NCBI GenBank assembly: GCA_035632655.1
Contig: DASQGK010000098.1
Coordinates: 7,810 to 71,809, forward strand
Origin: Steroidobacteraceae bacterium
Lineage (GTDB): Bacteria; Pseudomonadota; Gammaproteobacteria; Steroidobacterales; Steroidobacteraceae
Length of the DNA stretch: 64,000 nucleotides
Reading direction: 5' to 3'
In this document: one piece after another, positions 1 to 64,000 of the stretch
Numbering within the stretch: position 1 is the stretch's first letter
Layout: every line of letters starts with the position of its first letter
Notes under the pieces: model-generated
Seen by the model: the letters and a program-made list of their open reading frames with translations, nothing else
Told to the model about the DNA's origin: nothing
Databases searched by the model: none
Made by a program: the position numbers and the translations under genes

Positions 1-53
1 ACAAGGACATGTCGACGCTGCAGCAGACACTGCTCGGCGCGGAGGCGCGATGA
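1..53 (+). CDS. trpB: tryptophan synthase beta chain, extreme C-terminus (partial, begins upstream of window)
   Basis: Frame open from the window edge, ending ...KDMSTLQQTLLGAEAR then TGA at 51-53. The stop overlaps the trpA ATG (ATGA), as in trpBA operons. Only 17 codons are visible. Confidence 0.55.
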   Translation, partial: KDMSTLQQTLLGAEAR

Positions 54-814
54 GACCCCACGAGCGCATCAGCGGCGCGATCCGCTCCGCTGCGCTTAAG
101 GGCGAGCCCGCCCTGGTCGCTTACCTGACGGCGGGATTTCCCAAACGCGAGCAGTTCGCGAGGCACCTGGCGGCGGTCGCGGGAGCATCCGACGTGGTCG
201 AGATCGGGGTGCCGTTCACCGATCCGATGGCCGACGGCGTCACCATCCAGCGCGCGAGCCTCGCCGCGCTCGCACAGGGCGTGACGCTGCGCTGGATACT
301 GGAGGAGGTGGCGGCGCTGGGCATCGGGACGCCGCTCCTGCTCATGAGCTACCTCAACCCGCTGCTGGCGCTCGGCGTCGCCGAGCTCGCCGAGCGCGCA
401 GCGCACGCAGGTGTCTGCGGCTTCATCGTGCCGGACCTGCCGCTCGATGAGAGCAGCGAGCTGCGCACGGCACTCGCGGCGCACGGCATCGCGCTGGTAC
501 AGATGGTCACGCCGGTCACGCATCCTGAGCGGCTTGCGGCGCTCTGCGCCAACAGCCAGGGATTCGTGTACGCCGTCACCATGACCGGCACCACGGGTCG
601 CAACGTCGCGGTGCCCGATGAGGTGATCGCCTATCTCGAGCGGGTGCGCCGCGCCGCCTCGGTTCCGGTGTGCGCGGGCTTCGGCATCCGCACGCGTGCC
701 CAGGTGGAGCGGCTGCGCGGGCACGTGGATGGGGTCGTCGTGGGCTCGGCGCTGGTCGAGGTCCTCGAGCGCGACGAGGATCCGGCCCGCTGGCTGAAGG
801 AGCTGCGCGCATGA
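50..814 (+). CDS. trpA: tryptophan synthase alpha chain
   Basis: 254 aa. Typical TrpA motifs are present: LVAYLTAGFP, EIGVPFTDPMADG, GFVYAVTMTGTTG, GFGI. Confidence 0.95.
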   Translation: MRPHERISGAIRSAALKGEPALVAYLTAGFPKREQFARHLAAVAGASDVVEIGVPFTDPMADGVTIQRASLAALAQGVTLRWILEEVAALGIGTPLLLMSYLNPLLALGVAELAERAAHAGVCGFIVPDLPLDESSELRTALAAHGIALVQMVTPVTHPERLAALCANSQGFVYAVTMTGTTGRNVAVPDEVIAYLERVRRAASVPVCAGFGIRTRAQVERLRGHVDGVVVGSALVEVLERDEDPARWLKELRA

Positions 815-1533
815 AGACGCTTACCATCGCGGCGCGCTTCTGCGGCCCGGCGAGCTCCTCCAACGGCGGCTATTTCGCCGGCCGCGTGGCGGCGCTGGCG
901 ACGCGCACGGTCACGGTGCGGCTGCTGAAGCCGCCGCCGCTCGACACCGAGCTCAGCGTGGAGGAGCTCGAGGGCGGCGCGCTGCGCGTGCTCGCGGGAG
1001 CGGAGCCGGTGGGCGAGGCGCAGCCCGCCCTGCTCACTCTCGACGTCAGGCCCGTGCCGGACTACCTCGAGGCGGTGGAGGCTTCGCGTCACTACGCCGG
1101 CTTTCGCTATCACCGCTTCCCGACCTGCTTCGTGTGCGGCACGCAGCGGGTGCGCGGCGACGGCATGCGCATTTTCGCCGGCCCGGTCGGCGATCGCGGC
1201 ATCGTCGCCGCGCCGTGGGTCCCCGACGCATCGCTCGATGCAGGCGATGGCAAGGTGCACGCCGAATTCATGTCGGCGGCGCTCGACTGTCCCGGCTACT
1301 ACGCGGTGGCGCCCGATGACCGGATGATGCTGCTCGCCGCCTTCACGGCGCACGTCGACCGGCGCGTGCACGTCGGAGAATCCTGCACGGTGGTGGGTTG
1401 GGCGATCGGCTCGAGCGGACGCAAGCACGAGGCGGGCACCGCGCTCTTCGACGGCAAGGGAGAGCTGTGCGGGCGGGCCCGCGCGCTGTGGATCGAGCCG
1501 CGCGCCGCGGTGGAGACCGCCCAGGCGCTGTGA
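811..1533 (+). CDS. hotdog-fold (PaaI-like) thioesterase-superfamily protein, function unknown
   Basis: ATG at 811 overlaps the trpA stop (ATGA). The CFVCG motif and a C-terminal hotdog-like segment resemble PaaI-type thioesterases. The upstream part of ORF 670..1533 lies inside trpA and is not used. Confidence 0.6.
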   Translation: MKTLTIAARFCGPASSSNGGYFAGRVAALATRTVTVRLLKPPPLDTELSVEELEGGALRVLAGAEPVGEAQPALLTLDVRPVPDYLEAVEASRHYAGFRYHRFPTCFVCGTQRVRGDGMRIFAGPVGDRGIVAAPWVPDASLDAGDGKVHAEFMSAALDCPGYYAVAPDDRMMLLAAFTAHVDRRVHVGESCTVVGWAIGSSGRKHEAGTALFDGKGELCGRARALWIEPRAAVETAQAL

Positions 1534-1537
1534 CGAC

Positions 1538-2914
1538 TCAGGTCCGCGCCGCGCCCGCCGGCATCATGTGCGCGTGGCGCCAGCCGCCGTACTTGTAGTA
1601 GAGCACCGCAAGCAGCGCCGTGAGTCCCGAGGAGACGGGGAAGCTCCACCACACGGCATCCGCCCCGTAGCGGCCGAGGAACAGCTCGGCGACCGGGAAG
1701 CGCACCACCAGCAGCGTCACTGTCAGAATCACGAGCGGCGCGATGACCGCTCCGGTCGCGCGCACCACGCCGAACAGGGCGACCGCCACCCCGAAGAATA
1801 TGAACGAGCCCGTGACCACGCGATTGAGGTGCGAGGCGATCGGCAGCGCCGCCGATGCCGACGGCAGGAAAAGCGCGAACAGCCGGTCGTCGAGCAGCTC
1901 CATGGCGAGCGCGATCGCGCCCGTCAGCGCCACGTTGTAGACGACGCCCCAGCGGGCGATGCTGCGTACGCGCAGCCATTTCCCCGCGCCGACGTTCTGC
2001 GCCGTCATGGCCGACATCGCCATGGCGACCGCGAAGGCCGGCATCTGGATGTAGTTCCACAGCTGCAGCGCCGCGCCGAAGGCCGCGGTGGTGTCGACAC
2101 CGAAACGGTTGACGAGGGTGATCATCAGCACGCCGGAGAGCGACAGCACCAGCATCTGCGCGCTCATCGGGATGCCCTTCTTCACCAGCGTCCCGACCAC
2201 CGACCAGTCGACCTTGAGCAGCGCGAGCTCGTCCTTGTGCAGCACCAGCAGGTGGCGGCGGCGGTAGAGGTGATTGATGAGCGCGGTGAGGCTCACCGCC
2301 TGCGCGACGAAGGTTGCGAGAGCGGAGCCCGCTATCCCCAGGCGCGGGATCGGTCCGACGCCGAAGATGAAGACCGGGTTGAGCGCGATGTCGAGCCCCA
2401 CCGACAGCAGCATGAAATAAAACGGGGTCTTCGAGTCGCCGGCGCCGCGCAGCATCGCGCCGACGTACGCATAGAGATAGAGGAACGGCAGCGCCAGGAA
2501 GATCACCCGCATGTAGGCCACGGCGAGATCGAGCGAAGCCGCGGGCGTGCTCATGGCGATCAGCAGCGGCCGGCACAGCACCAGCCCGGTCACCGCCATC
2601 GCCATCGAGATGCCGGTGAAGAAGGTGGCGCTGGTGCCGACGACGCGCTTGGTTTCGGGGATGTCGTTGGAGCCGATGCACTGGCCGACCAGGATGGTGG
2701 CGGCGAGCGCCACGCCGAAGGCGGCTCCGATCAGGAGGAACATCACCGTGTTGGCGTTGGAAGTAGCGGTGAGGGCCGCCTCACCGAGGTATCGCCCGAC
2801 CCACACGGAGTTGACCGAGCCATTGAGCGACTGCAGCACGTTCGCGAACAGGATCGGCAGCGCGAACCTGAACAGCACGGCGGGGATCGCCCCCTCGGTG
2901 AGGTTACGCTGCAC
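1538..2914 (-). CDS. MATE family efflux transporter
   Basis: About 458 aa and polytopic. N-terminus NLTEGAIPAVLFRFALPILFANVLQSLNGSVNSVWVGRYLG is typical of MATE/NorM. GTG start at 2914 shares one base with the ubiB TAG stop. The upstream 190 codons of the 647-aa ORF are Arg/Ala junk inside ubiB. Confidence 0.88.
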   Translation of the reverse strand: MQRNLTEGAIPAVLFRFALPILFANVLQSLNGSVNSVWVGRYLGEAALTATSNANTVMFLLIGAAFGVALAATILVGQCIGSNDIPETKRVVGTSATFFTGISMAMAVTGLVLCRPLLIAMSTPAASLDLAVAYMRVIFLALPFLYLYAYVGAMLRGAGDSKTPFYFMLLSVGLDIALNPVFIFGVGPIPRLGIAGSALATFVAQAVSLTALINHLYRRRHLLVLHKDELALLKVDWSVVGTLVKKGIPMSAQMLVLSLSGVLMITLVNRFGVDTTAAFGAALQLWNYIQMPAFAVAMAMSAMTAQNVGAGKWLRVRSIARWGVVYNVALTGAIALAMELLDDRLFALFLPSASAALPIASHLNRVVTGSFIFFGVAVALFGVVRATGAVIAPLVILTVTLLVVRFPVAELFLGRYGADAVWWSFPVSSGLTALLAVLYYKYGGWRHAHMMPAGAART

Positions 2915-4575
2915 TAGCGCCTTGAGCCGGCGAGTGCGGCCAGGGCGCCCGCCGCGGCCAGCACCCAGCCCGGCCAGGTGCCGCCGCCGTCGATGGCGAG
3001 CCATACGAGCCCGCCGAGCAGCAGCGCCGCCCCGACCGTGACCAGGTCGCGAGCGCGGCGCTCGGCGCGCAGCTCCTGCCGCAGCTCGCCGCGCAGCTCC
3101 TCGCGCAGCTCCTCGAGCCCGGGTGCCGCGGGCGGCGGCGCCGCCGGCGCCGCGTCGCGCCGCAGACGCGTGGCGATGAGCGCCGGGAGTCCCCGCAGCG
3201 CCTCGAGCAGCTCGGGGGCGCCCGCGCGCAGGCTCTTGATCAGCGCGCCGACGCTGGTGCGCTCGCGCATCCACTCGCGCAGGATGGGACTCGCGGTGCT
3301 CCAGATATCGAGCTCGGGGTAGAGCTCTCTGCCTAAGCCCTCGACGTTGAGCAGCGTCTTCTGCAGCAGCAGCAGCTGCGGCTGGATCTGCATGTCGAAG
3401 CGGCGCGAGATCTCGAACAGGCGCAGCAGGATCCGCCCGAAGGAGATGTCCTTCAGCGGCCGGTCGAAGATCGGCTCGCACACGGTGCGGACCGCCGACT
3501 CCATCTCGTCGATCCGTGTGCCGGGCGGCACCCAGCCCGACTCGAGGTGCAGCTGTGCGACGCGGCGGTAGTCGCGGTCGAACACGGCGAGGAAGTTCTC
3601 GGCGAGATAGCGCTGATCGCCCGGATCGAGCGTGCCCACGATGCCGAAGTCCACGGCCGCGTAGCGCGGATGCTGCGGATCCTGGACCAGAACGAAGATG
3701 TTCCCGGGGTGCATGTCCGCATGGAAGAAATTATGGCGGAACACCTGGGTGAAGAAGATGCGCACACCGTTCTCGGCGAGGCGCGCGATGTTGGTGCCGG
3801 CGCCCCTGAGCGCCGCCATGTCGCTGATCGGGACGCCGTGGATGCGCTCCATCACCATGACGTCGGTGCGGCAATAGTCCCAGTACACTTCCGGAACGTA
3901 GAGCAGGTCGGTGCCGGCGAAGTTGCGCTTGAGCTGGGCGGCGTTGCCCGCCTCGCGCATCAGGTCGAGCTCGTCCAGCACCGTCTTGTGATACTCCGCC
4001 ACGAGCTCGCGCGGGCGCAGCCGCCGGCCCTCGCGCCAGTAGCGCTGCGCGAGGTCGGCCAGCGCGTGCAGCACCTCGAGGTCGCGCTCGATGACCGCGC
4101 GCATGCCGGGCCGCAGCACCTTGACCACCACCTCGGTGCCCGCCGGCAGTCGCGCGGCGTGCACCTGGGCGATGGAGGCGGCGGCCAGCGGGTTCTCGTC
4201 GAAGAACGCGAACACCTCGCTCAGCGCGCGACCGTAGCTCGACTCTATCTGCGCGCGCGCCAGGCTCCCGGGGAAGGGCGGCACGCGGTCCTGGAGCTTC
4301 GCCAGCTCGTCGGCGATATCCGCGGGCAGCAGGTCGCGGCGTGTCGACACCGCCTGCCCGAACTTCACGAAGATCGGGCCGAGCTCCTCGAGCGCGAGCC
4401 GCAGCCGCTCGCCGCGCCCGCCGCCGCGGCGCCGCGCGAGCCACACGTCCGGCGAGCAGTACAGGAGAAAGCGCAGCGGCCTATATAGATGAGTGGCGCG
4501 GACGTAATCGTCGAGGCCGTGCCGCAGCAGCACGCGCTGGATCTCGAGCAGCCGCAGCAACACCCGTGCCTTCAC
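2914..4575 (-). CDS. ubiB: ubiquinone biosynthesis regulatory kinase-like protein UbiB
   Basis: 553 aa from GTG at 4575, which overlaps the ubiJ stop (GTGA). ABC1/UbiB motifs are present (FVKFGQAVSTRRDLLP, AASIAQVH, HADMHPGNIF), and there are C-terminal TM helices. Confidence 0.92.
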   Translation of the reverse strand: MKARVLLRLLEIQRVLLRHGLDDYVRATHLYRPLRFLLYCSPDVWLARRRGGGRGERLRLALEELGPIFVKFGQAVSTRRDLLPADIADELAKLQDRVPPFPGSLARAQIESSYGRALSEVFAFFDENPLAAASIAQVHAARLPAGTEVVVKVLRPGMRAVIERDLEVLHALADLAQRYWREGRRLRPRELVAEYHKTVLDELDLMREAGNAAQLKRNFAGTDLLYVPEVYWDYCRTDVMVMERIHGVPISDMAALRGAGTNIARLAENGVRIFFTQVFRHNFFHADMHPGNIFVLVQDPQHPRYAAVDFGIVGTLDPGDQRYLAENFLAVFDRDYRRVAQLHLESGWVPPGTRIDEMESAVRTVCEPIFDRPLKDISFGRILLRLFEISRRFDMQIQPQLLLLQKTLLNVEGLGRELYPELDIWSTASPILREWMRERTSVGALIKSLRAGAPELLEALRGLPALIATRLRRDAAPAAPPPAAPGLEELREELRGELRQELRAERRARDLVTVGAALLLGGLVWLAIDGGGTWPGWVLAAAGALAALAGSRR

Positions 4576-5183
4576 GGCGCACGCGTTCCGCCGCGAGCCG
4601 CGGCGCGGCGGGTGGTGAGCAGCTCGATGCGTGCGGCCGCGCGATCCACGTCCTCGCGCAGCGCGTCCACGCCGCGCAGGAACTGTTCGCCCTCGCGGCG
4701 CGGCACCAGGTCCGCGCGCTCGTGCGCGAGGTAGTCGGCGCCGTTGCGCCAGGCGCTGCGTGCGGCGCCGCGACCCCATTCGAGCGCGCCGCGCGCGAGC
4801 CGCCCGAGCTGATGGGCCGGCACGTCGCCGAGTACCAGCGACAGCTCCTCTTCGGGATCGGGCCGCAGCAGCCGCGTGAGCTCGCGGAATTTGGCGGCGA
4901 TCTCCGCATCGCCCGTAATGTTCGCGTCGCCGCGTTGCAGCGCCTGCTGCGCATCGGCCCCCATGAGCGCCAGCAGGCCGAGCGGTCCGACTTCGAGGCG
5001 CGCATCCGCATCCGCGGCGCTCTCGGTCACGCTGAGCGTCGCGCCGTTCGATTCGATACGCAGCGTGACGAAGCCGCGCACCTCGAGCGCGAGGCTGCGG
5101 CCGGCGAGCTCCGCGCACAGCTGACGCGCGCGTCCCGAGCGGGGCAAGCCGCGATTCAGGAGGTTGCCGAGAATCCCGGTCAC
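4572..5183 (-). CDS. ubiJ: ubiquinone biosynthesis accessory factor UbiJ (SCP2 domain)
   Basis: 203 aa. It sits between ubiE and ubiB as in the gammaproteobacterial ubiE-ubiJ-ubiB operon, with an SCP2-like N-terminal half. Confidence 0.8.
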   Translation of the reverse strand: MTGILGNLLNRGLPRSGRARQLCAELAGRSLALEVRGFVTLRIESNGATLSVTESAADADARLEVGPLGLLALMGADAQQALQRGDANITGDAEIAAKFRELTRLLRPDPEEELSLVLGDVPAHQLGRLARGALEWGRGAARSAWRNGADYLAHERADLVPRREGEQFLRGVDALREDVDRAAARIELLTTRRAAARGGTRAP

Positions 5184-5196
5184 TGAGGCTGCAGAC

Positions 5197-5961
5197 TCAG
5201 TACCGGTAGCCGCGATGCACGGCGACGATGCCGCCGGAGAGGTTCTGATAGCGACAGCCTTCCAGGCCCGCCTCGCGCATCATCGAGAGGAGCTTCTCCT
5301 GGTCCGGGTGCATGCGGATCGATTCGGCGAGGTAACGGTAGCTCGCCTCATCTCCCGCGACCCAGCGCCCGAGTGCCGGCAGCACGCGGAAGGAGTAGGC
5401 ATCGTAGAGCGGCTTGAGCGCGGCCAGCTGCGGCTTCGAGAACTCGAGGATGATCAGCTGACCGCCAGGCTTGAGCACGCGGCGCATGCTCATCAGCGCT
5501 GCGGCCTTGTCGGTGACATTGCGCAACCCGAAGCCGATGGTGATGCAGTCGAAGGCGCCGTCGGCAAACGGCAAGCGCTCGGCATCGGCCTGCACGCAGG
5601 CGACGTTGCCGGCGTTCCCCGCATCGATCAGCCGGTCGCGGCCGCGCGCGAGCATCGCGGCGTTGATGTCGGTGAGGACCACGAGACCACGCTCGCCTAC
5701 CTGGCGGGCGAGACCCGCGGCCAGGTCGCCGGTGCCGCCGGCCACATCGAGCGCGCGCTGCCCGGCGTGCAGGTTGGCGAGTGCCAGCGTATAGCGCTTC
5801 CAGAGTCGATGTGCGCCCGCCGACATGAGATCGTTCATGAGGTCGTAGCGCTCTGCGACCGAGTCGAATACCGCCCGCACCCGTCGCGTCTTGTCCTCCG
5901 GGGACACGCGCTGGAAGCCAAAGTCGGTGGAGTGCTCCTCGCTCATGCTTATGAGACGCAT
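5197..5961 (-). CDS. ubiE: demethylmenaquinone/ubiquinone C-methyltransferase UbiE
   Basis: 254 aa. Motifs: [25 protein letters not shown] and the SAM motif LDVAGGTGD. An alternative start is at 5946 (MSEEHS). Confidence 0.95.
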
Positions 5962-6037
5962 TCTAGTCGATAGGGCATTGCATCTTCCTCGCGCTGATGC
6001 GCTAGAATCGCGCCCGTTCAGGGGGGTCTTGCAAGGG

Positions 6038-6074
6038 GCGGGCCGGGCAGAAATGTCCGGCCCGCTTTGCTTTA
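6038..6074 (+). terminator. GC-rich hairpin GCGGGCCGG-N10-CCGGCCCGC followed by TTTGCTTT on the + strand
   Basis: 9-bp perfect stem read directly. The T-rich tail is on the + strand only. The hairpin lies just past the DUF971 stop on the - strand. Confidence 0.3.
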
Positions 6075-6413
6075 TGCGCGCGCGCGGCGCTCGAGATAGC
6101 GCGCCCAGTTACTCTCGAAGCAGCGCCCGAGCTCGTGCAGGTATTTCCAGGTGTAGAGCCCCGTGTCGTGCCCGTCGTCGAACACGAGCTTCACCGCGTA
6201 CTGTCCCACCGGCTCGACCGCCCTGATGCCGACATTTTCCTTGCCGAGGACCAGCACCTCCTGGCCGGGCCCGTGGCCTTTCACTTCCGCGGACGGGGAG
6301 TGCACGCGCAGGTACTCGAATGGCAGGTCGAAGCGGCTGCCGTCATCGAAGCTCACCTCGAGCACACGCGAGGCGCGCCGCAACCGCAGCTCGGTAGCGA
6401 TGGGGTCTGGCAT
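6072..6413 (-). CDS. DUF971 domain protein (gamma-butyrobetaine hydroxylase-like N-terminal domain)
   Basis: 113 aa. The pattern [27 protein letters not shown]...[21 protein letters not shown] is typical of DUF971. Confidence 0.8.
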
Positions 6414-6570
6414 GGTGGACGCGCAGTATAGGCAGGCGTGGCAGTGGTGATATGCTGCGTTGCAGCAATAGCGCCAGGATCACGATTTGCAACGATGACA
6501 ACCGGGTGTGCGCCTCTATACTCTGCCTCGCCTTGGCGGCCGTGAGGGCAAGCTCGAGCCTGAGTGAGTG

Positions 6571-8385
6571 ATGGAACCTACCGATACTTCCCACCCCGAT
6601 TACTATCATCGAGTTGTGGACTGCCAGTGGGCCTGCCCGGCCCACACCGATGTTCCCGAGTACATCCGCCTGATTGCGCAGGGCCGCTTCACCGACGCCT
6701 ACATGGTGAACCGGCACTCGAACGTCTTCCCGGGCATCCTCGGGCGCGTGTGCGATCGTCCGTGCGAGCCGGCCTGCCGCCGCGGGCGCATCGAGCAGAA
6801 GCCGGTGGCCATCTGCCGCCTGAAGCGCGTCGCCGCCGATCACCGTGACGACATCACCTCCAGGCTCCCCCCGATACCGAAGCTGAAGAACGGCAAGCGC
6901 ATCGCCTGCATCGGTGCCGGCTGCGCTTCCCTCACGGTGGCCAACGATCTGATGCCGCTCGGCTATCAGGTGACGATTTTCGAGCAGTATGGCGAGCCTG
7001 GCGGCCTGATGCGCACCAACATCCCCTCGTTCCGCCTGCCGGCGACGGTATTGAACGAGGAGATCGCGCAGATCACCGGCATGGGCGTCGACCTCAGGCT
7101 CAATACGCCGGTGAAGAGTCTGCGCGAGCTGCTGCGCTCGGGCGGTTTCGATGCGGTGTTCGTCGGCTCCGGCGCACCGAAGGGCAAGGAGCTGACTCTC
7201 CCCGGGCGCGAGGCCGGCGCCGCCAACATTCACATCGGCATCGCCTGGCTCGAGTCGGTGGCCTTCGGTCACATCGACAAGATCGGCAAGCGCGTCCTCA
7301 TCATCGGCGTCGGCAACACGGCGATGGACTGCTGCCGCACCAGCCTTCGCCTCGGCGCCGACAGCGTCAAGGTCATGGCGCGCAAGCCGCGCGGCTTCTT
7401 CAAGGCGTCCGCCTGGGAGCTCGAGGACGCCGAGGAAGAAAGCGTCGAGATCGTGGTCAACCGCGCGCCCAAGGCCTTCTGCTTGGAGGGCGGCCGGCTC
7501 ACCGGCATGCTGTTCGAGAAGATGGAGTACGACCTCGATGCACAGGGCCGCATCGTGCGCGAGCGCAGCACCGGCGAGGAATTTCTGCCGGCGGACGACG
7601 TGATCCTCGCCATCGGCCAGGAGAACGCTTTCCCCTGGATCGAACGCGACCTCGGCATCGAGTTCGACAAGTGGGACGTGCCGGTCATCGACAAGACGAC
7701 CTTCCAGTCGAGTCTGCCGCAGGTGTTCTTCGGCGGCGATGCGGCCTTCGGGCCGAAGAACATCATCTGGGCGGTCGAGCACGGGCATCAGGCTGCCATC
7801 TCCATCCACCGGCATTGCCAGGGTGAGGCGGTGGCCGAGCGCTTGCCGCCGGGCGTCAATCTGCAGAGCCGCAAGATGGGCATGCACGAGTGGTCGTACT
7901 CGAACGACTACACGCCGGTCGAACGGCGCCTCATGCCGCACGTGTCGATCAAGGAACGCTTCAAGAAACTCAACATCGAAGTCGAGCTCGGCTTCACCGC
8001 CGAGCAGGTCGAGCAGGAGGTGCAGCGCTGCCTCAACTGCGACGTGCAGACGGTGTTCACGGCGAAGCTGTGCATCGAGTGCGACGCCTGCCTCGACATC
8101 TGCCCGGTGGACTGTCTCACCATCACGCACAACGGGGAGGAGGGCGAGCTGCGCACCCGGCTCAAGGCCAAGGCGTTGAACCTGACGCAGCCGCTGTACG
8201 TGTCCGCCGCGCTCCCGCAGACCGGACGTGTCATGGTGAAGGACGAGGACCTGTGTGTGCACTGCGGGCTGTGCGCCGAGCGCTGTCCCACCGCGGCCTG
8301 GGACATGCAGAAGTCCGAGATCCGCTGGCCGCATGCCGCGGATGAGCCCGCGCCGCCGGTGAAGCGCGCCGCCAGGATCGCCTGA
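6571..8385 (+). CDS. GltD-like NAD(P)H-dependent flavoprotein with C-terminal 2x[4Fe-4S] ferredoxin domain (putative third subunit of the 2-oxoacid oxidoreductase)
   Basis: About 604 aa. It has an N-terminal Cys cluster (CQWACP...CDRPCEPAC), the dinucleotide fold IACIGAGCASLTVANDL and a second VLIIGVGNTAMD, and C-terminal CIECDACLDICP and CVHCGLCAERCP. ATG at 6571 (GTG at 6568 also possible). Confidence 0.8.
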   Translation: MEPTDTSHPDYYHRVVDCQWACPAHTDVPEYIRLIAQGRFTDAYMVNRHSNVFPGILGRVCDRPCEPACRRGRIEQKPVAICRLKRVAADHRDDITSRLPPIPKLKNGKRIACIGAGCASLTVANDLMPLGYQVTIFEQYGEPGGLMRTNIPSFRLPATVLNEEIAQITGMGVDLRLNTPVKSLRELLRSGGFDAVFVGSGAPKGKELTLPGREAGAANIHIGIAWLESVAFGHIDKIGKRVLIIGVGNTAMDCCRTSLRLGADSVKVMARKPRGFFKASAWELEDAEEESVEIVVNRAPKAFCLEGGRLTGMLFEKMEYDLDAQGRIVRERSTGEEFLPADDVILAIGQENAFPWIERDLGIEFDKWDVPVIDKTTFQSSLPQVFFGGDAAFGPKNIIWAVEHGHQAAISIHRHCQGEAVAERLPPGVNLQSRKMGMHEWSYSNDYTPVERRLMPHVSIKERFKKLNIEVELGFTAEQVEQEVQRCLNCDVQTVFTAKLCIECDACLDICPVDCLTITHNGEEGELRTRLKAKALNLTQPLYVSAALPQTGRVMVKDEDLCVHCGLCAERCPTAAWDMQKSEIRWPHAADEPAPPVKRAARIA

Positions 8386-8386
8386 C

Positions 8387-10240
8387 ATGTCTCCGACCGC
8401 CACACGCGTCAACGACTTCACCATCAAGATCGCCACGGTGAACGGCACCGGCTCGGCCAGCGCCAACACCCTGCTCATGAAGTCGATCTTCAGGAGCGGC
8501 ATCCCGGTGATGGGCAAGAATTACTTTCCCTCGAATATCCAGGGGCTGCCCACCTGGTACGAGATCCGCGTGACCCGCGAAGGCTACGTGGCCCGTTCCG
8601 GACAGGTCGACCTGATGGTGGCGATGAATGCGGAGACCTACGCGCGCGATGTGCGCGAGGTCGCCGCCGGCGGCTACCTGGTGTACGACTCCACCTGGCC
8701 GCGGCCCGCGCTGCTGAAGCGCGACGACATCACGGTGCTGGGCGTGCCGCTGGCGAAACTCTGCAACGAGAATTTCAACGGGGTGCGCACCCGCATCCTG
8801 ATGAAGAACATCTGCTACGCGGGGGTCCTGGCGGCGCTGCTCGACCTCGACCTGGCGCGCATCCGCGAGCTCCTCGCCGAGACCTACGCGAAGAAGCCGC
8901 AGCTGGTCGACAGCAACATGAAGGCGATCCAGCTCGGCTACGACTACGCGCGCGAGCACTTCACCTGTCCGCTGCCGCTGCGCGTCGAGCAGATGGACCG
9001 CACGGCCGGCCACATCATGATCGACGGCAACACCGCCGCGGCTTTGGGGTGCGTGTTCGCCGGCGCGACGGTGGCGGCGTGGTATCCGATCACCCCGTCC
9101 ACCTCGCTCATGGACGCATTCAAGATGTTCGCCGATCGCAGCCGCGTCGATAAGGAGAGCGGCGCGAGGAACTTCGCTTTCATCCAGGCCGAGGACGAGC
9201 TCGCTGCGGTCGGCATGGTGATCGGCGCCATGTGGAACGGTGCGCGCGCCTTCACCGCCACCTCCGGCCCCGGCATCTCGCTCATGAACGAGTTTCTCGG
9301 GCTCGCGTATTACGCCGAAGTGCCGGCGGTAATTTTCGACATCCAGCGCGTCGGCCCCTCGACCGGCATGCCGACCCGCACCCAGCAGGGCGACCTCATG
9401 CTGGCCGCCTACGCCTCGCACGGCGACACCCGTCATGTGTGCCTCTATCCGGCCAACCCCGAGGAGTGCTTCTACATGGCGGCGCAGGCCTTCGATCTCG
9501 CCGAGCGACTACAGACCCCGGTGCTGGTGCTGTCGGATCTCGACATCGGCATGAACGACTGGATGTGCCGGGATTTGAAGTGGGACGACACCTACCGGCC
9601 CGATCGCGGCAAGGTGCTCGGCAAGGAAGAGGTCCAGAAGCTCAAGAAGTTCTACCGCTTCCTCGACGTGGACGACGACGGCATCGCCTACCGCACGCTG
9701 CCGGGGGTCGACCCCAAGGCCGCCTACTTCGCCCGCGGCTCGGGCCACAACCAGTACGGCGTCTACACCGAGGACTCGGCCGAGTACCAGGTCGTCCTCG
9801 ACCGGCTGATGCGCAAGTGGGCGACCGCGAAGCGGCTGGTGCCGCGCGCGGTGATCGATGCCACCACGGACTCGAAGATCGGCATCGTTTCTCTCGGCAG
9901 CTGCGATGGCGCGATCCGCGAGGCACGCGACGTACTCGGCCGCCGCGGCATCGCGGTGGACTATATGCGCGTGCGCTCCTTCCCCTTCAGCGAGGACGTC
10001 GAGAAGTTCCTGGCGGCACATGAGCTGCTGTTCATCGTCGAGCAGAACCGCGACGCGCAGCTGCGCTCGCTCCTGACGCTGGAGACGCCGGTCGATAAGT
10101 CGAAGCTCCGCTCGCTGCTGCATTACTCGGGGCTGCCGATCTCCTCGGCCTTCATCGTCGACGGAGTGCTCGGCGAGCTGCAGCACGAGCGCGCGGCCGG
10201 ACCGGTCAGGGAGCGCACCGCGCAGGGGGCTTCGTCATGA
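8387..10240 (+). CDS. korA: 2-oxoacid:acceptor oxidoreductase subunit alpha (KorA-like)
   Basis: 617 aa. N-terminus FTIKIATVNGTGSASANTLLMKSIFRSGIPV is typical of the fused gamma/alpha KorA. It starts 1 nt after the upstream stop. Confidence 0.9.
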   Translation: MSPTATRVNDFTIKIATVNGTGSASANTLLMKSIFRSGIPVMGKNYFPSNIQGLPTWYEIRVTREGYVARSGQVDLMVAMNAETYARDVREVAAGGYLVYDSTWPRPALLKRDDITVLGVPLAKLCNENFNGVRTRILMKNICYAGVLAALLDLDLARIRELLAETYAKKPQLVDSNMKAIQLGYDYAREHFTCPLPLRVEQMDRTAGHIMIDGNTAAALGCVFAGATVAAWYPITPSTSLMDAFKMFADRSRVDKESGARNFAFIQAEDELAAVGMVIGAMWNGARAFTATSGPGISLMNEFLGLAYYAEVPAVIFDIQRVGPSTGMPTRTQQGDLMLAAYASHGDTRHVCLYPANPEECFYMAAQAFDLAERLQTPVLVLSDLDIGMNDWMCRDLKWDDTYRPDRGKVLGKEEVQKLKKFYRFLDVDDDGIAYRTLPGVDPKAAYFARGSGHNQYGVYTEDSAEYQVVLDRLMRKWATAKRLVPRAVIDATTDSKIGIVSLGSCDGAIREARDVLGRRGIAVDYMRVRSFPFSEDVEKFLAAHELLFIVEQNRDAQLRSLLTLETPVDKSKLRSLLHYSGLPISSAFIVDGVLGELQHERAAGPVRERTAQGASS

Positions 10241-11295
10241 CTTTCATCGCCAAGCCGAAGGTCGCCCACCCCTCGCTCCCCCGCAACACGCTCGGGCTGA
10301 CGCGCCGCGACTACGAGGGAGCGCTCTCGACGCTGTGCGCCGGCTGCGGCCACGACTCGATCACCGCGGCGATCGTCGAGGCGAGCTGGGGACTGTCGCT
10401 CCAGCCGCAGAACGTCGTGAAGCTGTCGGGGATCGGTTGCTCTTCCAAGACCACCGCCTATTTCGTCTCCGGCGGTCACGGCTTCAACTCCGTGCACGGC
10501 CGCATGCCCTCGATCGCCATGGGGGCGAATGCCGCCAACCGCAACCTCACCTACATCGGTGTCTCGGGCGACGGTGACACCCTGTCGATCGGCCTGGGGC
10601 AGTTCTGCCACGCCATCCGCCGCAACCTCGACATGCTCTACATCATCGAGAACAACGGCGTTTACGGGCTCACCAAGGGACAGTTCTCCGCCTCCGCCGA
10701 CATCGGCACCCGCGCGAAGAAGGGCGAGACCAACGTGCAGCCGCCGATCGACCCCGTGCTGCTCGCGATGACCCTCGGGGCATCGTTCGTGGCGCGCAGC
10801 TTCTCCGGCGACAAGGAGCAGCTGGTGCCGCTGATCCAGGCGGGCCTCAAGCACCGCGGCTTCGCGCTGATCGACGTGCTCTCGCCCTGTGTCACCTTCA
10901 ACGACCACGAGGGCTCGACCAAGAGCTACGCCTACACCCGCGAGCACTACGAGCCCGCGGTGCACACCGACTTCATCCCGCTCGAGCGGGAGATTACCGC
11001 CGCTTACCGGCAAGGCGAGGCGCTGCCGGTGGTGATGCACGACGGCAGCCGCATCGTGCTGCGCAAGCTCGACTCGGGCTACGACCCGACGAATCGCACC
11101 CTGGCCGCCGCGCAGATTCAGGAGCGCATGAAGGCGGGCGAGTACCTGACGGGACTGCTGTTCCTCGATGAGGGGGCGCAGCATGAATTTCACCAGGTGA
11201 ACTCGACCCCCGCGGCGCCGCTCAACAGCATTCCCTACGAGCAACTGTCACCCGGGTCGAAGGGCCTGGAGAAAATTCTCGCCCGTTATCGCTAG
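10237..11295 (+). CDS. korB: 2-oxoacid:ferredoxin oxidoreductase subunit beta (KorB-like, TPP-binding)
   Basis: 352 aa. ATGA overlap with korA. Motifs: CAGCGHDSI and the TPP motif GVSGDGDTLSIG...NNGVYGLTKGQ. Confidence 0.9.
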   Translation: MTFIAKPKVAHPSLPRNTLGLTRRDYEGALSTLCAGCGHDSITAAIVEASWGLSLQPQNVVKLSGIGCSSKTTAYFVSGGHGFNSVHGRMPSIAMGANAANRNLTYIGVSGDGDTLSIGLGQFCHAIRRNLDMLYIIENNGVYGLTKGQFSASADIGTRAKKGETNVQPPIDPVLLAMTLGASFVARSFSGDKEQLVPLIQAGLKHRGFALIDVLSPCVTFNDHEGSTKSYAYTREHYEPAVHTDFIPLEREITAAYRQGEALPVVMHDGSRIVLRKLDSGYDPTNRTLAAAQIQERMKAGEYLTGLLFLDEGAQHEFHQVNSTPAAPLNSIPYEQLSPGSKGLEKILARYR

Positions 11296-11321
11296 GGTGC
11301 AGCGCGGGATGCCGCGCTGAG

Positions 11322-11693
11322 CTAGAGGCCCTCGGGGCGCTCCGGCGGCGAACGCCAGTGCCAGTCCTGCGGCAGGGAGCCCAGCCGGTCGCGTCGGCTC
11401 CGCCACAGCGTTTGCCTCATCCATTTTTCCACGGCGAGCAGCGTATCGGGATCGAGCTGGCAGGTGCGGGTACCCCGCTCTTTCGATGTCCGCACCAGCC
11501 CGCAGCGCTCCAGAACCTGGACGTGATCCAGGACCCCTCTGAATGAAATTGCGAAGGCCTCGGCCAGCTCGGTCACCGTCACGTCGCCTTCCGCGAGACG
11601 CTCGATGATCCAGCGGCTGTTGGTATTGGCCAGGGCGCGAAATACACGGTTGAGCTGACGGTCGAACACGCCGCCAGCTGACACCCTGCTCAC
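11322..11693 (-). CDS. ArsR/SmtB-family transcriptional regulator
   Basis: 123 aa with a GTG start. Winged HTH: VTELAEAFAISFRGVLDHVQVLERCGLV. The start may be one of two downstream GTGs. Confidence 0.8.
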   Translation of the reverse strand: MSRVSAGGVFDRQLNRVFRALANTNSRWIIERLAEGDVTVTELAEAFAISFRGVLDHVQVLERCGLVRTSKERGTRTCQLDPDTLLAVEKWMRQTLWRSRRDRLGSLPQDWHWRSPPERPEGL

Positions 11694-11711
11694 ACGAGGG
11701 TCAACCGGGTG

Positions 11712-11866
11712 TTAGTGAAGTCTTGACTTCACAATGCGTGCGGGGGGCCCTCCCTGAGGGCTCAAGGCGTCATGGTGAAGTCGTCACTTCACCATCGACG
11801 TTGAGGCCCCTCCAGAGGGCCGCTATTCGCGGCGAAAAAGCTACACTGAAGTGACGGCTTCACCAT
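11712..11866. repeat. array of three TGAAGT-N-ACTTCA type palindromes (11715-11732, 11774-11793, 11844-11864) alternating with GGCCCTC/GAGGGCC hairpins
   Basis: Read directly: GTGAAGTCTTGACTTCAC, GGTGAAGTCGTCACTTCACC, CACTGAAGTGACGGCTTCACC. Units 1 and 2 are about 59 bp apart, and each is followed by a short GC hairpin. Confidence 0.8.
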
Positions 11867-11933
11867 CAGCCCGGGGGACATTCCGCGCGCGCTCCGGCAT
11901 CTGCGCGCACGCGCCCCACCGGGGCGCACCGGG

Positions 11934-13145
11934 CTAACGCACCGCCGAGCCGAACGCGTAGCGCACCGCGAGCTGCACCTGCGTCTCGCGGGCGAGTGCC
12001 GCAAGGCCGAAGGCGTCCGCGCGCAGATAGGAATTGCTCGTCACCCGCAGCCACTCGAGCGTGAAGCGCCAGTGGTCGTCGGGGATGAAAACCCAGGCCG
12101 CCGTCCACGCGTGACCGGTCTCGGCGCCGTCGGTGGTGTTGGGATCGACCTCGAAGCGGTCGTAGCGGGCGCTGACGGTGTTACGGCCGAACTGCCTGGC
12201 GATGAGGGCGTACTGCGCTTTGAAAGGCCAGTCGAGCACGAAGCCGCCGGGCACGATGCTGGTCTCGCCCTTGAGGCTCTGCACGATCGCCGTCCAGCCG
12301 TCGCCGCTTTCAAAGCGCGCCCCCACCGCATCGAAGGTGGTTTCCCAGGGCATGGCGCCGGAGACGAAGTTCTCCACGGTGGGATCGGCGCGGTTGTCAT
12401 AGCGCAGGGCCCGCACCACCAGGCGATTGAACCAGCGCATCTCGAGCCCCCCGTACACGCCGACACGGCCGTCGAGCTGGCGGAAGGGCTCCAGGTTGAA
12501 GAGCACCGGATCGCCGGGCAGCCCGACACGACCACCCAGCGGGGTCTGCCGGTCGGTGAGCGTGAAGCCATCGCCCGCGATGAAGGTGCCCGCGCCCTCG
12601 TTCCAGCCGAAGGCGCCGCCGGTCACGCTGAGATCGAAGTCATGTCCCTGCCGCGTGCCGAGCCAGTCGAGCTGCGCCTCGATACCGATCGTGCGCACCT
12701 CGATCGCAAGCCAGCTGTCGATCGCCGAGGATGTGAGTGTGTAGGGAGACTCCCATCCCGAGGCCCGGTTCTCGAGAGATATCGGTGGATAGAAGGCGCC
12801 CGCCTTGATGCGCAGGCGGTAACCGGCGAAGGGATAGGGCCGGAACTGCAGGTAGCCCTCGGTGAGCCCGAAGGGGATGCGGTCGTGGTCGCCCCACGCC
12901 GAAGCGTCGAGGTGCACGCTCCACACTTCACCGAGTGACTCGGTGAGCGCAAAGCGCGCGCGGCCGAGCCTCAGGCCCGATTGGTCCTGGTCGAAGCGCA
13001 CGCCGCTGATGCCACCCTGCGTGTAGGAAGGATCGGCGTTCGAGCTCACCAGCCGCCCATCGAGATCGAGCTCCCAGCCATCGGCGTGCGCGCCGGCGGC
13101 GAGGGTGAGCGCGGCGAGAGACAACAGTGCGACCGCGGCGCGCAT
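11934..13145 (-). CDS. outer-membrane beta-barrel (porin-like) protein, family unknown
   Basis: About 403 aa from ATG 13145. Signal peptide MRAAVALLSLAALTLAAGAHA, then alternating amphipathic beta-strand pattern throughout. The start shares a base with the upstream stop (TGATG). Confidence 0.6.
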   Translation of the reverse strand: MRAAVALLSLAALTLAAGAHADGWELDLDGRLVSSNADPSYTQGGISGVRFDQDQSGLRLGRARFALTESLGEVWSVHLDASAWGDHDRIPFGLTEGYLQFRPYPFAGYRLRIKAGAFYPPISLENRASGWESPYTLTSSAIDSWLAIEVRTIGIEAQLDWLGTRQGHDFDLSVTGGAFGWNEGAGTFIAGDGFTLTDRQTPLGGRVGLPGDPVLFNLEPFRQLDGRVGVYGGLEMRWFNRLVVRALRYDNRADPTVENFVSGAMPWETTFDAVGARFESGDGWTAIVQSLKGETSIVPGGFVLDWPFKAQYALIARQFGRNTVSARYDRFEVDPNTTDGAETGHAWTAAWVFIPDDHWRFTLEWLRVTSNSYLRADAFGLAALARETQVQLAVRYAFGSAVR

Positions 13146-13795
13146 CAGTAATCCCACGAATGCTGCCGGGCGATCGGCGCCGGCTCCAGGGATTTGAGGA
13201 GTCGCAGCGTCAGCTCCGCATGATCCCCTTCCCCGACCGTGAGCTCGCGCTCGAGGTCGGTGTCTGTGTCGCGCATCCGCGGGTGCCAGATCGAGATCCG
13301 GTAACGGCCGCGTGCCACCTCGACCGTCCACGCACCCGCCGCATTGGTGCGGCCGTAGAAGGGCGCATCGGTGACCAGCAGGTAGCCGACCATCTCGTCG
13401 TGGATGTTGCAGCCGAGGGTGACGACCCCTGCCTGGTCGAAGTGCACCGGCGGATAAGGCGTGCCGCGATAGAGCGGCAGCTGAAAGCGCTTGGCCGGCG
13501 AGAACGAGTAGATCTGATGGCTCACCGTGTCGCTGTTGGGGAAGGTCACGGTCGAGCCGACCGGGATGACCAGCAGATCCGGCTGAAAGGCGCGGTTCAC
13601 CTGGTCCATCACCGCCTTGATGGGCGCCAGCTTGTGCGGGGCACCGTCCAGGGGCGTCGCCGTGACGACGGCGCCCTGAAGGGGACGGCCGTCAGAGGTG
13701 TGCACCGAGATGACCAGGGTAGCCGCATCTGCTGCCGCCCCGGCGAACACGCCGAGGAGAGCCAGGATCAGTCCGGTTCGTGCCGGAGGTCTCAT
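13145..13795 (-). CDS. periplasmic cupredoxin-like protein (often annotated methylamine utilization protein) with predicted type-1 Cu ligands
   Basis: 216 aa with a signal peptide. Motifs VTFPNSDTVSHQIYS and GCNIHDEM (Cys-x2-His-x2-Met, encoded at 13391-13411), flanked by Ig/carboxypeptidase-regulatory-like segments. Confidence 0.7.
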   Translation of the reverse strand: MRPPARTGLILALLGVFAGAAADAATLVISVHTSDGRPLQGAVVTATPLDGAPHKLAPIKAVMDQVNRAFQPDLLVIPVGSTVTFPNSDTVSHQIYSFSPAKRFQLPLYRGTPYPPVHFDQAGVVTLGCNIHDEMVGYLLVTDAPFYGRTNAAGAWTVEVARGRYRISIWHPRMRDTDTDLERELTVGEGDHAELTLRLLKSLEPAPIARQHSWDY

Positions 13796-13856
13796 TCCCG
13801 CACTCGTTTCCTCGCTCAGGGCGAGGTGGGCCGCCTACGATGGGTCAGGGATTCGA

Positions 13857-16256
13857 ATGCATTTTATGGGCAGTTTCCGCAAACGGCTTCTCGTGCTGAT
13901 TATCGGCCTGGTGGTCGTCACTCAAACTGTGACGCTTGCCGCAGTGCTCGTCAGCACCCGGAACGCCGTGGAGGAGCGGGCCGCCGAGCAGCTCTCCAAG
14001 GGCGGCGATCTGGCGCAGCGACTGACCCGGGACCGTGCCATCCAGCTGGCGAGCGGCGTGGCTGTGACGGCAGCCGACTTCGGCTTCCGCGAGGCGGTCG
14101 CCACCGGGGACCGGGCCACCATCCTTTCCGCCGCCCAGAACAACGCGGGGCGCATCGGCGCCGACGTGGTGATGGTGCTCGATACCCGCGGCAAGGTGCT
14201 GGCGAGCACCGTTCCCGTGGACGAGGACGCGGCCGCCTCCGTCCGCGCGCTGCTGCGCGACCCGGAAGCGCGCGGGGCGCCGGCATTCCTGGCCCTCGGG
14301 GCCGATTCCTATCAGCTGGTGCTCGCGCCGGTGCGCACTCCCGAGACCATCGCCTGGGTCGCGATGGGATTTCTCGCCGAAGACAAGCAGGCAACGGACA
14401 TCCACAACCTGGTCGGCTCGGAGGTCGCGCTCATCCTGCACGGCCACGACGGCGTGACCCGTGTGGGGACCACGCTGCCTCAGCCGCAGCGCGACGGGCT
14501 GCTGGCCACGGCACCTGCCGCCGGAGGCGATGCCCCCCATCTCGTGAGCATCGCGGGCAAGGAGTACCTGGCGGTCGCGCAGCGGCTCGATGCGCTCGGC
14601 GACCCCGCCGAAGTGCGGCTGCTGAAGCTGCAGAGCGACGTGCTCGAGCCCTTCCACCAGCTGCGCGATGCCATGCTCGTGATCGCCGGCGTGGCGCTGC
14701 TGATGGCGGCCCTGGTCGGTGCGGTCCTCGGGCGCGGCGCTACCCGCCCGATCGGTGAGCTGGCGCGCGCCGCCCAGCGCATCCAGAAGGGACATTACGA
14801 CACCGCCGTCAACGTCTCGGGGGGCGACGAGTTCGAAAGCCTGGCGCAGACCTTCAACGCGATGCAGCGAAACATCGCGGAGCGCGAGGCCGCCATCACC
14901 TTCCACGCGCAGCACGACCCGCTCACCCAGCTGCCGAACCGCTGGTTCGCCACCCAGGTGCTCGAGCGGCTGGCCGCCGACGGTGTCCAACAGGCGGCGC
15001 GCGGGGCGCTGATCCTGATCGGCATCCGCAATCTGCGCGATATCAACGCATCCCTCGGGCTCTCCGTAGGCGATGACGTGCTGCGCGAGGTGGCGCATCG
15101 CCTGCGGCAGAACATCGGGGAAACCGACACGGTGGCGCGCCTCGGCGAGGCGCAGTTTGTCGTCATCTGTCCCGGCTGCTCGCCGGAGCGCGCCCTGCTC
15201 TATGCCGAGCAGCTCATTGGCCTGGTGCGCACCGGCTTCCACCTCGCCGGCCTCGGCCTCGATCTGCGCGTCTCCGGTGGCTTGTGCCTGGTGCCCGAGC
15301 ACGGCAGGACGGCTGACGAGCTGCTGCAGCACGCGCAGATCGCCATCGAGGAGGCGCGCGCGCGCGACGCGCACAGCGGCGTCGCCAGCTATCGCCCGGG
15401 ACAGGACGATGTGTACCGCCGCCGCCTGACCCTGATCACCGACCTGCGCGCGGCGATCGACGGTGACCAGCTGCATCTCGTGTATCAGCCGCTCGTCACC
15501 ATGGCGACGCGCTCGGTGCGCACACTCGAGGCGCTGGTGCGCTGGACGCATCCGCAGCTCGGCGCCGTGACTCCCGGCGAGTTCGTGCCGCTCGCCGAAA
15601 GCACCGGCGGCTCGGGCCGCCTCACCCAGTGGGTGCTGAAGACCGCCATCCGCCAGATGGCCCGCTGGCGCGAGGAGGGGCTGGACCTGCAGCTCGCCGT
15701 CAACCTCTCCGCACCGGACATTCTCGATCCGCACCTCGGCGATGAGATCCTGGCGCTGCTGCGTCAGCACTCGGTGCACCCGACCTCTCTGCTGCTCGAG
15801 ATCACCGAGAGCGCGGTGATGCGCGATCCGCAGCGGGCGGCCCGCAACATGCAGCTGCTGCGCATCGCCGGCGTGCGCTTCGCCATCGACGACTTCGGCA
15901 CCGGCCACTCCTCGCTCTCGCAGCTGAGCCTGCTGCCGGTCGATGAGCTCAAGATCGACCGCTCGCTCGTCACCCAGGCGGCGAACGGGGCGCCGATGAT
16001 CGTCACCTCGACCATCGAGCTCGGCCACGGCATGGGCCTCAAGGTAGTGGCGGAGGGTGTAGAGGATGCGGAAGCCTGGAGCCTGATGCGGCGCCTCGGC
16101 TGCGACTTCGCGCAGGGCTATCTCATCAGCCCGCCCATGCCCGTGTCGCAGGTGGCGCCGTTCGTGCGGCAGGCGAATCAGCTGCTGCCGGCCTCCGATG
16201 CCACCGTGCTGCAGATCCGCGCCCTCGACCAGCTCGCGGGCCGCACCAAGCGCTAG
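13857..16256 (+). CDS. membrane sensor protein: periplasmic Cache-like domain, HAMP, degenerate GGDEF, EAL (probable c-di-GMP phosphodiesterase)
   Basis: About 799 aa. It has two TM segments, then HAMP (RPIGELARAAQRIQKGHYD). The GGDEF position reads RLGEAQF (15144-15158). EAL motifs are intact: EALVRW (15528-15536), DDFGTGHSSL, KIDRSLV, EGVE. Confidence 0.9.
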   Translation: MHFMGSFRKRLLVLIIGLVVVTQTVTLAAVLVSTRNAVEERAAEQLSKGGDLAQRLTRDRAIQLASGVAVTAADFGFREAVATGDRATILSAAQNNAGRIGADVVMVLDTRGKVLASTVPVDEDAAASVRALLRDPEARGAPAFLALGADSYQLVLAPVRTPETIAWVAMGFLAEDKQATDIHNLVGSEVALILHGHDGVTRVGTTLPQPQRDGLLATAPAAGGDAPHLVSIAGKEYLAVAQRLDALGDPAEVRLLKLQSDVLEPFHQLRDAMLVIAGVALLMAALVGAVLGRGATRPIGELARAAQRIQKGHYDTAVNVSGGDEFESLAQTFNAMQRNIAEREAAITFHAQHDPLTQLPNRWFATQVLERLAADGVQQAARGALILIGIRNLRDINASLGLSVGDDVLREVAHRLRQNIGETDTVARLGEAQFVVICPGCSPERALLYAEQLIGLVRTGFHLAGLGLDLRVSGGLCLVPEHGRTADELLQHAQIAIEEARARDAHSGVASYRPGQDDVYRRRLTLITDLRAAIDGDQLHLVYQPLVTMATRSVRTLEALVRWTHPQLGAVTPGEFVPLAESTGGSGRLTQWVLKTAIRQMARWREEGLDLQLAVNLSAPDILDPHLGDEILALLRQHSVHPTSLLLEITESAVMRDPQRAARNMQLLRIAGVRFAIDDFGTGHSSLSQLSLLPVDELKIDRSLVTQAANGAPMIVTSTIELGHGMGLKVVAEGVEDAEAWSLMRRLGCDFAQGYLISPPMPVSQVAPFVRQANQLLPASDATVLQIRALDQLAGRTKR

Positions 16257-17182
16257 TCGCCCCCCTCCAGCAGCGCATCCACGCGCTGCCGGTACTTGAG
16301 CAGCAGCTCCGCCGCGAAATCGGCGAACACCCGGATCTTGGGTGAGTGGCGCACCGCCGTGCGGCACACCACCGACAGCGGCGGCCCCGGTGCCGACCAC
16401 TCCCTCAGAACGAGCTCGAGCTTGCCGACGGCCAGAGCTTCCGCGGCCAGCAGGTCCATCGTCTGGGTGATGCCGCCGCCGCGCACCGCCGCCAGCATCT
16501 GTGCCTCGGGAGTGTTGAAGGCGACGCTGAAGGGGAGGGCGAGCTGCCTGGCTTTCCCGGCGCGCTGAAACAGCCACTTGTAGGGGCGGCGCCCCCTGCT
16601 CGAGAAGTGACCGATGAGCTTGTGGCGGCGCAGGTCGTCAGGCTCGGCGGGCTCGCCGTGCTCGCGCAGGTACTCGGGTGAGGCGCAGGTCAGGAGGCGG
16701 GTGGTGACGATGCGCCGCGCGACGAGGTGCGGCTCCTTCACTGTCCCGCCGCGGATCGTCAGGTCGACTTCCTCCTCGATCAGGTCGATCACGCGGTCGT
16801 TGAGTTGTACCTCGAGCTGCAGATCCGGATAGCGCGCGGTGAAGCGCGGCAGCGCCGGGATCAGCAGCGCACGGCCGAAGACCACCGGCACATCCACGCG
16901 CAGCCTTCCCGACACCGCCAGACGCGTGCCGCGCACCGCCTCATCGGCTGCCTCGAGCTCGGCGAGGATCCTCAGGCACCGGGCCAGGTATTCCGCGCCG
17001 TCGCTCGTGAGTCCCACGCGCCGTGTCGTCCGATGGAACAGCTGACACTTGAGATGGCGCTCGAGCTCGGCGACGTGCGTGCTCACCACCGCGCGCGACA
17101 CCCCGAGCGCATCGGCGGCGCGCGTGAAGGAGTGGAGCTCGGCGACGCGCGCGAAGCTGCGCATGCACACCAGCTGGTCCAT
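16253..17182 (-). CDS. LysR-family transcriptional regulator
   Basis: 309 aa. N-terminal HTH FTRAADALGVSRAVVSTHVAELE, plus a LysR substrate-binding domain. Confidence 0.9.
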   Translation of the reverse strand: MDQLVCMRSFARVAELHSFTRAADALGVSRAVVSTHVAELERHLKCQLFHRTTRRVGLTSDGAEYLARCLRILAELEAADEAVRGTRLAVSGRLRVDVPVVFGRALLIPALPRFTARYPDLQLEVQLNDRVIDLIEEEVDLTIRGGTVKEPHLVARRIVTTRLLTCASPEYLREHGEPAEPDDLRRHKLIGHFSSRGRRPYKWLFQRAGKARQLALPFSVAFNTPEAQMLAAVRGGGITQTMDLLAAEALAVGKLELVLREWSAPGPPLSVVCRTAVRHSPKIRVFADFAAELLLKYRQRVDALLEGGD

Positions 17183-17189
17183 GGCCCTT

Positions 17190-17212
17190 ATTGTATGGCA
17201 TTTAAAGACAAT
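17190..17212. promoter_or_regulatory. dyad ATTGT-N13-ACAAT in an AT-rich patch immediately upstream of the LysR gene (candidate LysR box)
   Basis: Read directly in attgtatggcatttaaagacaat. This is the only AT-rich stretch in this intergenic region. Confidence 0.3.
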
Positions 17213-17313
17213 GAATTAGGCATTAGCTTGTTTTTACAGACGGTCAGCCGGCTTACAGTGCCTCCCGCGCCGCAACGGAAGCCAACACCGGCTGCGGCAC
17301 GGAGGCTCGCACT

Positions 17314-17400
17314 ATGTTCATCTTCCAGCGCTCGCTCCTGCCGGTCCTCGCCGCCCTCGGTGTTGCCTTCCTGCTCGTATGGGCGGCCGCGTTCCTCTAG
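17314..17400 (+). CDS. candidate 28-aa hydrophobic small protein MFIFQRSLLPVLAALGVAFLLVWAAAFL
   Basis: GGAGG lies 8 nt upstream of the ATG. 24 of 27 sense codons end in G/C, like the genuine genes here. One predicted TM helix. Not in the ORF track (too short). Confidence 0.3.
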   Translation: MFIFQRSLLPVLAALGVAFLLVWAAAFL

Positions 17401-17668
17401 AGCGCGCCGCTCGCACCCGCGGCTGCGCTCCCGTCGGCAGTTTGACAAGGTTCGCTTGTGCCCCAACCCGGCGTTAGGGTATCGTCCGCGCCGGATCGTG
17501 ACCTTTCCCTTTCCTGCCGCTTGCCGCCCGCCTGTTTGCGAGTCGGCTTCCGAGTCTGAAAAGCCGAATCGTTCCCGACCAGGTGGCAGCATGCGCGCAC
17601 CGACGAGTCTTTTCCGACCGTGGTCAGCATTCCTGCCGTGACTGTGTTTGTTTCAGGAGTCTGACTGC

Positions 17669-17965
17669 ATGACGAAGATCTACGTGGGCAATCTGCCCTT
17701 CTCTGCCACTGATGCCGAAGTCCGCGAGCTGTTTGCCCAGCACGGCACCGTCGAGTCGGTGAGCCTCATCACCGATCGCGACACCGGCCGGCCGCGCGGT
17801 TTCGGGTTCGTCGAGATGTCGCGCGCCGATGCCTCGCGCGCGATCCAGAATCTCAACGGCAAGGACCTCGGCGGACGCCCGCTGCGGGTCAACGAGGCCC
17901 AGGAGCGTGGTGGCGGCGGCGGCGGTGGCGGCAACCGTGGCGGCGGCGCGCCGAAGCGCTGGTAA
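17669..17965 (+). CDS. RRM-domain RNA-binding protein with Gly-rich tail
   Basis: 98 aa from ATG 17669, with AGGAG upstream. RNP2 IYVGNL, RNP1 RGFGFVEM, C-terminal GGGGGGGGNRGGG. Confidence 0.9.
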   Translation: MTKIYVGNLPFSATDAEVRELFAQHGTVESVSLITDRDTGRPRGFGFVEMSRADASRAIQNLNGKDLGGRPLRVNEAQERGGGGGGGGNRGGGAPKRW

Positions 17966-17982
17966 GCTTCCAGCTTTGCCTT

Positions 17983-18026
17983 AAGGGCCGGTCGCCAGTG
18001 CCTCGCGGCATCGGCGGCCGGCCCTT
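17983..18026 (+). other. strong hairpin AAGGGCCGGTCGCC...GGCGGCCGGCCCTT between the RRM gene and the THX gene (attenuator or processing site?)
   Basis: 14-bp stem with one mismatch, read directly. Only TTT follows, so it is not a canonical intrinsic terminator. Confidence 0.35.
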
Positions 18027-18044
18027 TGCATAGGAGCAAGTCTG

Positions 18045-18164
18045 ATGGGTAAGGGCGATCCGAGAACCCGCCGCGGCAAGATCTACCAGGGATCGTTTGG
18101 CAAGTCGCGCGCCAAGGACCCGGCGAAGAGAAAGAAGAAGGCCGCCAAGGCCGCTAAGCGCTGA
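18045..18164 (+). CDS. 30S ribosomal protein THX (bTHX)
   Basis: 39 aa: MGKGDPRTRRGKIYQGSFGKSRAKDPAKRKKKAAKAAKR. It closely matches my recollection of the Thermus Thx peptide [25 protein letters not shown]. AGGAG lies 6 nt upstream. Absent from the ORF track. Confidence 0.8.
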   Translation: MGKGDPRTRRGKIYQGSFGKSRAKDPAKRKKKAAKAAKR

Positions 18165-18179
18165 GGGTTCGCGAGAGCC

Positions 18180-19295
18180 TCAGCTCCACAATTCGACTGG
18201 CGCTGCCGGGCGCGTCTTGCGGGCCAGGCAGTCGCGGATCAGCTCGAGGGCGCTGCGGTCGTTGGGCGGCAGATCCGCCGCGCTCACCCCCAGGGGCGTC
18301 GCGCGCTCGCCCCAGCGCACCGCATGGGCGCAGAACGAGAGGCCGCCGCCGAAACCGGGCATGAGCAGCAGCGAGCCGGGCCGCACCCGGCCGGCCTCGA
18401 GCGCCTCGCACAGCGCCACCGGCACGGTGGCGGCCGACATGTTGCCGTAGCGCTGCACCGTCACGAACACCCGCTCCATCGGCACGTGCGCGCGCCTGGC
18501 GACCGCCTCGATGATGCGCAGGTTCGCCTGATGCGGCACCACCAGGTCGACGGCCTCGGGCCCGGCCTGGATGCGCTGGAGCGCCACCTCGCTCGCCATC
18601 GCCATACCCTGCACGGCGCGCTTGAAGATCTCCTGCCCCTCGAACTGCCAGCGGGTGATGCCGTAGAGCACGCCGCGGTTGGCGTAGTGTCCGCCCATGC
18701 CATGGACCCTGAGGATCTCGCGCGCCTCGCCGTAACAGCCGAGCTTCTCCGACAGCACCCCCTCTGCGCGCTCGCTCGCCTCCAGCACCACTGCGGCGGC
18801 TCCATCACCGAACAGCACCGCGACATCGCGGTCGCTCCAGTCCATGAAGGGAGAGATCAGCTCCGCGCCAATCACCAGTGCATTGCGGACCACTCCTGTG
18901 CGGATCAGCGCGGTGGCGGTCGACAGCCCATAGAGAAAGCTGGTGCAAGCGGTGTTGATGTCGTAGGCCGCCGCGCCGCGGGCGCCGATGCGCGCCTGGA
19001 TGCCTGAGGCCATGTTCGGCACCTGATCGTCGTAGCTGCAGCTGCCGAACACGATGAGCTCGACGCCCTCGCCGGCCAGGCCGGCGCAGCTCAGGGCACG
19101 CGCCGCGGCGACGTAAGCGAGCTCACCGAGCGGCACGTGCGAGATGCGCCGCTCACGGATACCGGTGCGCGTGACGATCCATTCGTCGGACGTATCGAGA
19201 ATGGTGGACAGGTCGTGATTCGTGAGCACCGCCGGAGGCAGGCATTTCCCCCAGCCGGTGATCGCCGCGTAGGTCGCTGGCGCTGAGGCGCTCAT
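18180..19295 (-). CDS. fabH: beta-ketoacyl-ACP synthase III (FabH-like)
   Basis: 371 aa from ATG 19295. Motifs: SDEWIVTRTGIRERR, active-site Cys in NTACTSFLYGL, VPHQANLRI, GNMSAATVP. Confidence 0.9.
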   Translation of the reverse strand: MSASAPATYAAITGWGKCLPPAVLTNHDLSTILDTSDEWIVTRTGIRERRISHVPLGELAYVAAARALSCAGLAGEGVELIVFGSCSYDDQVPNMASGIQARIGARGAAAYDINTACTSFLYGLSTATALIRTGVVRNALVIGAELISPFMDWSDRDVAVLFGDGAAAVVLEASERAEGVLSEKLGCYGEAREILRVHGMGGHYANRGVLYGITRWQFEGQEIFKRAVQGMAMASEVALQRIQAGPEAVDLVVPHQANLRIIEAVARRAHVPMERVFVTVQRYGNMSAATVPVALCEALEAGRVRPGSLLLMPGFGGGLSFCAHAVRWGERATPLGVSAADLPPNDRSALELIRDCLARKTRPAAPVELWS

Positions 19296-19303
19296 TGGCG
19301 CGG

Positions 19304-20344
19304 CTAGGATAGCAGGGGCGCGCCGTCCGGCGCGTAGTCGAACGAGTCGAAATAGAGGCGTTCCGTGGCTAAACCATGCCGCGGGAAACCCGCCCGCATC
19401 GCCTCGATCATCGCCGGAGGTCCCGCGGCGTAGACCTCGAAGCCGCTCAGGTCCGGGTGATCGGCCAGCACGGCCGCGTGCACCCAGCCGGTGCGGTGGT
19501 GCGCGGCCTCCGCGCGCGGCGCCTCCGAGAGCACCGCGGTGAATTTGAGTTGCGGGCGCGCTCGCTGCCACTCGAGCAGCCGCTGCGCTTCGTAAACGTC
19601 GACGAGCCGGCGGGCGCCCCAGTAGAAGTGGACCTCGCGCCGGATGCCGGTCTCGAGCATGTGCCGCAGCATCGACTTGAGAGGTGCAAAACCGGTACCG
19701 CCGGCGACCATGATGACCGGCCCCGTGCCGTCCCGATAGCTGAATTGCCCTATGGGGCCCTCGATTCGCAGCAGCGAGCCGACCGCGAGCCCGCCCCCGA
19801 ACAGCCGTTCGGTGAAGCCCCCGCCGCTCACGCGCCGCACGTGCAGCTCCAGCAGCCCTGCATCGTGGGGCGGGCAGGCGATGGAGAAGCTGCGTCGCCG
19901 CCCACCGTCCAGCAGCACATCGAGGTACTGCCCGGGGTGAAAGGACAGCTGCTCCACCGCCGGCAGGCGCAGCATGACCTCGAGAACGTCCGGGGCGAGC
20001 GGCGTGAGGCGCGCGATCCGGCACGGCAAGGTCTTGATCTCGACGTCCGTGACGCTGGCGATGAGGCGCGCCTCGACCCGCAGATTTGAGCGCGGGCGCG
20101 CCTGACAGAGGAGGATCAGTCCGGCCCGCGCTTCCTCGGCGGTGATGCCGAGCGGCAGGCCGCCCGGATAATCGATCACGCCCTCGAGGAGCCGGGCCCG
20201 GCAGGAGCTGCAGTGGCCGGACTTGCAGCTGTGCGGCAGGTTGAGTCCGGCATCCAGCGCCGCCTGCAGGATCGGCTCGGCGGCGGGCACGCTCAGGGTG
20301 CGCCCGTGCGGCTCGATCCGTACGCTGTAATCCACCTTTGACAT
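19304..20344 (-). CDS. 2Fe-2S ferredoxin-FNR fusion oxidoreductase (CDP-6-deoxy-delta-3,4-glucoseen reductase-like / Fre-like)
   Basis: 346 aa. Motifs: CKSGHCSSCRARLLEG...LLC (plant-type 2Fe-2S), RRSFSIA (FAD), GGTGFAP (NAD(P)H). Confidence 0.85.
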   Translation of the reverse strand: MSKVDYSVRIEPHGRTLSVPAAEPILQAALDAGLNLPHSCKSGHCSSCRARLLEGVIDYPGGLPLGITAEEARAGLILLCQARPRSNLRVEARLIASVTDVEIKTLPCRIARLTPLAPDVLEVMLRLPAVEQLSFHPGQYLDVLLDGGRRRSFSIACPPHDAGLLELHVRRVSGGGFTERLFGGGLAVGSLLRIEGPIGQFSYRDGTGPVIMVAGGTGFAPLKSMLRHMLETGIRREVHFYWGARRLVDVYEAQRLLEWQRARPQLKFTAVLSEAPRAEAAHHRTGWVHAAVLADHPDLSGFEVYAAGPPAMIEAMRAGFPRHGLATERLYFDSFDYAPDGAPLLS

Positions 20345-20365
20345 GTTCCCTATAGACTATCAGTC

Positions 20366-20794
20366 ATGTTCGCGAACCCCTCCGCGGACGAGATCGGGCA
20401 GCTGCTGCGCGCTGCCCACACGATCGCGGTGGTCGGGCTGTCGCCCGACCGCACCCGCCCCAGTCACGGGGTGGCGCGGGCCCTGCAGCGTTTCGGCTAT
20501 CGCATCATTCCGGTCAACCCCTACGCCGAGACCGTCCTCGGCCAGCCGGCGGTGCCCACTCTCGGGCAGCTGCCCGAGGTCCTCGGACCCGGCGAGCAGG
20601 TCGACATCGTCGACGTATTCCGTCGCCCGCAGCACGTCGCCGCAATCGTCGCCGATTGCATTCGCCTGAGGATGCCGGCGCTGTGGCTGCAGGATGGCGT
20701 GATCGACATCGCCGCAGCGGAGCGTGCGCAGGAGGCGGGCATCTTCACCGTGATGAACCGCTGTCTGTTCCGCGACCGGGCGATGCTGCGTTAG
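20366..20794 (+). CDS. CoA-binding domain protein (YccU family)
   Basis: 142 aa. Motifs IAVVGLSPDRTRPSHGVARALQRFGYRIIPVNP and VDVFRR fit the CoA_binding_2 pattern. Confidence 0.85.
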   Translation: MFANPSADEIGQLLRAAHTIAVVGLSPDRTRPSHGVARALQRFGYRIIPVNPYAETVLGQPAVPTLGQLPEVLGPGEQVDIVDVFRRPQHVAAIVADCIRLRMPALWLQDGVIDIAAAERAQEAGIFTVMNRCLFRDRAMLR

Positions 20795-20842
20795 CGGGTG
20801 ACTCTTGCCGGCCGCGCACCATCACGGCATCCTCAGCCTCCG

Positions 20843-21682
20843 ATGCGCGTCGCATTCACGAAGATGCACGGGGTGGGCAACGATTTCGTCGTATTCGATG
20901 CACCCGTGGCGCCGGCGCTGCTCGAGCCCGCGAGCCTGAGGCGCCTCGCCGACCGCCGCACCGGCATCGGCTTCGATCAGGCGCTGCTCCTCGAGTCGCC
21001 GCGGCGCGCCGACACCGCGGTCTTCTATCGGGTCTTCAACGCCGACGGCGATGAGGTCGAGCAGTGCGGCAACGGCGCGCGCTGCATCGCCGCGCTCCTG
21101 CACCGCCGCGGCCGCACGCACCAGGGCGGCGTGCGGCTCGAGAGTCCCGCCGGCGTGGTCGAGGCACGCGTAAATGGCATGACCGGTGTCTCGGTCGACA
21201 TGGGCATTCCCGATTTCGATCCCGCGGCACTGCCTTTTGCCGCTCCCGGCGCGGCCGACAGTTACCCGCTCGAGGTGGGCGGCCAAAGCCTCGAGATCGG
21301 CGTGGTCTCGCTGGGCAATCCGCACGCGGTGCTCATGGTCGCCTCGGTCGATGCGGCGCCCGTCGCCAGCCTCGGCCCCGCGATCGAGCATCACCCGCGT
21401 TTCCCGCGGCGGGTCAATGCCGGCTTCCTCGAGATCGTCGATCGCACGCATCTGAAGCTGCGCGTCTACGAGCGCGGCGCCGGTGAGACCCGCAGCTGCG
21501 GCACGGGTGCGTGCGCGGCCGCCGCGATCGCCCGCCGGCGCGGGCTGGTCGAGGCCGAAGTGCGCATCGGCGTACGCGGCGGCGAGTTGCGCGTAAACTG
21601 GGCGGGCCCGGGGGAGCACATCTGGCTGAGCGGTCCGGCACAGGTTTCATTCGAAGGGCAAGTCGAGGTCAGTAATCCATGA
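20843..21682 (+). CDS. dapF: diaminopimelate epimerase
   Basis: 279 aa from ATG 20843. Motifs: FTKMHGVGNDFVVFD, and catalytic Cys motifs CGNGARC and SCGTGACA. Confidence 0.95.
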   Translation: MRVAFTKMHGVGNDFVVFDAPVAPALLEPASLRRLADRRTGIGFDQALLLESPRRADTAVFYRVFNADGDEVEQCGNGARCIAALLHRRGRTHQGGVRLESPAGVVEARVNGMTGVSVDMGIPDFDPAALPFAAPGAADSYPLEVGGQSLEIGVVSLGNPHAVLMVASVDAAPVASLGPAIEHHPRFPRRVNAGFLEIVDRTHLKLRVYERGAGETRSCGTGACAAAAIARRRGLVEAEVRIGVRGGELRVNWAGPGEHIWLSGPAQVSFEGQVEVSNP

Positions 21683-22374
21683 CAACAAGAGAAGCTCGCG
21701 GTCTGTCGGCAGTCGAGTCCGAAGAGGAGACCATCGCCGCCTACCTGCAGCGCAACCCCGAATTCTTCGAGCGCCATCAGGCGGTGCTGGCGCGCCTGAA
21801 GCTGCCGCACGCGCGCGGCGGCGCGGCGATCTCCCTGGTCGAGCGGCAGATCGAGGTGCTGCGCGAGAAGCTCGCGGGCCTCGAAGGCAAGCTCGCCGAG
21901 CTGCTGCGCACCGCACGCGCCAACGACGCCATCGCCGATCGGCTGCATCGGTTCACGCGGCGGCTGCTGCGCGCGGTTCCCCGCTCGGAAGCCATCGCGC
22001 GCATCGAGGCAGGCCTGCGCGAGGACTTCGACGCTTTCCACGCGGTACTGGTGCTGGTCGGCACGCACCCTGAGCTCTCGCCGCAGCGCTTCGTGCGCGC
22101 CGTGTCGGCCGACGACCCCAATCTCAAGTCCTTCGAAACGCTGTTCGCGAGCGGCAAACCGCGTTGCGGCCAGGCGCGCGATTCGCAGCGCGAGTTCCTG
22201 TTCGGGCCCGAGGGGCCCGAGATGGGCTCGGTCGCCCTGGTGCCGCTCGGGGAGAAGGGCTCGATCGGCCTGCTCGCTCTCGGCAGCCCCGACCGCGATC
22301 GCTTTCACCCCGGCATGAGCACCGAATTCCTCGCGCGCATGGCGGATCTCATCGCGGACGCGCTGAGCGTGTGA
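21679..22374 (+). CDS. DUF484 family protein (YigA-like)
   Basis: 231 aa. ATGA overlap with dapF. AYLQRNPEFFERH...ISLVERQIEVLREK is typical, and the dapF-DUF484-xerC synteny fits. Confidence 0.85.
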   Translation: MTTREARGLSAVESEEETIAAYLQRNPEFFERHQAVLARLKLPHARGGAAISLVERQIEVLREKLAGLEGKLAELLRTARANDAIADRLHRFTRRLLRAVPRSEAIARIEAGLREDFDAFHAVLVLVGTHPELSPQRFVRAVSADDPNLKSFETLFASGKPRCGQARDSQREFLFGPEGPEMGSVALVPLGEKGSIGLLALGSPDRDRFHPGMSTEFLARMADLIADALSV

Positions 22375-23300
22375 GTCCGGCGGCTCTCGAGTGGCTCGCC
22401 CGCTTCCGCCGCTACCTCCAGTCCGAGCGCCGGCTGTCGGCGCACACTGACGTAAGCTACACCCGCGACCTCAAGGCGCTGGTCGGATTCTGCGACGCTG
22501 CCCGGCTCAAGGACTGGAGCGCGCTCGACAGCGCGCACATTCGCAGCTTCGCCGCCCATTCGCATGCCGGGGGGCTCTCCCCGCGCAGCATCCAGCGGCG
22601 GCTGTCGGCGGTGCGCAGCTTCTACGAGTTCCTGCTGCGCGAAGCCCCCGCGCAATCGCTGCGCGGCGGCAAGCGCGTCAGGCTGAACCCCGCCCTCGAG
22701 GTGCGGGCGCCCAAGGCCCCCCGGCGGCTGCCGCAGACGCTGGATGCCGATCAGATGGCGCGCCTGCTGGAAATTCCGCCCGGCGGTGGCCTCACGGCGC
22801 GTGACCGCGCGCTGATGGAGCTCCTGTACTCCTCGGGCCTGCGGCTCGCCGAGCTCGTCGGCCTCAACCTGAGCGACCTCGATCTCAGGGACCGCACCGT
22901 GCAGGTGCTCGGCAAGGGCCGCAAGTCGCGCATCGTGCCGGTGGGGCGACTCGCGCTGGCGGCGCTGCGCGCCTGGCTCAGGGAGCGCGCCGCGCTGGCA
23001 CCTGCGGCTGAGACGGCGCTGTTCGTGGGGCGCGGCGGGCGGCGGCTCGGTCCGCGGGCGATCCAGCAGCGCGTCGATTACTGGGCGAAGCGCCAGGGGC
23101 TGGGTCTGCACGTGCACCCGCACCTTTTCCGCCATTCCTTCGCCTCGCACCTGCTGGAATCGGGCGGGGAGCTGCGCGGCGTGCAGGAGCTGCTGGGCCA
23201 TGCGGATATCTCGACGACCCAGATCTATACCCACCTTGATTTCCAGCACCTCGCCCGTATCTACGACGCTGCACACCCGCGGGCGCGCCGCAAGGCGTGA
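22371..23300 (+). CDS. xerC: tyrosine recombinase XerC
   Basis: 309 aa from GTG 22371 (GTGA overlap). Motifs: [44 protein letters not shown]. Confidence 0.9.
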
Positions 23301-23331
23301 AGGCGCCCCGGGGTCTTCCCCCGAGGAGCCC

Positions 23332-23901
23332 ATGAGCGATCCCAACCTCTTTAATCCCCACGGCACCACCATCCTCGGCGTTCGCCGGAACGGCGCCGTC
23401 GCGCTCGGCGGCGACGGCCAGGTGACTCTCGGCAGCACCGTCATGAAGGGCAATGCCCGCAAGGTGCGGCGGCTCTTCGGCGACAAGGTGCTGGCCGGTT
23501 TCGCCGGCGGTACGGCCGATGCCTTCACTCTGTTCGAGCGCTTCGAGGGCAAGCTGGAGAAATACGGCAACCTGACGCGCGCGGCCATCGAGCTCGCCAA
23601 GGACTGGCGTTCGGACCGCTACCTGCGCCGTCTCGAGGCGTTGCTGCTGGTCGGCGACGCCGACAAGCTGTTCGTGATCTCCGGCAACGGCGACGTGATC
23701 GAGCCGGACCACGACGTAGCCGCCATCGGCTCGGGCGGCCAGTACGCACTCGCCGCGGCGCGGGCGCTGCTCGGTGGCTCGGACTTGAGCGCGCGCGAGA
23801 TCGTCGAGCGTTCCCTCAACATAGCCGCCGACATCTGCATCTACACCAATCGCAATATCGCCATCGAGGAACTCGGCGGCAGGAGCGGGGGGTCGAAGTA
23901 G
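23332..23901 (+). CDS. hslV: ATP-dependent protease subunit HslV
   Basis: 189 aa. N-terminal [12 protein letters not shown] (catalytic Thr) and [11 protein letters not shown]. Confidence 0.95.
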
Positions 23902-23902
23902 C

Positions 23903-25258
23903 ATGTCCTCGGAGCTCACGCCCCGGCAGATCGTTCAGGAGCTGGACAAGCACATCGTCGGCCAGCAGGCGGCCAAGCGCGCCGTCGCCATTGCGCTGCG
24001 CAACCGCTGGCGCCGTATGCAGGTGAAAGAGCCGCTGCGCCAGGAGATCACGCCCAAGAACATCCTCATGATCGGCCCCACCGGCGTAGGCAAGACCGAG
24101 ATCGCGCGCCGTCTCGCCAAGCTCGCCAACGCTCCATTCGTCAAGGTCGAGGCGACCAAGTTCACCGAGGTCGGTTACGTCGGGCGCGACGTCGACTCGA
24201 TCGTCAAGGAGCTCGCGGACGTCGCGGTCAAGATCACGCGCGAGCAGGAAATGGCCAAGGTGCGTGAGCGGGCCCTCGATGCCGCCGAGGAGCGCGTACT
24301 CGACACCCTGCTGCCCAAGCCGCGCATGATGGGATTCTCGACCGATGAGCCCGCGCCCGCGCGCGACTCCGAGACGCGCCAGAAATTCCGCAAGATGCTG
24401 CGTGAGCACGAGCTCGACGAGCGCGAGGTCGAGATCGAGCTGCGTGCGCTTCCGGTCGGCGTCGAGATCATGGCCCCGCCGGGAATGGAGGAGATGCAGC
24501 AGCAGCTGCAGTCGATGTTCCAGAACCTGGGCGGCAACCGCACCCGCACCCGCAAGGTGAAGGTGAGCGAGGCGCTCAAGCTCCTGACCGACGAGGAGGC
24601 CGGCAAGCTCATCAACGAGGATGAGCTCAAGGTCCGCGCCCTCGCCAACGCCGAGCAGAACGGCATCGTATTCATCGACGAGATCGACAAGGTGACGCGT
24701 CGCCAGGAGACACTCGGTGCCGACGTCTCGCGCGAGGGTGTGCAGCGCGATCTGCTGCCGCTGGTCGAGGGCTCCACCGTCGCGACCAAGTATGGTCCGG
24801 TGAAGACCGACCACGTGCTGTTCATCGCCTCGGGCGCCTTCAGTCTCGCCAAACCCTCCGACCTGATCCCGGAGCTCCAGGGGCGCCTGCCCATCCGCGT
24901 CGAGCTCGACTCCCTCAAGGTCGGCGACTTCGTGCGTATCCTCACCGAGCCCGATGCCTCGCTCACGGCGCAGTATCAGGCGCTCATGGCGACCGAGGGT
25001 GTCACGGTGGAGTTCGCGGCGAGCGGCGTGCAGCGCATCGCCGAGATCGCCTTCGAGGTGAATGAGCGCACCGAGAACATCGGCGCGCGCCGCCTGCACA
25101 CCGTCATGGAGCGCCTGCTCGAGACTGTTTCGTACGAGGCCGTCTCCGGGGACGCTTCTTACGACGGCAAGGGGCAGGTCACCGTAGACGCCGGATACGT
25201 CGACGATCACTTAGGGAAGCTCGTCAAGGACGAGGACCTGACCCGCTACATCCTCTGA
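23903..25258 (+). CDS. hslU: ATP-dependent protease ATPase subunit HslU
   Basis: 451 aa. Motifs: [16 protein letters not shown], Walker [25 protein letters not shown]. Confidence 0.97.
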
Positions 25259-25476
25259 CTCTCCCGCCCGCCCCGCCGCGAGGGTGGCGGCGCGCTGTCC
25301 TCCTGTCGCCCGGATACAAGCCCGGCGCCGCGCGCGTTACGTACTGTTGCGGACTGTCAGAATAAACTCACGGCCTTGTATCATTACGTTAAGCTGCCGA
25401 CCGTCGGGCGGTATCGAGAAAAGCAATGAGGCGCGCGCCACGGGCCCGCGCCCCTATTTTTCAGGAGGAAGTCATC

Positions 25477-27951
25477 ATGGGCGGCATTCGGCCGATTCTC
25501 GTTCAGAGTCTGATCGCTCCCCTTGTTCTCGCGGCACTGGCGTTGCCCTCTGTTGCCTCAGCGCAACAGCAGACTGCGGCAGCCGAGCAGCCGGGTGGCC
25601 TCCAGGAAGTCATCGTCACGGCCACCAAGCGCTCACAGAACCTGCAGGACGTGCCCTTCTCGGTCTCCGCGACCAGCGAAGAGCAGATCCGCAATGCGGG
25701 CGCCATGGACATCGTCGACCTGGCCCGCAACGTGGCGGGACTTGCGATCGCGGACTTAGGTCCCGGCCAGAGCCAGATGGCCATCCGCGGCATCAGCTCC
25801 GGCCAGGTCATCCGCGACCAGCCGGGCGTGAAGGAGCAGGTGGGTGTCTATCTCGATGAATCGCCCATCTCGGTGGCCCTCTTCACTCCCGATCTCGAGC
25901 TCTTCGATCTCGACCGCTTCGAAGTACTGCGCGGGCCGCAGGGGACACTCTTCGGCGCAGGCTCCGAGGCGGGCACGGTGCGCTACATCACGACCCAGCC
26001 CAAGCTCGGCAAGAGCGAAGTGCTGATGGACGCCTCCCTGGAGGACGTCGCACACGGCGACGAGGGCGGCTTCGCGCGCATGGCGATGAACGTACCGCTG
26101 TCCGACGATGTGGCCGTGCGCTTCGTGGCCTACTGGCATCACCTCCCCGGATTCATCGACGCCATCTCGCCCTACGGACCCGCCGGCGCCGACACGCCGT
26201 CCAGCTTCACGGTCAATCGGGCGATCAACTCCGGTGACCGCGGCGGCGCGCGCCTCGCCGTGCTCTTCAAGCCCAACGACGCGCTGTCGATCACGCCGCG
26301 CATCGTGTTCCAGAAGCTCGAGACCAACGGCTACCCGCGCGTCGACCTCTACAACATCCTCGCGAACCCCTACACGACCACCCAGCCGGCCGTGACCATG
26401 GGCGATCTCACGCAGTACCGGCAGCAGCCCGACGGGCTCACCGACGACTTCACGCTCGCGGACGTCAAGGTCGACTACGATGCGGGGCCCGCGACCCTCA
26501 CCTCGGTGACCTCCTACACGCATCGCAATGTGCAGGTGCTGCGCGATGCCACGCAGCTCACCGGCAGCGTGACCTTCGATGTGTTCGGCGACGCCTCGGT
26601 GCCGCCGGATTTCGCCGGCGTGCGCACCAGCTCGCCGCTCTATGACCGCACGCATCTCAACGTGTTCTCGGAGGAGCTGCGGCTGGCCTCCAACGGCAAG
26701 CAGACGGTCGACTGGCTGGCGGGGGCCTTCTTCCAGCACGTCGGCCGACACTACGGGCAGGATCTGCCGACTCCGGGCTACGACGCCCTGAATGCCGAGT
26801 TCGGCTTCCCGCTCGGCCCGAACCCGGTGGGGCTGCCCGACACGCCCTTCTACTCGAATCTCTTCTACACGCTGAAGCAATACGCCGCCTTCGGCGAGGT
26901 GACCTGGCACGCGACCGACCAGTTCTCGGTCACCGCCGGCCTGCGCTACTACAAGTACAGCGAGGACCGCGTGCTCAACTTCAACGGCGTGTTCGCATCC
27001 GACACGCCGCCGGGCGGCATTCCCGGGTCGGTCGATTCGAACGGCACCTCACCCCGGCTGATCCTTTCCTACAAGCCGGATCAGGACGTCGAGCTCTATG
27101 CTCAGGCGTCGCGCGGCTTCCGCCTGGGCGGCATCAACGACCCGATCAACCTGCCGCTGTGCTCCGCGCAGGACAAGATCATCTTCGGCGGTTACAGCAA
27201 CTGGAAGGACGAGAAGCTCTGGGACTATGAGGCTGGCATCAAGTCGCAATGGCTCGACCACCGCCTCACCCTCAACGTGGCGGCGTTCTACGAGAACATC
27301 GACAACCTGCAGGCCACGGCTACCGCCGGCACCTGTTCTTCGCGCCTCGTCATCAATGTGCCGACCGCGCGCAGCGAGGGTGTGGAGGCCGAGTTGTTTG
27401 CGCATCCGAACGTCAATTGGGACTTCGGCATCTCGGCCACCGTTCTCGATGCCAAGCTGACCTCCTCGGTCATCTCCTCGCTCGGCGTCGTGGGCGGCCT
27501 GCAGGACGGCAACCGCATGCCAACCGCGCCCAAGGCGCAGGCGGCGGGCAGCGCCGGCTTCACGCTGCCAGCGGCTGCGGGGTCCTCGGACTTCTTCGCC
27601 AACCTCACCGTCCAGTACGTCGGCTCCTCCTACTCGCAGTTCGAGAACGAGGAGCCGGGCTGGGGCCAGATCGGTGGTGCCGGCGATCCCAATGCGGCGC
27701 GGCTGATCACCTACGGCGGCGTGCCCGCCGGGACGGTGATCCCCTTCAATACCCTGCTGCCGAGCTACACGCTCGCCAACCTGCGCTTCGGCTTCAAGAC
27801 CGATCGCTGGCAGGCGGCTATCTACGTCAACAACCTTACCGACAAGAGTGCGGAGCTGGCGCTCGACTACGAGCGCGGCCGCAGCGCCCGGGTCGGCTAC
27901 CTGACCAACCAGCCGCGCACCGTCGGGCTGTACGGCAGCTACAGCTTCTAG
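25477..27951 (+). CDS. TonB-dependent receptor
   Basis: About 824 aa from ATG 25477 (AGGAGG 7 nt upstream). Signal peptide, then plug motifs EVIVTATKR, DLDRFEVLRGPQGTLFG, and C-terminal ...GLYGSYSF. Confidence 0.9.
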   Translation: MGGIRPILVQSLIAPLVLAALALPSVASAQQQTAAAEQPGGLQEVIVTATKRSQNLQDVPFSVSATSEEQIRNAGAMDIVDLARNVAGLAIADLGPGQSQMAIRGISSGQVIRDQPGVKEQVGVYLDESPISVALFTPDLELFDLDRFEVLRGPQGTLFGAGSEAGTVRYITTQPKLGKSEVLMDASLEDVAHGDEGGFARMAMNVPLSDDVAVRFVAYWHHLPGFIDAISPYGPAGADTPSSFTVNRAINSGDRGGARLAVLFKPNDALSITPRIVFQKLETNGYPRVDLYNILANPYTTTQPAVTMGDLTQYRQQPDGLTDDFTLADVKVDYDAGPATLTSVTSYTHRNVQVLRDATQLTGSVTFDVFGDASVPPDFAGVRTSSPLYDRTHLNVFSEELRLASNGKQTVDWLAGAFFQHVGRHYGQDLPTPGYDALNAEFGFPLGPNPVGLPDTPFYSNLFYTLKQYAAFGEVTWHATDQFSVTAGLRYYKYSEDRVLNFNGVFASDTPPGGIPGSVDSNGTSPRLILSYKPDQDVELYAQASRGFRLGGINDPINLPLCSAQDKIIFGGYSNWKDEKLWDYEAGIKSQWLDHRLTLNVAAFYENIDNLQATATAGTCSSRLVINVPTARSEGVEAELFAHPNVNWDFGISATVLDAKLTSSVISSLGVVGGLQDGNRMPTAPKAQAAGSAGFTLPAAAGSSDFFANLTVQYVGSSYSQFENEEPGWGQIGGAGDPNAARLITYGGVPAGTVIPFNTLLPSYTLANLRFGFKTDRWQAAIYVNNLTDKSAELALDYERGRSARVGYLTNQPRTVGLYGSYSF

Positions 27952-27967
27952 ACCCGCACCTCGCATG

Positions 27968-28002
27968 AAGCGCCCGGCCTCTCCGGCCGGGCGCTTTTTT
28001 TT
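27968..28002 (+). terminator. rho-independent terminator of the TonB-dependent receptor gene
   Basis: AAGCGCCCGGCC-TCTCC-GGCCGGGCGCTT followed by T8, read directly. Confidence 0.8.
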
Positions 28003-28012
28003 CGTATCCACT

Positions 28013-29755
28013 ATGCTCTGCCCACTTTTGGGCCGGGAGCTCCCCGTGTTGCGAACAGTAACCCTGCGGCTTGCGATCGCGCTGCTGGCGCTCACTCCGG
28101 CACTCCTGCCCGCGGCGCAGGCGGCCGCCACGCCAGCCGGCATGGACCGCGACCTCCTCGAGGTCACCATCCCGCAGCTGCACCGCTACTACGAGCAGCG
28201 CCGCTACACCGTGTCACAGGTGGTCGACTGGTATCTCGCGCGCATCGCGCGTTACAACGGCACTTACAAGCCGCTCGAGCAGGTGTTCGAGGCGGAGGCG
28301 CGCGCGCTCGCCGCGCGCGCAGACGCCGAGCCGGCCGCCGCGCGCGGCCCGCTGTGGGGCGTGCCGATCGTCATCAAGGCCAACACCAGCATCGCGGGCG
28401 AGGTGACGACCAACGGCTGGGAAGGCTTCGTCGTGCCCGGCCACGAGCTCATCGCACCGCGCGACGCCACGATCGTCGCCAGGCTGCGCGCCGCGGGTGC
28501 GATCATCCTCGGGCACAGCAATATGCCGGATTTTGCCAACTCCGATACCACGCGCAGCAGCTCCTTCGGCCGCACCGGCAATGCCTACGACATTCGCTTC
28601 TCGCCCGGCGGGTCCTCCGGAGGGACCGTGACCGCGGTGACGGGCAACATGGCCGTGTTCGGCAGCGGTACGGATACCGGCAATTCCATCCGCATGCCGT
28701 CGGGGACCAGCGCGCTGATCGGCGTATTCCCGACCCGTGGCCTGGTGAGCATCGCCGGCATCGCCCCGCTCGACTGGCTGCTCGACAACACCGGGCCCAT
28801 CGCCCGCAATGTCACCGACGCGGCGATCGCGCTCGATGTGATGGCCGGAGAGGACCCGCTCGATCCGGTGACCCAGGGCTCGGCCGCGAAGGCGCAGCAC
28901 GGACCGTACACGCAATACCTGAAGAGCGACGCGCTCAGGGGCCGCCGCTTCGGCGTGCCCGCCTTCATCCTCGCAGGCATCGGCATTCCGTTCCGCGGCA
29001 CGCCGGCCGTGGTGCCGGACATGGCGGCGGAGAAGCATGCGGACGAGGAGGCCTGGGCGCTCGATCCGCGCACGCGTGCCGCTTTCATGAAAGCGCTCGC
29101 CGAGCTGCGCGCGCTCGGCGCCACGGTCGTCATGGACGACTCGGTGCTGCCGGAGAGCTTCGCGCGGGCGGCGGGCCGCATCGCCACCTACCCGTACGGA
29201 CGCGAGGGCACGGACCTGTTTCTCAGGAATTTCGGGCCGGCGGAGTACCACTCGAGCGCCGATTACGAGCGCGTGATGGGCGCTCCGCTCGGGGCGCCCA
29301 TGATCGGCACCGAGCCCCTGAAGTCGCAGTTCGAGTACGGCGATATCAGGATCAATCAGCGTACGCTCGAGACGGACCCGGACGCGGAGCGCAACTTCTT
29401 CGGTCCGCGCCGCCGCGTGCTCAAGGATTACCTCGACACCATGGACCGTCTGCACCTCGACGGCTATATCTACCCCTCGAGCCAGATGCCGCCGGTCGAC
29501 GAGACCATGCCGCAGGACGGCCAGGTGACCGACGGCCCGCATTCCGCGACCAGCTGGGTCAACATGCTGGGCGTTCCCGCGGTCGTCGTGGTCGGAGGCT
29601 TCTACGACAGCGGCCTGCCCTTCGGCATGGAGCTCTCGGGTCGCCCCTTCCGGGACGGCGACCTGCTCGGCTTCGCCTATGCCTGGGAGCAGGGGACGCA
29701 CCACCGGCATCCGCCCGTGCTCGCGGACCAGGGGCTGCTGCCAGGGGCGCGCTGA
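28013..29755 (+). CDS. secreted amidase (amidase-signature family)
   Basis: About 580 aa from the first ATG after the terminator. Signal peptide ...ALLPAAQAAA, then PLWGVPIVIKAN and GGSSGGTVTAV (AS signature). Confidence 0.88.
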   Translation: MLCPLLGRELPVLRTVTLRLAIALLALTPALLPAAQAAATPAGMDRDLLEVTIPQLHRYYEQRRYTVSQVVDWYLARIARYNGTYKPLEQVFEAEARALAARADAEPAAARGPLWGVPIVIKANTSIAGEVTTNGWEGFVVPGHELIAPRDATIVARLRAAGAIILGHSNMPDFANSDTTRSSSFGRTGNAYDIRFSPGGSSGGTVTAVTGNMAVFGSGTDTGNSIRMPSGTSALIGVFPTRGLVSIAGIAPLDWLLDNTGPIARNVTDAAIALDVMAGEDPLDPVTQGSAAKAQHGPYTQYLKSDALRGRRFGVPAFILAGIGIPFRGTPAVVPDMAAEKHADEEAWALDPRTRAAFMKALAELRALGATVVMDDSVLPESFARAAGRIATYPYGREGTDLFLRNFGPAEYHSSADYERVMGAPLGAPMIGTEPLKSQFEYGDIRINQRTLETDPDAERNFFGPRRRVLKDYLDTMDRLHLDGYIYPSSQMPPVDETMPQDGQVTDGPHSATSWVNMLGVPAVVVVGGFYDSGLPFGMELSGRPFRDGDLLGFAYAWEQGTHHRHPPVLADQGLLPGAR

Positions 29756-29763
29756 GCCCGGCT

Positions 29764-30510
29764 TCAGATTCTGAACCGCTCCTTGAGCTCCCCGGCCATG
29801 CGGCGGCTCACCGCGAGCGGGGCGGGGCAGCCGCGCAGCCGCACGAAGTACTGCCCGTCGGCGCCACGCTCGATGGCCTCGAGGTACTTCACCGCGACCA
29901 GCGCGTTGCGGTGGATGCGTACGAAGGCGGCGCCGAACTCCCCTTCCAGCAGCCGCAGCGAGTCCTCGATCAGCTCCTCGCCGTTCAGGTGTCGCACGGT
30001 GGTGTATTTCTGGTCGGCGAGGAAGTACTGCACCTCCTCGATCGGGACCAGCTTCAGGCCCTCGCGGTGGCGCGCCGCGATGTGGGTGCGCCGCCCCTGA
30101 TCGCCCGCGGCGGCGAGCTTCTGCAGCTGGGCACGCGTCAGCCGTCCGGCGCGCGCGAGCGAGGCGGCCAGCTGCTCCTTGCGCACGGGCTTCAGCAGGT
30201 ACCCGACCGCGTGCGCCGCGAAGGCCTCGACCGCGTACTCATCGTACGCAGTGGTGAAGATCACGGCCGGCGGCTCCTCCAGCACGGCGAGATGCCGCGC
30301 CGTCTCGAGTCCATCCATGCCGGGCATGCGCACATCCAGCAGCACGATGTCGGGGGCAAGGTCGTGGGTCTGCGCCAGCGCCTCGGCCCCGCCCATCGCC
30401 TCGCCGACCACGGTGACGTCGGGGATCTCCGCGAGCAGGCTCCGCAGCCGTTCACGTGCCGGCGGCTCGTCGTCGACGATCAGCACCTTGAGGCGGACGG
30501 CGGCGTGCAT
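29764..30510 (-). CDS. LytR/AlgR-family response regulator (REC + LytTR)
   Basis: 248 aa. Motifs: KVLIVDDEPPARERL, LLDVRMPGMDGLE, LytTR segment YFLADQKYTTVRH...FVRIHRNALV. Confidence 0.9.
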   Translation of the reverse strand: MHAAVRLKVLIVDDEPPARERLRSLLAEIPDVTVVGEAMGGAEALAQTHDLAPDIVLLDVRMPGMDGLETARHLAVLEEPPAVIFTTAYDEYAVEAFAAHAVGYLLKPVRKEQLAASLARAGRLTRAQLQKLAAAGDQGRRTHIAARHREGLKLVPIEEVQYFLADQKYTTVRHLNGEELIEDSLRLLEGEFGAAFVRIHRNALVAVKYLEAIERGADGQYFVRLRGCPAPLAVSRRMAGELKERFRI

Positions 30511-30517
30511 GCGCGCT

Positions 30518-31612
30518 TCAGGCGGCCGCCGGCGGCGCGGCTCCCGGCACCGCCGGCTTTTCGATGAGCGGGAAGCGCAGCGTGACGATGTACTCCCCGT
30601 CGAAGGTCCCCGATTTCATCAGCGCCCGTTCGCCGTACATGAGGTCGAGGCGCTCGCGGATATTGGCGAGGGCCAGGCGGTTGCCGTCGCGCTGTTGCGG
30701 GCCGGCGCCGAGCGGATTGCGTACCACGACGGTGATCAGGCCGCCGTTGATCTCGCCGGTGATGGTCACGGTACCGCCTTCGGAGCGCGGCTCGATGCCG
30801 TGGTAGATGGCGTTCTCGAGCAGCGGCTGGATCATGAGCCCCGGCACCAGCGCCTGTCCGGGGAGAGAGTCGGTCTTCCACTCGACCCGCAGCCGCGCGC
30901 CGAGGCGCAGCTGCTCCATCCGCTGGTAAGTACGCGCCACCTCGAGCTCCTCCGCCAGCGTGATGGTGTGATGCTTCTCGGAGAGGGTTGCGCGGAAGAG
31001 GTCGGCGAGATCCTGCACCGCACTCTCGGCGCGCGGCGGATCGGTGCGGGTGAGAGCGGCGATGGTATTCATGCTGTTGAAGAGGAAATGCGGGCGGATG
31101 CGCGCCTGCAGCGCATGCACGCGCGCCGCGGCGCGCAGCTCGATGCTGCGGCGCCACTCGTGCGCCACGTAGAAATAGCGCAAGGCCAGTCCGCTCACCA
31201 CCAGCCCGATCCAGACGTTGCGCAGCACGAAGCCGACCGGGGCGTCCGGGAACAAGGTGGCGCCGCCCGACTCGACGACGAAGCGCGTGCGGCCGAGGTA
31301 GTAGGCGCATAGCGAGATCGCGGCCACGAGCAGCGTCAGCAGTCCCAGCACCGCGGCCGACCCCGCCGCGACGCTGAGCCGCGTGAGCCGGGGCAGCAGC
31401 ACGCACAGGAGTGCCGACCCGGTCAGGCCGATCCACAGCATGAACAGCGAGGTGCGCACCAGGTCGGTCCACAGATCGACCGCTGCGCTCTGCCGTGCCA
31501 GCGTCAGAATGAGCGCGGTGAGCTCGACGATGAGCACCACCGCGAGCGTGGCGCGCGAGGTGCAGAAGTTCGGCAGGTAGAGGGAGCGTTCTTCGCCTGA
31601 GTCGGCGTTCAT
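30518..31612 (-). CDS. LytS/AlgZ(FimS)-type sensor histidine kinase
   Basis: 364 aa. It has 4-5 TM helices, then the His_kinase motif RIRPHFLFNSMNTIAAL, and LENAIYHGIEP (HATPase). Confidence 0.88.
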   Translation of the reverse strand: MNADSGEERSLYLPNFCTSRATLAVVLIVELTALILTLARQSAAVDLWTDLVRTSLFMLWIGLTGSALLCVLLPRLTRLSVAAGSAAVLGLLTLLVAAISLCAYYLGRTRFVVESGGATLFPDAPVGFVLRNVWIGLVVSGLALRYFYVAHEWRRSIELRAAARVHALQARIRPHFLFNSMNTIAALTRTDPPRAESAVQDLADLFRATLSEKHHTITLAEELEVARTYQRMEQLRLGARLRVEWKTDSLPGQALVPGLMIQPLLENAIYHGIEPRSEGGTVTITGEINGGLITVVVRNPLGAGPQQRDGNRLALANIRERLDLMYGERALMKSGTFDGEYIVTLRFPLIEKPAVPGAAPPAAA

Positions 31613-32523
31613 TTGGCTCGGGGCGGTGGCGGCACGCCCATGATGTTGGTGCGCTCGAAGAGCTCGGCCTTGAGGCGGAAAGTGGCCGAGATGTCCTCGT
31701 CCCCGTAGCCGCGGGCGGTGAGCTCGGCGTACTCGGCCAGCATGCGCTCGACCACCGGCAGCGAGACGCCGAAGCGCGCCGCCATGTCATGACAGATGCC
31801 GAGATCCTTGGCATGCAGCCGCACGCGGAATCCGGCCGGGTAAGCGCCCTTCGCCATGTTGGGAGCGCGATGCACGAAGTACCAGGAAGAGCCGGCGCCC
31901 TTGCCCAGTGTGTCGATGAGCGTCGGCAGCGGCAGCCCCTGGGCGCGCGCGAACGCCATGGCCTCGGCGACCGCTTCGATGATCCCGGCGCACATGATCT
32001 GGTTGGTTGCCTTGGCCGCCTGACCGCTGCCGACGGGGCCGAAGTGGCTGACGGTCTTGCCGAGCGCATTGAGCACGGGACTGGCGCGCTCGAAGGCCGC
32101 CGGCGTCCCGCCCACCATGATGGCGAGGGTGCCATCGCGCGCCCCTTCGACCCCGCCCGATACCGGACAGTCGAGGAACTCGACCCCCTTCGGCTCGAGG
32201 AGCTCGGCGGCCTGACGCGCGGTCTCGGAGCTCACCGTCGAGCAGTCGAGCATGAGAGTGCCGGACTTCAGCGCCGGGGCGAGGGCGCTTGCGACCTCGA
32301 GCACGTCGGCGTCCGCCGAGACGCACGACACGACGGCATCGACCTGGGTGGCGAGCTCGGCGAGAGTTGCGGGAGCTGCCACCTTGAGCTCGGAGGCAAG
32401 CGAGTCCGCCTTGGCGCGGGTGCGGTTCCACACCGCGGCCAGCATTCCTGCACGATGGAGATTGCGCGCCATGCCCATTCCCATGGCGCCGAGTCCGACG
32501 AAGCCTGCGCGCATTCCTGACAC
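31609..32523 (-). CDS. NAD(P)-dependent 3-hydroxyisobutyrate dehydrogenase-family oxidoreductase
   Basis: 304 aa. Motifs: AGFVGLGAMGMGMARNL, DCPVSGG, GSGQAAKATNQ. The stop overlaps the kinase ATG (ATGA). Confidence 0.88.
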   Translation of the reverse strand: MSGMRAGFVGLGAMGMGMARNLHRAGMLAAVWNRTRAKADSLASELKVAAPATLAELATQVDAVVSCVSADADVLEVASALAPALKSGTLMLDCSTVSSETARQAAELLEPKGVEFLDCPVSGGVEGARDGTLAIMVGGTPAAFERASPVLNALGKTVSHFGPVGSGQAAKATNQIMCAGIIEAVAEAMAFARAQGLPLPTLIDTLGKGAGSSWYFVHRAPNMAKGAYPAGFRVRLHAKDLGICHDMAARFGVSLPVVERMLAEYAELTARGYGDEDISATFRLKAELFERTNIMGVPPPPRAK

Positions 32524-32577
32524 CTGGCGCGAGTTACGCGCCCCGGATGCGACTATAGCTTAAGGCGAGGTCGACTC

Positions 32578-33084
32578 TTACGGTTTGGCCTTGGGCTCGG
32601 GGATCGGCTGCGGCTCGGGGATCGGCTGGTCGGGCTTCCACTCCGGCACGCTGCCACAGGCGGCCTGCACATCCTTGCGGGCCTCGGCGCGGTAGGCATC
32701 CGCTTCGGTATCCGACATGTACTCGCGCTCGCCGTCCTTGCCTTCCTTGTAGACGCGCCGCGACTGGATCGACCGCATGTAACGCTCTCTGGCGAACTTG
32801 CACTGCGCATCGCGCGCGCGCGCCTTGTCTTCCTGCACTGCGCGGGCGTTGTCCTGATCGTTCGAGGCCTGGCCGAAACTGTTGGAGGCGCTGGAGCGCG
32901 AGGCCGCGGACGCACCCGAGTCGGGGCGGGGCTTGCCGACGCCCCTGATGAGCTCCGATCCCGGCACCCACTCGTCGCTGTAATGCACGACCCCGTCCTT
33001 GTCGACCCAACGGAAAACGTCGGCGCGGGCCAGGGGGCTCACTCCGGCCAGGATCAGGGCGGTAATCGCTACGAGTCGCAACAT
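32578..33084 (-). CDS. DUF4124 domain protein (secreted)
   Basis: 168 aa. Signal peptide, then DVFRWVDKDGVVHYSD, the DUF4124 hallmark. GGAGG RBS. Confidence 0.8.
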   Translation of the reverse strand: MLRLVAITALILAGVSPLARADVFRWVDKDGVVHYSDEWVPGSELIRGVGKPRPDSGASAASRSSASNSFGQASNDQDNARAVQEDKARARDAQCKFARERYMRSIQSRRVYKEGKDGEREYMSDTEADAYRAEARKDVQAACGSVPEWKPDQPIPEPQPIPEPKAKP

Positions 33085-33211
33085 AAGGGGGCCTCCGCCG
33101 CAGCAGTATGGCGGCTCGAGCCCCGCCGGCCTTTGAAGTGCGTCACACCGCCGCCGGGCGAGCGCCGCCGCGGGTCACACCATACAAAGCCTGACGCCCG
33201 TGCGCCAGTTT

Positions 33212-34627
33212 CTACAGGTCGTAGGCCCGCTCGCCGTGGGCCGTGATATCGAGGCCCTCGCGCTCCTCTTCCTCCGGCACCCGCAGGCCGATCACCAGCT
33301 TCACGATGTAGAAGGCGGCGCAGGAGACCACCGCGGTCCATACCAGGACCAGCAGCACCGCCTTCAGCTGGATGAGGAATTGAGTGGCGATACCGGGGTA
33401 GCCGGTCGCACCGGTGACGTAGTCGGCTGTGGAGCCGGGGCCCCCCAGCACCGGGGCATTGAAGATGCCGGTCATGAGCGCTCCGAAGATCCCGCCGAGG
33501 GCGTGTACCCCGAAGACATCGAGAGAGTCGTCCGCCCTGATGAGGCGCTTCAGTCCCGTGACGCCCCACAGGCACACGACCCCGACGCCGAGGCCGATGG
33601 CGAAGGCGCCGGGAATGCCGACATTGCCCGCCGCCGGAGTGATGGCCACGAGTCCTGCGACGGCTCCGGAGGCCGCGCCGAGCATCGAGGGCTTGCCCTT
33701 GAGCGCCCACTCGGCGGTCATCCAGGACAGCACCGCGCAGGCGGTCGCGAGGTAGGTGTTCATGAAGGCGAGAGCGGCAGTGCCGTTGGCCTCGAGCGCC
33801 GAGCCCGCATTGAATCCGAACCACCCGAACCACAGGAGCGACGCTCCCACCATGGTGAGCGTGAGGTTGTGCGGCGCCATGGGCTCCCTGCCAAAACCGA
33901 CGCGCTTGCCGAGCACGAAGGCACCGACCAGTCCCGCGACACCGGCGTTGATGTGCACCACCGTGCCGCCCGCGAAATCGAGGGCCCCCCATCGCCAGAT
34001 GAGGCCGCCCTTGGCGCTCACGGCGCCGGCCGTCGCCGCCGAGGTGAAGGCGTCGGGTCCCGGCCAGTACCACACCATGTGCGCGATCGGCACATAGCTG
34101 AAGGTGAACCACAGCACCAGGAACAGCAGCATCGCCGGGAAGCGCATGCGCTCGACGAGGGAGCCGAGGATCAGGCAGCAGGTGATGGCGGCGAAGGTCG
34201 CCTGAAAAGCGACGTACACGAGCTCATAGAGCGGGGTGTTGCGACTGAAGGTGGCGGCGTACGAGAACTGGCCCGTGCGGGCATTGAAGGTGCCGGCGAG
34301 AAACAGCCGGCTGAAGCCGCCGATCACGGCATTGCCCTCGGTGAAGGCGAGCGAATAGCCGTAGATGCACCACAGGACCGTGATGAGCGAGAACCCGACG
34401 AACACCTGCATGAGCACCGACAGCATGTTCTTGGTGCGCACCAGGCCGCCGTAGAAGAGTGCCAGCGCCGGTACCGACATCAGCAGCACGAAGGCGGTCG
34501 AGGTGAGCATCCATGCCGTATCGCCCTTGTTGGGTACGGCCGCATCCGCCCAGGCGAGCGCGGGAGCGAGGGCGATGAGTGCGGCGCCGAGGCGGGTGGC
34601 GGTTCGGGTAGCGTTCGCGTGCGGCAT
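33212..34627 (-). CDS. amtB: ammonium transporter
   Basis: 471 aa from ATG 34627. Signal peptide, then GDTAWMLTSTAFVLLM, DFAGGTVVHINAG, GVHALGGIFG. Confidence 0.93.
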   Translation of the reverse strand: MPHANATRTATRLGAALIALAPALAWADAAVPNKGDTAWMLTSTAFVLLMSVPALALFYGGLVRTKNMLSVLMQVFVGFSLITVLWCIYGYSLAFTEGNAVIGGFSRLFLAGTFNARTGQFSYAATFSRNTPLYELVYVAFQATFAAITCCLILGSLVERMRFPAMLLFLVLWFTFSYVPIAHMVWYWPGPDAFTSAATAGAVSAKGGLIWRWGALDFAGGTVVHINAGVAGLVGAFVLGKRVGFGREPMAPHNLTLTMVGASLLWFGWFGFNAGSALEANGTAALAFMNTYLATACAVLSWMTAEWALKGKPSMLGAASGAVAGLVAITPAAGNVGIPGAFAIGLGVGVVCLWGVTGLKRLIRADDSLDVFGVHALGGIFGALMTGIFNAPVLGGPGSTADYVTGATGYPGIATQFLIQLKAVLLVLVWTAVVSCAAFYIVKLVIGLRVPEEEEREGLDITAHGERAYDL

Positions 34628-34724
34628 GGTCTCTCCGGATGCGGCATATCGGGTGAATCGCGCCGCGAACACGTTCTGCAGGCGTGCACGGGGACGCGTA
34701 AGCTTTCGCCCCTGACTGCCGCGG

Positions 34725-34740
34725 TGCAGTTTCCGTGCCA
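34725..34740 (-). promoter_or_regulatory. sigma-54 (-24/-12) promoter TGGCACGGAAACTGCA upstream of amtB
   Basis: On the - strand: TGGCAC-GGAAA-CTGCA, with the GG and GC correctly spaced. It lies about 98 nt upstream of the amtB ATG. Confidence 0.55.
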
Positions 34741-34845
34741 CTGGCCATGGGGCGTGTTTCACGGGATTTGCACGACGGCATGGCGCGGCTTTGCACCGTT
34801 TTGGGGCCTGACCGCGAACAGCTGCGTCAAACCGGAGCGAAACTC

Positions 34846-35106
34846 ATGGAGTCACTGCGAATAGACGATCTGGCGCGGCGCCTGCTTGAGCGGGTGCCCC
34901 CCGCACTGCGCGCAGTGCAGCAGGATCTCGAGGCCGGCTTCCGCGCCGTGCTGCGCGAGCGCCTGAGCCAGCTCGATCTCATCACCCGCGATGAGTTCGA
35001 GGCACAGTCGCGGGTGCTGGAACGTACGCGCGCACGACTCGAGGCTCTCGAGGCGCGGCTCGCCGCCCTCGAAGGCTCCGCCGGAGAAGGGGCACCGCCG
35101 GTTTAA
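34846..35106 (+). CDS. ubiK: ubiquinone biosynthesis accessory factor UbiK (YqiC/BMFP family)
   Basis: 86 aa. LDLITRDEFEAQSRVLERTRARLEALEARL matches my recollection of E. coli YqiC [23 protein letters not shown]. GGAG RBS. Confidence 0.75.
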   Translation: MESLRIDDLARRLLERVPPALRAVQQDLEAGFRAVLRERLSQLDLITRDEFEAQSRVLERTRARLEALEARLAALEGSAGEGAPPV

Positions 35107-35130
35107 CCAGCCGCGCCGACAGGGAGGTCC

Positions 35131-36705
35131 ATGCCTTTCGCGAGGGTCGCGTGCCGGGCGCAGGTCGGCCTGGCGGCCCCGCTCGTCACCGTCGAGGTAA
35201 GTCTGACGAGCGGGTTGCCTGCGTTCTGCATCGTCGGCTTGCCGGCGATGGTGGTGCGCGAGAGCAAGGAACGGGTACGCGCGGCGCTCCTCAACTCCCA
35301 CTTCGACTTTCCGGCCGGGCGAATCACCGTGAATCTTGCGCCCGCGGACTTACCCAAGGAGGGCGGCCGCTTCGACCTGCCGATTGCCTTAGGACTGCTG
35401 CTCGCCTCCCGCCAGGTGCGCAGCGTCCTTCCCGCCGGGCGCGCAGTGGCGCGCGAGTTCTACGGGGAGCTCGGACTCACCGGCGAGCTGAAGGCGGTGC
35501 CGGGCCTCCTGCCGGCGGCCGTCGCCGCCCGCCGCAGCGATCACGAGCTGATCGTGCCGCGCGCCAATGCGCTCGAGGCCTGCGCGGTTGCGCCAGCGCT
35601 CACCCGCGCGGCGGATCACCTCCTCGAGGTCTGCGCGCACGTGGCCGGCACCGCCCCGCTCCCACCCGCTCGTGACCCACGGGCGAGCAGCGCGCTTCTG
35701 CCGCAGCCGCCCGCGCTCCCGCTCGATCTCGCCGACGTGCGCGGCCAGGCGCACGCCAAGCGCGCTCTCACCATCGCCGCCGCCGGCTCCCACAGCCTGC
35801 TGCTGATCGGCCCGCCCGGATGCGGAAAGAGCATGCTGGCGCAGCGGCTGCCCGGCCTGCTGCCGCCGCTCGAGGCGTCCGAGGCACTCGAGGTGGCGGC
35901 GATCGCCTCGGTGAGCGGCGCGGACTTTCGCTGCCAGGCACTCAGCGAGCGTCCCTTCCGCTCGCCCCATCACAGCGCCACGGTACCGGCCCTGGTCGGC
36001 GGCGGCGCGCGCGCCCGCCCCGGTGAGATCAGCCTCGCGCATCACGGCGTGCTGTTTCTCGATGAGCTCCCCGAATTCGGTCGGGCGACGCTCGAGGCGC
36101 TGCGTGAGCCGCTCGAGACCGGCATGGTCGCGGTCGCACGCGCGGCGCGCGAGACCCGCTACCCCGCCGCCTTTCAGCTGATTGCGGCGATGAATCCCTG
36201 TCCCTGCGGCCGCCTCGGCGACCCGACCGGGAGCTGCCGCTGCTCGCCCCACGCCGTGCGGCGTTATCTCGGACGCATCTCCGGACCCCTGCTCGACCGG
36301 CTCGACATGCAGGTGGAGGTGCCGCCGGTTCCGGCAGGCGAGTTCGACCTCCCGTCGGCGGAGGGCAGCGCCGCGGCCGCCGACGCCGTGCGGCGTGCGC
36401 GCGAGCTGCAGCTCGCACGTCAGGGAATCTGCAATGCGCGTCTCGCCGATACCGCGTTGCCGCGCTGCTGCATGCCGGATGCGCTCGGCCGGCGGCTGCT
36501 CGAGACGGCCGTGCGGCGCTTCGGGCTCTCGGGGCGTTCGCGCGTGCGCGTGCTCAAGGTAGCGCGCACCATCGCCGATCTCGACGGCCATGCGACAGTG
36601 GGGATCGCCCAGCTGAGCGAGGCGCTCATGCTGCGCTGTCTGGATCGCGCCGCAGGCGGCGCTAGTGCTGCGCCATCGACACCATGTAGTCCACCGCCTG
36701 CTTGA
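35131..36705 (+). CDS. YifB/ComM family Mg-chelatase-like ATPase
   Basis: 524 aa. Lon-like N-terminal domain, Walker A GPPGCGKSMLA, GVLFLDELPEF, and a C-terminal CxCxxxxxC segment (NPCPCGRLGDPTGSCRC). Confidence 0.92.
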   Translation: MPFARVACRAQVGLAAPLVTVEVSLTSGLPAFCIVGLPAMVVRESKERVRAALLNSHFDFPAGRITVNLAPADLPKEGGRFDLPIALGLLLASRQVRSVLPAGRAVAREFYGELGLTGELKAVPGLLPAAVAARRSDHELIVPRANALEACAVAPALTRAADHLLEVCAHVAGTAPLPPARDPRASSALLPQPPALPLDLADVRGQAHAKRALTIAAAGSHSLLLIGPPGCGKSMLAQRLPGLLPPLEASEALEVAAIASVSGADFRCQALSERPFRSPHHSATVPALVGGGARARPGEISLAHHGVLFLDELPEFGRATLEALREPLETGMVAVARAARETRYPAAFQLIAAMNPCPCGRLGDPTGSCRCSPHAVRRYLGRISGPLLDRLDMQVEVPPVPAGEFDLPSAEGSAAAADAVRRARELQLARQGICNARLADTALPRCCMPDALGRRLLETAVRRFGLSGRSRVRVLKVARTIADLDGHATVGIAQLSEALMLRCLDRAAGGASAAPSTPCSPPPA

Positions 36706-37201
36706 CGAGATCGTCGGGCAGATCGGTGCGGCCACCCTTGGGAGGCATGACGCCGCCGCCGGGTCCGCCCTGATAGCCATTGAGCGCGTGCTGGTAGAGA
36801 GTCGCCTTGCCCTGCGCGATGCGCGGTGCCCAGGCGGCCTTGTCGCCGGCCTTCGGCGCCCCCGCGATGCCCTGTCCGTGGCAGGTGCTGCACACCTCAG
36901 CGAACAGCGCCTTGCCGTCCTTCGGCGGCGCCGCCGGAGCGGCCGCCGCGGAGCCCTCTCCGGGCGGGGTCGTCGGCTTGATGGCGAGGGCGGAATTGTC
37001 CTGGCCGGCGACGGCCACGTGCGCGAGCGGCTCGACGCGTGCGGCGACGCTCTTGCCGTAGTCGGGCTCGCTGAGAATCTGCGCTTCCTGCGTGCGGCTC
37101 GCGACGATGCGTGCGAAGGCGAACAGCACCACGGTGATGGTCACGAGCAGACCGATCACCATGCTGAAGACGTTGAAGAAATGCGTATCCTGTTTGCTCA
37201 C
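36662..37201 (-). CDS. membrane-anchored cytochrome c5-family protein
   Basis: 179 aa. N-terminal TM helix, then heme motif CSTCHGQG and MPPKGG. Confidence 0.85.
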   Translation of the reverse strand: MSKQDTHFFNVFSMVIGLLVTITVVLFAFARIVASRTQEAQILSEPDYGKSVAARVEPLAHVAVAGQDNSALAIKPTTPPGEGSAAAAPAAPPKDGKALFAEVCSTCHGQGIAGAPKAGDKAAWAPRIAQGKATLYQHALNGYQGGPGGGVMPPKGGRTDLPDDLVKQAVDYMVSMAQH

Positions 37202-37255
37202 GGGTCACCGGTCCGCGTCGCGCCGATTGGCCGCGCAGTATAGCCGCTCGGCAAA

Positions 37256-37284
37256 TAGACGGCATTTCCCGCCGCGCGTATCAT
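37256..37284 (+). promoter_or_regulatory. sigma-70-like promoter TAGACG-N17-TATCAT with GC-rich discriminator, upstream of tRNA-Arg
   Basis: Read directly. The -10 ends 14 nt before the tRNA 5' end. Confidence 0.35.
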
Positions 37285-37298
37285 CGCCCGCCCCGAAC

Positions 37299-37375
37299 GC
37301 GCCCGTAGCTCAGTTGGATAGAGTGGCAGCCTCCGAAGCTGCAGGTCGCTGGTTCGAATCCAGTCGGGCGCGCCA
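37299..37375 (+). tRNA. tRNA-Arg (anticodon CCG)
   Basis: Acceptor stem GCGCCCG/CGGGCGC. D-arm TAGCTCAGTTGGATAGAGT. Anticodon stem GCAGC/GCTGC with loop CTCCGAA. T-arm GGTTCGAATCC. Encoded CCA end. Confidence 0.93.
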
Positions 37376-37380
37376 TTCCT

Positions 37381-38238
37381 TCAATGACGGTGCTCGTACG
37401 CCGCGAGGTCGTCGATCAGCTGAATGAGCTGGCCGGCACCTCCGGCCTTGGCGACATCCGTCGTGTACTTGCCGTTGATGACGACCAGGGGAACATTCTG
37501 CACGCCGTAGCGGTTGGTGATCTCCTCGGCGCGCTGCAGATCGGAGTTCACCGAGAAGGAATTGAAGGCGCCGGCGTAGTCGGCGGCGCTGACACCGTAC
37601 TGCGCCACCCAGCCCTGCTCCATCTTCAGCGACTCCTCGTCCGACTTGCCGATGAGAGGATTGCGCTGCTGCTGGATGGTGTCGAAGGCCTTCTCGATGA
37701 GGTCGGGGCGCCCCAGCGCCTCGAGCGTGTAGAACAGCCTGGCGTGTGAGCGCTGCGGCGGACCCCAGATCACCGGCACGCGCACGAACTGGATGTAGGC
37801 GGGCTTGCTCTTCAGCCAGGTGAGGATGTAGGGCTCGAGCGCGTAGCAGTGCGGGCAGCCGAGCCACATGACTTCGAGCACCTCCACCTTGCCGGGCTCG
37901 ACGCTGGTCGGTTGCGCCGGCACCTTCGGGTCGTAGTTGACGCCGGGCTTCCAGCGGCCGCTGGGCAGCTGCGCATCGGCCGGGAGCGGCGTCATGCGCT
38001 CGAGCGAGGCGTCGCTGCTCTCGGTTTTTTCACTTGCCGCGCCGTCGGCGGATTCCTGCGAGGCGCGCGCCTGCTCGGCCTCGCTCTGCGCCGCGGTCGT
38101 GGCGGCGGGCGGCGGCTGGGCTGCCGGCTCGCTCGGCGCGGCGACGGGCGGGGCGGGAGCAGCTGCCGGCGGCGGTGCCTGCTCGTGGCCGCAGCCCCCG
38201 AGGGCGATCAGGGCGAGCAGGGCAAGACAGCGCTTCAA
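37381..38238 (-). CDS. dsbA: DsbA-family thiol:disulfide oxidoreductase, lipoprotein form with Ala/Pro-rich linker
   Basis: About 285 aa from TTG 38238 (TTGA overlap with the cytochrome c4 stop). Lipobox LIALGGC, then a low-complexity linker of about 70 aa, then WLGCPHCYALEP. Confidence 0.82.
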   Translation of the reverse strand: MKRCLALLALIALGGCGHEQAPPPAAAPAPPVAAPSEPAAQPPPAATTAAQSEAEQARASQESADGAASEKTESSDASLERMTPLPADAQLPSGRWKPGVNYDPKVPAQPTSVEPGKVEVLEVMWLGCPHCYALEPYILTWLKSKPAYIQFVRVPVIWGPPQRSHARLFYTLEALGRPDLIEKAFDTIQQQRNPLIGKSDEESLKMEQGWVAQYGVSAADYAGAFNSFSVNSDLQRAEEITNRYGVQNVPLVVINGKYTTDVAKAGGAGQLIQLIDDLAAYEHRH

Positions 38239-38960
38239 CGCATGCCCTGCACGTAGGAGGCGACGTCGCGGATTTCCTCCGGAGTCATCCGCTTGGCGAG
38301 GGTGAGCATCATCACGCCGTTCGGGCTCGCCTGCTCCGGGTTGGGGCCCGTGTAGCGGGCGCCGCTCGCGTAGTCGTTCAGCTGCTTCACGACATACACC
38401 GACTGTTGCGCGCGCAGCGCCGGATAGCCGGCCGCCAGATTGCCGCGCCCCAGGGGGCCGTGGCAGGCGACACACGCCGGCACTTCGCGTGCCGCATCGC
38501 CGGACAGATACACCTGCTCGCCCGCCTTCCAGTAGGAGGGGTCCGCCTCGAGCCCGGTCGGGGTCTGGGCCTGGTAGTAGACGGCGAGATCGCTGATGTC
38601 CTGGTCGTTCAGGGTCGCCGCCAGCGGCTTCATGATGGGGTTGTTGCGCACGCCGGCGCGGAACAGCCGCAGCTGCTCGGCGATGTAGACCGCGCTCTGG
38701 CCGGCGAGCCGCGGCCACTCGGGATTCGCGCTGTTGCCGGCCTGACCATGGCAGGACGCGCACAACGCCGCCTTGCTCTCGCCGCTCGCGGCCTTGCCGG
38801 TGTCGAAGGGCGAGCTCGCGGGTGCCGCGCTGGCCGCGGGTGCCGCGCTCGCCGCGGGTGCCGGAGCTGTTTGCGAGAAAGCGACGGCTCCGGTCAGTGT
38901 GAACGAGAGGGCGGTGAATACGATCGGGGCGACCCTGAGCGTCTGCGGCATTTTTCTCAT
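38235..38960 (-). CDS. dihaem cytochrome c4
   Basis: About 241 aa with a signal peptide. Two CxxCH motifs (CASCH, CVACH) and PIMKP/MLTLAK Met ligand regions. An alternative ATG is at 38951. Confidence 0.9.
   Translation of the reverse strand: MRKMPQTLRVAPIVFTALSFTLTGAVAFSQTAPAPAASAAPAASAAPASSPFDTGKAASGESKAALCASCHGQAGNSANPEWPRLAGQSAVYIAEQLRLFRAGVRNNPIMKPLAATLNDQDISDLAVYYQAQTPTGLEADPSYWKAGEQVYLSGDAAREVPACVACHGPLGRGNLAAGYPALRAQQSVYVVKQLNDYASGARYTGPNPEQASPNGVMMLTLAKRMTPEEIRDVASYVQGMR
38818..38864. repeat. in-frame 18-bp tandem repeat (about 2.6 copies) GCGGGTGCCGCGCT(G/C)GCC inside the cytochrome c4 gene
   Basis: Read directly. It encodes (AAPAAS)n just after the signal peptide. Confidence 0.8.
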
Positions 38961-39008
38961 TCCGGTGCGGCGTCCGCGAAGCGAGGGCCGCGATTGTACA
39001 CTACGAAA

Positions 39009-39587
39009 ATGAGCCGCTTTCAGCAGGTGCACTTTCTCCTGAGCGCCGCACAACCCGCGCAATTCCCCGCGGATACGGGCGCCGAAGTCGCCTTTGCCGG
39101 GCGCTCGAACGCGGGCAAGTCGAGCGCCATCAACGCCATCGTCCAGCGCCACGGTCTCGCCCGCACCAGCAAGACCCCGGGACGCACCCGCCTGCTCAAT
39201 TTCTTCGAGCTGGCCCCGTCGAAGCGCCTGGTGGACCTTCCGGGCTATGGCTACGCGGGGGGACCCGAGGCCGACCGCCGCACCTGGCACGCGCTCATCG
39301 AAGCGCTCGGTGAGCGCGCCTCGTTGAAGGCCCTGTTCCTGATCGTCGATGCCCGCCGCGGTCTCACGGACGGCGATGAGGGGCTCCTCGAGTGGGTTTC
39401 GCCGGCGCAGCGCGTGCACGTGCTGCTCGCCAAGGCTGACAAACTGTCCCGGGGGGAGGCCCAGAGCGCCCTGCGTACGGCCGGCGGACAGCTCGCCGGC
39501 CGGGCGACGGTGCAGCTCTTCTCGGCATTCGACGGGACCGGCCTCAAGCAGGCTCAGGACACGCTCGAGAATTGCCTCGCACAATAA
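39009..39587 (+). CDS. engB: ribosome biogenesis GTPase YihA/EngB
   Basis: 192 aa from ATG 39009. Motifs: G1 GRSNAGKSSAIN, DLPGYGY, LAKADK. The upstream 325 codons of the ORF are antisense junk. Confidence 0.93.
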   Translation: MSRFQQVHFLLSAAQPAQFPADTGAEVAFAGRSNAGKSSAINAIVQRHGLARTSKTPGRTRLLNFFELAPSKRLVDLPGYGYAGGPEADRRTWHALIEALGERASLKALFLIVDARRGLTDGDEGLLEWVSPAQRVHVLLAKADKLSRGEAQSALRTAGGQLAGRATVQLFSAFDGTGLKQAQDTLENCLAQ

Positions 39588-39619
39588 AAAGCCCCGGCGA
39601 CTTTGAGGGCCGCCGGGGC
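39586..39619 (-). terminator. rho-independent terminator oriented for the - strand
   Basis: On the - strand: GCCCCGGCG-N11-CGCCGGGGC followed by TTTTTATTG. No T tract on the + strand. Confidence 0.7.
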
Positions 39620-39742
39620 AGACCAACCCGGCACAGGTCTCGTTGAACCGGGTCATGTACCCGCTCAGGGAGGGAAGCGGGGAGTGCTAAGCACTCGCTG
39701 GATGAGACAAAGCACGTGCGCCCGGAGTTCCGGTCCGGCCCA
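39586..39742 (-). ncRNA. candidate sRNA of about 150 nt (positional analogue of Spot 42/ErsA)
   Basis: On the - strand: TTGACC (39778-39773), N18, GATTAT (39754-39749) in an AT-rich patch. Internal hairpins follow (CCGGACCGGAACTCCGG, GAGTGCTTAGCACTC), ending in the intrinsic terminator above. No ORF with an RBS. Confidence 0.35.
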
Positions 39743-39857
39743 GAAAAAATAATCCATTCAAATCATAAGTTTGGTCAACGAGTTGTATCGCCTGCGCCAC
39801 ACGGACTACTACCGCGCAGGGCGCCAAAGCCACGCCTTTGGCGCCCGGCAACGGGAG

Positions 39858-40415
39858 CTAGAAGAAATTGAAGAAGACGCCGAGCGAGACGATATTCGCG
39901 CCGCTCGTGTTGCGGATGCTGAAGCTCTCGTACTCCAGGCGCGCGCCGAAGTTGCCCAGGTGCGCCTGGCCGCCGATGCCCCAGGCGAATTCGGTGCCGT
40001 TGTCCGAGAGAGAAAAGAGTCCCGGAGGCGCGCCGGGGCCGGTGCTGCCGCTCGAGTTCCAGCGCGCCAGGCCAGCCTTGCCGAACACGTCCACCCAGGG
40101 GACTGGGATTGGCAGGAAGCCGACCGCGTATCCCGCGAAGGCCTTGTAGCTGAGGTGCGTGGTGCCGCCGCCGGGAGAGGCCACCGACTGGCTGCCGAGG
40201 TCGATGTAATCCGCCTCCACGGCGAACAGGCTTATCGGCCGCACCCCCGCCCAGACCTTCCAGCTGGTGCTGTTGAGGTTGGAGTTGGTCGCGGCAACGT
40301 CGCGCAGATTGTCGTTGGAGAGACCGGCCCCGAGGTAGAGGATCCCGTTGTCGGCGTGGGCGAGGCCCGCACCGAGCGCGAGCACCAGGGCGAGGAGCAG
40401 TCTGTGGATACGCAT
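39858..40415 (-). CDS. small outer-membrane beta-barrel protein (OmpA-like TM / OMP_b-brl family), paralogue 1
   Basis: 185 aa. Signal peptide ...AGLAHA. C-terminal FGARLEYESFSIRNTSGANIVSLGVFFNFF. 22-nt gap to paralogue 2. Confidence 0.8.
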   Translation of the reverse strand: MRIHRLLLALVLALGAGLAHADNGILYLGAGLSNDNLRDVAATNSNLNSTSWKVWAGVRPISLFAVEADYIDLGSQSVASPGGGTTHLSYKAFAGYAVGFLPIPVPWVDVFGKAGLARWNSSGSTGPGAPPGLFSLSDNGTEFAWGIGGQAHLGNFGARLEYESFSIRNTSGANIVSLGVFFNFF

Positions 40416-40437
40416 ACGCTTCCTTTCTCTACGACGT

Positions 40438-41007
40438 TCAGAGGAAATTGAAGAACACGCTCAGCGACACGATGTTCGCCCCGCTGGTGTTGCGAACGCT
40501 GAAGTTCTCGTACTCGAGCCGTGCGCCGAAGTTGCCGATGTGCGCCTGGGTGCCGACGCCCCACGCGAACTGCGTACCGTTGTCCGACAGGGAGAAGAAC
40601 TGGGGAGAACCGATGAAGCCCGCCAGACTGCCGTCGCCGCTCAGCTTCCAGCGCGCCAGCCCCACCTTACCGAAGACGTCGAGAAAGGGGATCGGGATCG
40701 GCACGAAACCGACCGCGTAGCCGGCAAGAGCCTTGTAATGAACGTGCGTGTGGCTGAAGGTGTCGACCCCCATGAAATTGACCGACTGGCTGCCGAGATT
40801 GATGTAGTCGGCCTCGACGGCGAACAGACTGATGGGCCGCACTCCGGCCCACGCCTTCCAGCTGGTGCTGTTCAGGCTGGAATTGGTCGCCGCGATGTCC
40901 CTGAGGTTGTCGTTGGAGAGGCCGGCGCCGAGATAGAGCATGCCGTTGTCGGCCTGAGCGACGCTCGCAGCGAGCGCCACCATGAGTGCGAAGAGAAGTC
41001 TGCGCAT
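40438..41007 (-). CDS. small outer-membrane beta-barrel protein, paralogue 2
   Basis: 189 aa from ATG 41007 (AGGAG RBS). By eye about three quarters identical to paralogue 1. Ends VFFNFL. Confidence 0.8.
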   Translation of the reverse strand: MRRLLFALMVALAASVAQADNGMLYLGAGLSNDNLRDIAATNSSLNSTSWKAWAGVRPISLFAVEADYINLGSQSVNFMGVDTFSHTHVHYKALAGYAVGFVPIPIPFLDVFGKVGLARWKLSGDGSLAGFIGSPQFFSLSDNGTQFAWGVGTQAHIGNFGARLEYENFSVRNTSGANIVSLSVFFNFL

Positions 41008-41087
41008 ACCGGCTCTCCTGAGGATCGTGACGTCCTGATAACACACTTGCGGCGCCTGCGTTGACATGCAGCCGCCCTCTTCGCCTC

Positions 41088-41642
41088 CTAGGCAATGTTC
41101 ACGAACACCTCGAGCGACACGACATTCGCGCCGTTGGTGCCCGGGATCCTGAAGCTCTCGTACTCGAGTCGCGCACCGAAGTTTCCGGCGTGGACCTGGG
41201 TCCCGACACCCCAGGCGAAGGAGTTGCCGTTGGTCGAGAAGGATCCCGGCACGAGCGCTGAGATCGAGCTGCCGTTGAGAGTCCAGCGGGCCAGCCCCGC
41301 CTTGCCGAAGACGTCGACCAGCGGCAGCGGCAGCGGCAGGAATCCCACCGCGTAGGCGGCGAACGCATTGGCGTCCGAATGGTTGCTGGTGGTGGTGAGG
41401 AAATTCCGGGTCTGACCGCCGAGATCGATGTAGTCGGTCTCGACGGCGAGCAGGCGCAGCGGCCGGAACCCCCCGTAGAGCTTCCACGACGTGCCGTCGA
41501 TGTCGGCGAAGGCCGTGCCGCCGTGGACGATGTCGCTGACCTTGTCCCTGGAGATTCCGGCGCCGAAATAGACATAGCCATTGTCGGCACGGGCGGCGCC
41601 CGCACCGAGCACCAGCGCCATGGCGAGCAGCAGGGTGCGCAT
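41088..41642 (-). CDS. small outer-membrane beta-barrel protein, paralogue 3 (more divergent)
   Basis: 184 aa from ATG 41642 (AGGAGG RBS). It shares DNG..Y.GAG, TSWK, AVE.DYIDLG, AYAVGFLP.P.P.VDVFGKAGLARW, FAWGVGTQ.H.GNFGARLEYE. Ends VFVNIA. Confidence 0.8.
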   Translation of the reverse strand: MRTLLLAMALVLGAGAARADNGYVYFGAGISRDKVSDIVHGGTAFADIDGTSWKLYGGFRPLRLLAVETDYIDLGGQTRNFLTTTSNHSDANAFAAYAVGFLPLPLPLVDVFGKAGLARWTLNGSSISALVPGSFSTNGNSFAWGVGTQVHAGNFGARLEYESFRIPGTNGANVVSLEVFVNIA

Positions 41643-41752
41643 TCTGTCCAAACCTCCTGTTCCGGGACGCTTCCTAACTAACACACTCGCGGCGGACGCG
41701 TTGACTGTTGCAAGGCGGCGACAGTTGCGGAAATCGAACGGTGCGCGGCGCC

Positions 41753-44518
41753 TCAGTGAGCCTCGTCCCAGTTGGCGCCCGTCCCGGCGTCCACTCTGAG
41801 CGGCACACTGAGTGTGGCGGCATCCACCATGCGCTCGCGCACCACCTGCGTGACTTCCTCGATCGCCTCGGCGCGCACTTCCAGCACCAGCTCGTCGTGC
41901 ACCTGCATGATGAGGTGCGCGGGAGAGTCGGCGCGGCTGCACCAGGCGTGCACGGCAATCATGGCGCGCTTGATGATGTCGGCCGCGGTTCCCTGCATGG
42001 GCGCATTGATGGCGCTGCGCTCGGCGTACTGCCGCAGCTGCGGGTTGCCGGAGCGGATGTCGGGCAGGTACAGGCGCCGCCCGAAGACCGTCTCGACGTA
42101 GCCCAGCTCACGCGCCCGAAGCCGCGTGTCGTCCATGAAGCGTCGCACTCCCGGGTAGCGCTGGAAGTAGCGCTCCACGTACTGATGCGCGGCGCTGCGC
42201 TCGATCCCCAGGTTGCGCGCCAGGCCGAAGGGCGACATGCCGTAGATCAGTCCGAAGTTGATCACCTTGGCGGTGCGCCGCTGATCGGAGGTCACGGCAT
42301 CGGGGCTGACGCCGAAAACCTCGGCGGCGGTCGCCTGATGTACGTCGCGATCGTCGGCGAACGCGGCCCGCAGGCTCTCGTCCCCCGAGAGGTGCGCCAT
42401 GATGCGCAGCTCGATCTGTGAGTAGTCCGCCGCCAGCAGCACGTAGCCGGCCGGCGCGACGAACGCCTGGCGGATGCGGCGGCCCTCGGCACGCCGGATC
42501 GGGATGTTCTGCAGGTTGGGATCGACCGAGGACAGCCTGCCGGTGGCGGCGACCGCCTGCGCATAGTTGGTATGGATGCGCCCGGTGCGCTCGTTCACCT
42601 GCTCGGGGAGCTTGTCGGTGTAGGTGGACTTGAGCTTGGCCAGCGCGCGGTAGTCGAGAACGATGCGCGGCAGCGGGTAGCTTTCGGCGAGCTCCTCGAG
42701 GACGTCCTCGGCGGTGGAGGGCTGGCCCGTCGGGGTCTTGCGCCGCACCGGCAGCTGCAGCCTCTCGAAGAGTATCTGCTGCAGTTGTCGCGGCGACTCG
42801 ATGTTGAACTCGTGGCCGGCCTCGCGGTGCGCGGCGAGCAGCAGCTCCTGCAACTGCCGTGCGAACTCGCGGCTCTGCGCGCGCAGCCGCTCGCGGTCGA
42901 CCAGCACGCCGCGATGCTCCATGGCGAGCAGCACCGGCAGGAGCGGCTGCTCGCATTCCTCGTAGAGGCGCGCCAGCGCCGGCAGCGATTCGAGCTGCGG
43001 CCACAGCGCCCGGTGCAGGCGCAGCGTCAGGTCCGCATCCTCCGCGGCGTACGCCCCGGCTTTCTCCACCGGCACCTGGTCGAAAGTCAGCTGCTTCGCG
43101 CCTTTGCCCGCCACGTCCTCGAAGGTGACCGCGGTGAGCCCGAGGTAGCGCCTGGCGTCCGAGTCCATGTCGTGGTTGGTCGCCACGCTGTTCCACACGT
43201 AGGACTCGAGCATGGTGTCGAAGCGCATGCCGGCGAGCGCGATGCCGGCGTTGAGCAGGACGTGCGCGTTGTACTTGAGGTTATGACCGACCTTGCCGCG
43301 TGCCGGATCCTCGAGCAGCGGCTTGAGCGCCGCGAGCACCCGCGCGCGGTCGAGCTGCTCGGGAGCGCCCGGATAGACATGTGCGAGCGGCACGTAGGCG
43401 GCGCTGCCGGGCTCGACCGCGAAGGAGACGCCGACGATCTCGGCGCGCATGTAATCGAGACTGGTCGTCTCGGTATCGAAAGAGAAGAGATCGGCCTGGC
43501 GCAGCGCTTCGAGCCAGGGCTCGAAGTCTTCCCAGCGCGTGATGGTCTGGTAGCGGCGCTCGATCGTCTGGGGCGCCGCGGCGCCTGCCGGCGCGGGAGG
43601 CGCCGCGGCTGCTGCCGCAGCTGCTGCCGCAGCGGCGGGCGGCGCGCCGGCCGGGGCTGCCTCGCTTCCCTCGAGGGCGCGCAGCAGCGCGCGCAGCTCG
43701 AAGCGTGTGTAGAGCTCGCGCAGGCGCTGACTATCGGGCGTGCCGGGCCTGAGCTCCGCGACCGACAGCGGCAGCTCGAGATCGGTATGGATGGTCGCGA
43801 GCCGCCGCGACAGCTCGAGGGTCTCGAGCCCGGCGCGCAGGTTCTCGCCCACCTTGCCCGGCACCTCCGCGACGTGCGCGATGAGATTGTCGAGGTTGCC
43901 GAACTGCTGCAGCAGCCGGGCGGCCGTCTTGGGTCCGACCTTGTCGATTCCCGGGATGTTGTCGATGCTGTCGCCGATGAGTGCCAGGTAGTCGACGATC
44001 TGCTCGGGGTAGACATCGAACTTCGATTTCACGCCGTCGCGGTCCAGCAGCGTGTTGCTCATGGTGTTGATGAGCGTGATCGAGCCGTCGACCAGCTGCG
44101 CCATGTCCTTGTCGCCCGTCGAGATCAGCACTCGCTGGCCGGCCCGGGCGGCGCGACACGCGAGGGTGCCGATGACGTCGTCGGCCTCGACGCCGGGCAC
44201 CCGCAGCAGCGGCAGGCCCTGCGCCTCGATGATCTGCAGAAGCGGCCCCACCTGTGCGCGCAGGTCGTCGGGCATCGCGGCTCGCTGCGCCTTGTACTCG
44301 GTGAACAGATCGTCGCGGAAGGTGCGGCCGGGGGCATCGAACACCACGCCGATGTGCTGCGGGTGAAAGTCCTTCATGAACTTCTGCAGCATGTTGAGCA
44401 CGCCGAGCAGCGCCCCCGTCGGCTCGCCGCGCGAGTTCGAGAGCGGCGGCAGCGCGTGGAACGCCCGGTAGACATAAGAGGAGGCGTCGACGAGGACCAG
44501 ATCGGGGGTGGGTGGCAT
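41753..44518 (-). CDS. polA: DNA polymerase I
   Basis: 921 aa from ATG 44518. 5'-nuclease LVLVDASSYVYRAFHA, 3'-5' exo FSFDTETTSLD, and polymerase motifs LLAADYSQIELRIMAH, RRTAKVINFGLIYG, QVHDELV. Confidence 0.97.
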   Translation of the reverse strand: MPPTPDLVLVDASSYVYRAFHALPPLSNSRGEPTGALLGVLNMLQKFMKDFHPQHIGVVFDAPGRTFRDDLFTEYKAQRAAMPDDLRAQVGPLLQIIEAQGLPLLRVPGVEADDVIGTLACRAARAGQRVLISTGDKDMAQLVDGSITLINTMSNTLLDRDGVKSKFDVYPEQIVDYLALIGDSIDNIPGIDKVGPKTAARLLQQFGNLDNLIAHVAEVPGKVGENLRAGLETLELSRRLATIHTDLELPLSVAELRPGTPDSQRLRELYTRFELRALLRALEGSEAAPAGAPPAAAAAAAAAAAAPPAPAGAAAPQTIERRYQTITRWEDFEPWLEALRQADLFSFDTETTSLDYMRAEIVGVSFAVEPGSAAYVPLAHVYPGAPEQLDRARVLAALKPLLEDPARGKVGHNLKYNAHVLLNAGIALAGMRFDTMLESYVWNSVATNHDMDSDARRYLGLTAVTFEDVAGKGAKQLTFDQVPVEKAGAYAAEDADLTLRLHRALWPQLESLPALARLYEECEQPLLPVLLAMEHRGVLVDRERLRAQSREFARQLQELLLAAHREAGHEFNIESPRQLQQILFERLQLPVRRKTPTGQPSTAEDVLEELAESYPLPRIVLDYRALAKLKSTYTDKLPEQVNERTGRIHTNYAQAVAATGRLSSVDPNLQNIPIRRAEGRRIRQAFVAPAGYVLLAADYSQIELRIMAHLSGDESLRAAFADDRDVHQATAAEVFGVSPDAVTSDQRRTAKVINFGLIYGMSPFGLARNLGIERSAAHQYVERYFQRYPGVRRFMDDTRLRARELGYVETVFGRRLYLPDIRSGNPQLRQYAERSAINAPMQGTAADIIKRAMIAVHAWCSRADSPAHLIMQVHDELVLEVRAEAIEEVTQVVRERMVDAATLSVPLRVDAGTGANWDEAH

Positions 44519-44623
44519 GAAGAGGTGCGATGCGCGGGGGGCCGCGAGTATAACGGACGGCGGCAGGCGTCCCGCCTCGTGGCCTTGCGTCAACCGCGGC
44601 CGGGTCTGGCGCGCTATGCACGC

Positions 44624-46003
44624 ATGCAGCAGCCCGGCTCCATCATTGCGGCCAATCGCTTCGGTCTCGGCGCCCGGCCGGGAGATCTCGCCGCCATCGG
44701 CGCCGATGGGCGGGACTGGCTGCGCTCGCAGCTCCCTGCCGCAGCGCCGGTGCTCGCCGATGCGGGCCTGAGCTCCTCGTCCGCGGTGCTCGGTGAGGCG
44801 TTCGCGCTGCAGCGCCAGATCCAGCGCGAGCGCCGTTCCGGAGCCGAGGTGCAGCAGAGGCTGCCGCAGTTTCTCAAGCCCGTCTACGTCACCGAGGCGA
44901 CCGCGCGCCTGCGCCAGGCGGTACTCACCGACCGGCCGTTCGTCGAGCGCCTGACGCAGTTCTGGAGCAATCACTTCGCGGTATCGGTCGACAAGCAATA
45001 CCTTGCCGGCCTTGCCGGGAGCTTCGAGCGCGAGGCCATCCGTCCGCACGTGCTCGGCAATTTCGCCGACCTGCTGGTCGCGGCCGAGATGCATCCCGCG
45101 ATGCTGCTCTATCTCGACAATCACCTGTCCGTCGGCCCGCACTCGGGCGCGGCTCGCAGGGCGGAATTCCGCCGCCGTCCCGCGAAGATCGGCATCAACG
45201 AGAACCTCGGGCGCGAGATCCTCGAGCTTCATACCCTGGGGGTGGGCGGCGGCTACACCCAGGCCGACGTCACTTCGTTCGCAACGGTGATCACCGGCTG
45301 GTCCGTGGGCGGCGGCAACGGGCTCTTTGCCACAGGTCCCCCCGGGCGTTTCGTGTTCCGTCCCGACACGCACGAGCCCGGACCCAAGACGGTGCTCGGA
45401 CGGCGTTATGCGGACAATGGTTACGAGCAGGGTGTCGGGGTGCTGAGCGATCTGGCTCAGCATCCGTCCACCGCGCGCCACATCGCGACGAAGCTCGCGC
45501 GGCATTTCATCGCGGACCAGCCGCCCGCCGCGGCGGTTGCCCGGCTCGCGCAGGCCTTCAGCGAGCACGGCGGCGATCTGCGCCCGGTGTACCGCGCGCT
45601 GCTCGATTCGCCCGAAGCCTGGGAGCAGCCGCAGGCGAAGTACAAGACGCCCAGCGACTTCATCGTCTCGAGCTACCGCGGCCTCTCTTTGCCGGTCGAC
45701 GCCGGGCACGGCCCGCTCGCCCCCTTCGAGCTCCTCGGACAACGTACCTGGCAGCCCGGCTCGCCGGCGGGCTGGCCCGACCGCAGCAGCGACTGGGACG
45801 GCGCCTCGGCGCTGCTGAAGCGCATCGAGTGGGCCGATGCCGTCGGCGCGCGCCTCGGCAGCCGGCGCGAGGCCGCCGCACTCGCCCCGCAGCTGCTCGG
45901 CGCCTCCCTGAGCGAGGCCACCAGCACCGCCATCAGCCGCGCCGCGAGCGCCTCGCAGGCGCTCACGCTGCTCATCGCCTCGCCCGAATTCCTGCGCCGC
46001 TAA
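44624..46003 (+). CDS. DUF1800 domain protein
   Basis: 459 aa from ATG 44624. FWSNHFAVS and NENLGREILELHTLGVGGGYTQADV are typical of DUF1800. The earlier 684 codons of the ORF are antisense to polA. Confidence 0.85.
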   Translation: MQQPGSIIAANRFGLGARPGDLAAIGADGRDWLRSQLPAAAPVLADAGLSSSSAVLGEAFALQRQIQRERRSGAEVQQRLPQFLKPVYVTEATARLRQAVLTDRPFVERLTQFWSNHFAVSVDKQYLAGLAGSFEREAIRPHVLGNFADLLVAAEMHPAMLLYLDNHLSVGPHSGAARRAEFRRRPAKIGINENLGREILELHTLGVGGGYTQADVTSFATVITGWSVGGGNGLFATGPPGRFVFRPDTHEPGPKTVLGRRYADNGYEQGVGVLSDLAQHPSTARHIATKLARHFIADQPPAAAVARLAQAFSEHGGDLRPVYRALLDSPEAWEQPQAKYKTPSDFIVSSYRGLSLPVDAGHGPLAPFELLGQRTWQPGSPAGWPDRSSDWDGASALLKRIEWADAVGARLGSRREAAALAPQLLGASLSEATSTAISRAASASQALTLLIASPEFLRR

Positions 46004-46126
46004 TATGAGGCTCGCATCGGACATCCTGTCACGATGCTCGCGGCGGCGCGCCAAGAGCGCGGTTTCGGCGCGCCGCTCGCCGCCTGCGGCGGCGGGCACA
46101 TCCCTGTGCCTGATTCGGAGATACGT

Positions 46127-47404
46127 ATGTCAGCCATGAGACGGCGCGACTTCCTCGGCAGCGGGGCGCTCGCCGCCGGCTTCCTCACCTCGCGGCTCTG
46201 TCTCGGGAGCGCGGCGCCGGCGACCCGGCGACGGGCGCGCTTCGTGCTGGTGATCCTGCGCGGCGCGCTCGACGGGCTCGCCGCCGTCCCCCCGCTCGGC
46301 GACCGCGACTACGCGCGGCTGCGCGGCGAGTTCGCGCTGCGAGCGCCGGGGCAGCCGCAGGCAGCGCTGCCGCTCGACGGCTTCTTCGGGCTGCATCCGT
46401 CGTTGCGCTTTCTGCACTCCTCCTACGGGGCCCGCGAGCTCGTCGTCTTCCACGCGGTTGCGAGTCCCTATCGCGAGCGCTCGCACTTCGACGGTCAGGA
46501 TGTGCTGGAGAATGGCACGACGCTTCCGCACGCGCTGCAGAGCGGCTGGCTGACCCGCGCGCTGGGCGCTGCGGCCGGCGCCGGACGCGAGGCCGGCGTC
46601 GCTCTCGGGCAGAACGTGCCACTCGTCATGCGCGGACCCGCGGAAGTGACCTCCTGGTCGCCCTCGAGACTCGCGGGCCTCGATGAGGACACGCTGGCGC
46701 GCGTCACCGACCTGTACGCGCGCGACCCGCTGCTGTCGGTGCGCCTCGCGGACGCTTTGGCGGCGGATGCCATGGTCGCGGAAAACAGCCGCCTGGACGC
46801 GATGGCACAGGAGATGGCTGCAGCGACGGACTCGGGTGCGGTGCTGCCCACGGCTGCGCCGGCGCCTAAGGCAGTCGCTGCCGGCGCCGACCGCTACGCC
46901 GAGATCGTGCGCGCCGCCGCCGGGTTTCTGCGCCGTGAGGATGGCCCGCAGGTTGCGGTATTCGACACCACCGGCTGGGACACGCACGCGAACGAAGGCG
47001 CGGCCGAAGGCCAGCTCGCCGCGCGCCTAGCCGGTCTCGACAAGGGACTCGCGACGCTGCGCGAGGAGCTCGGGTCCGCATGGCAGGACACCGCGGTGCT
47101 GCTGGTTACGGAGTTCGGCCGCACGGCTGCCATCAACGGGACACGCGGCACCGACCACGGGACCGCCACCATGGCTTTTCTGCTCGGCGGTGCGGTCGCG
47201 GGCGGGCGGGTCATCGCCGACTGGCCGGGCCTCGCCTCGCGCTCGCTCTATCAGGCGCGGGATCTCGCGCCGACGCTCGATCTGCGCTGCGTTCTGAAGG
47301 GCCTGCTGGACGAGCACCTGTCGGTGCCGGCGCGCGCGCTCGATGCGAGCGTCTTCCCCGGAAGCGAGGCTGCCCGACCGCTGACAGGCCTCATCAGGGC
47401 TTAA
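46127..47404 (+). CDS. DUF1501 domain protein with Tat signal (sulfatase-fold family)
   Basis: 425 aa. Twin-arginine signal MSAMRRRDFLGSGALAAG, and TEFGRTAAINGTRGTDHG is typical of DUF1501. GGAG RBS. Confidence 0.85.
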   Translation: MSAMRRRDFLGSGALAAGFLTSRLCLGSAAPATRRRARFVLVILRGALDGLAAVPPLGDRDYARLRGEFALRAPGQPQAALPLDGFFGLHPSLRFLHSSYGARELVVFHAVASPYRERSHFDGQDVLENGTTLPHALQSGWLTRALGAAAGAGREAGVALGQNVPLVMRGPAEVTSWSPSRLAGLDEDTLARVTDLYARDPLLSVRLADALAADAMVAENSRLDAMAQEMAAATDSGAVLPTAAPAPKAVAAGADRYAEIVRAAAGFLRREDGPQVAVFDTTGWDTHANEGAAEGQLAARLAGLDKGLATLREELGSAWQDTAVLLVTEFGRTAAINGTRGTDHGTATMAFLLGGAVAGGRVIADWPGLASRSLYQARDLAPTLDLRCVLKGLLDEHLSVPARALDASVFPGSEAARPLTGLIRA

Positions 47405-47592
47405 GGCTTCGGCGGCGAGCTCTGATCCGGGTCCTTGTCGTCGGGCTTTGGCTTCGCGGGACTCGTGGCGGCCGGCGGAGGTTTCACCACCACCGCCCCC
47501 TTGTCGGGGAGATACAGCGGTCCTTTCTGACCGCAGCCGGCGGCGAGCAGCACGACGGCCGCCGCGATCGAGGCCGCAGGCGACAGCTTCAC
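47401..47592 (-). CDS. LptM/YifL-like small lipoprotein
   Basis: 63 aa from GTG 47592 (GTGA overlap with the upstream stop). Lipobox LLAAGC followed by GQKGPLYLP, the YifL hallmark, then a Pro/Lys-rich tail. Confidence 0.6.
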   Translation of the reverse strand: MKLSPAASIAAAVVLLAAGCGQKGPLYLPDKGAVVVKPPPAATSPAKPKPDDKDPDQSSPPKP

Positions 47593-48008
47593 GGGATGTA
47601 CATCGCCCGCTTGTCGCGCAGTGCCAGCCAGCCGCGCGCGATGCGATAGATGATCCACACCGCGAGCGCCAGCGCACCGAGCAAGGCGAACGGAATGCCG
47701 ATGATCGTGATCACGGAGAACGCAATGGCGCACACCCAGAGCACCGCGTACCAGAAGGTGCGGATCTGCCAGCGGAAGTGGGACTCGAGGTAGGTGCCGC
47801 GGGTCGCGGAGCGGCGCGCATAGTTCATGATCACGGCGATGATGGAGGGCAGGCCGCCGACGAAGCTGAGAATCACGGTGTGAAAGGTGGTGAAGCCGAT
47901 CAGCACCGAGAGCGAGTGGAGCGCGTAGATGACGTTGGTGTAGGTGACCAGCGATTCATCGACGTGCGGCGGATCGCTGCTCATCGGCGGGGTGACGCTA
48001 TCTTGCAT
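47589..48008 (-). CDS. conserved integral membrane protein (COG3671-like)
   Basis: 139 aa with 3 predicted TM helices. The motif GTYLESHFRWQIRTFWY is recalled from the COG3671 family; the family assignment is tentative. Confidence 0.65.
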   Translation of the reverse strand: MQDSVTPPMSSDPPHVDESLVTYTNVIYALHSLSVLIGFTTFHTVILSFVGGLPSIIAVIMNYARRSATRGTYLESHFRWQIRTFWYAVLWVCAIAFSVITIIGIPFALLGALALAVWIIYRIARGWLALRDKRAMYIP

Positions 48009-48035
48009 GGGTGGCTCCTGGCACTCGGTGGCCGC

Positions 48036-48464
48036 TCACGCGGGCGCGCGCTCGACCACGGCCATCGTCAGCCGCGACACGCACACCAGCCGGTCCTGCT
48101 CGTCGCGAATCTCAATATGCCACACGTGACTCGACCTGCCGATATGGAACGGACGGGCGGTGGCGGTGACGAGGCCCGAGGTGACCTTGCGCAGGTGATT
48201 GGCATTGATGTCCTGACCAAGCACCAGGTACGGCGGATCGACGCACAGCGTGGCCGCCATGCTGCCGACCGTCTCCGCGAGCGCGACCGAGGCGCCGCCG
48301 TGGAGCACCCCGTAGGGCTGGTGGGTACGCTCGTTCACCGGCATGGTCGCCCGCAGGAAATCCGGGCCCACCTCGGTCACGCGGATGCCGAGGTGGCCGG
48401 CGAGCCCGCGGCTGCCGCGCTCGGTGAGCTGCTCGGGGGTAGCGGGGGTGCGCCAGATGCTCAT
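48036..48464 (-). CDS. PaaI/YbdB-type hotdog thioesterase
   Basis: 142 aa from ATG 48464. NERTHQPYGVLHGGASVALAETVGS is a typical 4HBT/PaaI motif. Confidence 0.85.
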   Translation of the reverse strand: MSIWRTPATPEQLTERGSRGLAGHLGIRVTEVGPDFLRATMPVNERTHQPYGVLHGGASVALAETVGSMAATLCVDPPYLVLGQDINANHLRKVTSGLVTATARPFHIGRSSHVWHIEIRDEQDRLVCVSRLTMAVVERAPA

Positions 48465-48543
48465 GGAAGTAGTATGAATTATCTGACTCGGCTTGGGACA
48501 TCCGGGACTGGCCTGACTGCTGCGGGGGTGGCAATCTCTCCCC

Positions 48544-49236
48544 ATGAGCGAGTTCGTCCTGCAGCCTCCGGGCACGCCGGCCGTCGCGGTCGAGGGCGGC
48601 GGGCGCTTCCCCGTGCATCGCATCTACTGCGTTGGCCTGAACTACGTCGACCACATCCGCGAGTTCGGCCGCGATCCCGCGGCCTCGCCTGCGGTGTTCT
48701 TCATGAAGCCCGCCGACGCGGTGGTCGCCAACGGCGTGGCCGTCCCCTATCCGCCCCGCACGGCCAACTTCCACTACGAGATCGAGCTGGTGGTGGCGAT
48801 CGGGCGCGGCGGCGCACGCATCGAGCCCGCCGCAGCGCTCGGCCACGTGTTCGGCTACGCCGCCGGTAATGACCTGACGCGGCGCGATCTGCAGAAGGCG
48901 GCCAAGGAGCGCGGCAACCCCTGGGATATCGCCAAGGGATTCGATCACTCGGCTCCGGTCGCCGCGATTCGCCCGGCGAGCCGCGGGCACCTGTCACGGG
49001 GGCGCATCTGGCTCACGGTCAACGGCGAGCGCCGGCAGGAGGCGGACCTGAGTCAGATGATCTTCGACGTCCCCCATCTCATCGCCGAGCTCTCGACGCT
49101 CTATACGCTGCAGCCGGGTGACCTGATCTTCACCGGCACGCCCTCGGGGGTGGGACCGTTGCAGCCCGGCGATGCCATCGAGGGCGGCATCGAGGGGCTC
49201 GAAGTGCTCACCAACACCATCGTCGCGCCACAATGA
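48544..49236 (+). CDS. fumarylacetoacetate hydrolase (FAH) family protein
   Basis: 230 aa. Motifs: IYCVGLNYVDHIRE, FFMKP, HYEIELVVAIG, DLIFTGTPSGVG. Confidence 0.88.
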   Translation: MSEFVLQPPGTPAVAVEGGGRFPVHRIYCVGLNYVDHIREFGRDPAASPAVFFMKPADAVVANGVAVPYPPRTANFHYEIELVVAIGRGGARIEPAAALGHVFGYAAGNDLTRRDLQKAAKERGNPWDIAKGFDHSAPVAAIRPASRGHLSRGRIWLTVNGERRQEADLSQMIFDVPHLIAELSTLYTLQPGDLIFTGTPSGVGPLQPGDAIEGGIEGLEVLTNTIVAPQ

Positions 49237-49880
49237 GGCTGTATCACTACTTCCGCAGCTCGGCTTCCTACCGGGTGCGCATTGCGCTGAGCCTGAAGCA
49301 GCTCCCCTACGAGTCCGTAACCATCGATGTGCGCCCGCCGGCAAGCGCGCAGCGCACGGCGGAGTACCTGGCCATCAACCCGCTGGGGCTCGTGCCCTCG
49401 CTGGTCGATGGAGCCAACGCGCTCACGCAATCGCTCGCCATCATCGAGTACCTGGACGAGACCCATCCGCAGCCGCCGCTGCTGCCGCGCGAGCCGGTGA
49501 GTCGTGCGCGGGTGCGCGCCCTGGCGCTCGCCATCGCCTGCGAGATGGCTCCGCTCAACAACTCCGGCGTCCTCGACTACCTCAGGGGCGGCCCGCTGCG
49601 AGCCGGCGAGGACGCAGTGAACGCCTGGTACGCAAAGTGGATCGCGCGCGGCTTCGACGCGCTCGAGAAGGAGGTGAGCACCACCAGCGGCGACGGCCGG
49701 CACATGTTCGGCAGCTCGGTGACGCTCGCCGACGTACTGCTGGTGCCGCAGATGTACAACGCGCGCCGTTACCACTGCGAGCTGCGCTCCTACCCGCAGC
49801 TGCAGGCGATCTCGGCGCATCTCGAGTCGCTTCCCGAGTTCGCGCGCGCCGCGCCTGCGGCGCAGCCGGGAGCACAGTAG
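49233..49880 (+). CDS. maiA: maleylacetoacetate/maleylpyruvate isomerase (GST zeta)
   Basis: 215 aa. ATGA overlap with the FAH gene. LYHYFRSSASYRVRIAL and VPSLVDG are typical zeta-class motifs. Confidence 0.9.
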   Translation: MRLYHYFRSSASYRVRIALSLKQLPYESVTIDVRPPASAQRTAEYLAINPLGLVPSLVDGANALTQSLAIIEYLDETHPQPPLLPREPVSRARVRALALAIACEMAPLNNSGVLDYLRGGPLRAGEDAVNAWYAKWIARGFDALEKEVSTTSGDGRHMFGSSVTLADVLLVPQMYNARRYHCELRSYPQLQAISAHLESLPEFARAAPAAQPGAQ

Positions 49881-49901
49881 CGGGACGCGGCCGGCTCGGC
49901 C

Positions 49902-50453
49902 TCAAGGCCGCCGCACGAACCCCACGTAGCCCGCGAGGAACTGCTTCAGCTGCTCCTCGACCCCTGCGTCTTTGAGGTTGCCCGCCTCGTCGAACACGGC
50001 TGCGGCGCGCGACACCTGCAGCCGACCGCCGGTCCAGAGCTGCGTGCCGAGCGTGCGCAGCACCGGCAGCCATGCGACCTGCGAGAGGATCGTGCCGAAG
50101 CCGCCGGGCGATGCTCCCATCACGGCGAAGGGCTTGCCGCCGAAGACGCGCCTGGCATCGGAGTTGGGACGCGACAGCCAGTCGATGGCGTTCTTGAAGA
50201 CTCCCGGGATGCTGTTGTTGTATTCGGGAGTGACCAGCAGCACGCCGGCCGCCGCGACCACGGCCTCCTTCAGCGCACTCACTGCGGGCGGGATGCCCTG
50301 CGCCTCGACGTCGCCGTCGTAGAGCGGAATGCCGCGGATGCTGGCCACTTCGAGCGTCGAGTCCGGCGGCATGAGACGGGTCGCCGCCCGCAGCAGCGCC
50401 GAGTTGTAGGAGGCACGGCGCAGGCTCCCGGAGATACCGAGCAGTTTGACCAT
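49902..50453 (-). CDS. NADPH-dependent FMN reductase family protein
   Basis: 183 aa from ATG 50453. Motifs: LLGISGSLRRASYNSALL, LVTPEYNNSIPGVFKNAIDWLSRP. Confidence 0.88.
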   Translation of the reverse strand: MVKLLGISGSLRRASYNSALLRAATRLMPPDSTLEVASIRGIPLYDGDVEAQGIPPAVSALKEAVVAAAGVLLVTPEYNNSIPGVFKNAIDWLSRPNSDARRVFGGKPFAVMGASPGGFGTILSQVAWLPVLRTLGTQLWTGGRLQVSRAAAVFDEAGNLKDAGVEEQLKQFLAGYVGFVRRP

Positions 50454-50463
50454 CGCGCCTCCC

Positions 50464-51648
50464 TCATTCCCTGAGGCCGGCTGCCACGCGCCGATAGGCC
50501 TCGCGGAACGGAATGCCCTCGCGCACCGCGAGCCGGTTGGCTTCCTCGGCCGCGTGGATCGCCGGATCCAGTTTGATCGCTTCGCGGTTGAATTGCATCG
50601 CCGCGATCGCCGGCGGCAGGATCGCCAGCGTAGCGAGCGCCAGGTCGACGGCACGGAACAGCGGCGCCTTGATGAGCTGCAGGTCGCGGTTGTAACCGGA
50701 GGGGAGCTTGGCGCACACGGCGAGCGCCTCCGTCAGGCAGCCGAGCGCGCTCCCCGAGCGGCCGCGGATCAGCTCGAACACGTCCGGGTTGCGCTTCTGC
50801 GGCATGATCGAGGAGCCGGTGGTGAAGGCTTGCGGCAGCCGCACGAAGCCGAATTCCCGCGTGGTGAACAGCAGCACGTCGGAGGCGAAGCGCGCGAGGT
50901 CCTGCATGAGCAGCGCGATCTCGAAGAGCAGCTGCGCTTCGGCTTTGCCGCGCGACAGCTGCACGGCCGTGACCGGCTCGTGTACCGAGGCGAAGCCGAG
51001 CGCCGCGCGCGTCGCATCGCGATCGATGGGCAGTCCCGGTGTGCCGTAGCCGGCCGCGGAACCCAGCGGGCTGCGCGCCAGACGGCGCCCCACCTCGCCA
51101 AGGCCCTGGGCGTCATCGCGCAGCTCCGCGGCGAAGCCGCCGGCCCACAGCGGCACCGAGCTCGGCATCGCCTGCTGCATGTGCGTGTAGCCGGGCAGCG
51201 CCGTGCCGCCCTCGCGTACCGCAAGCTCATCGAGCGCGTCCGCCACCTGCAGCGCGCCGCTGCTCAGGTCCTCGATGGCCTCCCGCAGGCACAGGCGGAT
51301 TGCGGTGAGCACCTGGTCGTTGCGCGAGCGCCCGAGATGAATGCGCTGCCCGGCGATGCCGATGCGCTCGGTGAGGCGCCGCTCGAGCGCGGTCTGCCCG
51401 TCCTCATCCTCAAGCTCGACGCGCCATGCGCCGCGCTCGTGCTCGGCGGCAAGCGCGGTCAGGCCGTCGCGGATGGCATCGAGATCGGCGAGCGACAGCA
51501 GCCCCTGCGCGTTGAGCATCTCGGCATGGGCGATCGAGGCACGCACGTCGTAGCGCACCAGCCGATCGTCGATCGCGTAGTCGTCCCCCGCCGTGTAGCG
51601 CAGCACGCGCTCATCGAGCGGCGCGCCCTTGTCCCACAGGCGCGTCAT
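50464..51648 (-). CDS. argH: argininosuccinate lyase (short form, LWDKG-type N-terminus)
   Basis: 394 aa from ATG 51648 (ATGA overlap with the argB stop). Motifs: HLGRSRNDQV, PGYTHMQQAMP, and the signature GSSIMPQKRNPD. Confidence 0.92.
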   Translation of the reverse strand: MTRLWDKGAPLDERVLRYTAGDDYAIDDRLVRYDVRASIAHAEMLNAQGLLSLADLDAIRDGLTALAAEHERGAWRVELEDEDGQTALERRLTERIGIAGQRIHLGRSRNDQVLTAIRLCLREAIEDLSSGALQVADALDELAVREGGTALPGYTHMQQAMPSSVPLWAGGFAAELRDDAQGLGEVGRRLARSPLGSAAGYGTPGLPIDRDATRAALGFASVHEPVTAVQLSRGKAEAQLLFEIALLMQDLARFASDVLLFTTREFGFVRLPQAFTTGSSIMPQKRNPDVFELIRGRSGSALGCLTEALAVCAKLPSGYNRDLQLIKAPLFRAVDLALATLAILPPAIAAMQFNREAIKLDPAIHAAEEANRLAVREGIPFREAYRRVAAGLRE

Positions 51649-52580
51649 GGCGTCGCCTGCTGCTCGGCCGGGCTGAGCGCGTTGACGTCGGCCACGATCA
51701 GGGTGCCGGTGCCCTCGTTGGTGAATACCTCGCCGAGAATCCCCTCGGGCGAGCGATACGAGACCACGTGCACCCGTCGTACGCCGCCGCGGATCGCGTC
51801 CTCGATCGCCTTGGCTTTGGGCAGCATGCCGTCGGCGATCTGGCCCGATTCGCGCAGGCGCTTCAGTCCCGCCAGGTCCGTATAGGAGATGAGCGAGCCC
51901 GGATCGGAGACCTGACCCAGGATCCCCGGCGTGCCGGTGCACAGGATCAGCTTCTCCGCCCCGAGCGCCGCGCCGAGGGCCGCCGCGACGGTGTCGGCGT
52001 TGATGTTGAGCAGCGTCCCGGTCGCGTCCGCCGACAGCGGGCTCACCACGGGCATCAGGGCGTTGTCGAGGAGCTTCTTCAGCACCGTGGTGTCGACCGC
52101 ATCGATGTCTCCCACGAAGCCGAAGTCGACCGGCTCGCCGCCCTCGCTCACGCGCACCGGCGGGCGTTTGTGCGCACGCACCAGTCCGGCGTCCACGCCG
52201 CTGATGCCGACCGCGTCCACGTTGAGATCGCGGCACATCGCCAGCAGGCGCGTGTTGATGAGCCCGTTGAGCACCATCGCCGTGACATCGATCGAGCGCG
52301 CGTCCGTCACCCGGCGGCCCTCGATCATCTGCGTGGGCACGCCGAGGGCGGTCGAGAGCTCGGTGAGCTGCGGGCCCCCGCCGTGCACCAGCACTACCCG
52401 CACTCCGAAGTAATGCAGGATGCCGATCTGCTCGACCAGCGCGCGGGTCAGCTCGGGCTCGGCGAACACTCCGCCGCCGGCCTTCACCACGAAGGTCTTG
52501 CCCTTGTACATGCGGATGTAGGGTGCGGCGCTCTTCAGGGCGCGGATCGCCAGGGCCTGGTCGCTGCGATGCATGATCAT
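51645..52580 (-). CDS. argB: acetylglutamate kinase (no fused acetyltransferase domain)
   Basis: 311 aa. Motifs: KTFVVKAGGG, VLVHGGGPQ, LNINADTVAAALG. Confidence 0.93.
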   Translation of the reverse strand: MIMHRSDQALAIRALKSAAPYIRMYKGKTFVVKAGGGVFAEPELTRALVEQIGILHYFGVRVVLVHGGGPQLTELSTALGVPTQMIEGRRVTDARSIDVTAMVLNGLINTRLLAMCRDLNVDAVGISGVDAGLVRAHKRPPVRVSEGGEPVDFGFVGDIDAVDTTVLKKLLDNALMPVVSPLSADATGTLLNINADTVAAALGAALGAEKLILCTGTPGILGQVSDPGSLISYTDLAGLKRLRESGQIADGMLPKAKAIEDAIRGGVRRVHVVSYRSPEGILGEVFTNEGTGTLIVADVNALSPAEQQATP

Positions 52581-52601
52581 GGTGCGCTTGCTTTCCGGAG
52601 G

Positions 52602-53600
52602 TCAGGACTTGAGCAGTGAGTGGAGCACGGCCATCTGCACGGTGAGACGGTTGGCGGCCTCGCGCTGCACGGCGCTGCGCGGGCCGTCGAGCACTTCGTC
52701 GGCGATGGCGGTGTTGCGCCGCACCGGCAGGCAGTGCATGACGCGGCATTCGGGCGCGGCGCGCGCCAGCCAGTCGTTGCGCACGCACCAGTCCTTGAGG
52801 GCGCTGCGCAGTCGGGCATCGCCGGCCGCATCGCCGTAGCTCGCCGTAGCGCCCCACTCCTTCACGTAGACGACGTCCGCCCCCTCGAGGGCTTCCGCGC
52901 GCTCCGCGGTTTCGCGCAGCGACCCGCCGGCGGCGGCGGCCGCGCGCCGCGCCCGTTCCATGACGGCAGGCGGGAGGGCGAACCCTTCCGGGCGCAGCAC
53001 GGTGACTTGCATGCCGCGCAGTGCCGCCATGTGCAGCGCCGCGGCCGGCACCGCCAGCGGCAGCGCGCGCGGATGCCAGGCCCAGGAGAGCACGAAGCGC
53101 CCCCCGCGCGGCACCCCGAGATCGTCCAGCGTCTTCCAGTCGGCGAGCGCCTGGCAGGGGTGATCGAGCGCGGACTCGAGATTGATGAGCGGCTTGTCGG
53201 CGAGCTCCGCCATCGGGCCGAAGCTGCTCTCGGCGAGATCGCTGTCGAGACTCCTGCCTTCCGCGAATACGCGGATGCCGAGCGCATCGCAGTAGGAGCA
53301 CAGGACCGGGATCGCCTCACGCACGTGCTCGGCGGCCGCACCGTCCATCACCGCCCCCGGGCGAGTCTCGAGCTGCCAGCTGCCGTGCCCCGGGTGGATC
53401 ACGAAGGAGCTGCCGCCGAGGCGCGCCATCGCCGCCTGGAACGAGGCGAGCGTGCGCAGCGAGGGGTTGAACATCAGCAGCCCGAGGATCTTGCCGGCGA
53501 GCGCGCGCGGCTCGCCGGTCCGCTCCAGTCGGCGCGCCAGCTCGAGGAGCGACAGCACCTCCTCGCGCCCGAGCTCGCTTAAGGATACGAAGCGCTTCAC
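52602..53600 (-). CDS. argF': N-acetylornithine (or N-succinylornithine) carbamoyltransferase, ArgF' type
   Basis: 332 aa from GTG 53600 (GTGA overlap). FNPSLRT (instead of the STRTR motif of ornithine transcarbamylase), HPCQALAD, W.WHP and HCLPVRRN match my recollection of the Xanthomonas/Bacteroides acyl-ornithine transcarbamylases. Confidence 0.85.
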   Translation of the reverse strand: MKRFVSLSELGREEVLSLLELARRLERTGEPRALAGKILGLLMFNPSLRTLASFQAAMARLGGSSFVIHPGHGSWQLETRPGAVMDGAAAEHVREAIPVLCSYCDALGIRVFAEGRSLDSDLAESSFGPMAELADKPLINLESALDHPCQALADWKTLDDLGVPRGGRFVLSWAWHPRALPLAVPAAALHMAALRGMQVTVLRPEGFALPPAVMERARRAAAAAGGSLRETAERAEALEGADVVYVKEWGATASYGDAAGDARLRSALKDWCVRNDWLARAAPECRVMHCLPVRRNTAIADEVLDGPRSAVQREAANRLTVQMAVLHSLLKS

Positions 53601-54787
53601 GGATCGAGATCCTTGAGCGCATCGCGCAGCGCATCGACGTGCTGCTCCTCGAGGATGTAGGGCGGGAGCAGGCGCAGCACGTGGCTGTCGGCGGAGGTGC
53701 CGGCGAGGATGCCGCACTCGATGAGCTCGGCGTGGATCTCCTTCGCCGGCCTGCGGGTGCGCAGTCCCACCAGCAGTCCCGTGCCCTGCATGCCGGTAAC
53801 CGGCCCCACCAGGCAGGTGCGGCGGATGTAGCTGCCCAGGCGCCGCACCCGCTCGAGAAGCTTCTCCTCGCGCAAGGCGGCGAGCACCGCGTTGATGGCG
53901 GCGCACGCCATCGGGCCGCCGCCGAAGGTGGTACCGAGTGACTCCACTTTGAGCGAGGCGGCGACCAGCGGCGACAGCATCAGCGCCGCCACCGGGAAGC
54001 CGTTGCCGAGCGCCTTGGCCGTGGTGAGCATGTCGGGCCGCACGCCGTAGAGGTTGGCGGCGAAGGGCTCACCCAGGCGCCCCATCCCGCACTGCACCTC
54101 GTCGAATATCAGCAGCGCTCCGACCTCATCGCAGCGTGCACGCAGCGCTGCGAGAAAGGGCTTGCCGAGCACTACCGCGCCCGCGAGCCCCTGCACCGGC
54201 TCGACGATCACCGCCGCGGTGTCGCGGGTCACCTGCGCGCCGATCGCCGCGGTGTCGCCGCGCGGAATGAAGCTCACGTCGAAGGGCGTGCGCGGATAGC
54301 CGTACCACTTCGCCTGCGCACCCCAGGTGACGGCGCCGGCGGCCGCGGTGCGCCCGTGGAAGGCGCCCTCGATGGCGGCGACGTGCGCGCGGCCGGTCAT
54401 GCGCAGCGCCACCTTGAGCGCATTCTCGTTCGCCTCGGCGCCGCTGTTGACGAAGAAGACGCTGCCGAAGGGCAGCTTGGAGAAGCGCACCAGCCGGCGC
54501 GCCGCCTTGGCGCGCACCTGCATGGCCACCGCGTTGCTCTGGAACTGACACTGCGCGGCCTGGGCCGCGAGGGCCGCGGTCCACCCGGGATGTGCGTAGC
54601 CGAGCGCCACGACCGCGTGTCCGCCGTAGAGATCGAGCAGCCGCTCGCCGCGGCTGTTGGTGAGCCAGACGCCCTCTGCGGCGGCAATCTCGAGCGGGTA
54701 TTGTGCGAACACCTGCGCCTGGAAATCCCGCTGCGGCGCTTTCATCGTGGTGCGCGCGGCGGTCGCGGTCGGCGATCTCTTGGCCAT
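53597..54787 (-). CDS. argD: acetylornithine (class III) aminotransferase
   Basis: 396 aa. Motifs: VFFVNSGAEANENALK, IFDEVQCGMGR, and the PLP lysine in TTAKALGNGFP. AAGAGG RBS. Confidence 0.88.
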   Translation of the reverse strand: MAKRSPTATAARTTMKAPQRDFQAQVFAQYPLEIAAAEGVWLTNSRGERLLDLYGGHAVVALGYAHPGWTAALAAQAAQCQFQSNAVAMQVRAKAARRLVRFSKLPFGSVFFVNSGAEANENALKVALRMTGRAHVAAIEGAFHGRTAAAGAVTWGAQAKWYGYPRTPFDVSFIPRGDTAAIGAQVTRDTAAVIVEPVQGLAGAVVLGKPFLAALRARCDEVGALLIFDEVQCGMGRLGEPFAANLYGVRPDMLTTAKALGNGFPVAALMLSPLVAASLKVESLGTTFGGGPMACAAINAVLAALREEKLLERVRRLGSYIRRTCLVGPVTGMQGTGLLVGLRTRRPAKEIHAELIECGILAGTSADSHVLRLLPPYILEEQHVDALRDALKDLDP

Positions 54788-54799
54788 CGGTGCGCCTCT

Positions 54800-55885
54800 T
54801 CAGGTCCAGCCGGGCGCGGGCTGGGTGAGACCGGCGGTCTCACTGAAGCCCAGCATGCGGTTCATCCACTGCACGGCGCCGCCGGCGGCGCCCTTCACCA
54901 GGTTGTCGATCGCGCACATGACGGCGATGGTGCGGCCGTCGGCTGCCGCGGCGAGGTGGGCGTAGTTGCTCGCCACCACTTCCTTGAGATGCGGAGAGCG
55001 CTCGGCCACGCGCACGAAAGGCGCGCGCGCGTAGTACTCGCGCAGCGCGCCGCAGGCCGCGGCGCCGTCGAGCGGCCGGGTGAGCCGCGCCTGCACCGTG
55101 ACATGGATGCCGCGGGCGAAGGGGCCCGAGTGCGGCACGAAGGCGAGCTGCGCCTCGACGCCGGTCGCCGCCCGCGCACAGGCGATGATCTCCGGCGCAT
55201 GGCGGTGCCTGAGCACGTTGTAGCCGTAGAGATCTGCGTGACGCAGCGGATGGTGCGTGCCCTCGACGGGCTTGCGGCCCGAGCCGGTGCTGCCGGTGAC
55301 GCCGCTCACGAACAGCAGCGGCTCGCTGAGGCCGAGCGCGAGCAGCGGCACCGCGGCGAGCAGCACCGCGGTGGCAAAGCACCCGGGATGCCCGACGTGC
55401 GGCGTCGTCAGCGTCTCGAGATGCTCGGGCAGGGCGCAGCTGAACTCCTCGAGCCGCGCCGCGGCCCCATGCGCGTGTCCGTAGACTGCGGCGTATTCCT
55501 CGCCCGAGGCGTAGCGGAAATCGGCGGAGATATCCACCACCCGCGCGTTGCTTCCGGCGCGCGCCGCGGCGGCGAGCACCGTGTCGATCAGGCCGGCCGA
55601 GACGCCGTGGGGCGCGGCCGAGAACACGGCCAGGGTCGGCGCCCCGGCGAGCTGGCGCGTCACCTCCGCGAGGGTGCCGAAGCGCGTCTCGGGGTACGCG
55701 GAGACCAGGTGCGGAAAGGCGCTGGCCAGCGTTTCCCCCGGCGAGCTCTCCGACATCACGCCGGCCAGGCTCAGCTGCGGATGGCCGGCAATCAGCCGCA
55801 GCAGTTCGCCGGCGACGTAGCCGGTTCCGCCGAGAACCACCGCGGGGAGGCGCCCGCCCGCGCCGTTGGCTGCGCGCGCGCTCAT
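54800..55885 (-). CDS. argC: N-acetyl-gamma-glutamyl-phosphate reductase
   Basis: 361 aa from ATG 55885 (ATGA overlap with gene X). Motifs: VLGGTGYVAGELLRL, catalytic Cys in GHPGCFATA, DNLVKGAAG. Confidence 0.93.
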   Translation of the reverse strand: MSARAANGAGGRLPAVVLGGTGYVAGELLRLIAGHPQLSLAGVMSESSPGETLASAFPHLVSAYPETRFGTLAEVTRQLAGAPTLAVFSAAPHGVSAGLIDTVLAAAARAGSNARVVDISADFRYASGEEYAAVYGHAHGAAARLEEFSCALPEHLETLTTPHVGHPGCFATAVLLAAVPLLALGLSEPLLFVSGVTGSTGSGRKPVEGTHHPLRHADLYGYNVLRHRHAPEIIACARAATGVEAQLAFVPHSGPFARGIHVTVQARLTRPLDGAAACGALREYYARAPFVRVAERSPHLKEVVASNYAHLAAAADGRTIAVMCAIDNLVKGAAGGAVQWMNRMLGFSETAGLTQPAPGWT

Positions 55886-56955
55886 GCGGCGGCGGCTGCG
55901 GCGAGCCCCAGCGCCTCGATCACCCGGTCGCCGAGGGCTGCCGCGTTGCTGATGGCGTTGAAGGCCGGCACGTTGAGCTGCGTCGTGATGATCTCGACGC
56001 CGACCTGGTTGTCGGTGCACGGGCCGGTGACGGCGCACGGCTCGATGCGGAAGCGATCGCGCAGCAGCTTGACGCCGCCCCAGGCGGCCACCGGGTCGTT
56101 GGCCGACAGGACCACGCCGGTGAGTGCGCTGCGAATGTCGGCACACTCGAGGATGGCGTCCACCCCGTAGTTGCCGAGAATGCCGTCGCCGAGCTCGAAC
56201 ACGACGACGTCGGGCTTGGCTGCAGCGAGCTCGGTCAACATGGTGCGCGTCAGCGCCGGACCGTTGGCGCGTGTGGTGGTGACGATGCCGAGGTCGGTGA
56301 AAATCGCGCAGCGGCGCGCGCCCGCGTCCTCCATCGCGAGAATATCGCGGCGCAGCGACACGCCGGTCGCCTTGAATGCATCGACGGTGAGCCCCCGATG
56401 ACGCATGCGCGACACGATGGCGCAGGCGGCGGCGGTCTTGCCGGCCTCCATGCAGGTGCCGGCGAGCGCCACCACCGGCACACCGCGCGTGTCGAGCGCG
56501 GCATTCGCATCGAGCCGCTTGTGCCCGGCGCGCGCCGGCACGCCGATGCGCTCGCCGAGGTAGGGAAAGTTGAGCGCCACGCCGAGCACACGGCAGTCGA
56601 AGGGCTTGCCCTTCTCCGGGTTGATCGAGTCGCACACCCCCAGCACACCGCCGATGTTGAGCATCTGCAGCACGTCGCCGGGCTGCACCGCGGCCGGCAC
56701 GTGCCCGGAATAGCCGAACAGCGCCTGCCGGTGGCCGAGCGCGCCGGCGACGATATCGCCCTTGCCGACCTTGGCCATGCGGCCGCTCACCAGCTCGAGG
56801 GTGTTGTAGGTCGATTTGTTGTTGAGCACCTCGACCACGATCACTACGCCTTCTTCCGCCGGAATGTCGGTGGCGATGCGCACCTCGTGGGACAGGCCGC
56901 AGGCCTGCGTGACCGAGGCGAGCTTGTCGACCAGGACGCTGCGCATGCCGACCAT
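55882..56955 (-). CDS. uncharacterised protein: N-terminal domain of about 165 aa plus a BioD/CobQ/DUF1611-class (SIMIBI) P-loop domain
   Basis: 357 aa from ATG 56955, 2 nt after the argG stop. P-loop GTCMEAGKT (residues 166-174, nt 56434-56460) and FELGDG (residues 253-258). No motif of any canonical arg enzyme. Confidence 0.75.
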   Translation of the reverse strand: MVGMRSVLVDKLASVTQACGLSHEVRIATDIPAEEGVVIVVEVLNNKSTYNTLELVSGRMAKVGKGDIVAGALGHRQALFGYSGHVPAAVQPGDVLQMLNIGGVLGVCDSINPEKGKPFDCRVLGVALNFPYLGERIGVPARAGHKRLDANAALDTRGVPVVALAGTCMEAGKTAAACAIVSRMRHRGLTVDAFKATGVSLRRDILAMEDAGARRCAIFTDLGIVTTTRANGPALTRTMLTELAAAKPDVVVFELGDGILGNYGVDAILECADIRSALTGVVLSANDPVAAWGGVKLLRDRFRIEPCAVTGPCTDNQVGVEIITTQLNVPAFNAISNAAALGDRVIEALGLAAAAAA

Positions 56956-56956
56956 G

Positions 56957-58180
56957 TCAGCCCTCCCGTGCCGCACGCGCGGCGCGCTCGCCGGCTCGTG
57001 TATAGAAGACGCCCGGGAGCGCGGCGATGCGCGAGAAGCCGAGCGCATCCGTGGGCGACCACTCGCCCGCCGCCTCCCCATAGACACCGCGCGAGGCGGC
57101 CATGAGCGAGTAGGGCGACTCCACGCCCTCGACGAACAGCCCGCCGGTCTGGAGCTGCAACAGCACCTCGCCGGTGACGCGCTGCTGGGACGACAGCAGC
57201 AGCGCTTCGATGTCGCGGCACACCGGATCGAGCAGCTGGCCTTCGTGCACCAGGTCGCCATAGGGCTGTGCCAGCTGCTCCTTGATGCGCTGCTGCCGTG
57301 CGGTGAGGGTGAGCTTCTCGAGCTCGCGGTGCGCGGTCAGCAGGACCTCCGCGGCCGGCGCCTCGAAGGCGACGCGCCCCTTGGTGCCGATGATGGTGTC
57401 GCCCAGGTGGATGCCGCGTCCGATGCCGAAAGGAGCGGCGAGCGCCTCGAGCTGCTCGATGATCTCGACCGGAGAGCTCGCGCGGCCGTCGAGCGCGGCC
57501 GGCAGCCCCTGCCGGAACGAGAGCACGTGGCGCTGCGCCGCGCGCGGCCGGGTGAAGGCCTCGCGCGTGAGCAGCCAGGCCTCCTCCGGGATACTGCCGC
57601 TGGAGGTGAGGGTCTCCTTGCCGCCGATGGTGACGCCCCACAGACCCCGGTTCACCGAGTACGCCGCTCCCGTCGGCGGGACCGGCAGGCCGCGGGAGGT
57701 GAGGTACTCGAGCTCCTCCTGACGCTTGAACGCCCGGTCGCGTACCGGCGCGAGCACGGTCAGGTCCGGCGCCAGTGTGCGCAGCGCCACTTCGAAGCGC
57801 ACCTGATCGTTGCCGGCGGCGGTGCAGCCGTGCGCCACGGTGTCGGACGCAAGCTCGCGCGCCATGCGCGCGACGGTCTGCGCCTGCATGACGCGCTCGG
57901 CGCCGACGCACAGCGGGTAGAGCGCTCCGCGGCGCACGTTCCCCATGATGAGAAAACGCAGTACCTGCTCGAAATAGGCGGCGCGCGCATCCACCTGGTG
58001 GTGCGCGACGGCGCCGAGCGAGCGCGAGCGCTCGGCGAGGGTGCGCGCGGCCGCGGCATCGATACCGCCGGTGTCGACCGTCACGGTGATGACCGGACGG
58101 CGGTGGGTTTCGGCGATCCACGGCACCAGGAACGAGGTGTCGAGTCCGCCCGAGTAGGCGAGGACGATCGGAGTAGGCAT
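56957..58180 (-). CDS. argG: argininosuccinate synthase
   Basis: 407 aa from ATG 58180. Motifs: VLAYSGGLDTS, AHGCTAAGNDQVRFE. Confidence 0.95.
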   Translation of the reverse strand: MPTPIVLAYSGGLDTSFLVPWIAETHRRPVITVTVDTGGIDAAAARTLAERSRSLGAVAHHQVDARAAYFEQVLRFLIMGNVRRGALYPLCVGAERVMQAQTVARMARELASDTVAHGCTAAGNDQVRFEVALRTLAPDLTVLAPVRDRAFKRQEELEYLTSRGLPVPPTGAAYSVNRGLWGVTIGGKETLTSSGSIPEEAWLLTREAFTRPRAAQRHVLSFRQGLPAALDGRASSPVEIIEQLEALAAPFGIGRGIHLGDTIIGTKGRVAFEAPAAEVLLTAHRELEKLTLTARQQRIKEQLAQPYGDLVHEGQLLDPVCRDIEALLLSSQQRVTGEVLLQLQTGGLFVEGVESPYSLMAASRGVYGEAAGEWSPTDALGFSRIAALPGVFYTRAGERAARAAREG

Positions 58181-58185
58181 GGCTT

Positions 58186-58638
58186 TCAGATTCCGAAGAG
58201 GCTGCGCAGGCGGGACACGAGCTCCTCCTGCGCGCGGGCGCTGGCGGTGGCGATGAAGATGGTGTCGTCGCCGGAGATCGTGCCGGCGACCTCGGGCCAT
58301 GCGGCCTTGTCGATGGCGACGGCGACCGACTGCGCCGCGCCGATGGTGGTGCGCAGCACCGTGATCGAAGGCCCGGCGCGGCGCAGCTCGCGTACGAACT
58401 GCGCCAGCGACTCGAAGTCGCCGTTGGCCCGAGTCACCTCGTCGGGCGGCAGCACATAGCGGCCGCTGGCTTTCAGCACGCCGAGGTCGCGCAGGTCGCG
58501 GCTGATCGAGGACTGGGTGGCGTCGTGTCCCGCTTTCTTCAGCAGGCGCACCAGCTCCTGCTGCCGGCGCACGGCACCGGTGCGCAGCAGGCGCATGATG
58601 GCGCCGCGCCGCTGCAGCTGCTGCGCTTCGCTCACCAC
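58186..58638 (-). CDS. argR: arginine repressor ArgR
   Basis: 150 aa from GTG 58638 (AAGGA upstream). Motifs: QQELVRLLKKAGHDATQSSISRDLRDLG, C-terminal GTISGDDTIFIA. Upstream in-frame starts (58689, 58722) would run through the operator. Confidence 0.85.
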   Translation of the reverse strand: MVSEAQQLQRRGAIMRLLRTGAVRRQQELVRLLKKAGHDATQSSISRDLRDLGVLKASGRYVLPPDEVTRANGDFESLAQFVRELRRAGPSITVLRTTIGAAQSVAVAIDKAAWPEVAGTISGDDTIFIATASARAQEELVSRLRSLFGI

Positions 58639-58651
58639 CAGCGGGTTTCCT

Positions 58652-58690
58652 TGGGCATAAATATGCGGGCATTGTGCATATTCATGCATA
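58652..58690 (-). promoter_or_regulatory. double ARG box operator (18 bp - 3 bp - 18 bp)
   Basis: On the - strand: TATGCATGAATATGCACA-ATG-CCCGCATATTTATGCCCA. Both boxes have a GCAT-W4-ATGC palindromic core. TTGACT lies just upstream. Confidence 0.6.
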
Positions 58691-58735
58691 CGAGTCAAGA
58701 GCGCGCGGCCGCGGGCCGGCAAGGCCCCGCCGCGC

Positions 58736-61700
58736 TTACTTGGTGATCGAGAAGACCAGGTCCGCGCCGCGCGCCGTGCCGAGCTCGGTCTTGATCACCC
58801 AGTGATCGCCGAGCGTGTAACGCAGCTTGAGCGTATTCAGGGTCTCGGTGAGGCTCACGCCGTAACTCACGTACAGCCGCGGCGAGAGGTAGCGCCCGAC
58901 CACGAGCGAGGTCTCGTTGGCGATCGGGTCGGTCTCGAGGCTCACGTCGGGCAGGCCGACGCGCGAGCCCACCTGGGCGGCGAGCAGCGCCGCTCCCTGC
59001 CCCAGGGCCGCGTTGCCCGCGGTCCCCTGCGTCGAGCCGCCCGCGAGGATCAGCGACACGATCTGCGACTGCGGCAGCGGCGGGTCGGAGAAGAATGACA
59101 TGCGCGGCTGCTGCAGCGTGCCGCGCACGTTGATGCCTGCGGTCACGTCGGGGAACTCCTTGACGGCGCGCAGCTCCACGCCGGGATCCTCGATCGGGCC
59201 GCCCGTGAAGATGAGCCGGCCGCGCTGGATGTCGAGCTTGCGCGCGTAGGCGAGGTACTTGCCGTCCGCGACCGACAGCTCGCCGCTCGCGCGGGTTATC
59301 GCGTCATAACCGCTCCTGATGGTGACGCTGCCGGTGAGGCGGCCGGTGAGTCCCGACGTGTCGACCGAGACCTTGTCACCGAGCGTGAGCGTGATGGTGC
59401 TCATCACCTCGAAGCGCTCCGCCGGATTCTCCGGCTCGCTCCCGAGAATCACCTCGTCCGGTGAGGCGCGCACCGCGTTGGTGATGTCCTTCGGTGCGAT
59501 GTTGGCATACGGCACCGCCACCTTGCCCGTCACCTCGATGCGCCTGCCGGAGACGTCGAAGGCGAGGTCGGGCGAAGCGTCGATCTGCGCCTCGGGAGTA
59601 TCCACCACGCGCAGGCTCGTGCCCTCGAGATGCACCTTGCCGTAGGGCAGGAGGTTGCGCCATTCGAGGTGGCCGTTGGCGGCGGCGCTGCCGGCGCCGG
59701 CCTGCGCGCTGCCGGTAAAATCGAGGCCGCGTTCGCTGAGCGTGGCGGCCAGCGCCATCCGGCGCAGCCCCAGGTTCACCTGATAGAGATCGAGCTCCCC
59801 GTCGGCGAGGTTCACCGCTCCGTCGAGGAGCGGCGCACCCAGCGTGCCGCCGAAGTTCACGTCGGCGTGCAGCTGGCCCGAGGCGCGATCGATATCGGGG
59901 AGGTAGACGGACAGCAGGCCGAGGTTCGACGTTTCGGCGTGCAGGGCGCCGCTGAGCGGCATGTCCTGCCAGCGGCTGACGCCCCGCCGGGCATCGACCT
60001 GGGCGCGGATCGAGCCGACGTCGCCGTTCTCGAGCACCGCGGCGAGGCTGAGGAGCTCGGGCGTGGCGCTTGCGGTGATCGTGCCCGAGCCGATGCGGGT
60101 GTGCTCGATCTTCTTGCTTGCCAGGCGGTGCGACAGTGCCGCATCGGCCAGCTGTGCGCGCACGCTTCCCGTCACGGGCAGGTGCGCGCCGCCGGCTGCG
60201 CGCGCCAGCAGGTCGACCGTGCCCTGATACTGCACCGCGGGGGTCATGCCCGCGGTCAGCGCACTCAGGGGCAGCTGGTTGCTCATGAGCGTTGCGGTCC
60301 AGTGCTCCGGGCTCCAGTCGGCATCCGCGCACAGCGCGCCCGGGGTTCCGGCCAGACACAGCCACTCGACGTGCAGCCGCTGCCGCGAGGCGCTGAGTCC
60401 CACGGGGTGCTCGAGTGCGAGATTGAGCTGGTCGCGGCCCTTCACGGTGAGGCCCCGAAGCTCGCCCTGGAAGAGTCCGTGCGCGTACGCGCCGGCGGCG
60501 TCCGCGGCGAGCGCCAGTCCGGTGGCGTGGCCTTCCGCGTGGACACGATAGTCCGCGGGCGGACCCGTCAGCGTGAATGCCGCACTTTCGAGCGCGTGGC
60601 TCGCGTAGCTGAGCTGCGTCAGGTGCGCATCGATCTTCGAGGGACGCTGCGCCTCGGCAGGATTGAAGTCGATGTCGGCGTCGAGCCGCCCGATCCCGAT
60701 GCCGTCATAACTCAGCGTACGGCCGTGGGCGCTCGCCACGATGGCCGGGTCGGCGGCGGTGCCGCGCACCTGACCTGCGGCATTGAGCTCGCCGTGCAGC
60801 TCCGGGTCGAGCAGGCTCAGGTCCGAGCTTGCGAGCGTGAAGCGCAGATCGAGCGCACTTCCGGCGCGGCCGTCGAGGCCGAGAGTCGTACCGCCGACAG
60901 CCAGCCGCATCCGCTCGAACCCCAGGACGCCGGCGGTGCGGGTCACGGTGCCGCCGCCGCTGGCGCGCGCGCCGCGCAATTTGCCGCTCAAGCTCTGCAC
61001 GGTGACGCTCAGGTCGCCACGCGCGTCGAAGCCGCTGCCGGCGGCGGCCAGCGAGAAGTTGAGGCTCCCGGGAAGGTCGGCGCGCAGCGCGCCGGGATTG
61101 ATGCCGCTGAGCTGCCCGGTCAGCGACCAGCTGTCGCGTGGCGACCAGGCGAGCGCGCCGCTCATGCGCGCGTGTCCGTCGAGCAGGTCGAGGTCCGCCT
61201 GCTCGATGCCGAAGCTGTCCTTGCCCAGCGTGCCCCGGAGCTCGACCCGGCTCGCTGCCGTATCGCCGACGCTCGCCGTGCCTTGCGCCTGCACGTGGTA
61301 GTCGGGCAGCTGTCCCTGGAGCGTGAAGCTGCCGGAGGCGCTCTTCACCGCCGGCTCGCGTGCATTGAGCGGCCAGCGGAAGTCCTGCCACTCGCCGGTG
61401 AGGTCGAGCCTCGGTCCGTTGGGCACAATGGTGAAGGTGCCGGAACCGGTCGCGTGGGCGCCCGAGGCGGGGTGGCGCAGCTCCATGTGCCTCGCCGTCA
61501 GCACCCGGTCGGCGTAGGAGCCCTCGAAGCGCCCCTCGAACGGGCCGGCATGCAGGCCGGACGAATCGATGACGCCCCGGCCTTCGAATCCCCGCGCATC
61601 CCAGCTGACCCCGAGACGCGCCGTCATGACCCCGAGCGGGCTCGACACGCCCCACGCCCGCAGGTCGAAGTTCTCCACCAGCGCCTTGCCGACGATGCGC

Positions 61701-62449
61701 CACCGGCGGGTGAGATCGAGCGCCTCACCCGTGAAGTCGGCGCGGAACGGGCTCAATGAGTGGCCGGTGAGCTTGAGCGCATCGAGGTCGCCGCTGGCGG
61801 AGCCGTCCACGCTCCAGGGCGGTTGCCCGCCCGGCGTCCATTGCAGGCGCCCCTGGCCTTCGATCCCGAGTGGCTCGCGCGCCGTGAGCGTGCCGGTCGC
61901 ATCGAGCCGTGCGTCGCCGAACATGCCCTGGGACTGGAAGACGCGGATCGAGCGGTGACGGAGCACCGCCGCGCCGCTGACGTGAGTGAACTCGAGCCGC
62001 ACTCCGTTGAAGACCGAGATCACCGTATCGTCGACCGTGGCGTGCTCGACGCTGATCAGCAGCCAGCGCGGCAGGAAGATCGGCGGTCCGGGGGTCGAGG
62101 GGTGCGTGCGCCGCTTCACCTCGATGAGCGCGCTGTGCACCGTGGCGTCGCGCGCGCGGATGGTCTGCAGCAGCAGCGGCGCCAGCGCCACGCGGCCGTC
62201 GATTCCCTCGAACTTCAGGTGCACCAGCTCATGGTCGATCTCGACGCGATCGGCGTGCACACCGCTGGCGATCGTGCCTCTCACGCCGACGATGGTGAGG
62301 CGCACGGGGCCTAAGCGCTCGGGGAGGTGCCGGACCACGAACTGCAGCCCCGACTCGGTGAACAGCGCCAGCCCGGCGAGCGTCAGCGGTACCACGACGA
62401 TCACCAGCACCAGCAGGCAGGCGGCGGCGAGGATCAGTATGCGGCGCAT
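58736..62449 (-). CDS. tamB: translocation and assembly module protein TamB
   Basis: 1237 aa from ATG 62449. N-terminal signal-anchor MRRILILAAACLLVLVIVVV, a long beta-rich body, and a DUF490-like C-terminus ...LRYTLGDHWVIKTELGTARGADLVFSITK. Confidence 0.9.
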   Translation of the reverse strand: MRRILILAAACLLVLVIVVVPLTLAGLALFTESGLQFVVRHLPERLGPVRLTIVGVRGTIASGVHADRVEIDHELVHLKFEGIDGRVALAPLLLQTIRARDATVHSALIEVKRRTHPSTPGPPIFLPRWLLISVEHATVDDTVISVFNGVRLEFTHVSGAAVLRHRSIRVFQSQGMFGDARLDATGTLTAREPLGIEGQGRLQWTPGGQPPWSVDGSASGDLDALKLTGHSLSPFRADFTGEALDLTRRWRIVGKALVENFDLRAWGVSSPLGVMTARLGVSWDARGFEGRGVIDSSGLHAGPFEGRFEGSYADRVLTARHMELRHPASGAHATGSGTFTIVPNGPRLDLTGEWQDFRWPLNAREPAVKSASGSFTLQGQLPDYHVQAQGTASVGDTAASRVELRGTLGKDSFGIEQADLDLLDGHARMSGALAWSPRDSWSLTGQLSGINPGALRADLPGSLNFSLAAAGSGFDARGDLSVTVQSLSGKLRGARASGGGTVTRTAGVLGFERMRLAVGGTTLGLDGRAGSALDLRFTLASSDLSLLDPELHGELNAAGQVRGTAADPAIVASAHGRTLSYDGIGIGRLDADIDFNPAEAQRPSKIDAHLTQLSYASHALESAAFTLTGPPADYRVHAEGHATGLALAADAAGAYAHGLFQGELRGLTVKGRDQLNLALEHPVGLSASRQRLHVEWLCLAGTPGALCADADWSPEHWTATLMSNQLPLSALTAGMTPAVQYQGTVDLLARAAGGAHLPVTGSVRAQLADAALSHRLASKKIEHTRIGSGTITASATPELLSLAAVLENGDVGSIRAQVDARRGVSRWQDMPLSGALHAETSNLGLLSVYLPDIDRASGQLHADVNFGGTLGAPLLDGAVNLADGELDLYQVNLGLRRMALAATLSERGLDFTGSAQAGAGSAAANGHLEWRNLLPYGKVHLEGTSLRVVDTPEAQIDASPDLAFDVSGRRIEVTGKVAVPYANIAPKDITNAVRASPDEVILGSEPENPAERFEVMSTITLTLGDKVSVDTSGLTGRLTGSVTIRSGYDAITRASGELSVADGKYLAYARKLDIQRGRLIFTGGPIEDPGVELRAVKEFPDVTAGINVRGTLQQPRMSFFSDPPLPQSQIVSLILAGGSTQGTAGNAALGQGAALLAAQVGSRVGLPDVSLETDPIANETSLVVGRYLSPRLYVSYGVSLTETLNTLKLRYTLGDHWVIKTELGTARGADLVFSITK

Positions 62450-62463
62450 GGTGGGAGCGCCGC

Positions 62464-64000
62464 TCACAGCTTGGGCGAGAAATTGATGTGCAGGCGCGGG
62501 CCCGCGCCGGGGTTGTTGATGGGCTGCGCCACGTCGATGCCGAGCGTCAGCACCGGCGTGCGGAAGCGGATGCCCACACCCGCCGAATAGAACAGCTTGG
62601 TGCCGAAGTGATCGAAGGCGTTGCCGTAGTCGACGAAGGTCGCCCAGCCGAGGTTGCGCGGCAGATCGTGGATCACCTCGACGGTGCCGGTGATCACGTC
62701 CTTGCCGCCCACCTTGATGTAGCCGGCCACGGTCTGGCAGCTGCCGTCGGCGGTGCGCAGGAACTGACCGTTCGGACCCAGGGTGCACACCGGATCGGTC
62801 GGCGACAGCTGGTTGAAATAGAAGCCGCGCACGCTGTTGTCGCCGCCGGCGAAGAAGCGATAGATGGCGGGCAGCTGCGAGAAGCGCGACACCAGGCTTC
62901 CGCCCGCCTCCTCGCGCAGCAGCAGGTGCCACGGTCCCCCGAGGTGAAAGACGTTCTCGAGCTGCAGGTGCAGCTGAATGAAATTGGAGTCCGAGCCGAG
63001 CACGTTGTCGGAGCCGCGCAGCGTGGCGACGAAGGGGTACTGGAACAGCGGTTCGCCGAGATAATCCTTGGGGACCGACGCGAGATCGAGCTCCGGAACC
63101 AGCAGGCGGTCGGTGGTGGTGCCGTTCACATCCTCGCTTCTGGTGCGCACCACGAACAGCTTCCACACGTGCTGCCACCCGCCCGACACCACCGTGAAGC
63201 TCGGGCCCGCCGATTGCGTGTAGGCGGTCACGTCGGCGAGCGTCTGCTGCACGATGCTGGCGTTGAGCGCGAAGTGCTCGAGCGCCGGGTCGCCGACCGG
63301 GAACACATAGGCAGTCTGCAGCGCGTAGCGGGTGATGCGGGCGAACTGCAGCGCGGTGCTGAAGCTCTGGCCGCTGTCATTGATCCGATGATCCTCGAAG
63401 CCGAGTGTGGCGCGTGCCCCGGTGTCGGTGGCGTAGCCGGCACCGATCGAATAGCGGTGGCGGCGGCCGGGATCGGCCTGGATGTCGACCGGCACCCGGT
63501 GCGTGTCGGGGTCCGGAGTGCCCGGCCGCACCTCGAGGTTGGCGAAATACTGCGCGTCATCGAGCGCGAACTGCGTGCGCAGCACCTGCGTCAGATCGAA
63601 CAGGTCGCCTTCGTGGTAGCGCAGGTAACGGCGCACCAGGCTTTCCTTGATCACGCTCTGGCGGATGGTGGTCGCGCCGAAACGGTAGCGCGCCCCGGTC
63701 TCCATCTCGAGGGCGATGCGCGCCGAGTAGCTGGGCGGATCGACCAGCAGCTCGCTGCGCGTCAGCTTGGCGTCGAAGTAGCCGTAAGTCGCGGCGGTGC
63801 GCTGCAGGTCGGACTTGAGGGCTTCGTAGGCGGCGTGATTGAGACGCACGCCCTCGCTCAGCAGCGGGTGCGCGAGGATGCGTTTGAAGAGCGGGTCGCT
63901 CTCCCCGGGGCCGGTGACTTTCAGCTCCATGCTGGTCACCAGCACCGGCCGGCCGGGCCTGACGTCGACCACCACGCGCCACTCGTTGCGCCCGAGGTCG
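62464..64000 (-). CDS. tamA: translocation and assembly module protein TamA (Omp85 family), N-terminus beyond window
   Basis: The frame stays open to the window edge. POTRA-like segments are followed by an Omp85 barrel ending ...GAGPRLHINFSPKL. It lies directly upstream of tamB. Confidence 0.9.
   Translation of the reverse strand, partial: DLGRNEWRVVVDVRPGRPVLVTSMELKVTGPGESDPLFKRILAHPLLSEGVRLNHAAYEALKSDLQRTAATYGYFDAKLTRSELLVDPPSYSARIALEMETGARYRFGATTIRQSVIKESLVRRYLRYHEGDLFDLTQVLRTQFALDDAQYFANLEVRPGTPDPDTHRVPVDIQADPGRRHRYSIGAGYATDTGARATLGFEDHRINDSGQSFSTALQFARITRYALQTAYVFPVGDPALEHFALNASIVQQTLADVTAYTQSAGPSFTVVSGGWQHVWKLFVVRTRSEDVNGTTTDRLLVPELDLASVPKDYLGEPLFQYPFVATLRGSDNVLGSDSNFIQLHLQLENVFHLGGPWHLLLREEAGGSLVSRFSQLPAIYRFFAGGDNSVRGFYFNQLSPTDPVCTLGPNGQFLRTADGSCQTVAGYIKVGGKDVITGTVEVIHDLPRNLGWATFVDYGNAFDHFGTKLFYSAGVGIRFRTPVLTLGIDVAQPINNPGAGPRLHINFSPKL

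Follow-up and report, generated by a model that had tools for sequence, protein, structure and literature searches.

Recurrence of a cupredoxin gene with an outer-membrane barrel and a dCache_3 sensor points to an undescribed envelope-spanning signalling module

Why do genes for an exported copper protein and a predicted outer-membrane barrel stand head to head with a gene for an inner-membrane c-di-GMP enzyme? The three genes lie in a 64,000-nucleotide stretch of a Steroidobacteraceae genome (contig DASQGK010000098.1; the whole stretch is referred to as the window). A preliminary description had proposed that they form a trans-envelope unit in which the periplasmic protein acts as ligand or redox partner of the sensor; its observation was confirmed by our analysis and its interpretation partly supported. 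All three ORFs (barrel, cupredoxin and divergent sensor) were confirmed, and the features discussed below are located in the window as follows.

11934..13145, minus strand: barrel gene (ORF, 403 aa)
13145..13795, minus strand: cupredoxin gene (ORF, 216 aa)
13391..13411, minus strand: copper-ligand loop Cys129-Asn-Ile-His132-Asp-Glu-Met135, C-x2-H-x2-M with amicyanin spacing, read from the sequence
13517..13519, minus strand: His93, first copper ligand (motif PNSDTVSHQIYSFSP), from family alignment A1 and 5fc9
13796..13856, no strand: divergent intergenic region, inside which both promoters and both ribosome sites must fit
13857..16256, plus strand: sensor gene (ORF, 799 aa)
13974..14597, plus strand: dCache_3 domain in the periplasm, residues 40-247 (Pfam score 46 bits, cut-off 25.7 bits; E 5e-12)
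14727..14876, plus strand: HAMP domain, residues 291-340 (Pfam)
14907..15365, plus strand: degenerate GGDEF domain, residues 351-503 (Pfam and motif alignment)
15441..16136, plus strand: EAL domain, residues 529-760 (Pfam E 1e-70), with the full set of catalytic residues

The layout proved to be as first described, in the ORFs as well as in the bases. Read directly, the TGA of the cupredoxin gene (13147-13145) and the ATG of the barrel gene (13145-13143) overlap by base 13145, and the starts of the cupredoxin and sensor genes are separated by 61 nt if the sensor begins at ATG 13857. The sensor start kept in relatives is the second ATG, 13866 (MGSFR...), with which the gap would be 70 nt. Comparison with 7 relatives revealed three conserved intergenic blocks (TCGAAT, CATCGTAG and GCGAG); a sigma-70 consensus was not found in the region 13796..13856.

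The cupredoxin gene encodes an exported, two-domain type-1 copper protein, in which the cupredoxin domain (approximately residues 55-142) sits inside a CarboxypepD_reg-like beta-sandwich (approximately residues 24-48 plus 146-198); in P0218, a match to the N-terminal part of the sandwich profile precedes the cupredoxin. The cupredoxin fold is confirmed at the level of the AF2 model (pLDDT 91) and Foldseek, and both Foldseek and phmmer matched the protein to purple cupredoxin 5fc9, amicyanin and pseudoazurin. In alignment, His93 matches the copper-ligand His of 5fc9. The residues H93, C129, H132 and M135 are invariant in the alignment of 105 diverse family members and are retained in remote subfamilies of about 25% identity; judged from these sequences, the copper site is under selection. 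The earlier term 'cupredoxin-like' was right in pointing to a copper protein and understated a complete type-1 site with invariant ligands. Fold, His/Cys/His/Met ligand set and loop are shared with the type-1 blue copper electron carriers amicyanin, pseudoazurin and plastocyanin, whereas the insertion into a sandwich domain is not. Genes of the mau, nir or photosynthesis type do not accompany it either; the neighbours that recur encode an outer-membrane barrel and a signalling protein.

Family members carry the database labels 'methylamine utilization protein' or 'plastocyanin'. The first of these implies that the protein takes electrons from an amine dehydrogenase, as amicyanin does, and adjoins the sensor only incidentally, a reading consistent with the amicyanin spacing of the ligand loop and with a methylamine-dehydrogenase-like light and heavy chain encoded elsewhere in the genome. 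This dehydrogenase-like cluster, however, is located on another contig (C104) beside a c-type cytochrome, away from the cupredoxin gene, and the two-domain protein of 216 aa differs from amicyanin with its approximately 105 aa. Moreover, the recurrent neighbour is the sensor, and an amine-dehydrogenase subunit was encoded near none of 147 related loci, which disfavours the electron-acceptor reading to the point that we give it hardly any credence.

The sensor comprises, in this order, TM1, the periplasmic dCache_3 domain, TM2, HAMP, a degenerate GGDEF and an EAL domain, and its four Pfam domains all exceed their cut-offs. The dCache_3 domain carries a family-specific motif (ADFGFREAVATGD..TI.SA..N...R) and a P158/P162/W167 block; a PDB relative was not found by sequence, and neither were conserved His, Cys or Met residues in the periplasmic domain of the kind expected for copper hand-over or thiol redox chemistry. 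The degenerate GGDEF of the preliminary description was confirmed: the signature is RLGEAQF, LGEAQF standing where GGDEF is expected, and the upstream Mg-binding Asp and the RxxD I-site are lost. The EAL, N(LS), E(ITES), DDFGTG, K(IDRS), EGVE and Q(GY) motifs are all retained. The protein is thus predicted to be a c-di-GMP phosphodiesterase with an active EAL and, in this lineage, a dead GGDEF domain. The degenerate GGDEF, the LapD-like topology (periplasmic domain, HAMP, GGDEF, EAL) and a partial match to the NCBIfam LapD model (147 bits) would also suit inside-out signalling as in LapD-LapG, with the protein acting as c-di-GMP receptor in the cytoplasm and governing the periplasmic cupredoxin or the barrel. 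Unlike in LapD, the EAL catalytic residues are intact here and the motif columns are conserved in 33 of 33 aligned orthologues, and many orthologues have an intact GGDEF; the score is far under the LapD cut-off of 1020, the periplasmic domain is dCache_3 and not LapD_MoxY_N, and relatives with kinase or cyclase outputs (see below) cannot be nucleotide receptors of the LapD type. We consider inside-out signalling very unlikely.

To what extent the genes belong together was addressed by the neighbourhood survey that the preliminary description had suggested. It covered 126 non-redundant loci from other genomes, each with a full-length member of the cupredoxin family, and a dCache_3-type sensor was encoded within 1.5 kb of the cupredoxin in 103 of them (72 of the 87 loci flanked by 3 kb or more on each side). 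Since the present genome contains exactly one dCache_3 gene and one copy of the cupredoxin family, which adjoin, and the pairing recurs at this frequency elsewhere, the co-occurrence exceeds chance. Conservation was also observed in the reciprocal direction: among full-length sensor-domain matches (E<1e-50) in 400 evenly drawn Gammaproteobacteria, compared by hand, about three quarters had a cupredoxin match within roughly 1 kb, and about a quarter of these close sensor homologues lacked a nearby cupredoxin. A fusion of the cupredoxin to either sensor or barrel was looked for and not found. Distance-matrix co-evolution was not specific, as the cupredoxin followed the cytoplasmic EAL domain no less closely than it followed the periplasmic domain (partial r 0.41 versus 0.24).

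Such an arrangement could simply be inherited gene order without functional coupling, and the closest relatives (Steroidobacteraceae MAGs) do share long-range synteny including a LysR gene and oxidoreductase genes. The survey contradicts this reading, to which we assign a negligible probability: the pairing spans alpha-, beta- and gammaproteobacteria (Steroidobacteraceae, Woeseiaceae, Pseudomonas, Herbaspirillum, Caballeronia, Sphaerotilus, Erythrobacter and Brevundimonas among the hosts) as well as other phyla (MAGs labelled Verrucomicrobiae, Acidobacteria and Myxococcota), it occurs in at least three gene orders (divergent; cupredoxin-then-sensor operon; sensor, gap, cupredoxin), and all other flanking genes differ.

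The output of the sensor is exchangeable. The dCache_3-HAMP part found beside the cupredoxin is linked to an adenylate/guanylate cyclase output (Guanylate_cyc) in L105, L108 and L145 and to HisKA-HATPase in L092, L126 and L148, with an OmpR-type regulator adjoining the kinase in L092, and in the cupredoxin tree these loci are nested among the EAL-linked ones. The constant partner of the cupredoxin is therefore the periplasmic input domain, and it is this link that is conserved rather than c-di-GMP as such; the earlier assignment of a c-di-GMP enzyme to the unit holds for the EAL protein of this locus and not for the cyclase and histidine-kinase variants.

A second exchange concerns the outer-membrane side. 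The barrel is predicted to adopt an outer-membrane porin fold (signal peptide ...AGAHA/DG; AF2 model with pLDDT 86 and about 16 strands), for which Foldseek returned OmpT, chitoporin (VhChiP), PorB and OprP/OprO as top matches with E down to 1e-13. The window's own barrel protein had no match among Pfam or PDB sequences; 12 of 31 relatives matched Pfam Porin_O_P weakly, and precomputed PF07396 is present on some relatives. It is thus predicted to represent a distant, 16-strand, Porin_O_P-like family, resembling OprP/OprO and the general 16-strand porins in these respects but differing in that, within the loci examined, members of the family almost never occur without the cupredoxin gene. Co-conservation of all three genes, as first envisaged, holds for cupredoxin and sensor and not for this barrel family, which is restricted to one lineage. 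Unrelated families replace it elsewhere, namely a DUF3034 protein together with a secreted truncated haemoglobin (Bac_globin), an unnamed barrel-like family of about 290 aa, or DUF4394, which looks periplasmic and not barrel-like, so that a partner gene of outer-membrane or periplasmic type almost always accompanies the cupredoxin. The Bac_globin and DUF3034 genes give the modules of these lineages a redox or gas theme.

The recurrence of the three genes points to an envelope signalling module that probably reads the redox or copper state outside the cytoplasm. We lean towards a reading in which the cupredoxin serves the dCache_3 domain as a co-sensor, in the periplasm, of redox state or copper. 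Barrel and cupredoxin would be produced from one operon of translationally coupled genes, and the divergent gene would supply an inner-membrane protein in which HAMP connects the periplasmic dCache_3 domain to an active EAL phosphodiesterase. A redox-active solute, a gas or copper entering the periplasm, possibly via the partner barrel, would switch the copper centre between states (oxidised versus reduced, or loaded versus empty); in one of these states the copper protein would bind the dCache_3 domain, and HAMP would pass the binding event on to the EAL domain and alter how fast c-di-GMP is hydrolysed. Three elements of this model are inferred, namely contact between the two proteins, what the signal is, and the direction of the regulation.

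Alternatively, cupredoxin and barrel may be self-contained in the periplasm, transferring electrons or handling copper, and be co-regulated with or functionally related to a sensor that makes no contact with them and either detects the cue directly in its own dCache_3 pocket or controls the pair. In 15 of the 87 well-flanked loci the cupredoxin is kept with another partner gene, usually a barrel, and no adjacent sensor, indicating that the cupredoxin-barrel pair can stand alone. The methanotroph order of response regulator, kinase, barrel and cupredoxin resembles a two-component system governing its own operon, Hydrogenophaga-type loci have a Crp/Fnr-type regulator upstream, and in Pseudomonas putida cinAQ/cinRS an azurin-like gene is reportedly regulated by a divergent copper-sensing two-component system. 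However, the commonest partners, with GGDEF-EAL and cyclase outputs, cannot directly regulate adjacent genes, and the periplasmic domain stays constant across the output swaps, as expected if a ligand or partner in the periplasm were shared. Furthermore, dCache domains usually bind small molecules, yet no known ligand is assigned to the motif that is most conserved in the periplasmic domain of this family (ADFGFREAV...). We regard a self-contained unit as unlikely, though deserving serious attention.

The co-sensor reading has precedents, since gating by accessory proteins of the periplasm is known for transmembrane c-di-GMP enzymes or kinases (PMC2837407, PMC3375315, PMC8967002, PMC12714742); a paper on the cupredoxin/barrel/dCache_3 module itself was not found in the literature. 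The earlier statement that no characterised system has such a composition overlooked the analogous YfiBNR (TpbB) system of Pseudomonas aeruginosa (PMC2837407, PMC4887326) and is right in so far as its proteins are unrelated. Outer-membrane YfiB, periplasmic YfiR and inner-membrane YfiN are encoded together (PMC2837407, PMC3375315, PMC4887326) and share with the present module the three layers, a small periplasmic regulator answering the periplasmic state and an enzyme with periplasmic, HAMP and c-di-GMP domains. However, the place of the 16-strand porin is taken by an OmpA/Pal-like lipoprotein, YfiB; YfiR does not belong to the cupredoxins and lacks a metal site; and YfiN combines cyclase output with a PAS-like domain in the periplasm, where the present protein has EAL phosphodiesterase output and dCache_3 input (the sensor scored 108 bits against NCBIfam DgcN/YfiN, cut-off 325). 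NspS-MbaA of Vibrio cholerae, encoded by adjacent genes, pairs a TM-HAMP-GGDEF-EAL enzyme with an accessory protein in the periplasm, which binds to the enzyme's periplasmic domain and sets how c-di-GMP synthesis is balanced against hydrolysis (PMC8967002, PMC8079147). The logic resembles that proposed here with non-homologous proteins, but NspS is a PotD-type solute-binding protein sensing polyamines, whereas the present module has a type-1 copper protein, presumably a redox, copper or gas signal and also a conserved outer-membrane component. The histidine-kinase variants are comparable to DbfQ-DbfRS of Vibrio cholerae, in which a small periplasmic protein encoded alongside directly modulates a membrane sensor kinase (PMC12714742), the proteins there being unrelated and devoid of a metal centre.

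The three genes of the module are laid out in the window as the preliminary description had claimed, including the overlap of stop and start codons:

11934-13145, minus strand: barrel ORF, 403 aa, whose ATG shares base 13145 with the cupredoxin stop codon
13145-13795, minus strand: cupredoxin ORF, 216 aa, ending in TGA
13857-16256, plus strand: sensor ORF, 799 aa, whose start codon lies 61 nt from the cupredoxin start codon

The claimed gap of 61 nt holds for the ATG at 13857; an intergenic alignment of the window and six related loci indicated the second ATG at 13866 (MGSFR...) as the conserved sensor start, so that the gap may be 70 nt. The nearest relatives are Steroidobacteraceae MAGs. A scan of the locus for sigma-70 promoters and terminators returned nothing above shuffled expectation. 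A 910-aa ORF at 13845-16577 (minus strand), antisense to the whole sensor gene, was rejected as an artefact of the GC content of about 70% and is no gene.

The description of the middle gene product as a signal-peptide cupredoxin-like protein was upheld. Its N-terminus reads as a plain signal peptide without lipobox, the AF2 model (pLDDT 91) adopts the cupredoxin beta-sandwich fold, and the top Foldseek matches of the model were cupredoxins only (probability 1.00 to 5fc9, pseudoazurins, amicyanins and plastocyanins). A phmmer search of the PDB returned the purple cupredoxin 5fc9 (E 4e-5), a NirK cupredoxin domain and amicyanins. The predicted type-1 copper ligands H93, C129, H132 and M135 were invariant in 105 diverse members of the family, which comprises 510 clusters at 50% identity with E<=1e-30, and the ligand loop C-N-I-H-D-E-M has amicyanin spacing. 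Remote subfamilies (about 25% identity) show the same ligand pattern and have dCache sensors alongside. The cupredoxin domain is inserted in a CarboxypepD_reg-like sandwich formed by early strands (residues 24-48) and late strands (146-198). Fusions of the Rosetta-stone type to sensor or barrel were not found; in the longer members of the family the same module is duplicated in tandem. Databases label such proteins 'methylamine utilization protein' or 'plastocyanin', and a role as an amicyanin in amine oxidation is disfavoured: the amine-dehydrogenase (MADH)-like genes of the window's genome were found on another contig, C104, without this protein, and no MADH match lay near any of 147 fetched related loci. 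Identity with the amicyanin MauC was likewise rejected, MauC being a single domain of about 105 aa versus 216 aa in two domains here. The cluster on C104 (L151:6808-9498) resembles a methylamine or aromatic-amine dehydrogenase and consists of a heavy chain (413 aa), a light chain (176 aa), a 182-aa ORF and a c-type cytochrome (CQGCH), with no adjoining amicyanin gene.

Pfam assigned dCache_3, HAMP, GGDEF and EAL domains to the sensor, each above cut-off. The dCache_3 match (PF14827, 46.3 bits versus a gathering cut-off of 25.7 bits) covers residues 40-247 between two transmembrane segments, the hydrophobic stretches lying at about residues 11-32 and 271-291. The window's genome holds one dCache_3 gene and one cupredoxin of the module family, and the two adjoin each other. 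As stated in the preliminary description, the GGDEF domain is degenerate and the EAL domain intact. The latter (Pfam E 1e-70) has the complete set of residues for catalysis and metal binding (EAL, N, E, DD, K, E, Q) as well as the loop 6 motif DFG(T/A)GYSS, in the window and in 33/33 orthologues; the GGDEF signature reads LGEAQF and the Mg-binding Asp of 'DxD/LDRF' is replaced (IRNLRD). In the alignment of these orthologues the GGDEF domain was degenerate in the Steroidobacteraceae clade and intact in Herbaspirillum, Hydrogenophaga, sphingomonads and Erythrobacter. The conserved EAL motifs together with the degenerate GGDEF domain identify the window copy as a predicted phosphodiesterase; judged by its motifs, the family overall includes enzymes retaining both GGDEF and EAL. 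The best NCBIfam matches (DibA, DosP, HmsP, LapD, YfiN) covered the cytoplasmic part only and lay far below the cut-offs, so that no equivalog cut-off was reached. The periplasmic domain contains a strongly conserved block, (L)A.DFGFR.AVA..D..TI.SA..N...R, plus P158, P162 and W167; family conservation analysis gave no conserved His, Cys or Met in this domain, and a PDB sequence search with it found no relative.

The third protein had been called a porin-like barrel, which its outer-membrane fold bears out: the AF2 model (pLDDT 86) has about 16 strands and matches OmpT, the chitoporin VhChiP, PorB and OprP/OprO in Foldseek (E 1e-13 to 1e-11). The window protein has no match in Pfam, Porin_O_P (PF07396) included, or among PDB sequences; weak Porin_O_P matches were obtained for 12 of 31 barrel relatives (best E 4e-7). 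In Pseudomonas, Herbaspirillum, Caballeronia, Erythrobacter and others, a conserved pair of DUF3034 and a signal-peptide truncated haemoglobin (Bac_globin) is attached to the cupredoxin-sensor unit (L052:11110-12586, L066:10974-12271 and many further loci likewise); neither gene was found in the window's genome, which is 93.5% complete. DUF3034 is probably an outer-membrane barrel, to judge from its signal peptide and the aromatic residues at its C-terminal end (...LQA[GS]F). BLASTP detected no significant similarity between it and the window barrel, and the two look like analogues, not homologues. A further partner family of about 290-320 aa carries a signal peptide and mostly an aromatic C-terminus of outer-membrane type, features that suggest barrels here too.

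Members of the unnamed partner family at related loci
L098: 4998-5963
L099: 5087-5968
L105: 5030-5917
L107: 5018-5911
L108: 5136-5993
L111: 5020-5955

Pfam gave no match for any of these six, and their pairwise identity is 20-35%, L098 versus L111 (76%) excepted. The family looks like another alternative outer-membrane partner because each member is encoded directly upstream of the cupredoxin gene. Several switches between types of outer-membrane partner are seen across the cupredoxin tree.

Related loci for the neighbourhood survey proposed in the preliminary description were gathered by three independent routes: a peptide-pattern scan with the cupredoxin itself (38 loci), a sample of 400 evenly drawn Gammaproteobacteria genomes and a profile-pattern scan (80 loci). 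ORFs were called by a simple GC3-weighted script. The survey revealed a recurrent pairing: a dCache_3-type sensor lies within 1.5 kb of the cupredoxin in 103 of 126 deduplicated loci with a full-length family member, and in 72/87 of those flanked on each side by 3 kb or more of sequence; since the loci are phylogenetically related, these counts are descriptive and do not represent independent trials. In the reciprocal direction, a profile of the N-terminal 345 residues of the sensor was searched against 400 Gammaproteobacteria genomes drawn as for the cupredoxin, and full-length matches (E<1e-50) were compared by hand with the cupredoxin coordinates, HAMP-only matches being ubiquitous and uninformative. 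About three quarters of the full-length matches lay within about 1 kb of a cupredoxin match; the exceptions were one match at a contig end and about six without cupredoxin. Four arrangements were distinguished.

Arrangements of the module
(i) sensor divergent from cupredoxin-then-Porin_O_P-like barrel, the window type: Steroidobacterales, Woeseiaceae, Chromatiaceae
(ii) cupredoxin-then-sensor with DUF3034 and secreted Bac_globin: Pseudomonas, Herbaspirillum, Caballeronia, Erythrobacter, Brevundimonas, others
(iii) DUF4394-then-cupredoxin-then-sensor: Hydrogenophaga, Acidovorax
(iv) unnamed signal-peptide protein of about 290 aa, then cupredoxin, usually then sensor

The remaining flanking genes all vary between lineages, and mere inherited synteny is disfavoured as an explanation of the pairing. 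Among laboratory-tractable organisms, an orthologous module occurs, for example, in Herbaspirillum huttiense or seropedicae-group strains, in Sphaerotilus natans and in environmental Pseudomonas such as P. abietaniphila. Distance-matrix co-evolution did not discriminate between the domains (cupredoxin versus periplasmic domain, r 0.64; versus EAL, r 0.69), and partial correlations did not single out the periplasmic domain as the co-evolving partner of the cupredoxin. Two loci call for separate mention. At G226:C11:413352-414248, in another genome, a sensor-domain homologue beside a cupredoxin gene contains two in-frame stops (TAG, TAA) and may be a pseudogene. A contig binned as 'Synechococcus sp. 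UW140' (CALRLO020000024.1; loci L044 and L138) carries the module with flanks that nearly match the Hydrogenophaga locus layout, and is probably a contaminant in that bin.

The output domain of the sensor is exchanged in several lineages. In L105, L145 and L108, the last from a MAG labelled Verrucomicrobiae, the dCache_3-HAMP protein beside the cupredoxin has an adenylate/guanylate cyclase domain at its C-terminus. HisKA-HATPase takes this place in the methanotroph loci L092 and L148 and in L126 (Alteromonas), and an OmpR-type regulator adjoins the kinase variant in L092. In the cupredoxin tree, the copper proteins of L092, L105, L108 and L145 are nested among the EAL-linked ones. With the outputs swapped in this way, what stays constant as partner of the copper protein is thus the input domain in the periplasm and not c-di-GMP chemistry. 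Signalling from the inside out, in the manner of LapD, is disfavoured by the intact EAL domain and by the existence of kinase and cyclase variants. LapD itself has a degenerate, non-catalytic EAL domain, which binds c-di-GMP, and a LapD_MoxY_N periplasmic domain, whereas the window sensor has a complete EAL domain and dCache_3, and the LapD model scored 147 bits on it versus a cut-off of 1020.

The preliminary description had proposed a trans-envelope unit of outer-membrane channel, periplasmic copper or redox protein and inner-membrane c-di-GMP enzyme. This proposal is supported as far as comparative genomics reaches; its mechanism is plausible and unproven. The most economical reading would have the copper protein act as a periplasmic co-sensor for the dCache_3 domain, with the outer-membrane partner admitting the stimulus or holding the copper protein, and HAMP relaying the state to the lineage's own output, which in the window would be c-di-GMP hydrolysis. 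The redox state or occupancy of the copper is argued to be central because the predicted type-1 site is invariant, and the secreted haemoglobin of other lineages suggests oxygen, nitric oxide or redox as the signal. The main alternative is that cupredoxin and barrel work on their own as a unit for redox or copper handling, the sensor being merely co-regulated or sensing the same cue itself; it draws support from the existence of loci without sensor, from kinase-first operons in methanotrophs and from a Crp-type regulator at some loci. Each of the 15 well-flanked sensor-less loci retains one partner gene beside the cupredoxin. In Hydrogenophaga-type loci (L043:6202-7986, also L044 and L049), genes for a Crp/Fnr-family regulator (cNMP_binding and HTH_Crp_2) and for a DUF4394 lipoprotein come ahead of the cupredoxin and sensor genes, and this regulator might be a nucleotide-responsive feedback element.

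Extended to all lineages, the co-sensor reading would give a widespread uncharacterised class of trans-envelope sensory modules, which we propose tentatively and rate at slightly below an even chance: dCache_3 sensors would have a dedicated type-1 copper protein as co-receptor, responsive to redox state, gas or copper and working with an outer-membrane barrel that can be exchanged (in many lineages also with a secreted truncated haemoglobin), and the outputs of the sensors would be exchangeable too (c-di-GMP turnover, cyclic-nucleotide synthesis or histidine-kinase signalling). Accessory-protein systems of comparable logic are known. YfiBNR consists of outer-membrane YfiB, periplasmic YfiR and inner-membrane YfiN (PMC2837407, PMC3375315, PMC4887326); the module resembles it in three-layer logic and is not homologous, as barrel and cupredoxin lack YfiB (OmpA/Pal-like) and YfiR domains in Pfam and NCBIfam and the YfiN model reached 108 bits on the sensor versus a cut-off of 325, via HAMP-GGDEF only. 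NspS-MbaA (PMC8967002, PMC8079147) and DbfQ-DbfRS (PMC12714742) are also alike in logic and not homologous, NspS being a PotD-type solute-binding partner whereas the partner here is a cupredoxin/CarboxypepD_reg protein. Our literature searches turned up no account of a c-di-GMP sensor linked to a cupredoxin, of what DUF3034 does or of a signalling role for the 'methylamine utilization protein'; PMC11404848, considered as a candidate description of the module, proved unrelated. Only a minority of c-di-GMP enzymes have a known input. For a family of at least several hundred sensors the module supplies a specific candidate that can be tested: through its state, a periplasmic blue-copper protein could signal oxygen, nitric oxide, redox poise or copper beyond the cytoplasm. 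If the proposal is true, a blue-copper centre serves signalling instead of bulk electron transfer, and a metal-centre co-sensor joins the few c-di-GMP systems gated by accessory proteins (YfiBNR, NspS-MbaA, LapDG). Proteins now mislabelled 'methylamine utilization protein' would gain a function, and DUF3034 and the unnamed outer-membrane family a context. One input wired to three outputs would be a natural system for studying signal transmission through dCache_3 and HAMP.

Further genes of the window lie on either side of the module. A LysR-type regulator gene (16253-17182, minus strand) converges on the sensor gene, with a 4-nt overlap between the two ORFs at their 3' ends; its position is kept in nine Steroidobacteraceae-type loci (neighbour-gene cluster c5) and not beyond that group. 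The barrel gene is closely followed on its strand by one for an ArsR/MarR-like winged-helix protein of 123 aa (11322-11693, minus strand); the closest relative, L031, has a 124-aa ORF of a different BLAST cluster at this position, and no other locus has such an ORF. A three-gene cluster (6568-11295, plus strand) is syntenic in close relatives (clusters c7, c12 and c6). Its first ORF (605 aa) contains 4Fe-4S cysteine motifs and a glycine-rich nucleotide-binding motif, and the ORFs of 617 and 352 aa, to judge from their sequence, resemble the alpha and beta subunits of a 2-oxoacid:ferredoxin oxidoreductase. On the far side of the LysR gene, 17648-17965 (plus strand) encodes an RRM-type glycine-rich RNA-binding protein of 105 aa (…KIYVGNLPF…RGFGFVEM…GGGGGG).

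Follow-up and report, generated by a model that had tools for sequence, protein, structure and literature searches.

Which reaction is carried out by a protein that is encoded in the middle of an arginine operon and resembles none of the canonical arginine enzymes? The question is raised by a 357-aa reading frame (hereafter X) on the minus strand of the window, the whole 64-kb stretch of Steroidobacteraceae DNA analysed here. NCBIfam models gave the gene order argR-argG-X-argC-argD-argF′-argB-argH (Table 1), and X is translationally coupled to the arg genes. A single nucleotide separates the argG stop (TGA, 56959-56957) from the X start (ATG, 56955-56953; TGAcATG), so that the distance of 2 nt given in an earlier note on this DNA holds if the A of the start codon is counted in. 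This ATG is preceded, at a distance of 5 nt, by GGGAGGG, which resembles a Shine-Dalgarno sequence. At the other end, the last codon of X (TGA, 55884-55882) and the first of argC (ATG, 55885-55883) overlap in the sequence ATGA, as had also been described. Such a 4-nt overlap (ATGA or GTGA) between X and the downstream gene is present in 85 of 100 homologous loci.

Table 1. Features of the arginine cluster and of protein X in the window
Feature	Position	Strand	Basis and remarks
argR	58186..58596	-	arginine repressor, first cluster gene; TIGR01529 E 1.9e-29, below cutoff
argG	56957..58180	-	argininosuccinate synthase, immediately upstream of X; TIGR00032 275 bits, cutoff 268
gene X	55882..56955	-	357 aa + stop; ORF, translation, no family model above threshold, AlphaFold pLDDT 96.2
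X, N-terminal beta-rich domain, residues 1-157	56485..56955	-	invariant R76 (56728-56730); domain-alone model pLDDT 94.4
X, C-terminal BioD-like (SIMIBI) P-loop NTPase domain, residues 158-357 (predicted)	55885..56484	-	Foldseek, profile search, hhalign
X, Walker A / P-loop GTCMEAGKT, residues 166-174	56434..56460	-	aligns with BioD GTDTEVGKT (K15/T16)
X, KATG motif	56362..56373	-	invariant K195 aligns with BioD K37
X, invariant D204	56344-56346	-	aligns with BioD D54
X, Walker-B-like FELGDG, residues 253-258	56182..56199	-	invariant E254 aligns with BioD E115
argC	54800..55885	-	TIGR01850 276 bits
argD	53597..54787	-	N-acylornithine aminotransferase
argF′	52602..53600	-	knotted N-acylornithine carbamoyltransferase; NF003384 339 bits, cutoff 288
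argB	51645..52580	-	N-acylglutamate kinase, 311 aa, without acyltransferase domain; TIGR00761 208 bits, cutoff 151
argH	50464..51648	-	argininosuccinate lyase, short form 394 aa; TIGR00838 profile positions 12-386 of 455

Neither the arg operon nor the 28 flanking ORFs scanned outside it in the window contained a GNAT, ArgJ or M20/ArgE-like gene, which extends the earlier statement that the operon itself has no argA, argJ or argE-type gene. Similarly, tblastn with an M20 protein as probe gave no match, and no M20 deacylase lies near the cluster in the window or in Steroidobacteraceae loci. ArgB carries the kinase domain only, as judged by NCBIfam models, and the absence of a fused GNAT domain had been correctly read. 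The short form of argH is retained in 58 of 62 loci.

At least 6426 homologues at 90% clustering, with 1469 representatives at 50% clustering, confirm that X is a real, conserved gene. The order argR-argG-X-argC-argD-argF′-argB-argH is complete in 55 of 87 loci; in the remainder it is mostly the same order ended by contig ends, and the others are rearranged or fusion loci. Linkage to arg genes, which the earlier note had proposed to follow across genomes, was seen in all eight informative contexts of distant homologues (32-50% identity, several phyla; the set includes L087): argG-X-argC-argD (L081, 50% identity), argR-X-argC-argD-OTC-argB (L092, 44%), argG-X-argC-argF′-argB-M20 (L089/L090, 39%), argR-argG-X-argC-OTC-argB (L095, 39%, Blastocatellia), argG-X-OTC-argH-argS (L091, 37%), X-argC-argD-argB-M20-argR-argG-argH with X as first gene (L094, 36%, a 6-Mb genome) and argG-X-OTC (L083, 32%). 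The clusters of L092, L094 and L095 include a gene with Arg_repressor Pfam domains. The arg-cluster context of X is thus conserved across phyla. In L089 and L094 an M20 deacylase of the ArgE/DapE type adjoins X, and X is therefore not the deacylase.

A role for this family has already been predicted. ACG33_RS14135 of Steroidobacter denitrificans and its homologues were proposed to be the missing ArgA, acting as an N-succinylglutamate synthase (GapMind 2026 preprint, bioRxiv 10.1101/2024.10.14.618325). According to the same preprint, S. denitrificans grows on minimal medium, yet lacks ArgA, and indeed both ArgA and ArgE; the homologues of ACG33_RS14135 are virtually always within arg operons and never share a genome with a classical ArgA. 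X is 97% identical to proteins of Steroidobacteraceae metagenome-assembled genomes, and we infer from this taxonomic placement and from the same cluster layout that it is orthologous to ACG33_RS14135. Both belong to the Steroidobacteraceae, each is the single hypothetical protein inside an argR/G/C/D/F′/B/H cluster, and they have in common a remote P-loop similarity and a succinyl-type ArgF′ neighbour. The role prediction for the X family is therefore already known and part of GapMind, and the earlier note had rediscovered it. As far as the preprint's account of the family goes, new elements are an X::ArgB-like fusion, an invariant BioD-type residue set, an N-terminal fold without match and plasmid paralogues outside arginine metabolism.

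The AlphaFold model of X comprises two domains. The N-terminal one, which the earlier note could not place, had no match in Pfam or among PDB folds (Foldseek, best E = 1.0, TM < 0.25); in alignments A1/A2 of the X family S14, G36, R76, G84, P87, G103, G106 and G125 are invariant. The C-terminal domain appears, as judged by the model, to belong to the BioD-like fold class. Foldseek, a comparison also suggested in the earlier note, returned Ffh/FtsY, BioD, HypB and UreG as top matches (E 2.5e-6 to 2e-4), BioD came first in a profile search of PDB sequences (E 2.8e-4), and hhalign against E. coli BioD gave a probability of 58% with E 1e-4. The P-loop and the FELGDG motif some 80 residues beyond it are located where the earlier note had put them. 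Among 47 diverse family members (28-87% identity), G172 of the Walker A motif is invariant, as are R76, K173, T174, K195, D204 and E254; these last six are also kept in plasmid paralogues of 23-28% identity (E254 in five out of five). The set is thus, as read from the alignments, of an invariant catalytic type.

Protein family models did not assign X to an established family. It scored above no Pfam or NCBIfam threshold, in keeping with the earlier observation that it is no canonical arg enzyme. TIGR00347, PF13500, PF01656 and the CobB/CobQ models gave weak, sub-threshold P-loop matches only, and some family members match CobB, CobQ and bioD models weakly. No GNAT (Acetyltransf) or ArgJ domain was detected by Pfam and NCBIfam in X or in 47 homologues, which supports the view that X lacks a canonical arg-enzyme fold. 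A DUF1611-like assignment, considered in the earlier note, was not supported by the HMM thresholds. PF07755 (DUF1611_C), which that note had named together with PF01656 and PF13500, has a cutoff of 25 bits and reached 17.5 on X, over residues 158-198 only, or about 40 residues around the P-loop. The same model matched 11 of 47 family members at E < 0.01, always in the P-loop only, with a top score of 24.6 bits among the individually scanned homologues. The DUF1611 N-terminal domain (PF17396) was absent from X and the 47 members. Searches of PDB sequences, taken as far as E = 10, returned no chain of DUF1611 or DgcN, and neither 7XRJ nor another such chain was in the Foldseek top 50. What X would have in common with DUF1611 is a P-loop of the form GTxxxxGK[T] together with a Walker B of the form ExG.

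The comparison with DgcN nevertheless bears on the function of X. DgcN is a D-glutamate N-acetyltransferase of marine bacteria, as summarised in the preprint (bioRxiv 10.1101/2024.10.14.618325, citing Yu et al. 2023); the mention in the earlier note of a glutamate N-acetyltransferase was thus right for the acetyl transfer, and the substrate is the D-enantiomer. The model of the S. denitrificans protein matched DgcN (PDB 7XRJ) weakly in Foldseek (E 1.4e-7, rmsd 5.6 A; bioRxiv 10.1101/2024.10.14.618325). DgcN and X would share a P-loop BioD-like domain and, by prediction for X, the N-acylation of glutamate. They differ in that DgcN, going by the same summary, acts on D-Glu in catabolism with acetyl rather than succinyl, and in the N-terminal region, which is the DUF1611 domain in one and an all-beta domain without match in the other. 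DgcN is said to use acetyl-CoA as donor. In our analysis the link between the two proteins is weak.

Since similarity in fold and HMM searches to HypB, UreG, MobB and SRP GTPases was as strong as to BioD, X could also be a non-catalytic NTPase (assembly factor, metallochaperone or regulator) serving the arginine enzymes, in the manner of HypB, UreG and MobB. We consider this quite improbable. X resembles the SRP-type and G3E GTPases (FtsY, Ffh, HypB, UreG) in fold only: the guanine-specificity motif [NT]KxD is absent, with a conserved A285-x-D287 at that place, and so is a DxxG Walker B. Instead, the acidic position of Walker B is taken by the Glu of an E254-x-G-x-G motif, as at E115 of BioD, rather than the GTPase Asp; CobQ shares this Glu-G-x-G form and GTPases use DxxG. 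No conserved Cys/His metal-binding motif occurs among the invariant columns of the family, and X has a large, conserved extra domain of substrate type with an invariant Arg. We know of no chaperone requirement of arginine enzymes. The anticorrelation with ArgA (bioRxiv 10.1101/2024.10.14.618325) also argues against an accessory function.

The acyl group carried by the pathway can be approached through ArgF′. Positions E92, N185 and K302 of X. campestris AOTCase are acetyl-specific and discriminate the acetyl from the succinyl carbamoyltransferase (PMC4581275). By alignment to PDB chains, the ArgF′ of the window has A90, P181 and A298 at these positions. With a non-Glu residue (A/P/S/V) at position 92 taken as succinyl-type, A90 falls into this class. 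Across 79 X-linked loci position 92 was A/S/V/I and never Glu, position 185 was Pro in all 78 readable ones, and Lys was present at position 302 in one locus only. ArgF′ therefore bears the succinyl-ornithine signature and not the acetyl one and, because A90/P181/A298 replace E92/N185/K302 of the acetyl enzyme, the pathway most likely carries a succinyl rather than an acetyl group. The earlier note had assumed acetylated intermediates up to acetylcitrulline, which is probably wrong, and with it the notion that X is an N-acetylglutamate synthase. We regard the latter as very improbable: NCBIfam does name the ArgF′ model 'N-acetylornithine carbamoyltransferase', and DgcN, in the preprint's summary, is an acetyltransferase, but the A/P/A residues of the window and the A/S/V/I, P and V/I/E found at the three positions in distant X-linked clusters are a succinyl signature, and the best-scoring PDB chain for ArgF′ was, by a small margin, the E92A mutant of AOTCase. 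The broader proposal of the earlier note, that X supplies a missing acyl-handling step, is probably right in view of the arg linkage and the preprint prediction.

The explanation that we favour, and hold with moderate confidence, is that X is a non-GNAT enzyme of the first arginine step. It would N-acylate L-glutamate, the otherwise missing ArgA function, with N-succinyl-L-glutamate as the most likely product, which ArgB, ArgC, ArgD and the succinyl-type ArgF′ would carry on to N-succinylcitrulline. By analogy with the P-loop enzyme DgcN, the acyl donor may be succinyl-CoA. The C-terminal BioD-like domain would bind this donor by its nucleotide or phosphate moiety, and the N-terminal beta domain, with its invariant R76, may hold the dicarboxylate substrate. 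What we infer from these comparisons is the reaction, its acyl donor and the part played by each domain.

One feature of X points in a different direction. The BioD-equivalent residue set, of the ATP/Mg2+ type, is complete in X, which argues for nucleotide-triphosphate chemistry over simple CoA binding. X might thus perform the ArgA step as an ATP-dependent ligase with chemistry of the BioD/CobQ type, in which a carboxyl group of succinate, or of some other acid, is phosphorylated and the acyl phosphate so formed is attacked by the alpha-amino group of glutamate, to give N-succinylglutamate, ADP and phosphate. This seems somewhat unlikely, although BioD ranked first among PDB sequences and near the top among folds, and K173/T174, K195, D204 and E254 align with BioD K15/T16, K37, D54 and E115. 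In BioD these residues bind phosphate, carbamate and Mg2+; all five of their counterparts in X are invariant across the family and in the plasmid paralogues. The weak CobB, CobQ and bioD matches of some members point the same way, and the arg-context evidence applies equally. However, hhalign gave a probability of just 58%, and the BioD and CobQ models all stayed below their thresholds. X also differs from BioD, CobB and CobQ by its additional beta domain of 157 aa and by its pathway. DgcN, the one biochemically studied P-loop enzyme that N-acylates glutamate, is an acetyltransferase going by the preprint's summary. All enzymes known to us that form N-succinyl- or N-acetylglutamate in arginine metabolism use an acyl-CoA donor. 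An extended version, in our opinion unlikely, would make X the first member of a class of CoA-independent, ATP-driven N-acylglutamate synthetases, in which the BioD-type core makes succinyl phosphate, the beta domain, with a fold not seen before, positions glutamate, and the paralogues in phosphonate and other clusters protect the amino groups of other amino acids.

Alternatively, X could act at the carbamoyltransferase or citrulline stage, either by an ArgJ-like cycle in which N-succinylcitrulline passes its succinyl group on to glutamate and which would cover the missing ArgA and ArgE together, or by BioD-like carbamate or ureido chemistry feeding ArgF′. BioD chemistry does act on a carbamate, X directly adjoins the carbamoyltransferase gene in L083 and L091, and plasmid paralogues lie beside OTC-like and ATC-like carbamoyltransferases in two phosphonate-type clusters. 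The lack of both ArgA and ArgE in S. denitrificans and of a nearby M20 deacylase in the window and the Steroidobacteraceae loci would also fit. We nonetheless find it improbable. The L094 cluster has X and no carbamoyltransferase, and in L089 and L094 X does not replace ArgE because the M20 deacylase is present beside it. The plasmid paralogues have ordinary carbamoyltransferases of the OTC/ATC kind as neighbours and not ArgF′, and the ArgA gap would stay unfilled. We know of no P-loop NTPase that transfers acyl groups between amides. Finally, the fusion partner of X is the step 2 kinase and not ArgF′.

This fusion was encountered as a called protein of 626 aa in which X is joined to an amino-acid-kinase domain of the ArgB/ArgA type; the full X is present, in frame, when the sequence upstream of the called start is included. 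It was seen in 4 contigs, of which three, from 3 metagenomes, were compared and have 99.9% identical DNA, and it adjoins an arginase gene. The classical N-acetylglutamate synthases are ArgA, the bifunctional NAGS/K of Xanthomonas, ArgJ and the short GNAT S-NAGS. X is proposed to take the same pathway step, and its fusion repeats the pairing of a kinase with an acyltransferase domain known from ArgA and NAGS/K, in reversed domain order, with X N-terminal. Unlike these enzymes, X has neither a GNAT nor an ArgJ fold, and its acyl group is probably succinyl. In Bacteroides the first step is carried out by a GNAT-type enzyme, whereas here a P-loop protein is predicted in this role. The likeness to the N-succinyl pathway of Bacteroides fragilis (SOTCase; PMC4581275) lies in the succinyl-type residues of ArgF′ and in the N-succinylated intermediates to be expected.

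If the favoured explanation is true, X would be one more way of taking the first committed step in arginine synthesis, without structural kinship to ArgA, ArgJ, the short GNAT enzymes and the LysW-type ligases, by which it is otherwise taken. The gap in the arginine pathway would be filled in Steroidobacteraceae, as well as in members of Acidobacteriota, Myxococcota, Planctomycetota and further groups that are frequent in soil metagenomes. Automated labels would also be corrected, since X now goes by the names 'hypothetical', 'DUF1611' or 'dethiobiotin synthase' and ArgF′ by that of an 'N-acetylornithine' enzyme.

Less easily accommodated by N-acylation of glutamate in arginine synthesis are the existence of X paralogues outside arginine contexts and the restriction of the kinase fusion to a single lineage. 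One such plasmid paralogue was observed in a phosphonate-type cluster of Priestia, together with an M20 enzyme of the N-acyl-amino-acid deacylase type, a pairing that is consistent with an acylate-then-deacylate logic.

The junctions of X, the gene between argG and argC, were read from the window sequence. The argG stop codon (TGA, 56959-56957) is followed by a single base and then by the X ATG, 5 nt upstream of which lies a Shine-Dalgarno-like GGGAGGG, while the X stop and the argC ATG share an ATGA overlap. The P-loop GTCMEAGKT occupies residues 166-174 of X and the FELGDG motif residues 253-258. From the NCBIfam matches of its neighbours the cluster is read as argR-argG-X-argC-argD-argF'-argB-argH. 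ArgB is a plain kinase of 311 aa, and no GNAT, ArgJ or M20 (ArgE/DapE-type deacylase) protein was detected in the operon or among 28 scanned flanking ORFs outside it; an M20 probe had no match in the window. The ORF, junctions, motifs and operon content described in the earlier note were all confirmed. The window ArgH covers only positions 12-386 of the argH model (455 positions) and lacks the C-terminal ~60-70 aa; the following gene starts 11 nt downstream. This short ArgH is kept in 58/62 related loci, and a 469-aa ArgH occurs in a Blastocatellia cluster. Elsewhere in the window, nothing evident ties an amidase-signature protein to the arg cluster, and it is raised only with an N-succinylcitrulline desuccinylase of this lineage in view.

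Features of the window and of loci carrying X homologues (L081-L095) or X paralogues (L096-L100, plasmids); OTC, ornithine-type carbamoyltransferase
Feature	Location	Strand	Details
X	window, 56955..55882	minus	357 aa
argF'	window, 52602-53600	minus	
argH	window, 50464-51648	minus	394 aa
Amidase-signature protein	window, 27965-29752	plus	596 aa; directly after TonB-dependent receptor gene
anti-hemB sRNA match (Rfam)	window, 39584-39683	minus	51.7 bits, gathering score 49.5
tRNA match (Rfam)	window, 37299-37372	plus	
2-oxoacid:ferredoxin oxidoreductase-like system	window, 6568-11295	plus	three genes
X homologue	L081		50% identity; argG-X-argC-argD
X homologue	L092		44% identity; argR-X-argC-argD-OTC-argB
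X homologue	L089/L090		39% identity; argG-X-argC-argF'-argB-M20
X homologue	L095 (Blastocatellia)		39% identity; argR-argG-X-argC-OTC-argB
X homologue	L091		37% identity; argG-X-OTC-argH-argS
X homologue	L094 (6-Mb genome)		36% identity; X-argC-argD-argB-M20-argR-argG-argH
X homologue	L083		32% identity; argG-X-OTC
X-kinase fusion gene	L084, 7899-9881 (also L085, L086)		lineage of 69% GC
Fused ORFs	L087, 8309-15676		ArgR-ArgG, X-ArgC, OTC-ArgB
X paralogue	L097, 6899-7960		Priestia megaterium plasmid NZ_CP085446; ~23% identity, catalytic-type residues kept
X paralogue	L100, 5761-6789		Bacillus paranthracis plasmid NZ_CP116206; ~23% identity, catalytic-type residues kept
X paralogue	L096, 6902-7954		Paracoccus or Sulfitobacter plasmid
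X paralogue	L098, 5914-7011		Paracoccus or Sulfitobacter plasmid
X paralogue	L099, 5893-6945		Paracoccus or Sulfitobacter plasmid

The genomic context of X homologues was surveyed in 87 loci, mostly from Steroidobacteraceae. The complete eight-gene order was found in 55 of them, the remainder being mostly the same order interrupted by contig ends, with a minority of rearranged or fusion loci. In 85/100 loci, the end of X and the start of the gene after it share 4 nt. The distant homologues in the table, at 32-50% identity, lie in arg clusters too. The M20 protein of L089 is of the ArgE/DapE type. A deacylase (ArgE) function of X itself was ruled out by its P-loop fold and by its coexistence with M20 deacylases in single clusters (L089 and L094).

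A role for such proteins has been predicted previously in the GapMind 2026 preprint, of which section 11 and Appendix 2 are considered here (bioRxiv 10.1101/2024.10.14.618325). According to these sections, Steroidobacter denitrificans DSM 18526 grows in minimal medium without ArgA and ArgE. Its arg cluster encodes a hypothetical protein, ACG33_RS14135, whose homologues are virtually always located in arg operons and never co-occur with classical ArgA, and A/P/S/V is found at position 92 in 90% of the neighbouring ArgF' proteins. For the predicted structure, a weak similarity to DgcN, a D-glutamate acetyltransferase, is reported (PDB 7XRJ; E 1.4e-7, rmsd 5.6 A). X fits this description by taxon, cluster layout and ArgF' signature. 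It is a real and biologically interesting feature, but its proposed role is a rediscovery of an already published prediction. Given this prediction and the conserved arg-cluster context, the proposal in the earlier note that X supplies a missing acyl-handling step, such as N-acylglutamate synthesis, appears right as the likely role; in one mechanistic form or the other, we consider an ArgA role for X probable.

The acyl group was approached through ArgF', the knotted N-acylornithine carbamoyltransferase of the cluster. Acetyl-ornithine transcarbamylases are marked by Glu92, Asn185 and Lys302, and succinyl enzymes carry A/S/P/V/Q, P and V/I/E at these positions (PMC4581275). A residue-by-residue alignment to X. 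campestris PDB chains placed A90, P181 and A298 of the window ArgF' at positions 92, 185 and 302. Among 79 X-linked loci, position 92 is A, S, V or I, never Glu, and position 302 is Lys in one locus only; Pro occupies position 185 in 78/78 readable loci. The canonical succinyl pattern is seen in the distant X-linked loci. By these residues, the arginine pathway is most likely N-succinylated, despite NCBIfam NF003384, which names the window ArgF' 'N-acetylornithine carbamoyltransferase' with a score above cutoff. As the three specificity residues point to the succinyl enzyme, the automated annotation of this ArgF' clade is likely wrong on substrate. The acetyl reading of the earlier note is probably wrong as well, A/P/A standing against the acetyl triad, and an acetyl version of the ArgA role for X seems very unlikely.

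At the family level, X has more than 6426 clusters of homologues at 90% identity, the nearest being 97% identical Steroidobacteraceae MAG proteins. Clustering at 50% gave 1469 representatives (203 with E <1e-30). All matches carrying a source name are annotated as hypothetical; those named span Myxococcota, Acidobacteriota (Blastocatellia, Pyrinomonadaceae, Thermoanaerobaculia), Planctomycetota, Woeseia and others. The Pfam search suggested in the earlier note returned weak DUF1611_C and CbiA matches, but neither X nor any of 47 diverse homologues passed a threshold when scanned with Pfam and NCBIfam. The top Pfam match, DUF1611_C, reached 17.5 bits (cutoff 25) across ~40 P-loop residues, and the DUF1611 placement fails at this level; MobB, CbiA, CobB and CobQ matched at similar, sub-threshold levels.

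In an alignment of 47 full-length members (28-87% identity), G36, R76, P87, G103, G172-K173-T174, K195, G198, D204, G212, G223, E254, G256, D287 and G311 are invariant. The AlphaFold model built with this alignment is a confident two-domain structure (pLDDT 96.2, pTM 0.92). Structure prediction with Foldseek, also suggested earlier, placed the C-terminal domain (158-357) among SIMIBI-class P-loop proteins, Ffh/FtsY, BioD, HypB and UreG (E 2.5e-6 to 2e-4; TM <0.4 as computed on the full X query), but left the N-terminal domain without a match in the PDB: modelled alone (1-157, pLDDT 94.4), it had no significant hit there (best E = 1.0, TM < 0.25). Searching the PDB by sequence and by profile gave P-loop-level matches only, with M. 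tuberculosis BioD on top in the profile search (E 2.8e-4); weak GroEL matches (E ~0.08) were put down to chance. An accessory NTPase, one reading of such a P-loop protein, is very unlikely in our view.

Aligned to E. coli BioD by hhalign (probability 58%, E 1e-4), X pairs K173/T174 with K15/T16, K195 with K37, D204 with D54 and E254 with E115. We take these BioD residues to be phosphate, carbamate and Mg2+ ligands. The full set is invariant in X, and in the tests made here the link of X to DgcN is no stronger than that to BioD. Both points favor the main rival, a ligase that would depend on ATP and use acyl-phosphate chemistry of the BioD/CobQ type, which we nevertheless consider rather unlikely; the earlier note was right to name an ATP-dependent alternative. 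In the preferred reading, X would be an ArgA analogue producing N-succinyl-L-glutamate. Succinyl-CoA would be the most likely donor, bound by the P-loop domain, and the beta domain together with R76 would hold the dicarboxylate substrate. Our confidence in this specific version is evenly balanced.

In one organism, represented by 4 contigs, X continues in frame into an amino-acid-kinase domain; three of these contigs, retrieved from 3 metagenomes, share 99.9% DNA identity. The kinase domain is similar to ArgB and also to the kinase-like part of classical ArgA. This gene stands alone, adjoined by a divergent arginase gene, and its called start is too far downstream, since the full X N-terminus lies in frame upstream of it. 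A widespread X-ArgB fusion was not found, the fusion being confined to this single lineage. An X-ArgC 'fusion' (P0178, L087) was discarded as a frameshift artefact because ArgR-ArgG and OTC-ArgB appear fused on the same contig; these ORFs most likely reflect assembly indel errors.

Outside arginine clusters, tblastn of plasmids detected full-length X paralogues at 23-28% identity, which keep R76, K173, T174, K195, D204, D221 and E254. The Priestia and Bacillus loci are phosphonate-type clusters in which a member of the PEP-mutase family is encoded together with a split TPP decarboxylase and with ATP-grasp ligases. A carbamoyltransferase gene, OTC-like or aspartate-type (ATC-like), lies immediately upstream of the Bacillus paralogue and three genes upstream in Priestia. 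A role of X tied to the carbamoyltransferase, or in acyl recycling at the citrulline stage, is quite unlikely; this reading, the accessory NTPase and the acetyl version are all less likely than the succinyl-CoA version and the ligase. The Priestia cluster also encodes a DoeB2-like M20 N-acyl-amino-acid deacylase and is in keeping with a general scheme of 'acylate, modify, deacylate'. In L096, L098 and L099, an ABC transporter gene is located just downstream of the paralogue, which is preceded by an alpha/beta hydrolase (L096 and L099) or a hypothetical protein (L098). Annotation of these three varies between 'DUF1611 domain-containing protein' and 'dethiobiotin synthase', yet none reaches the Pfam cutoff for DUF1611. 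Four findings go beyond section 11 and Appendix 2 of the preprint: the fusion to an ArgB-like domain, the invariant residues of BioD type, the N-terminal fold without a PDB match and the paralogues outside arginine clusters.

Two further regions of the window were noted. The match to the Burkholderia sRNA anti-hemB, just above its gathering score, and the tRNA match lie in a stretch with few genes by crude ORF calling. In the oxidoreductase-like system, the first gene encodes pyridine-nucleotide-disulphide oxidoreductase and 4Fe-4S domains, and the other two POR/POR_N and a TPP-binding domain.
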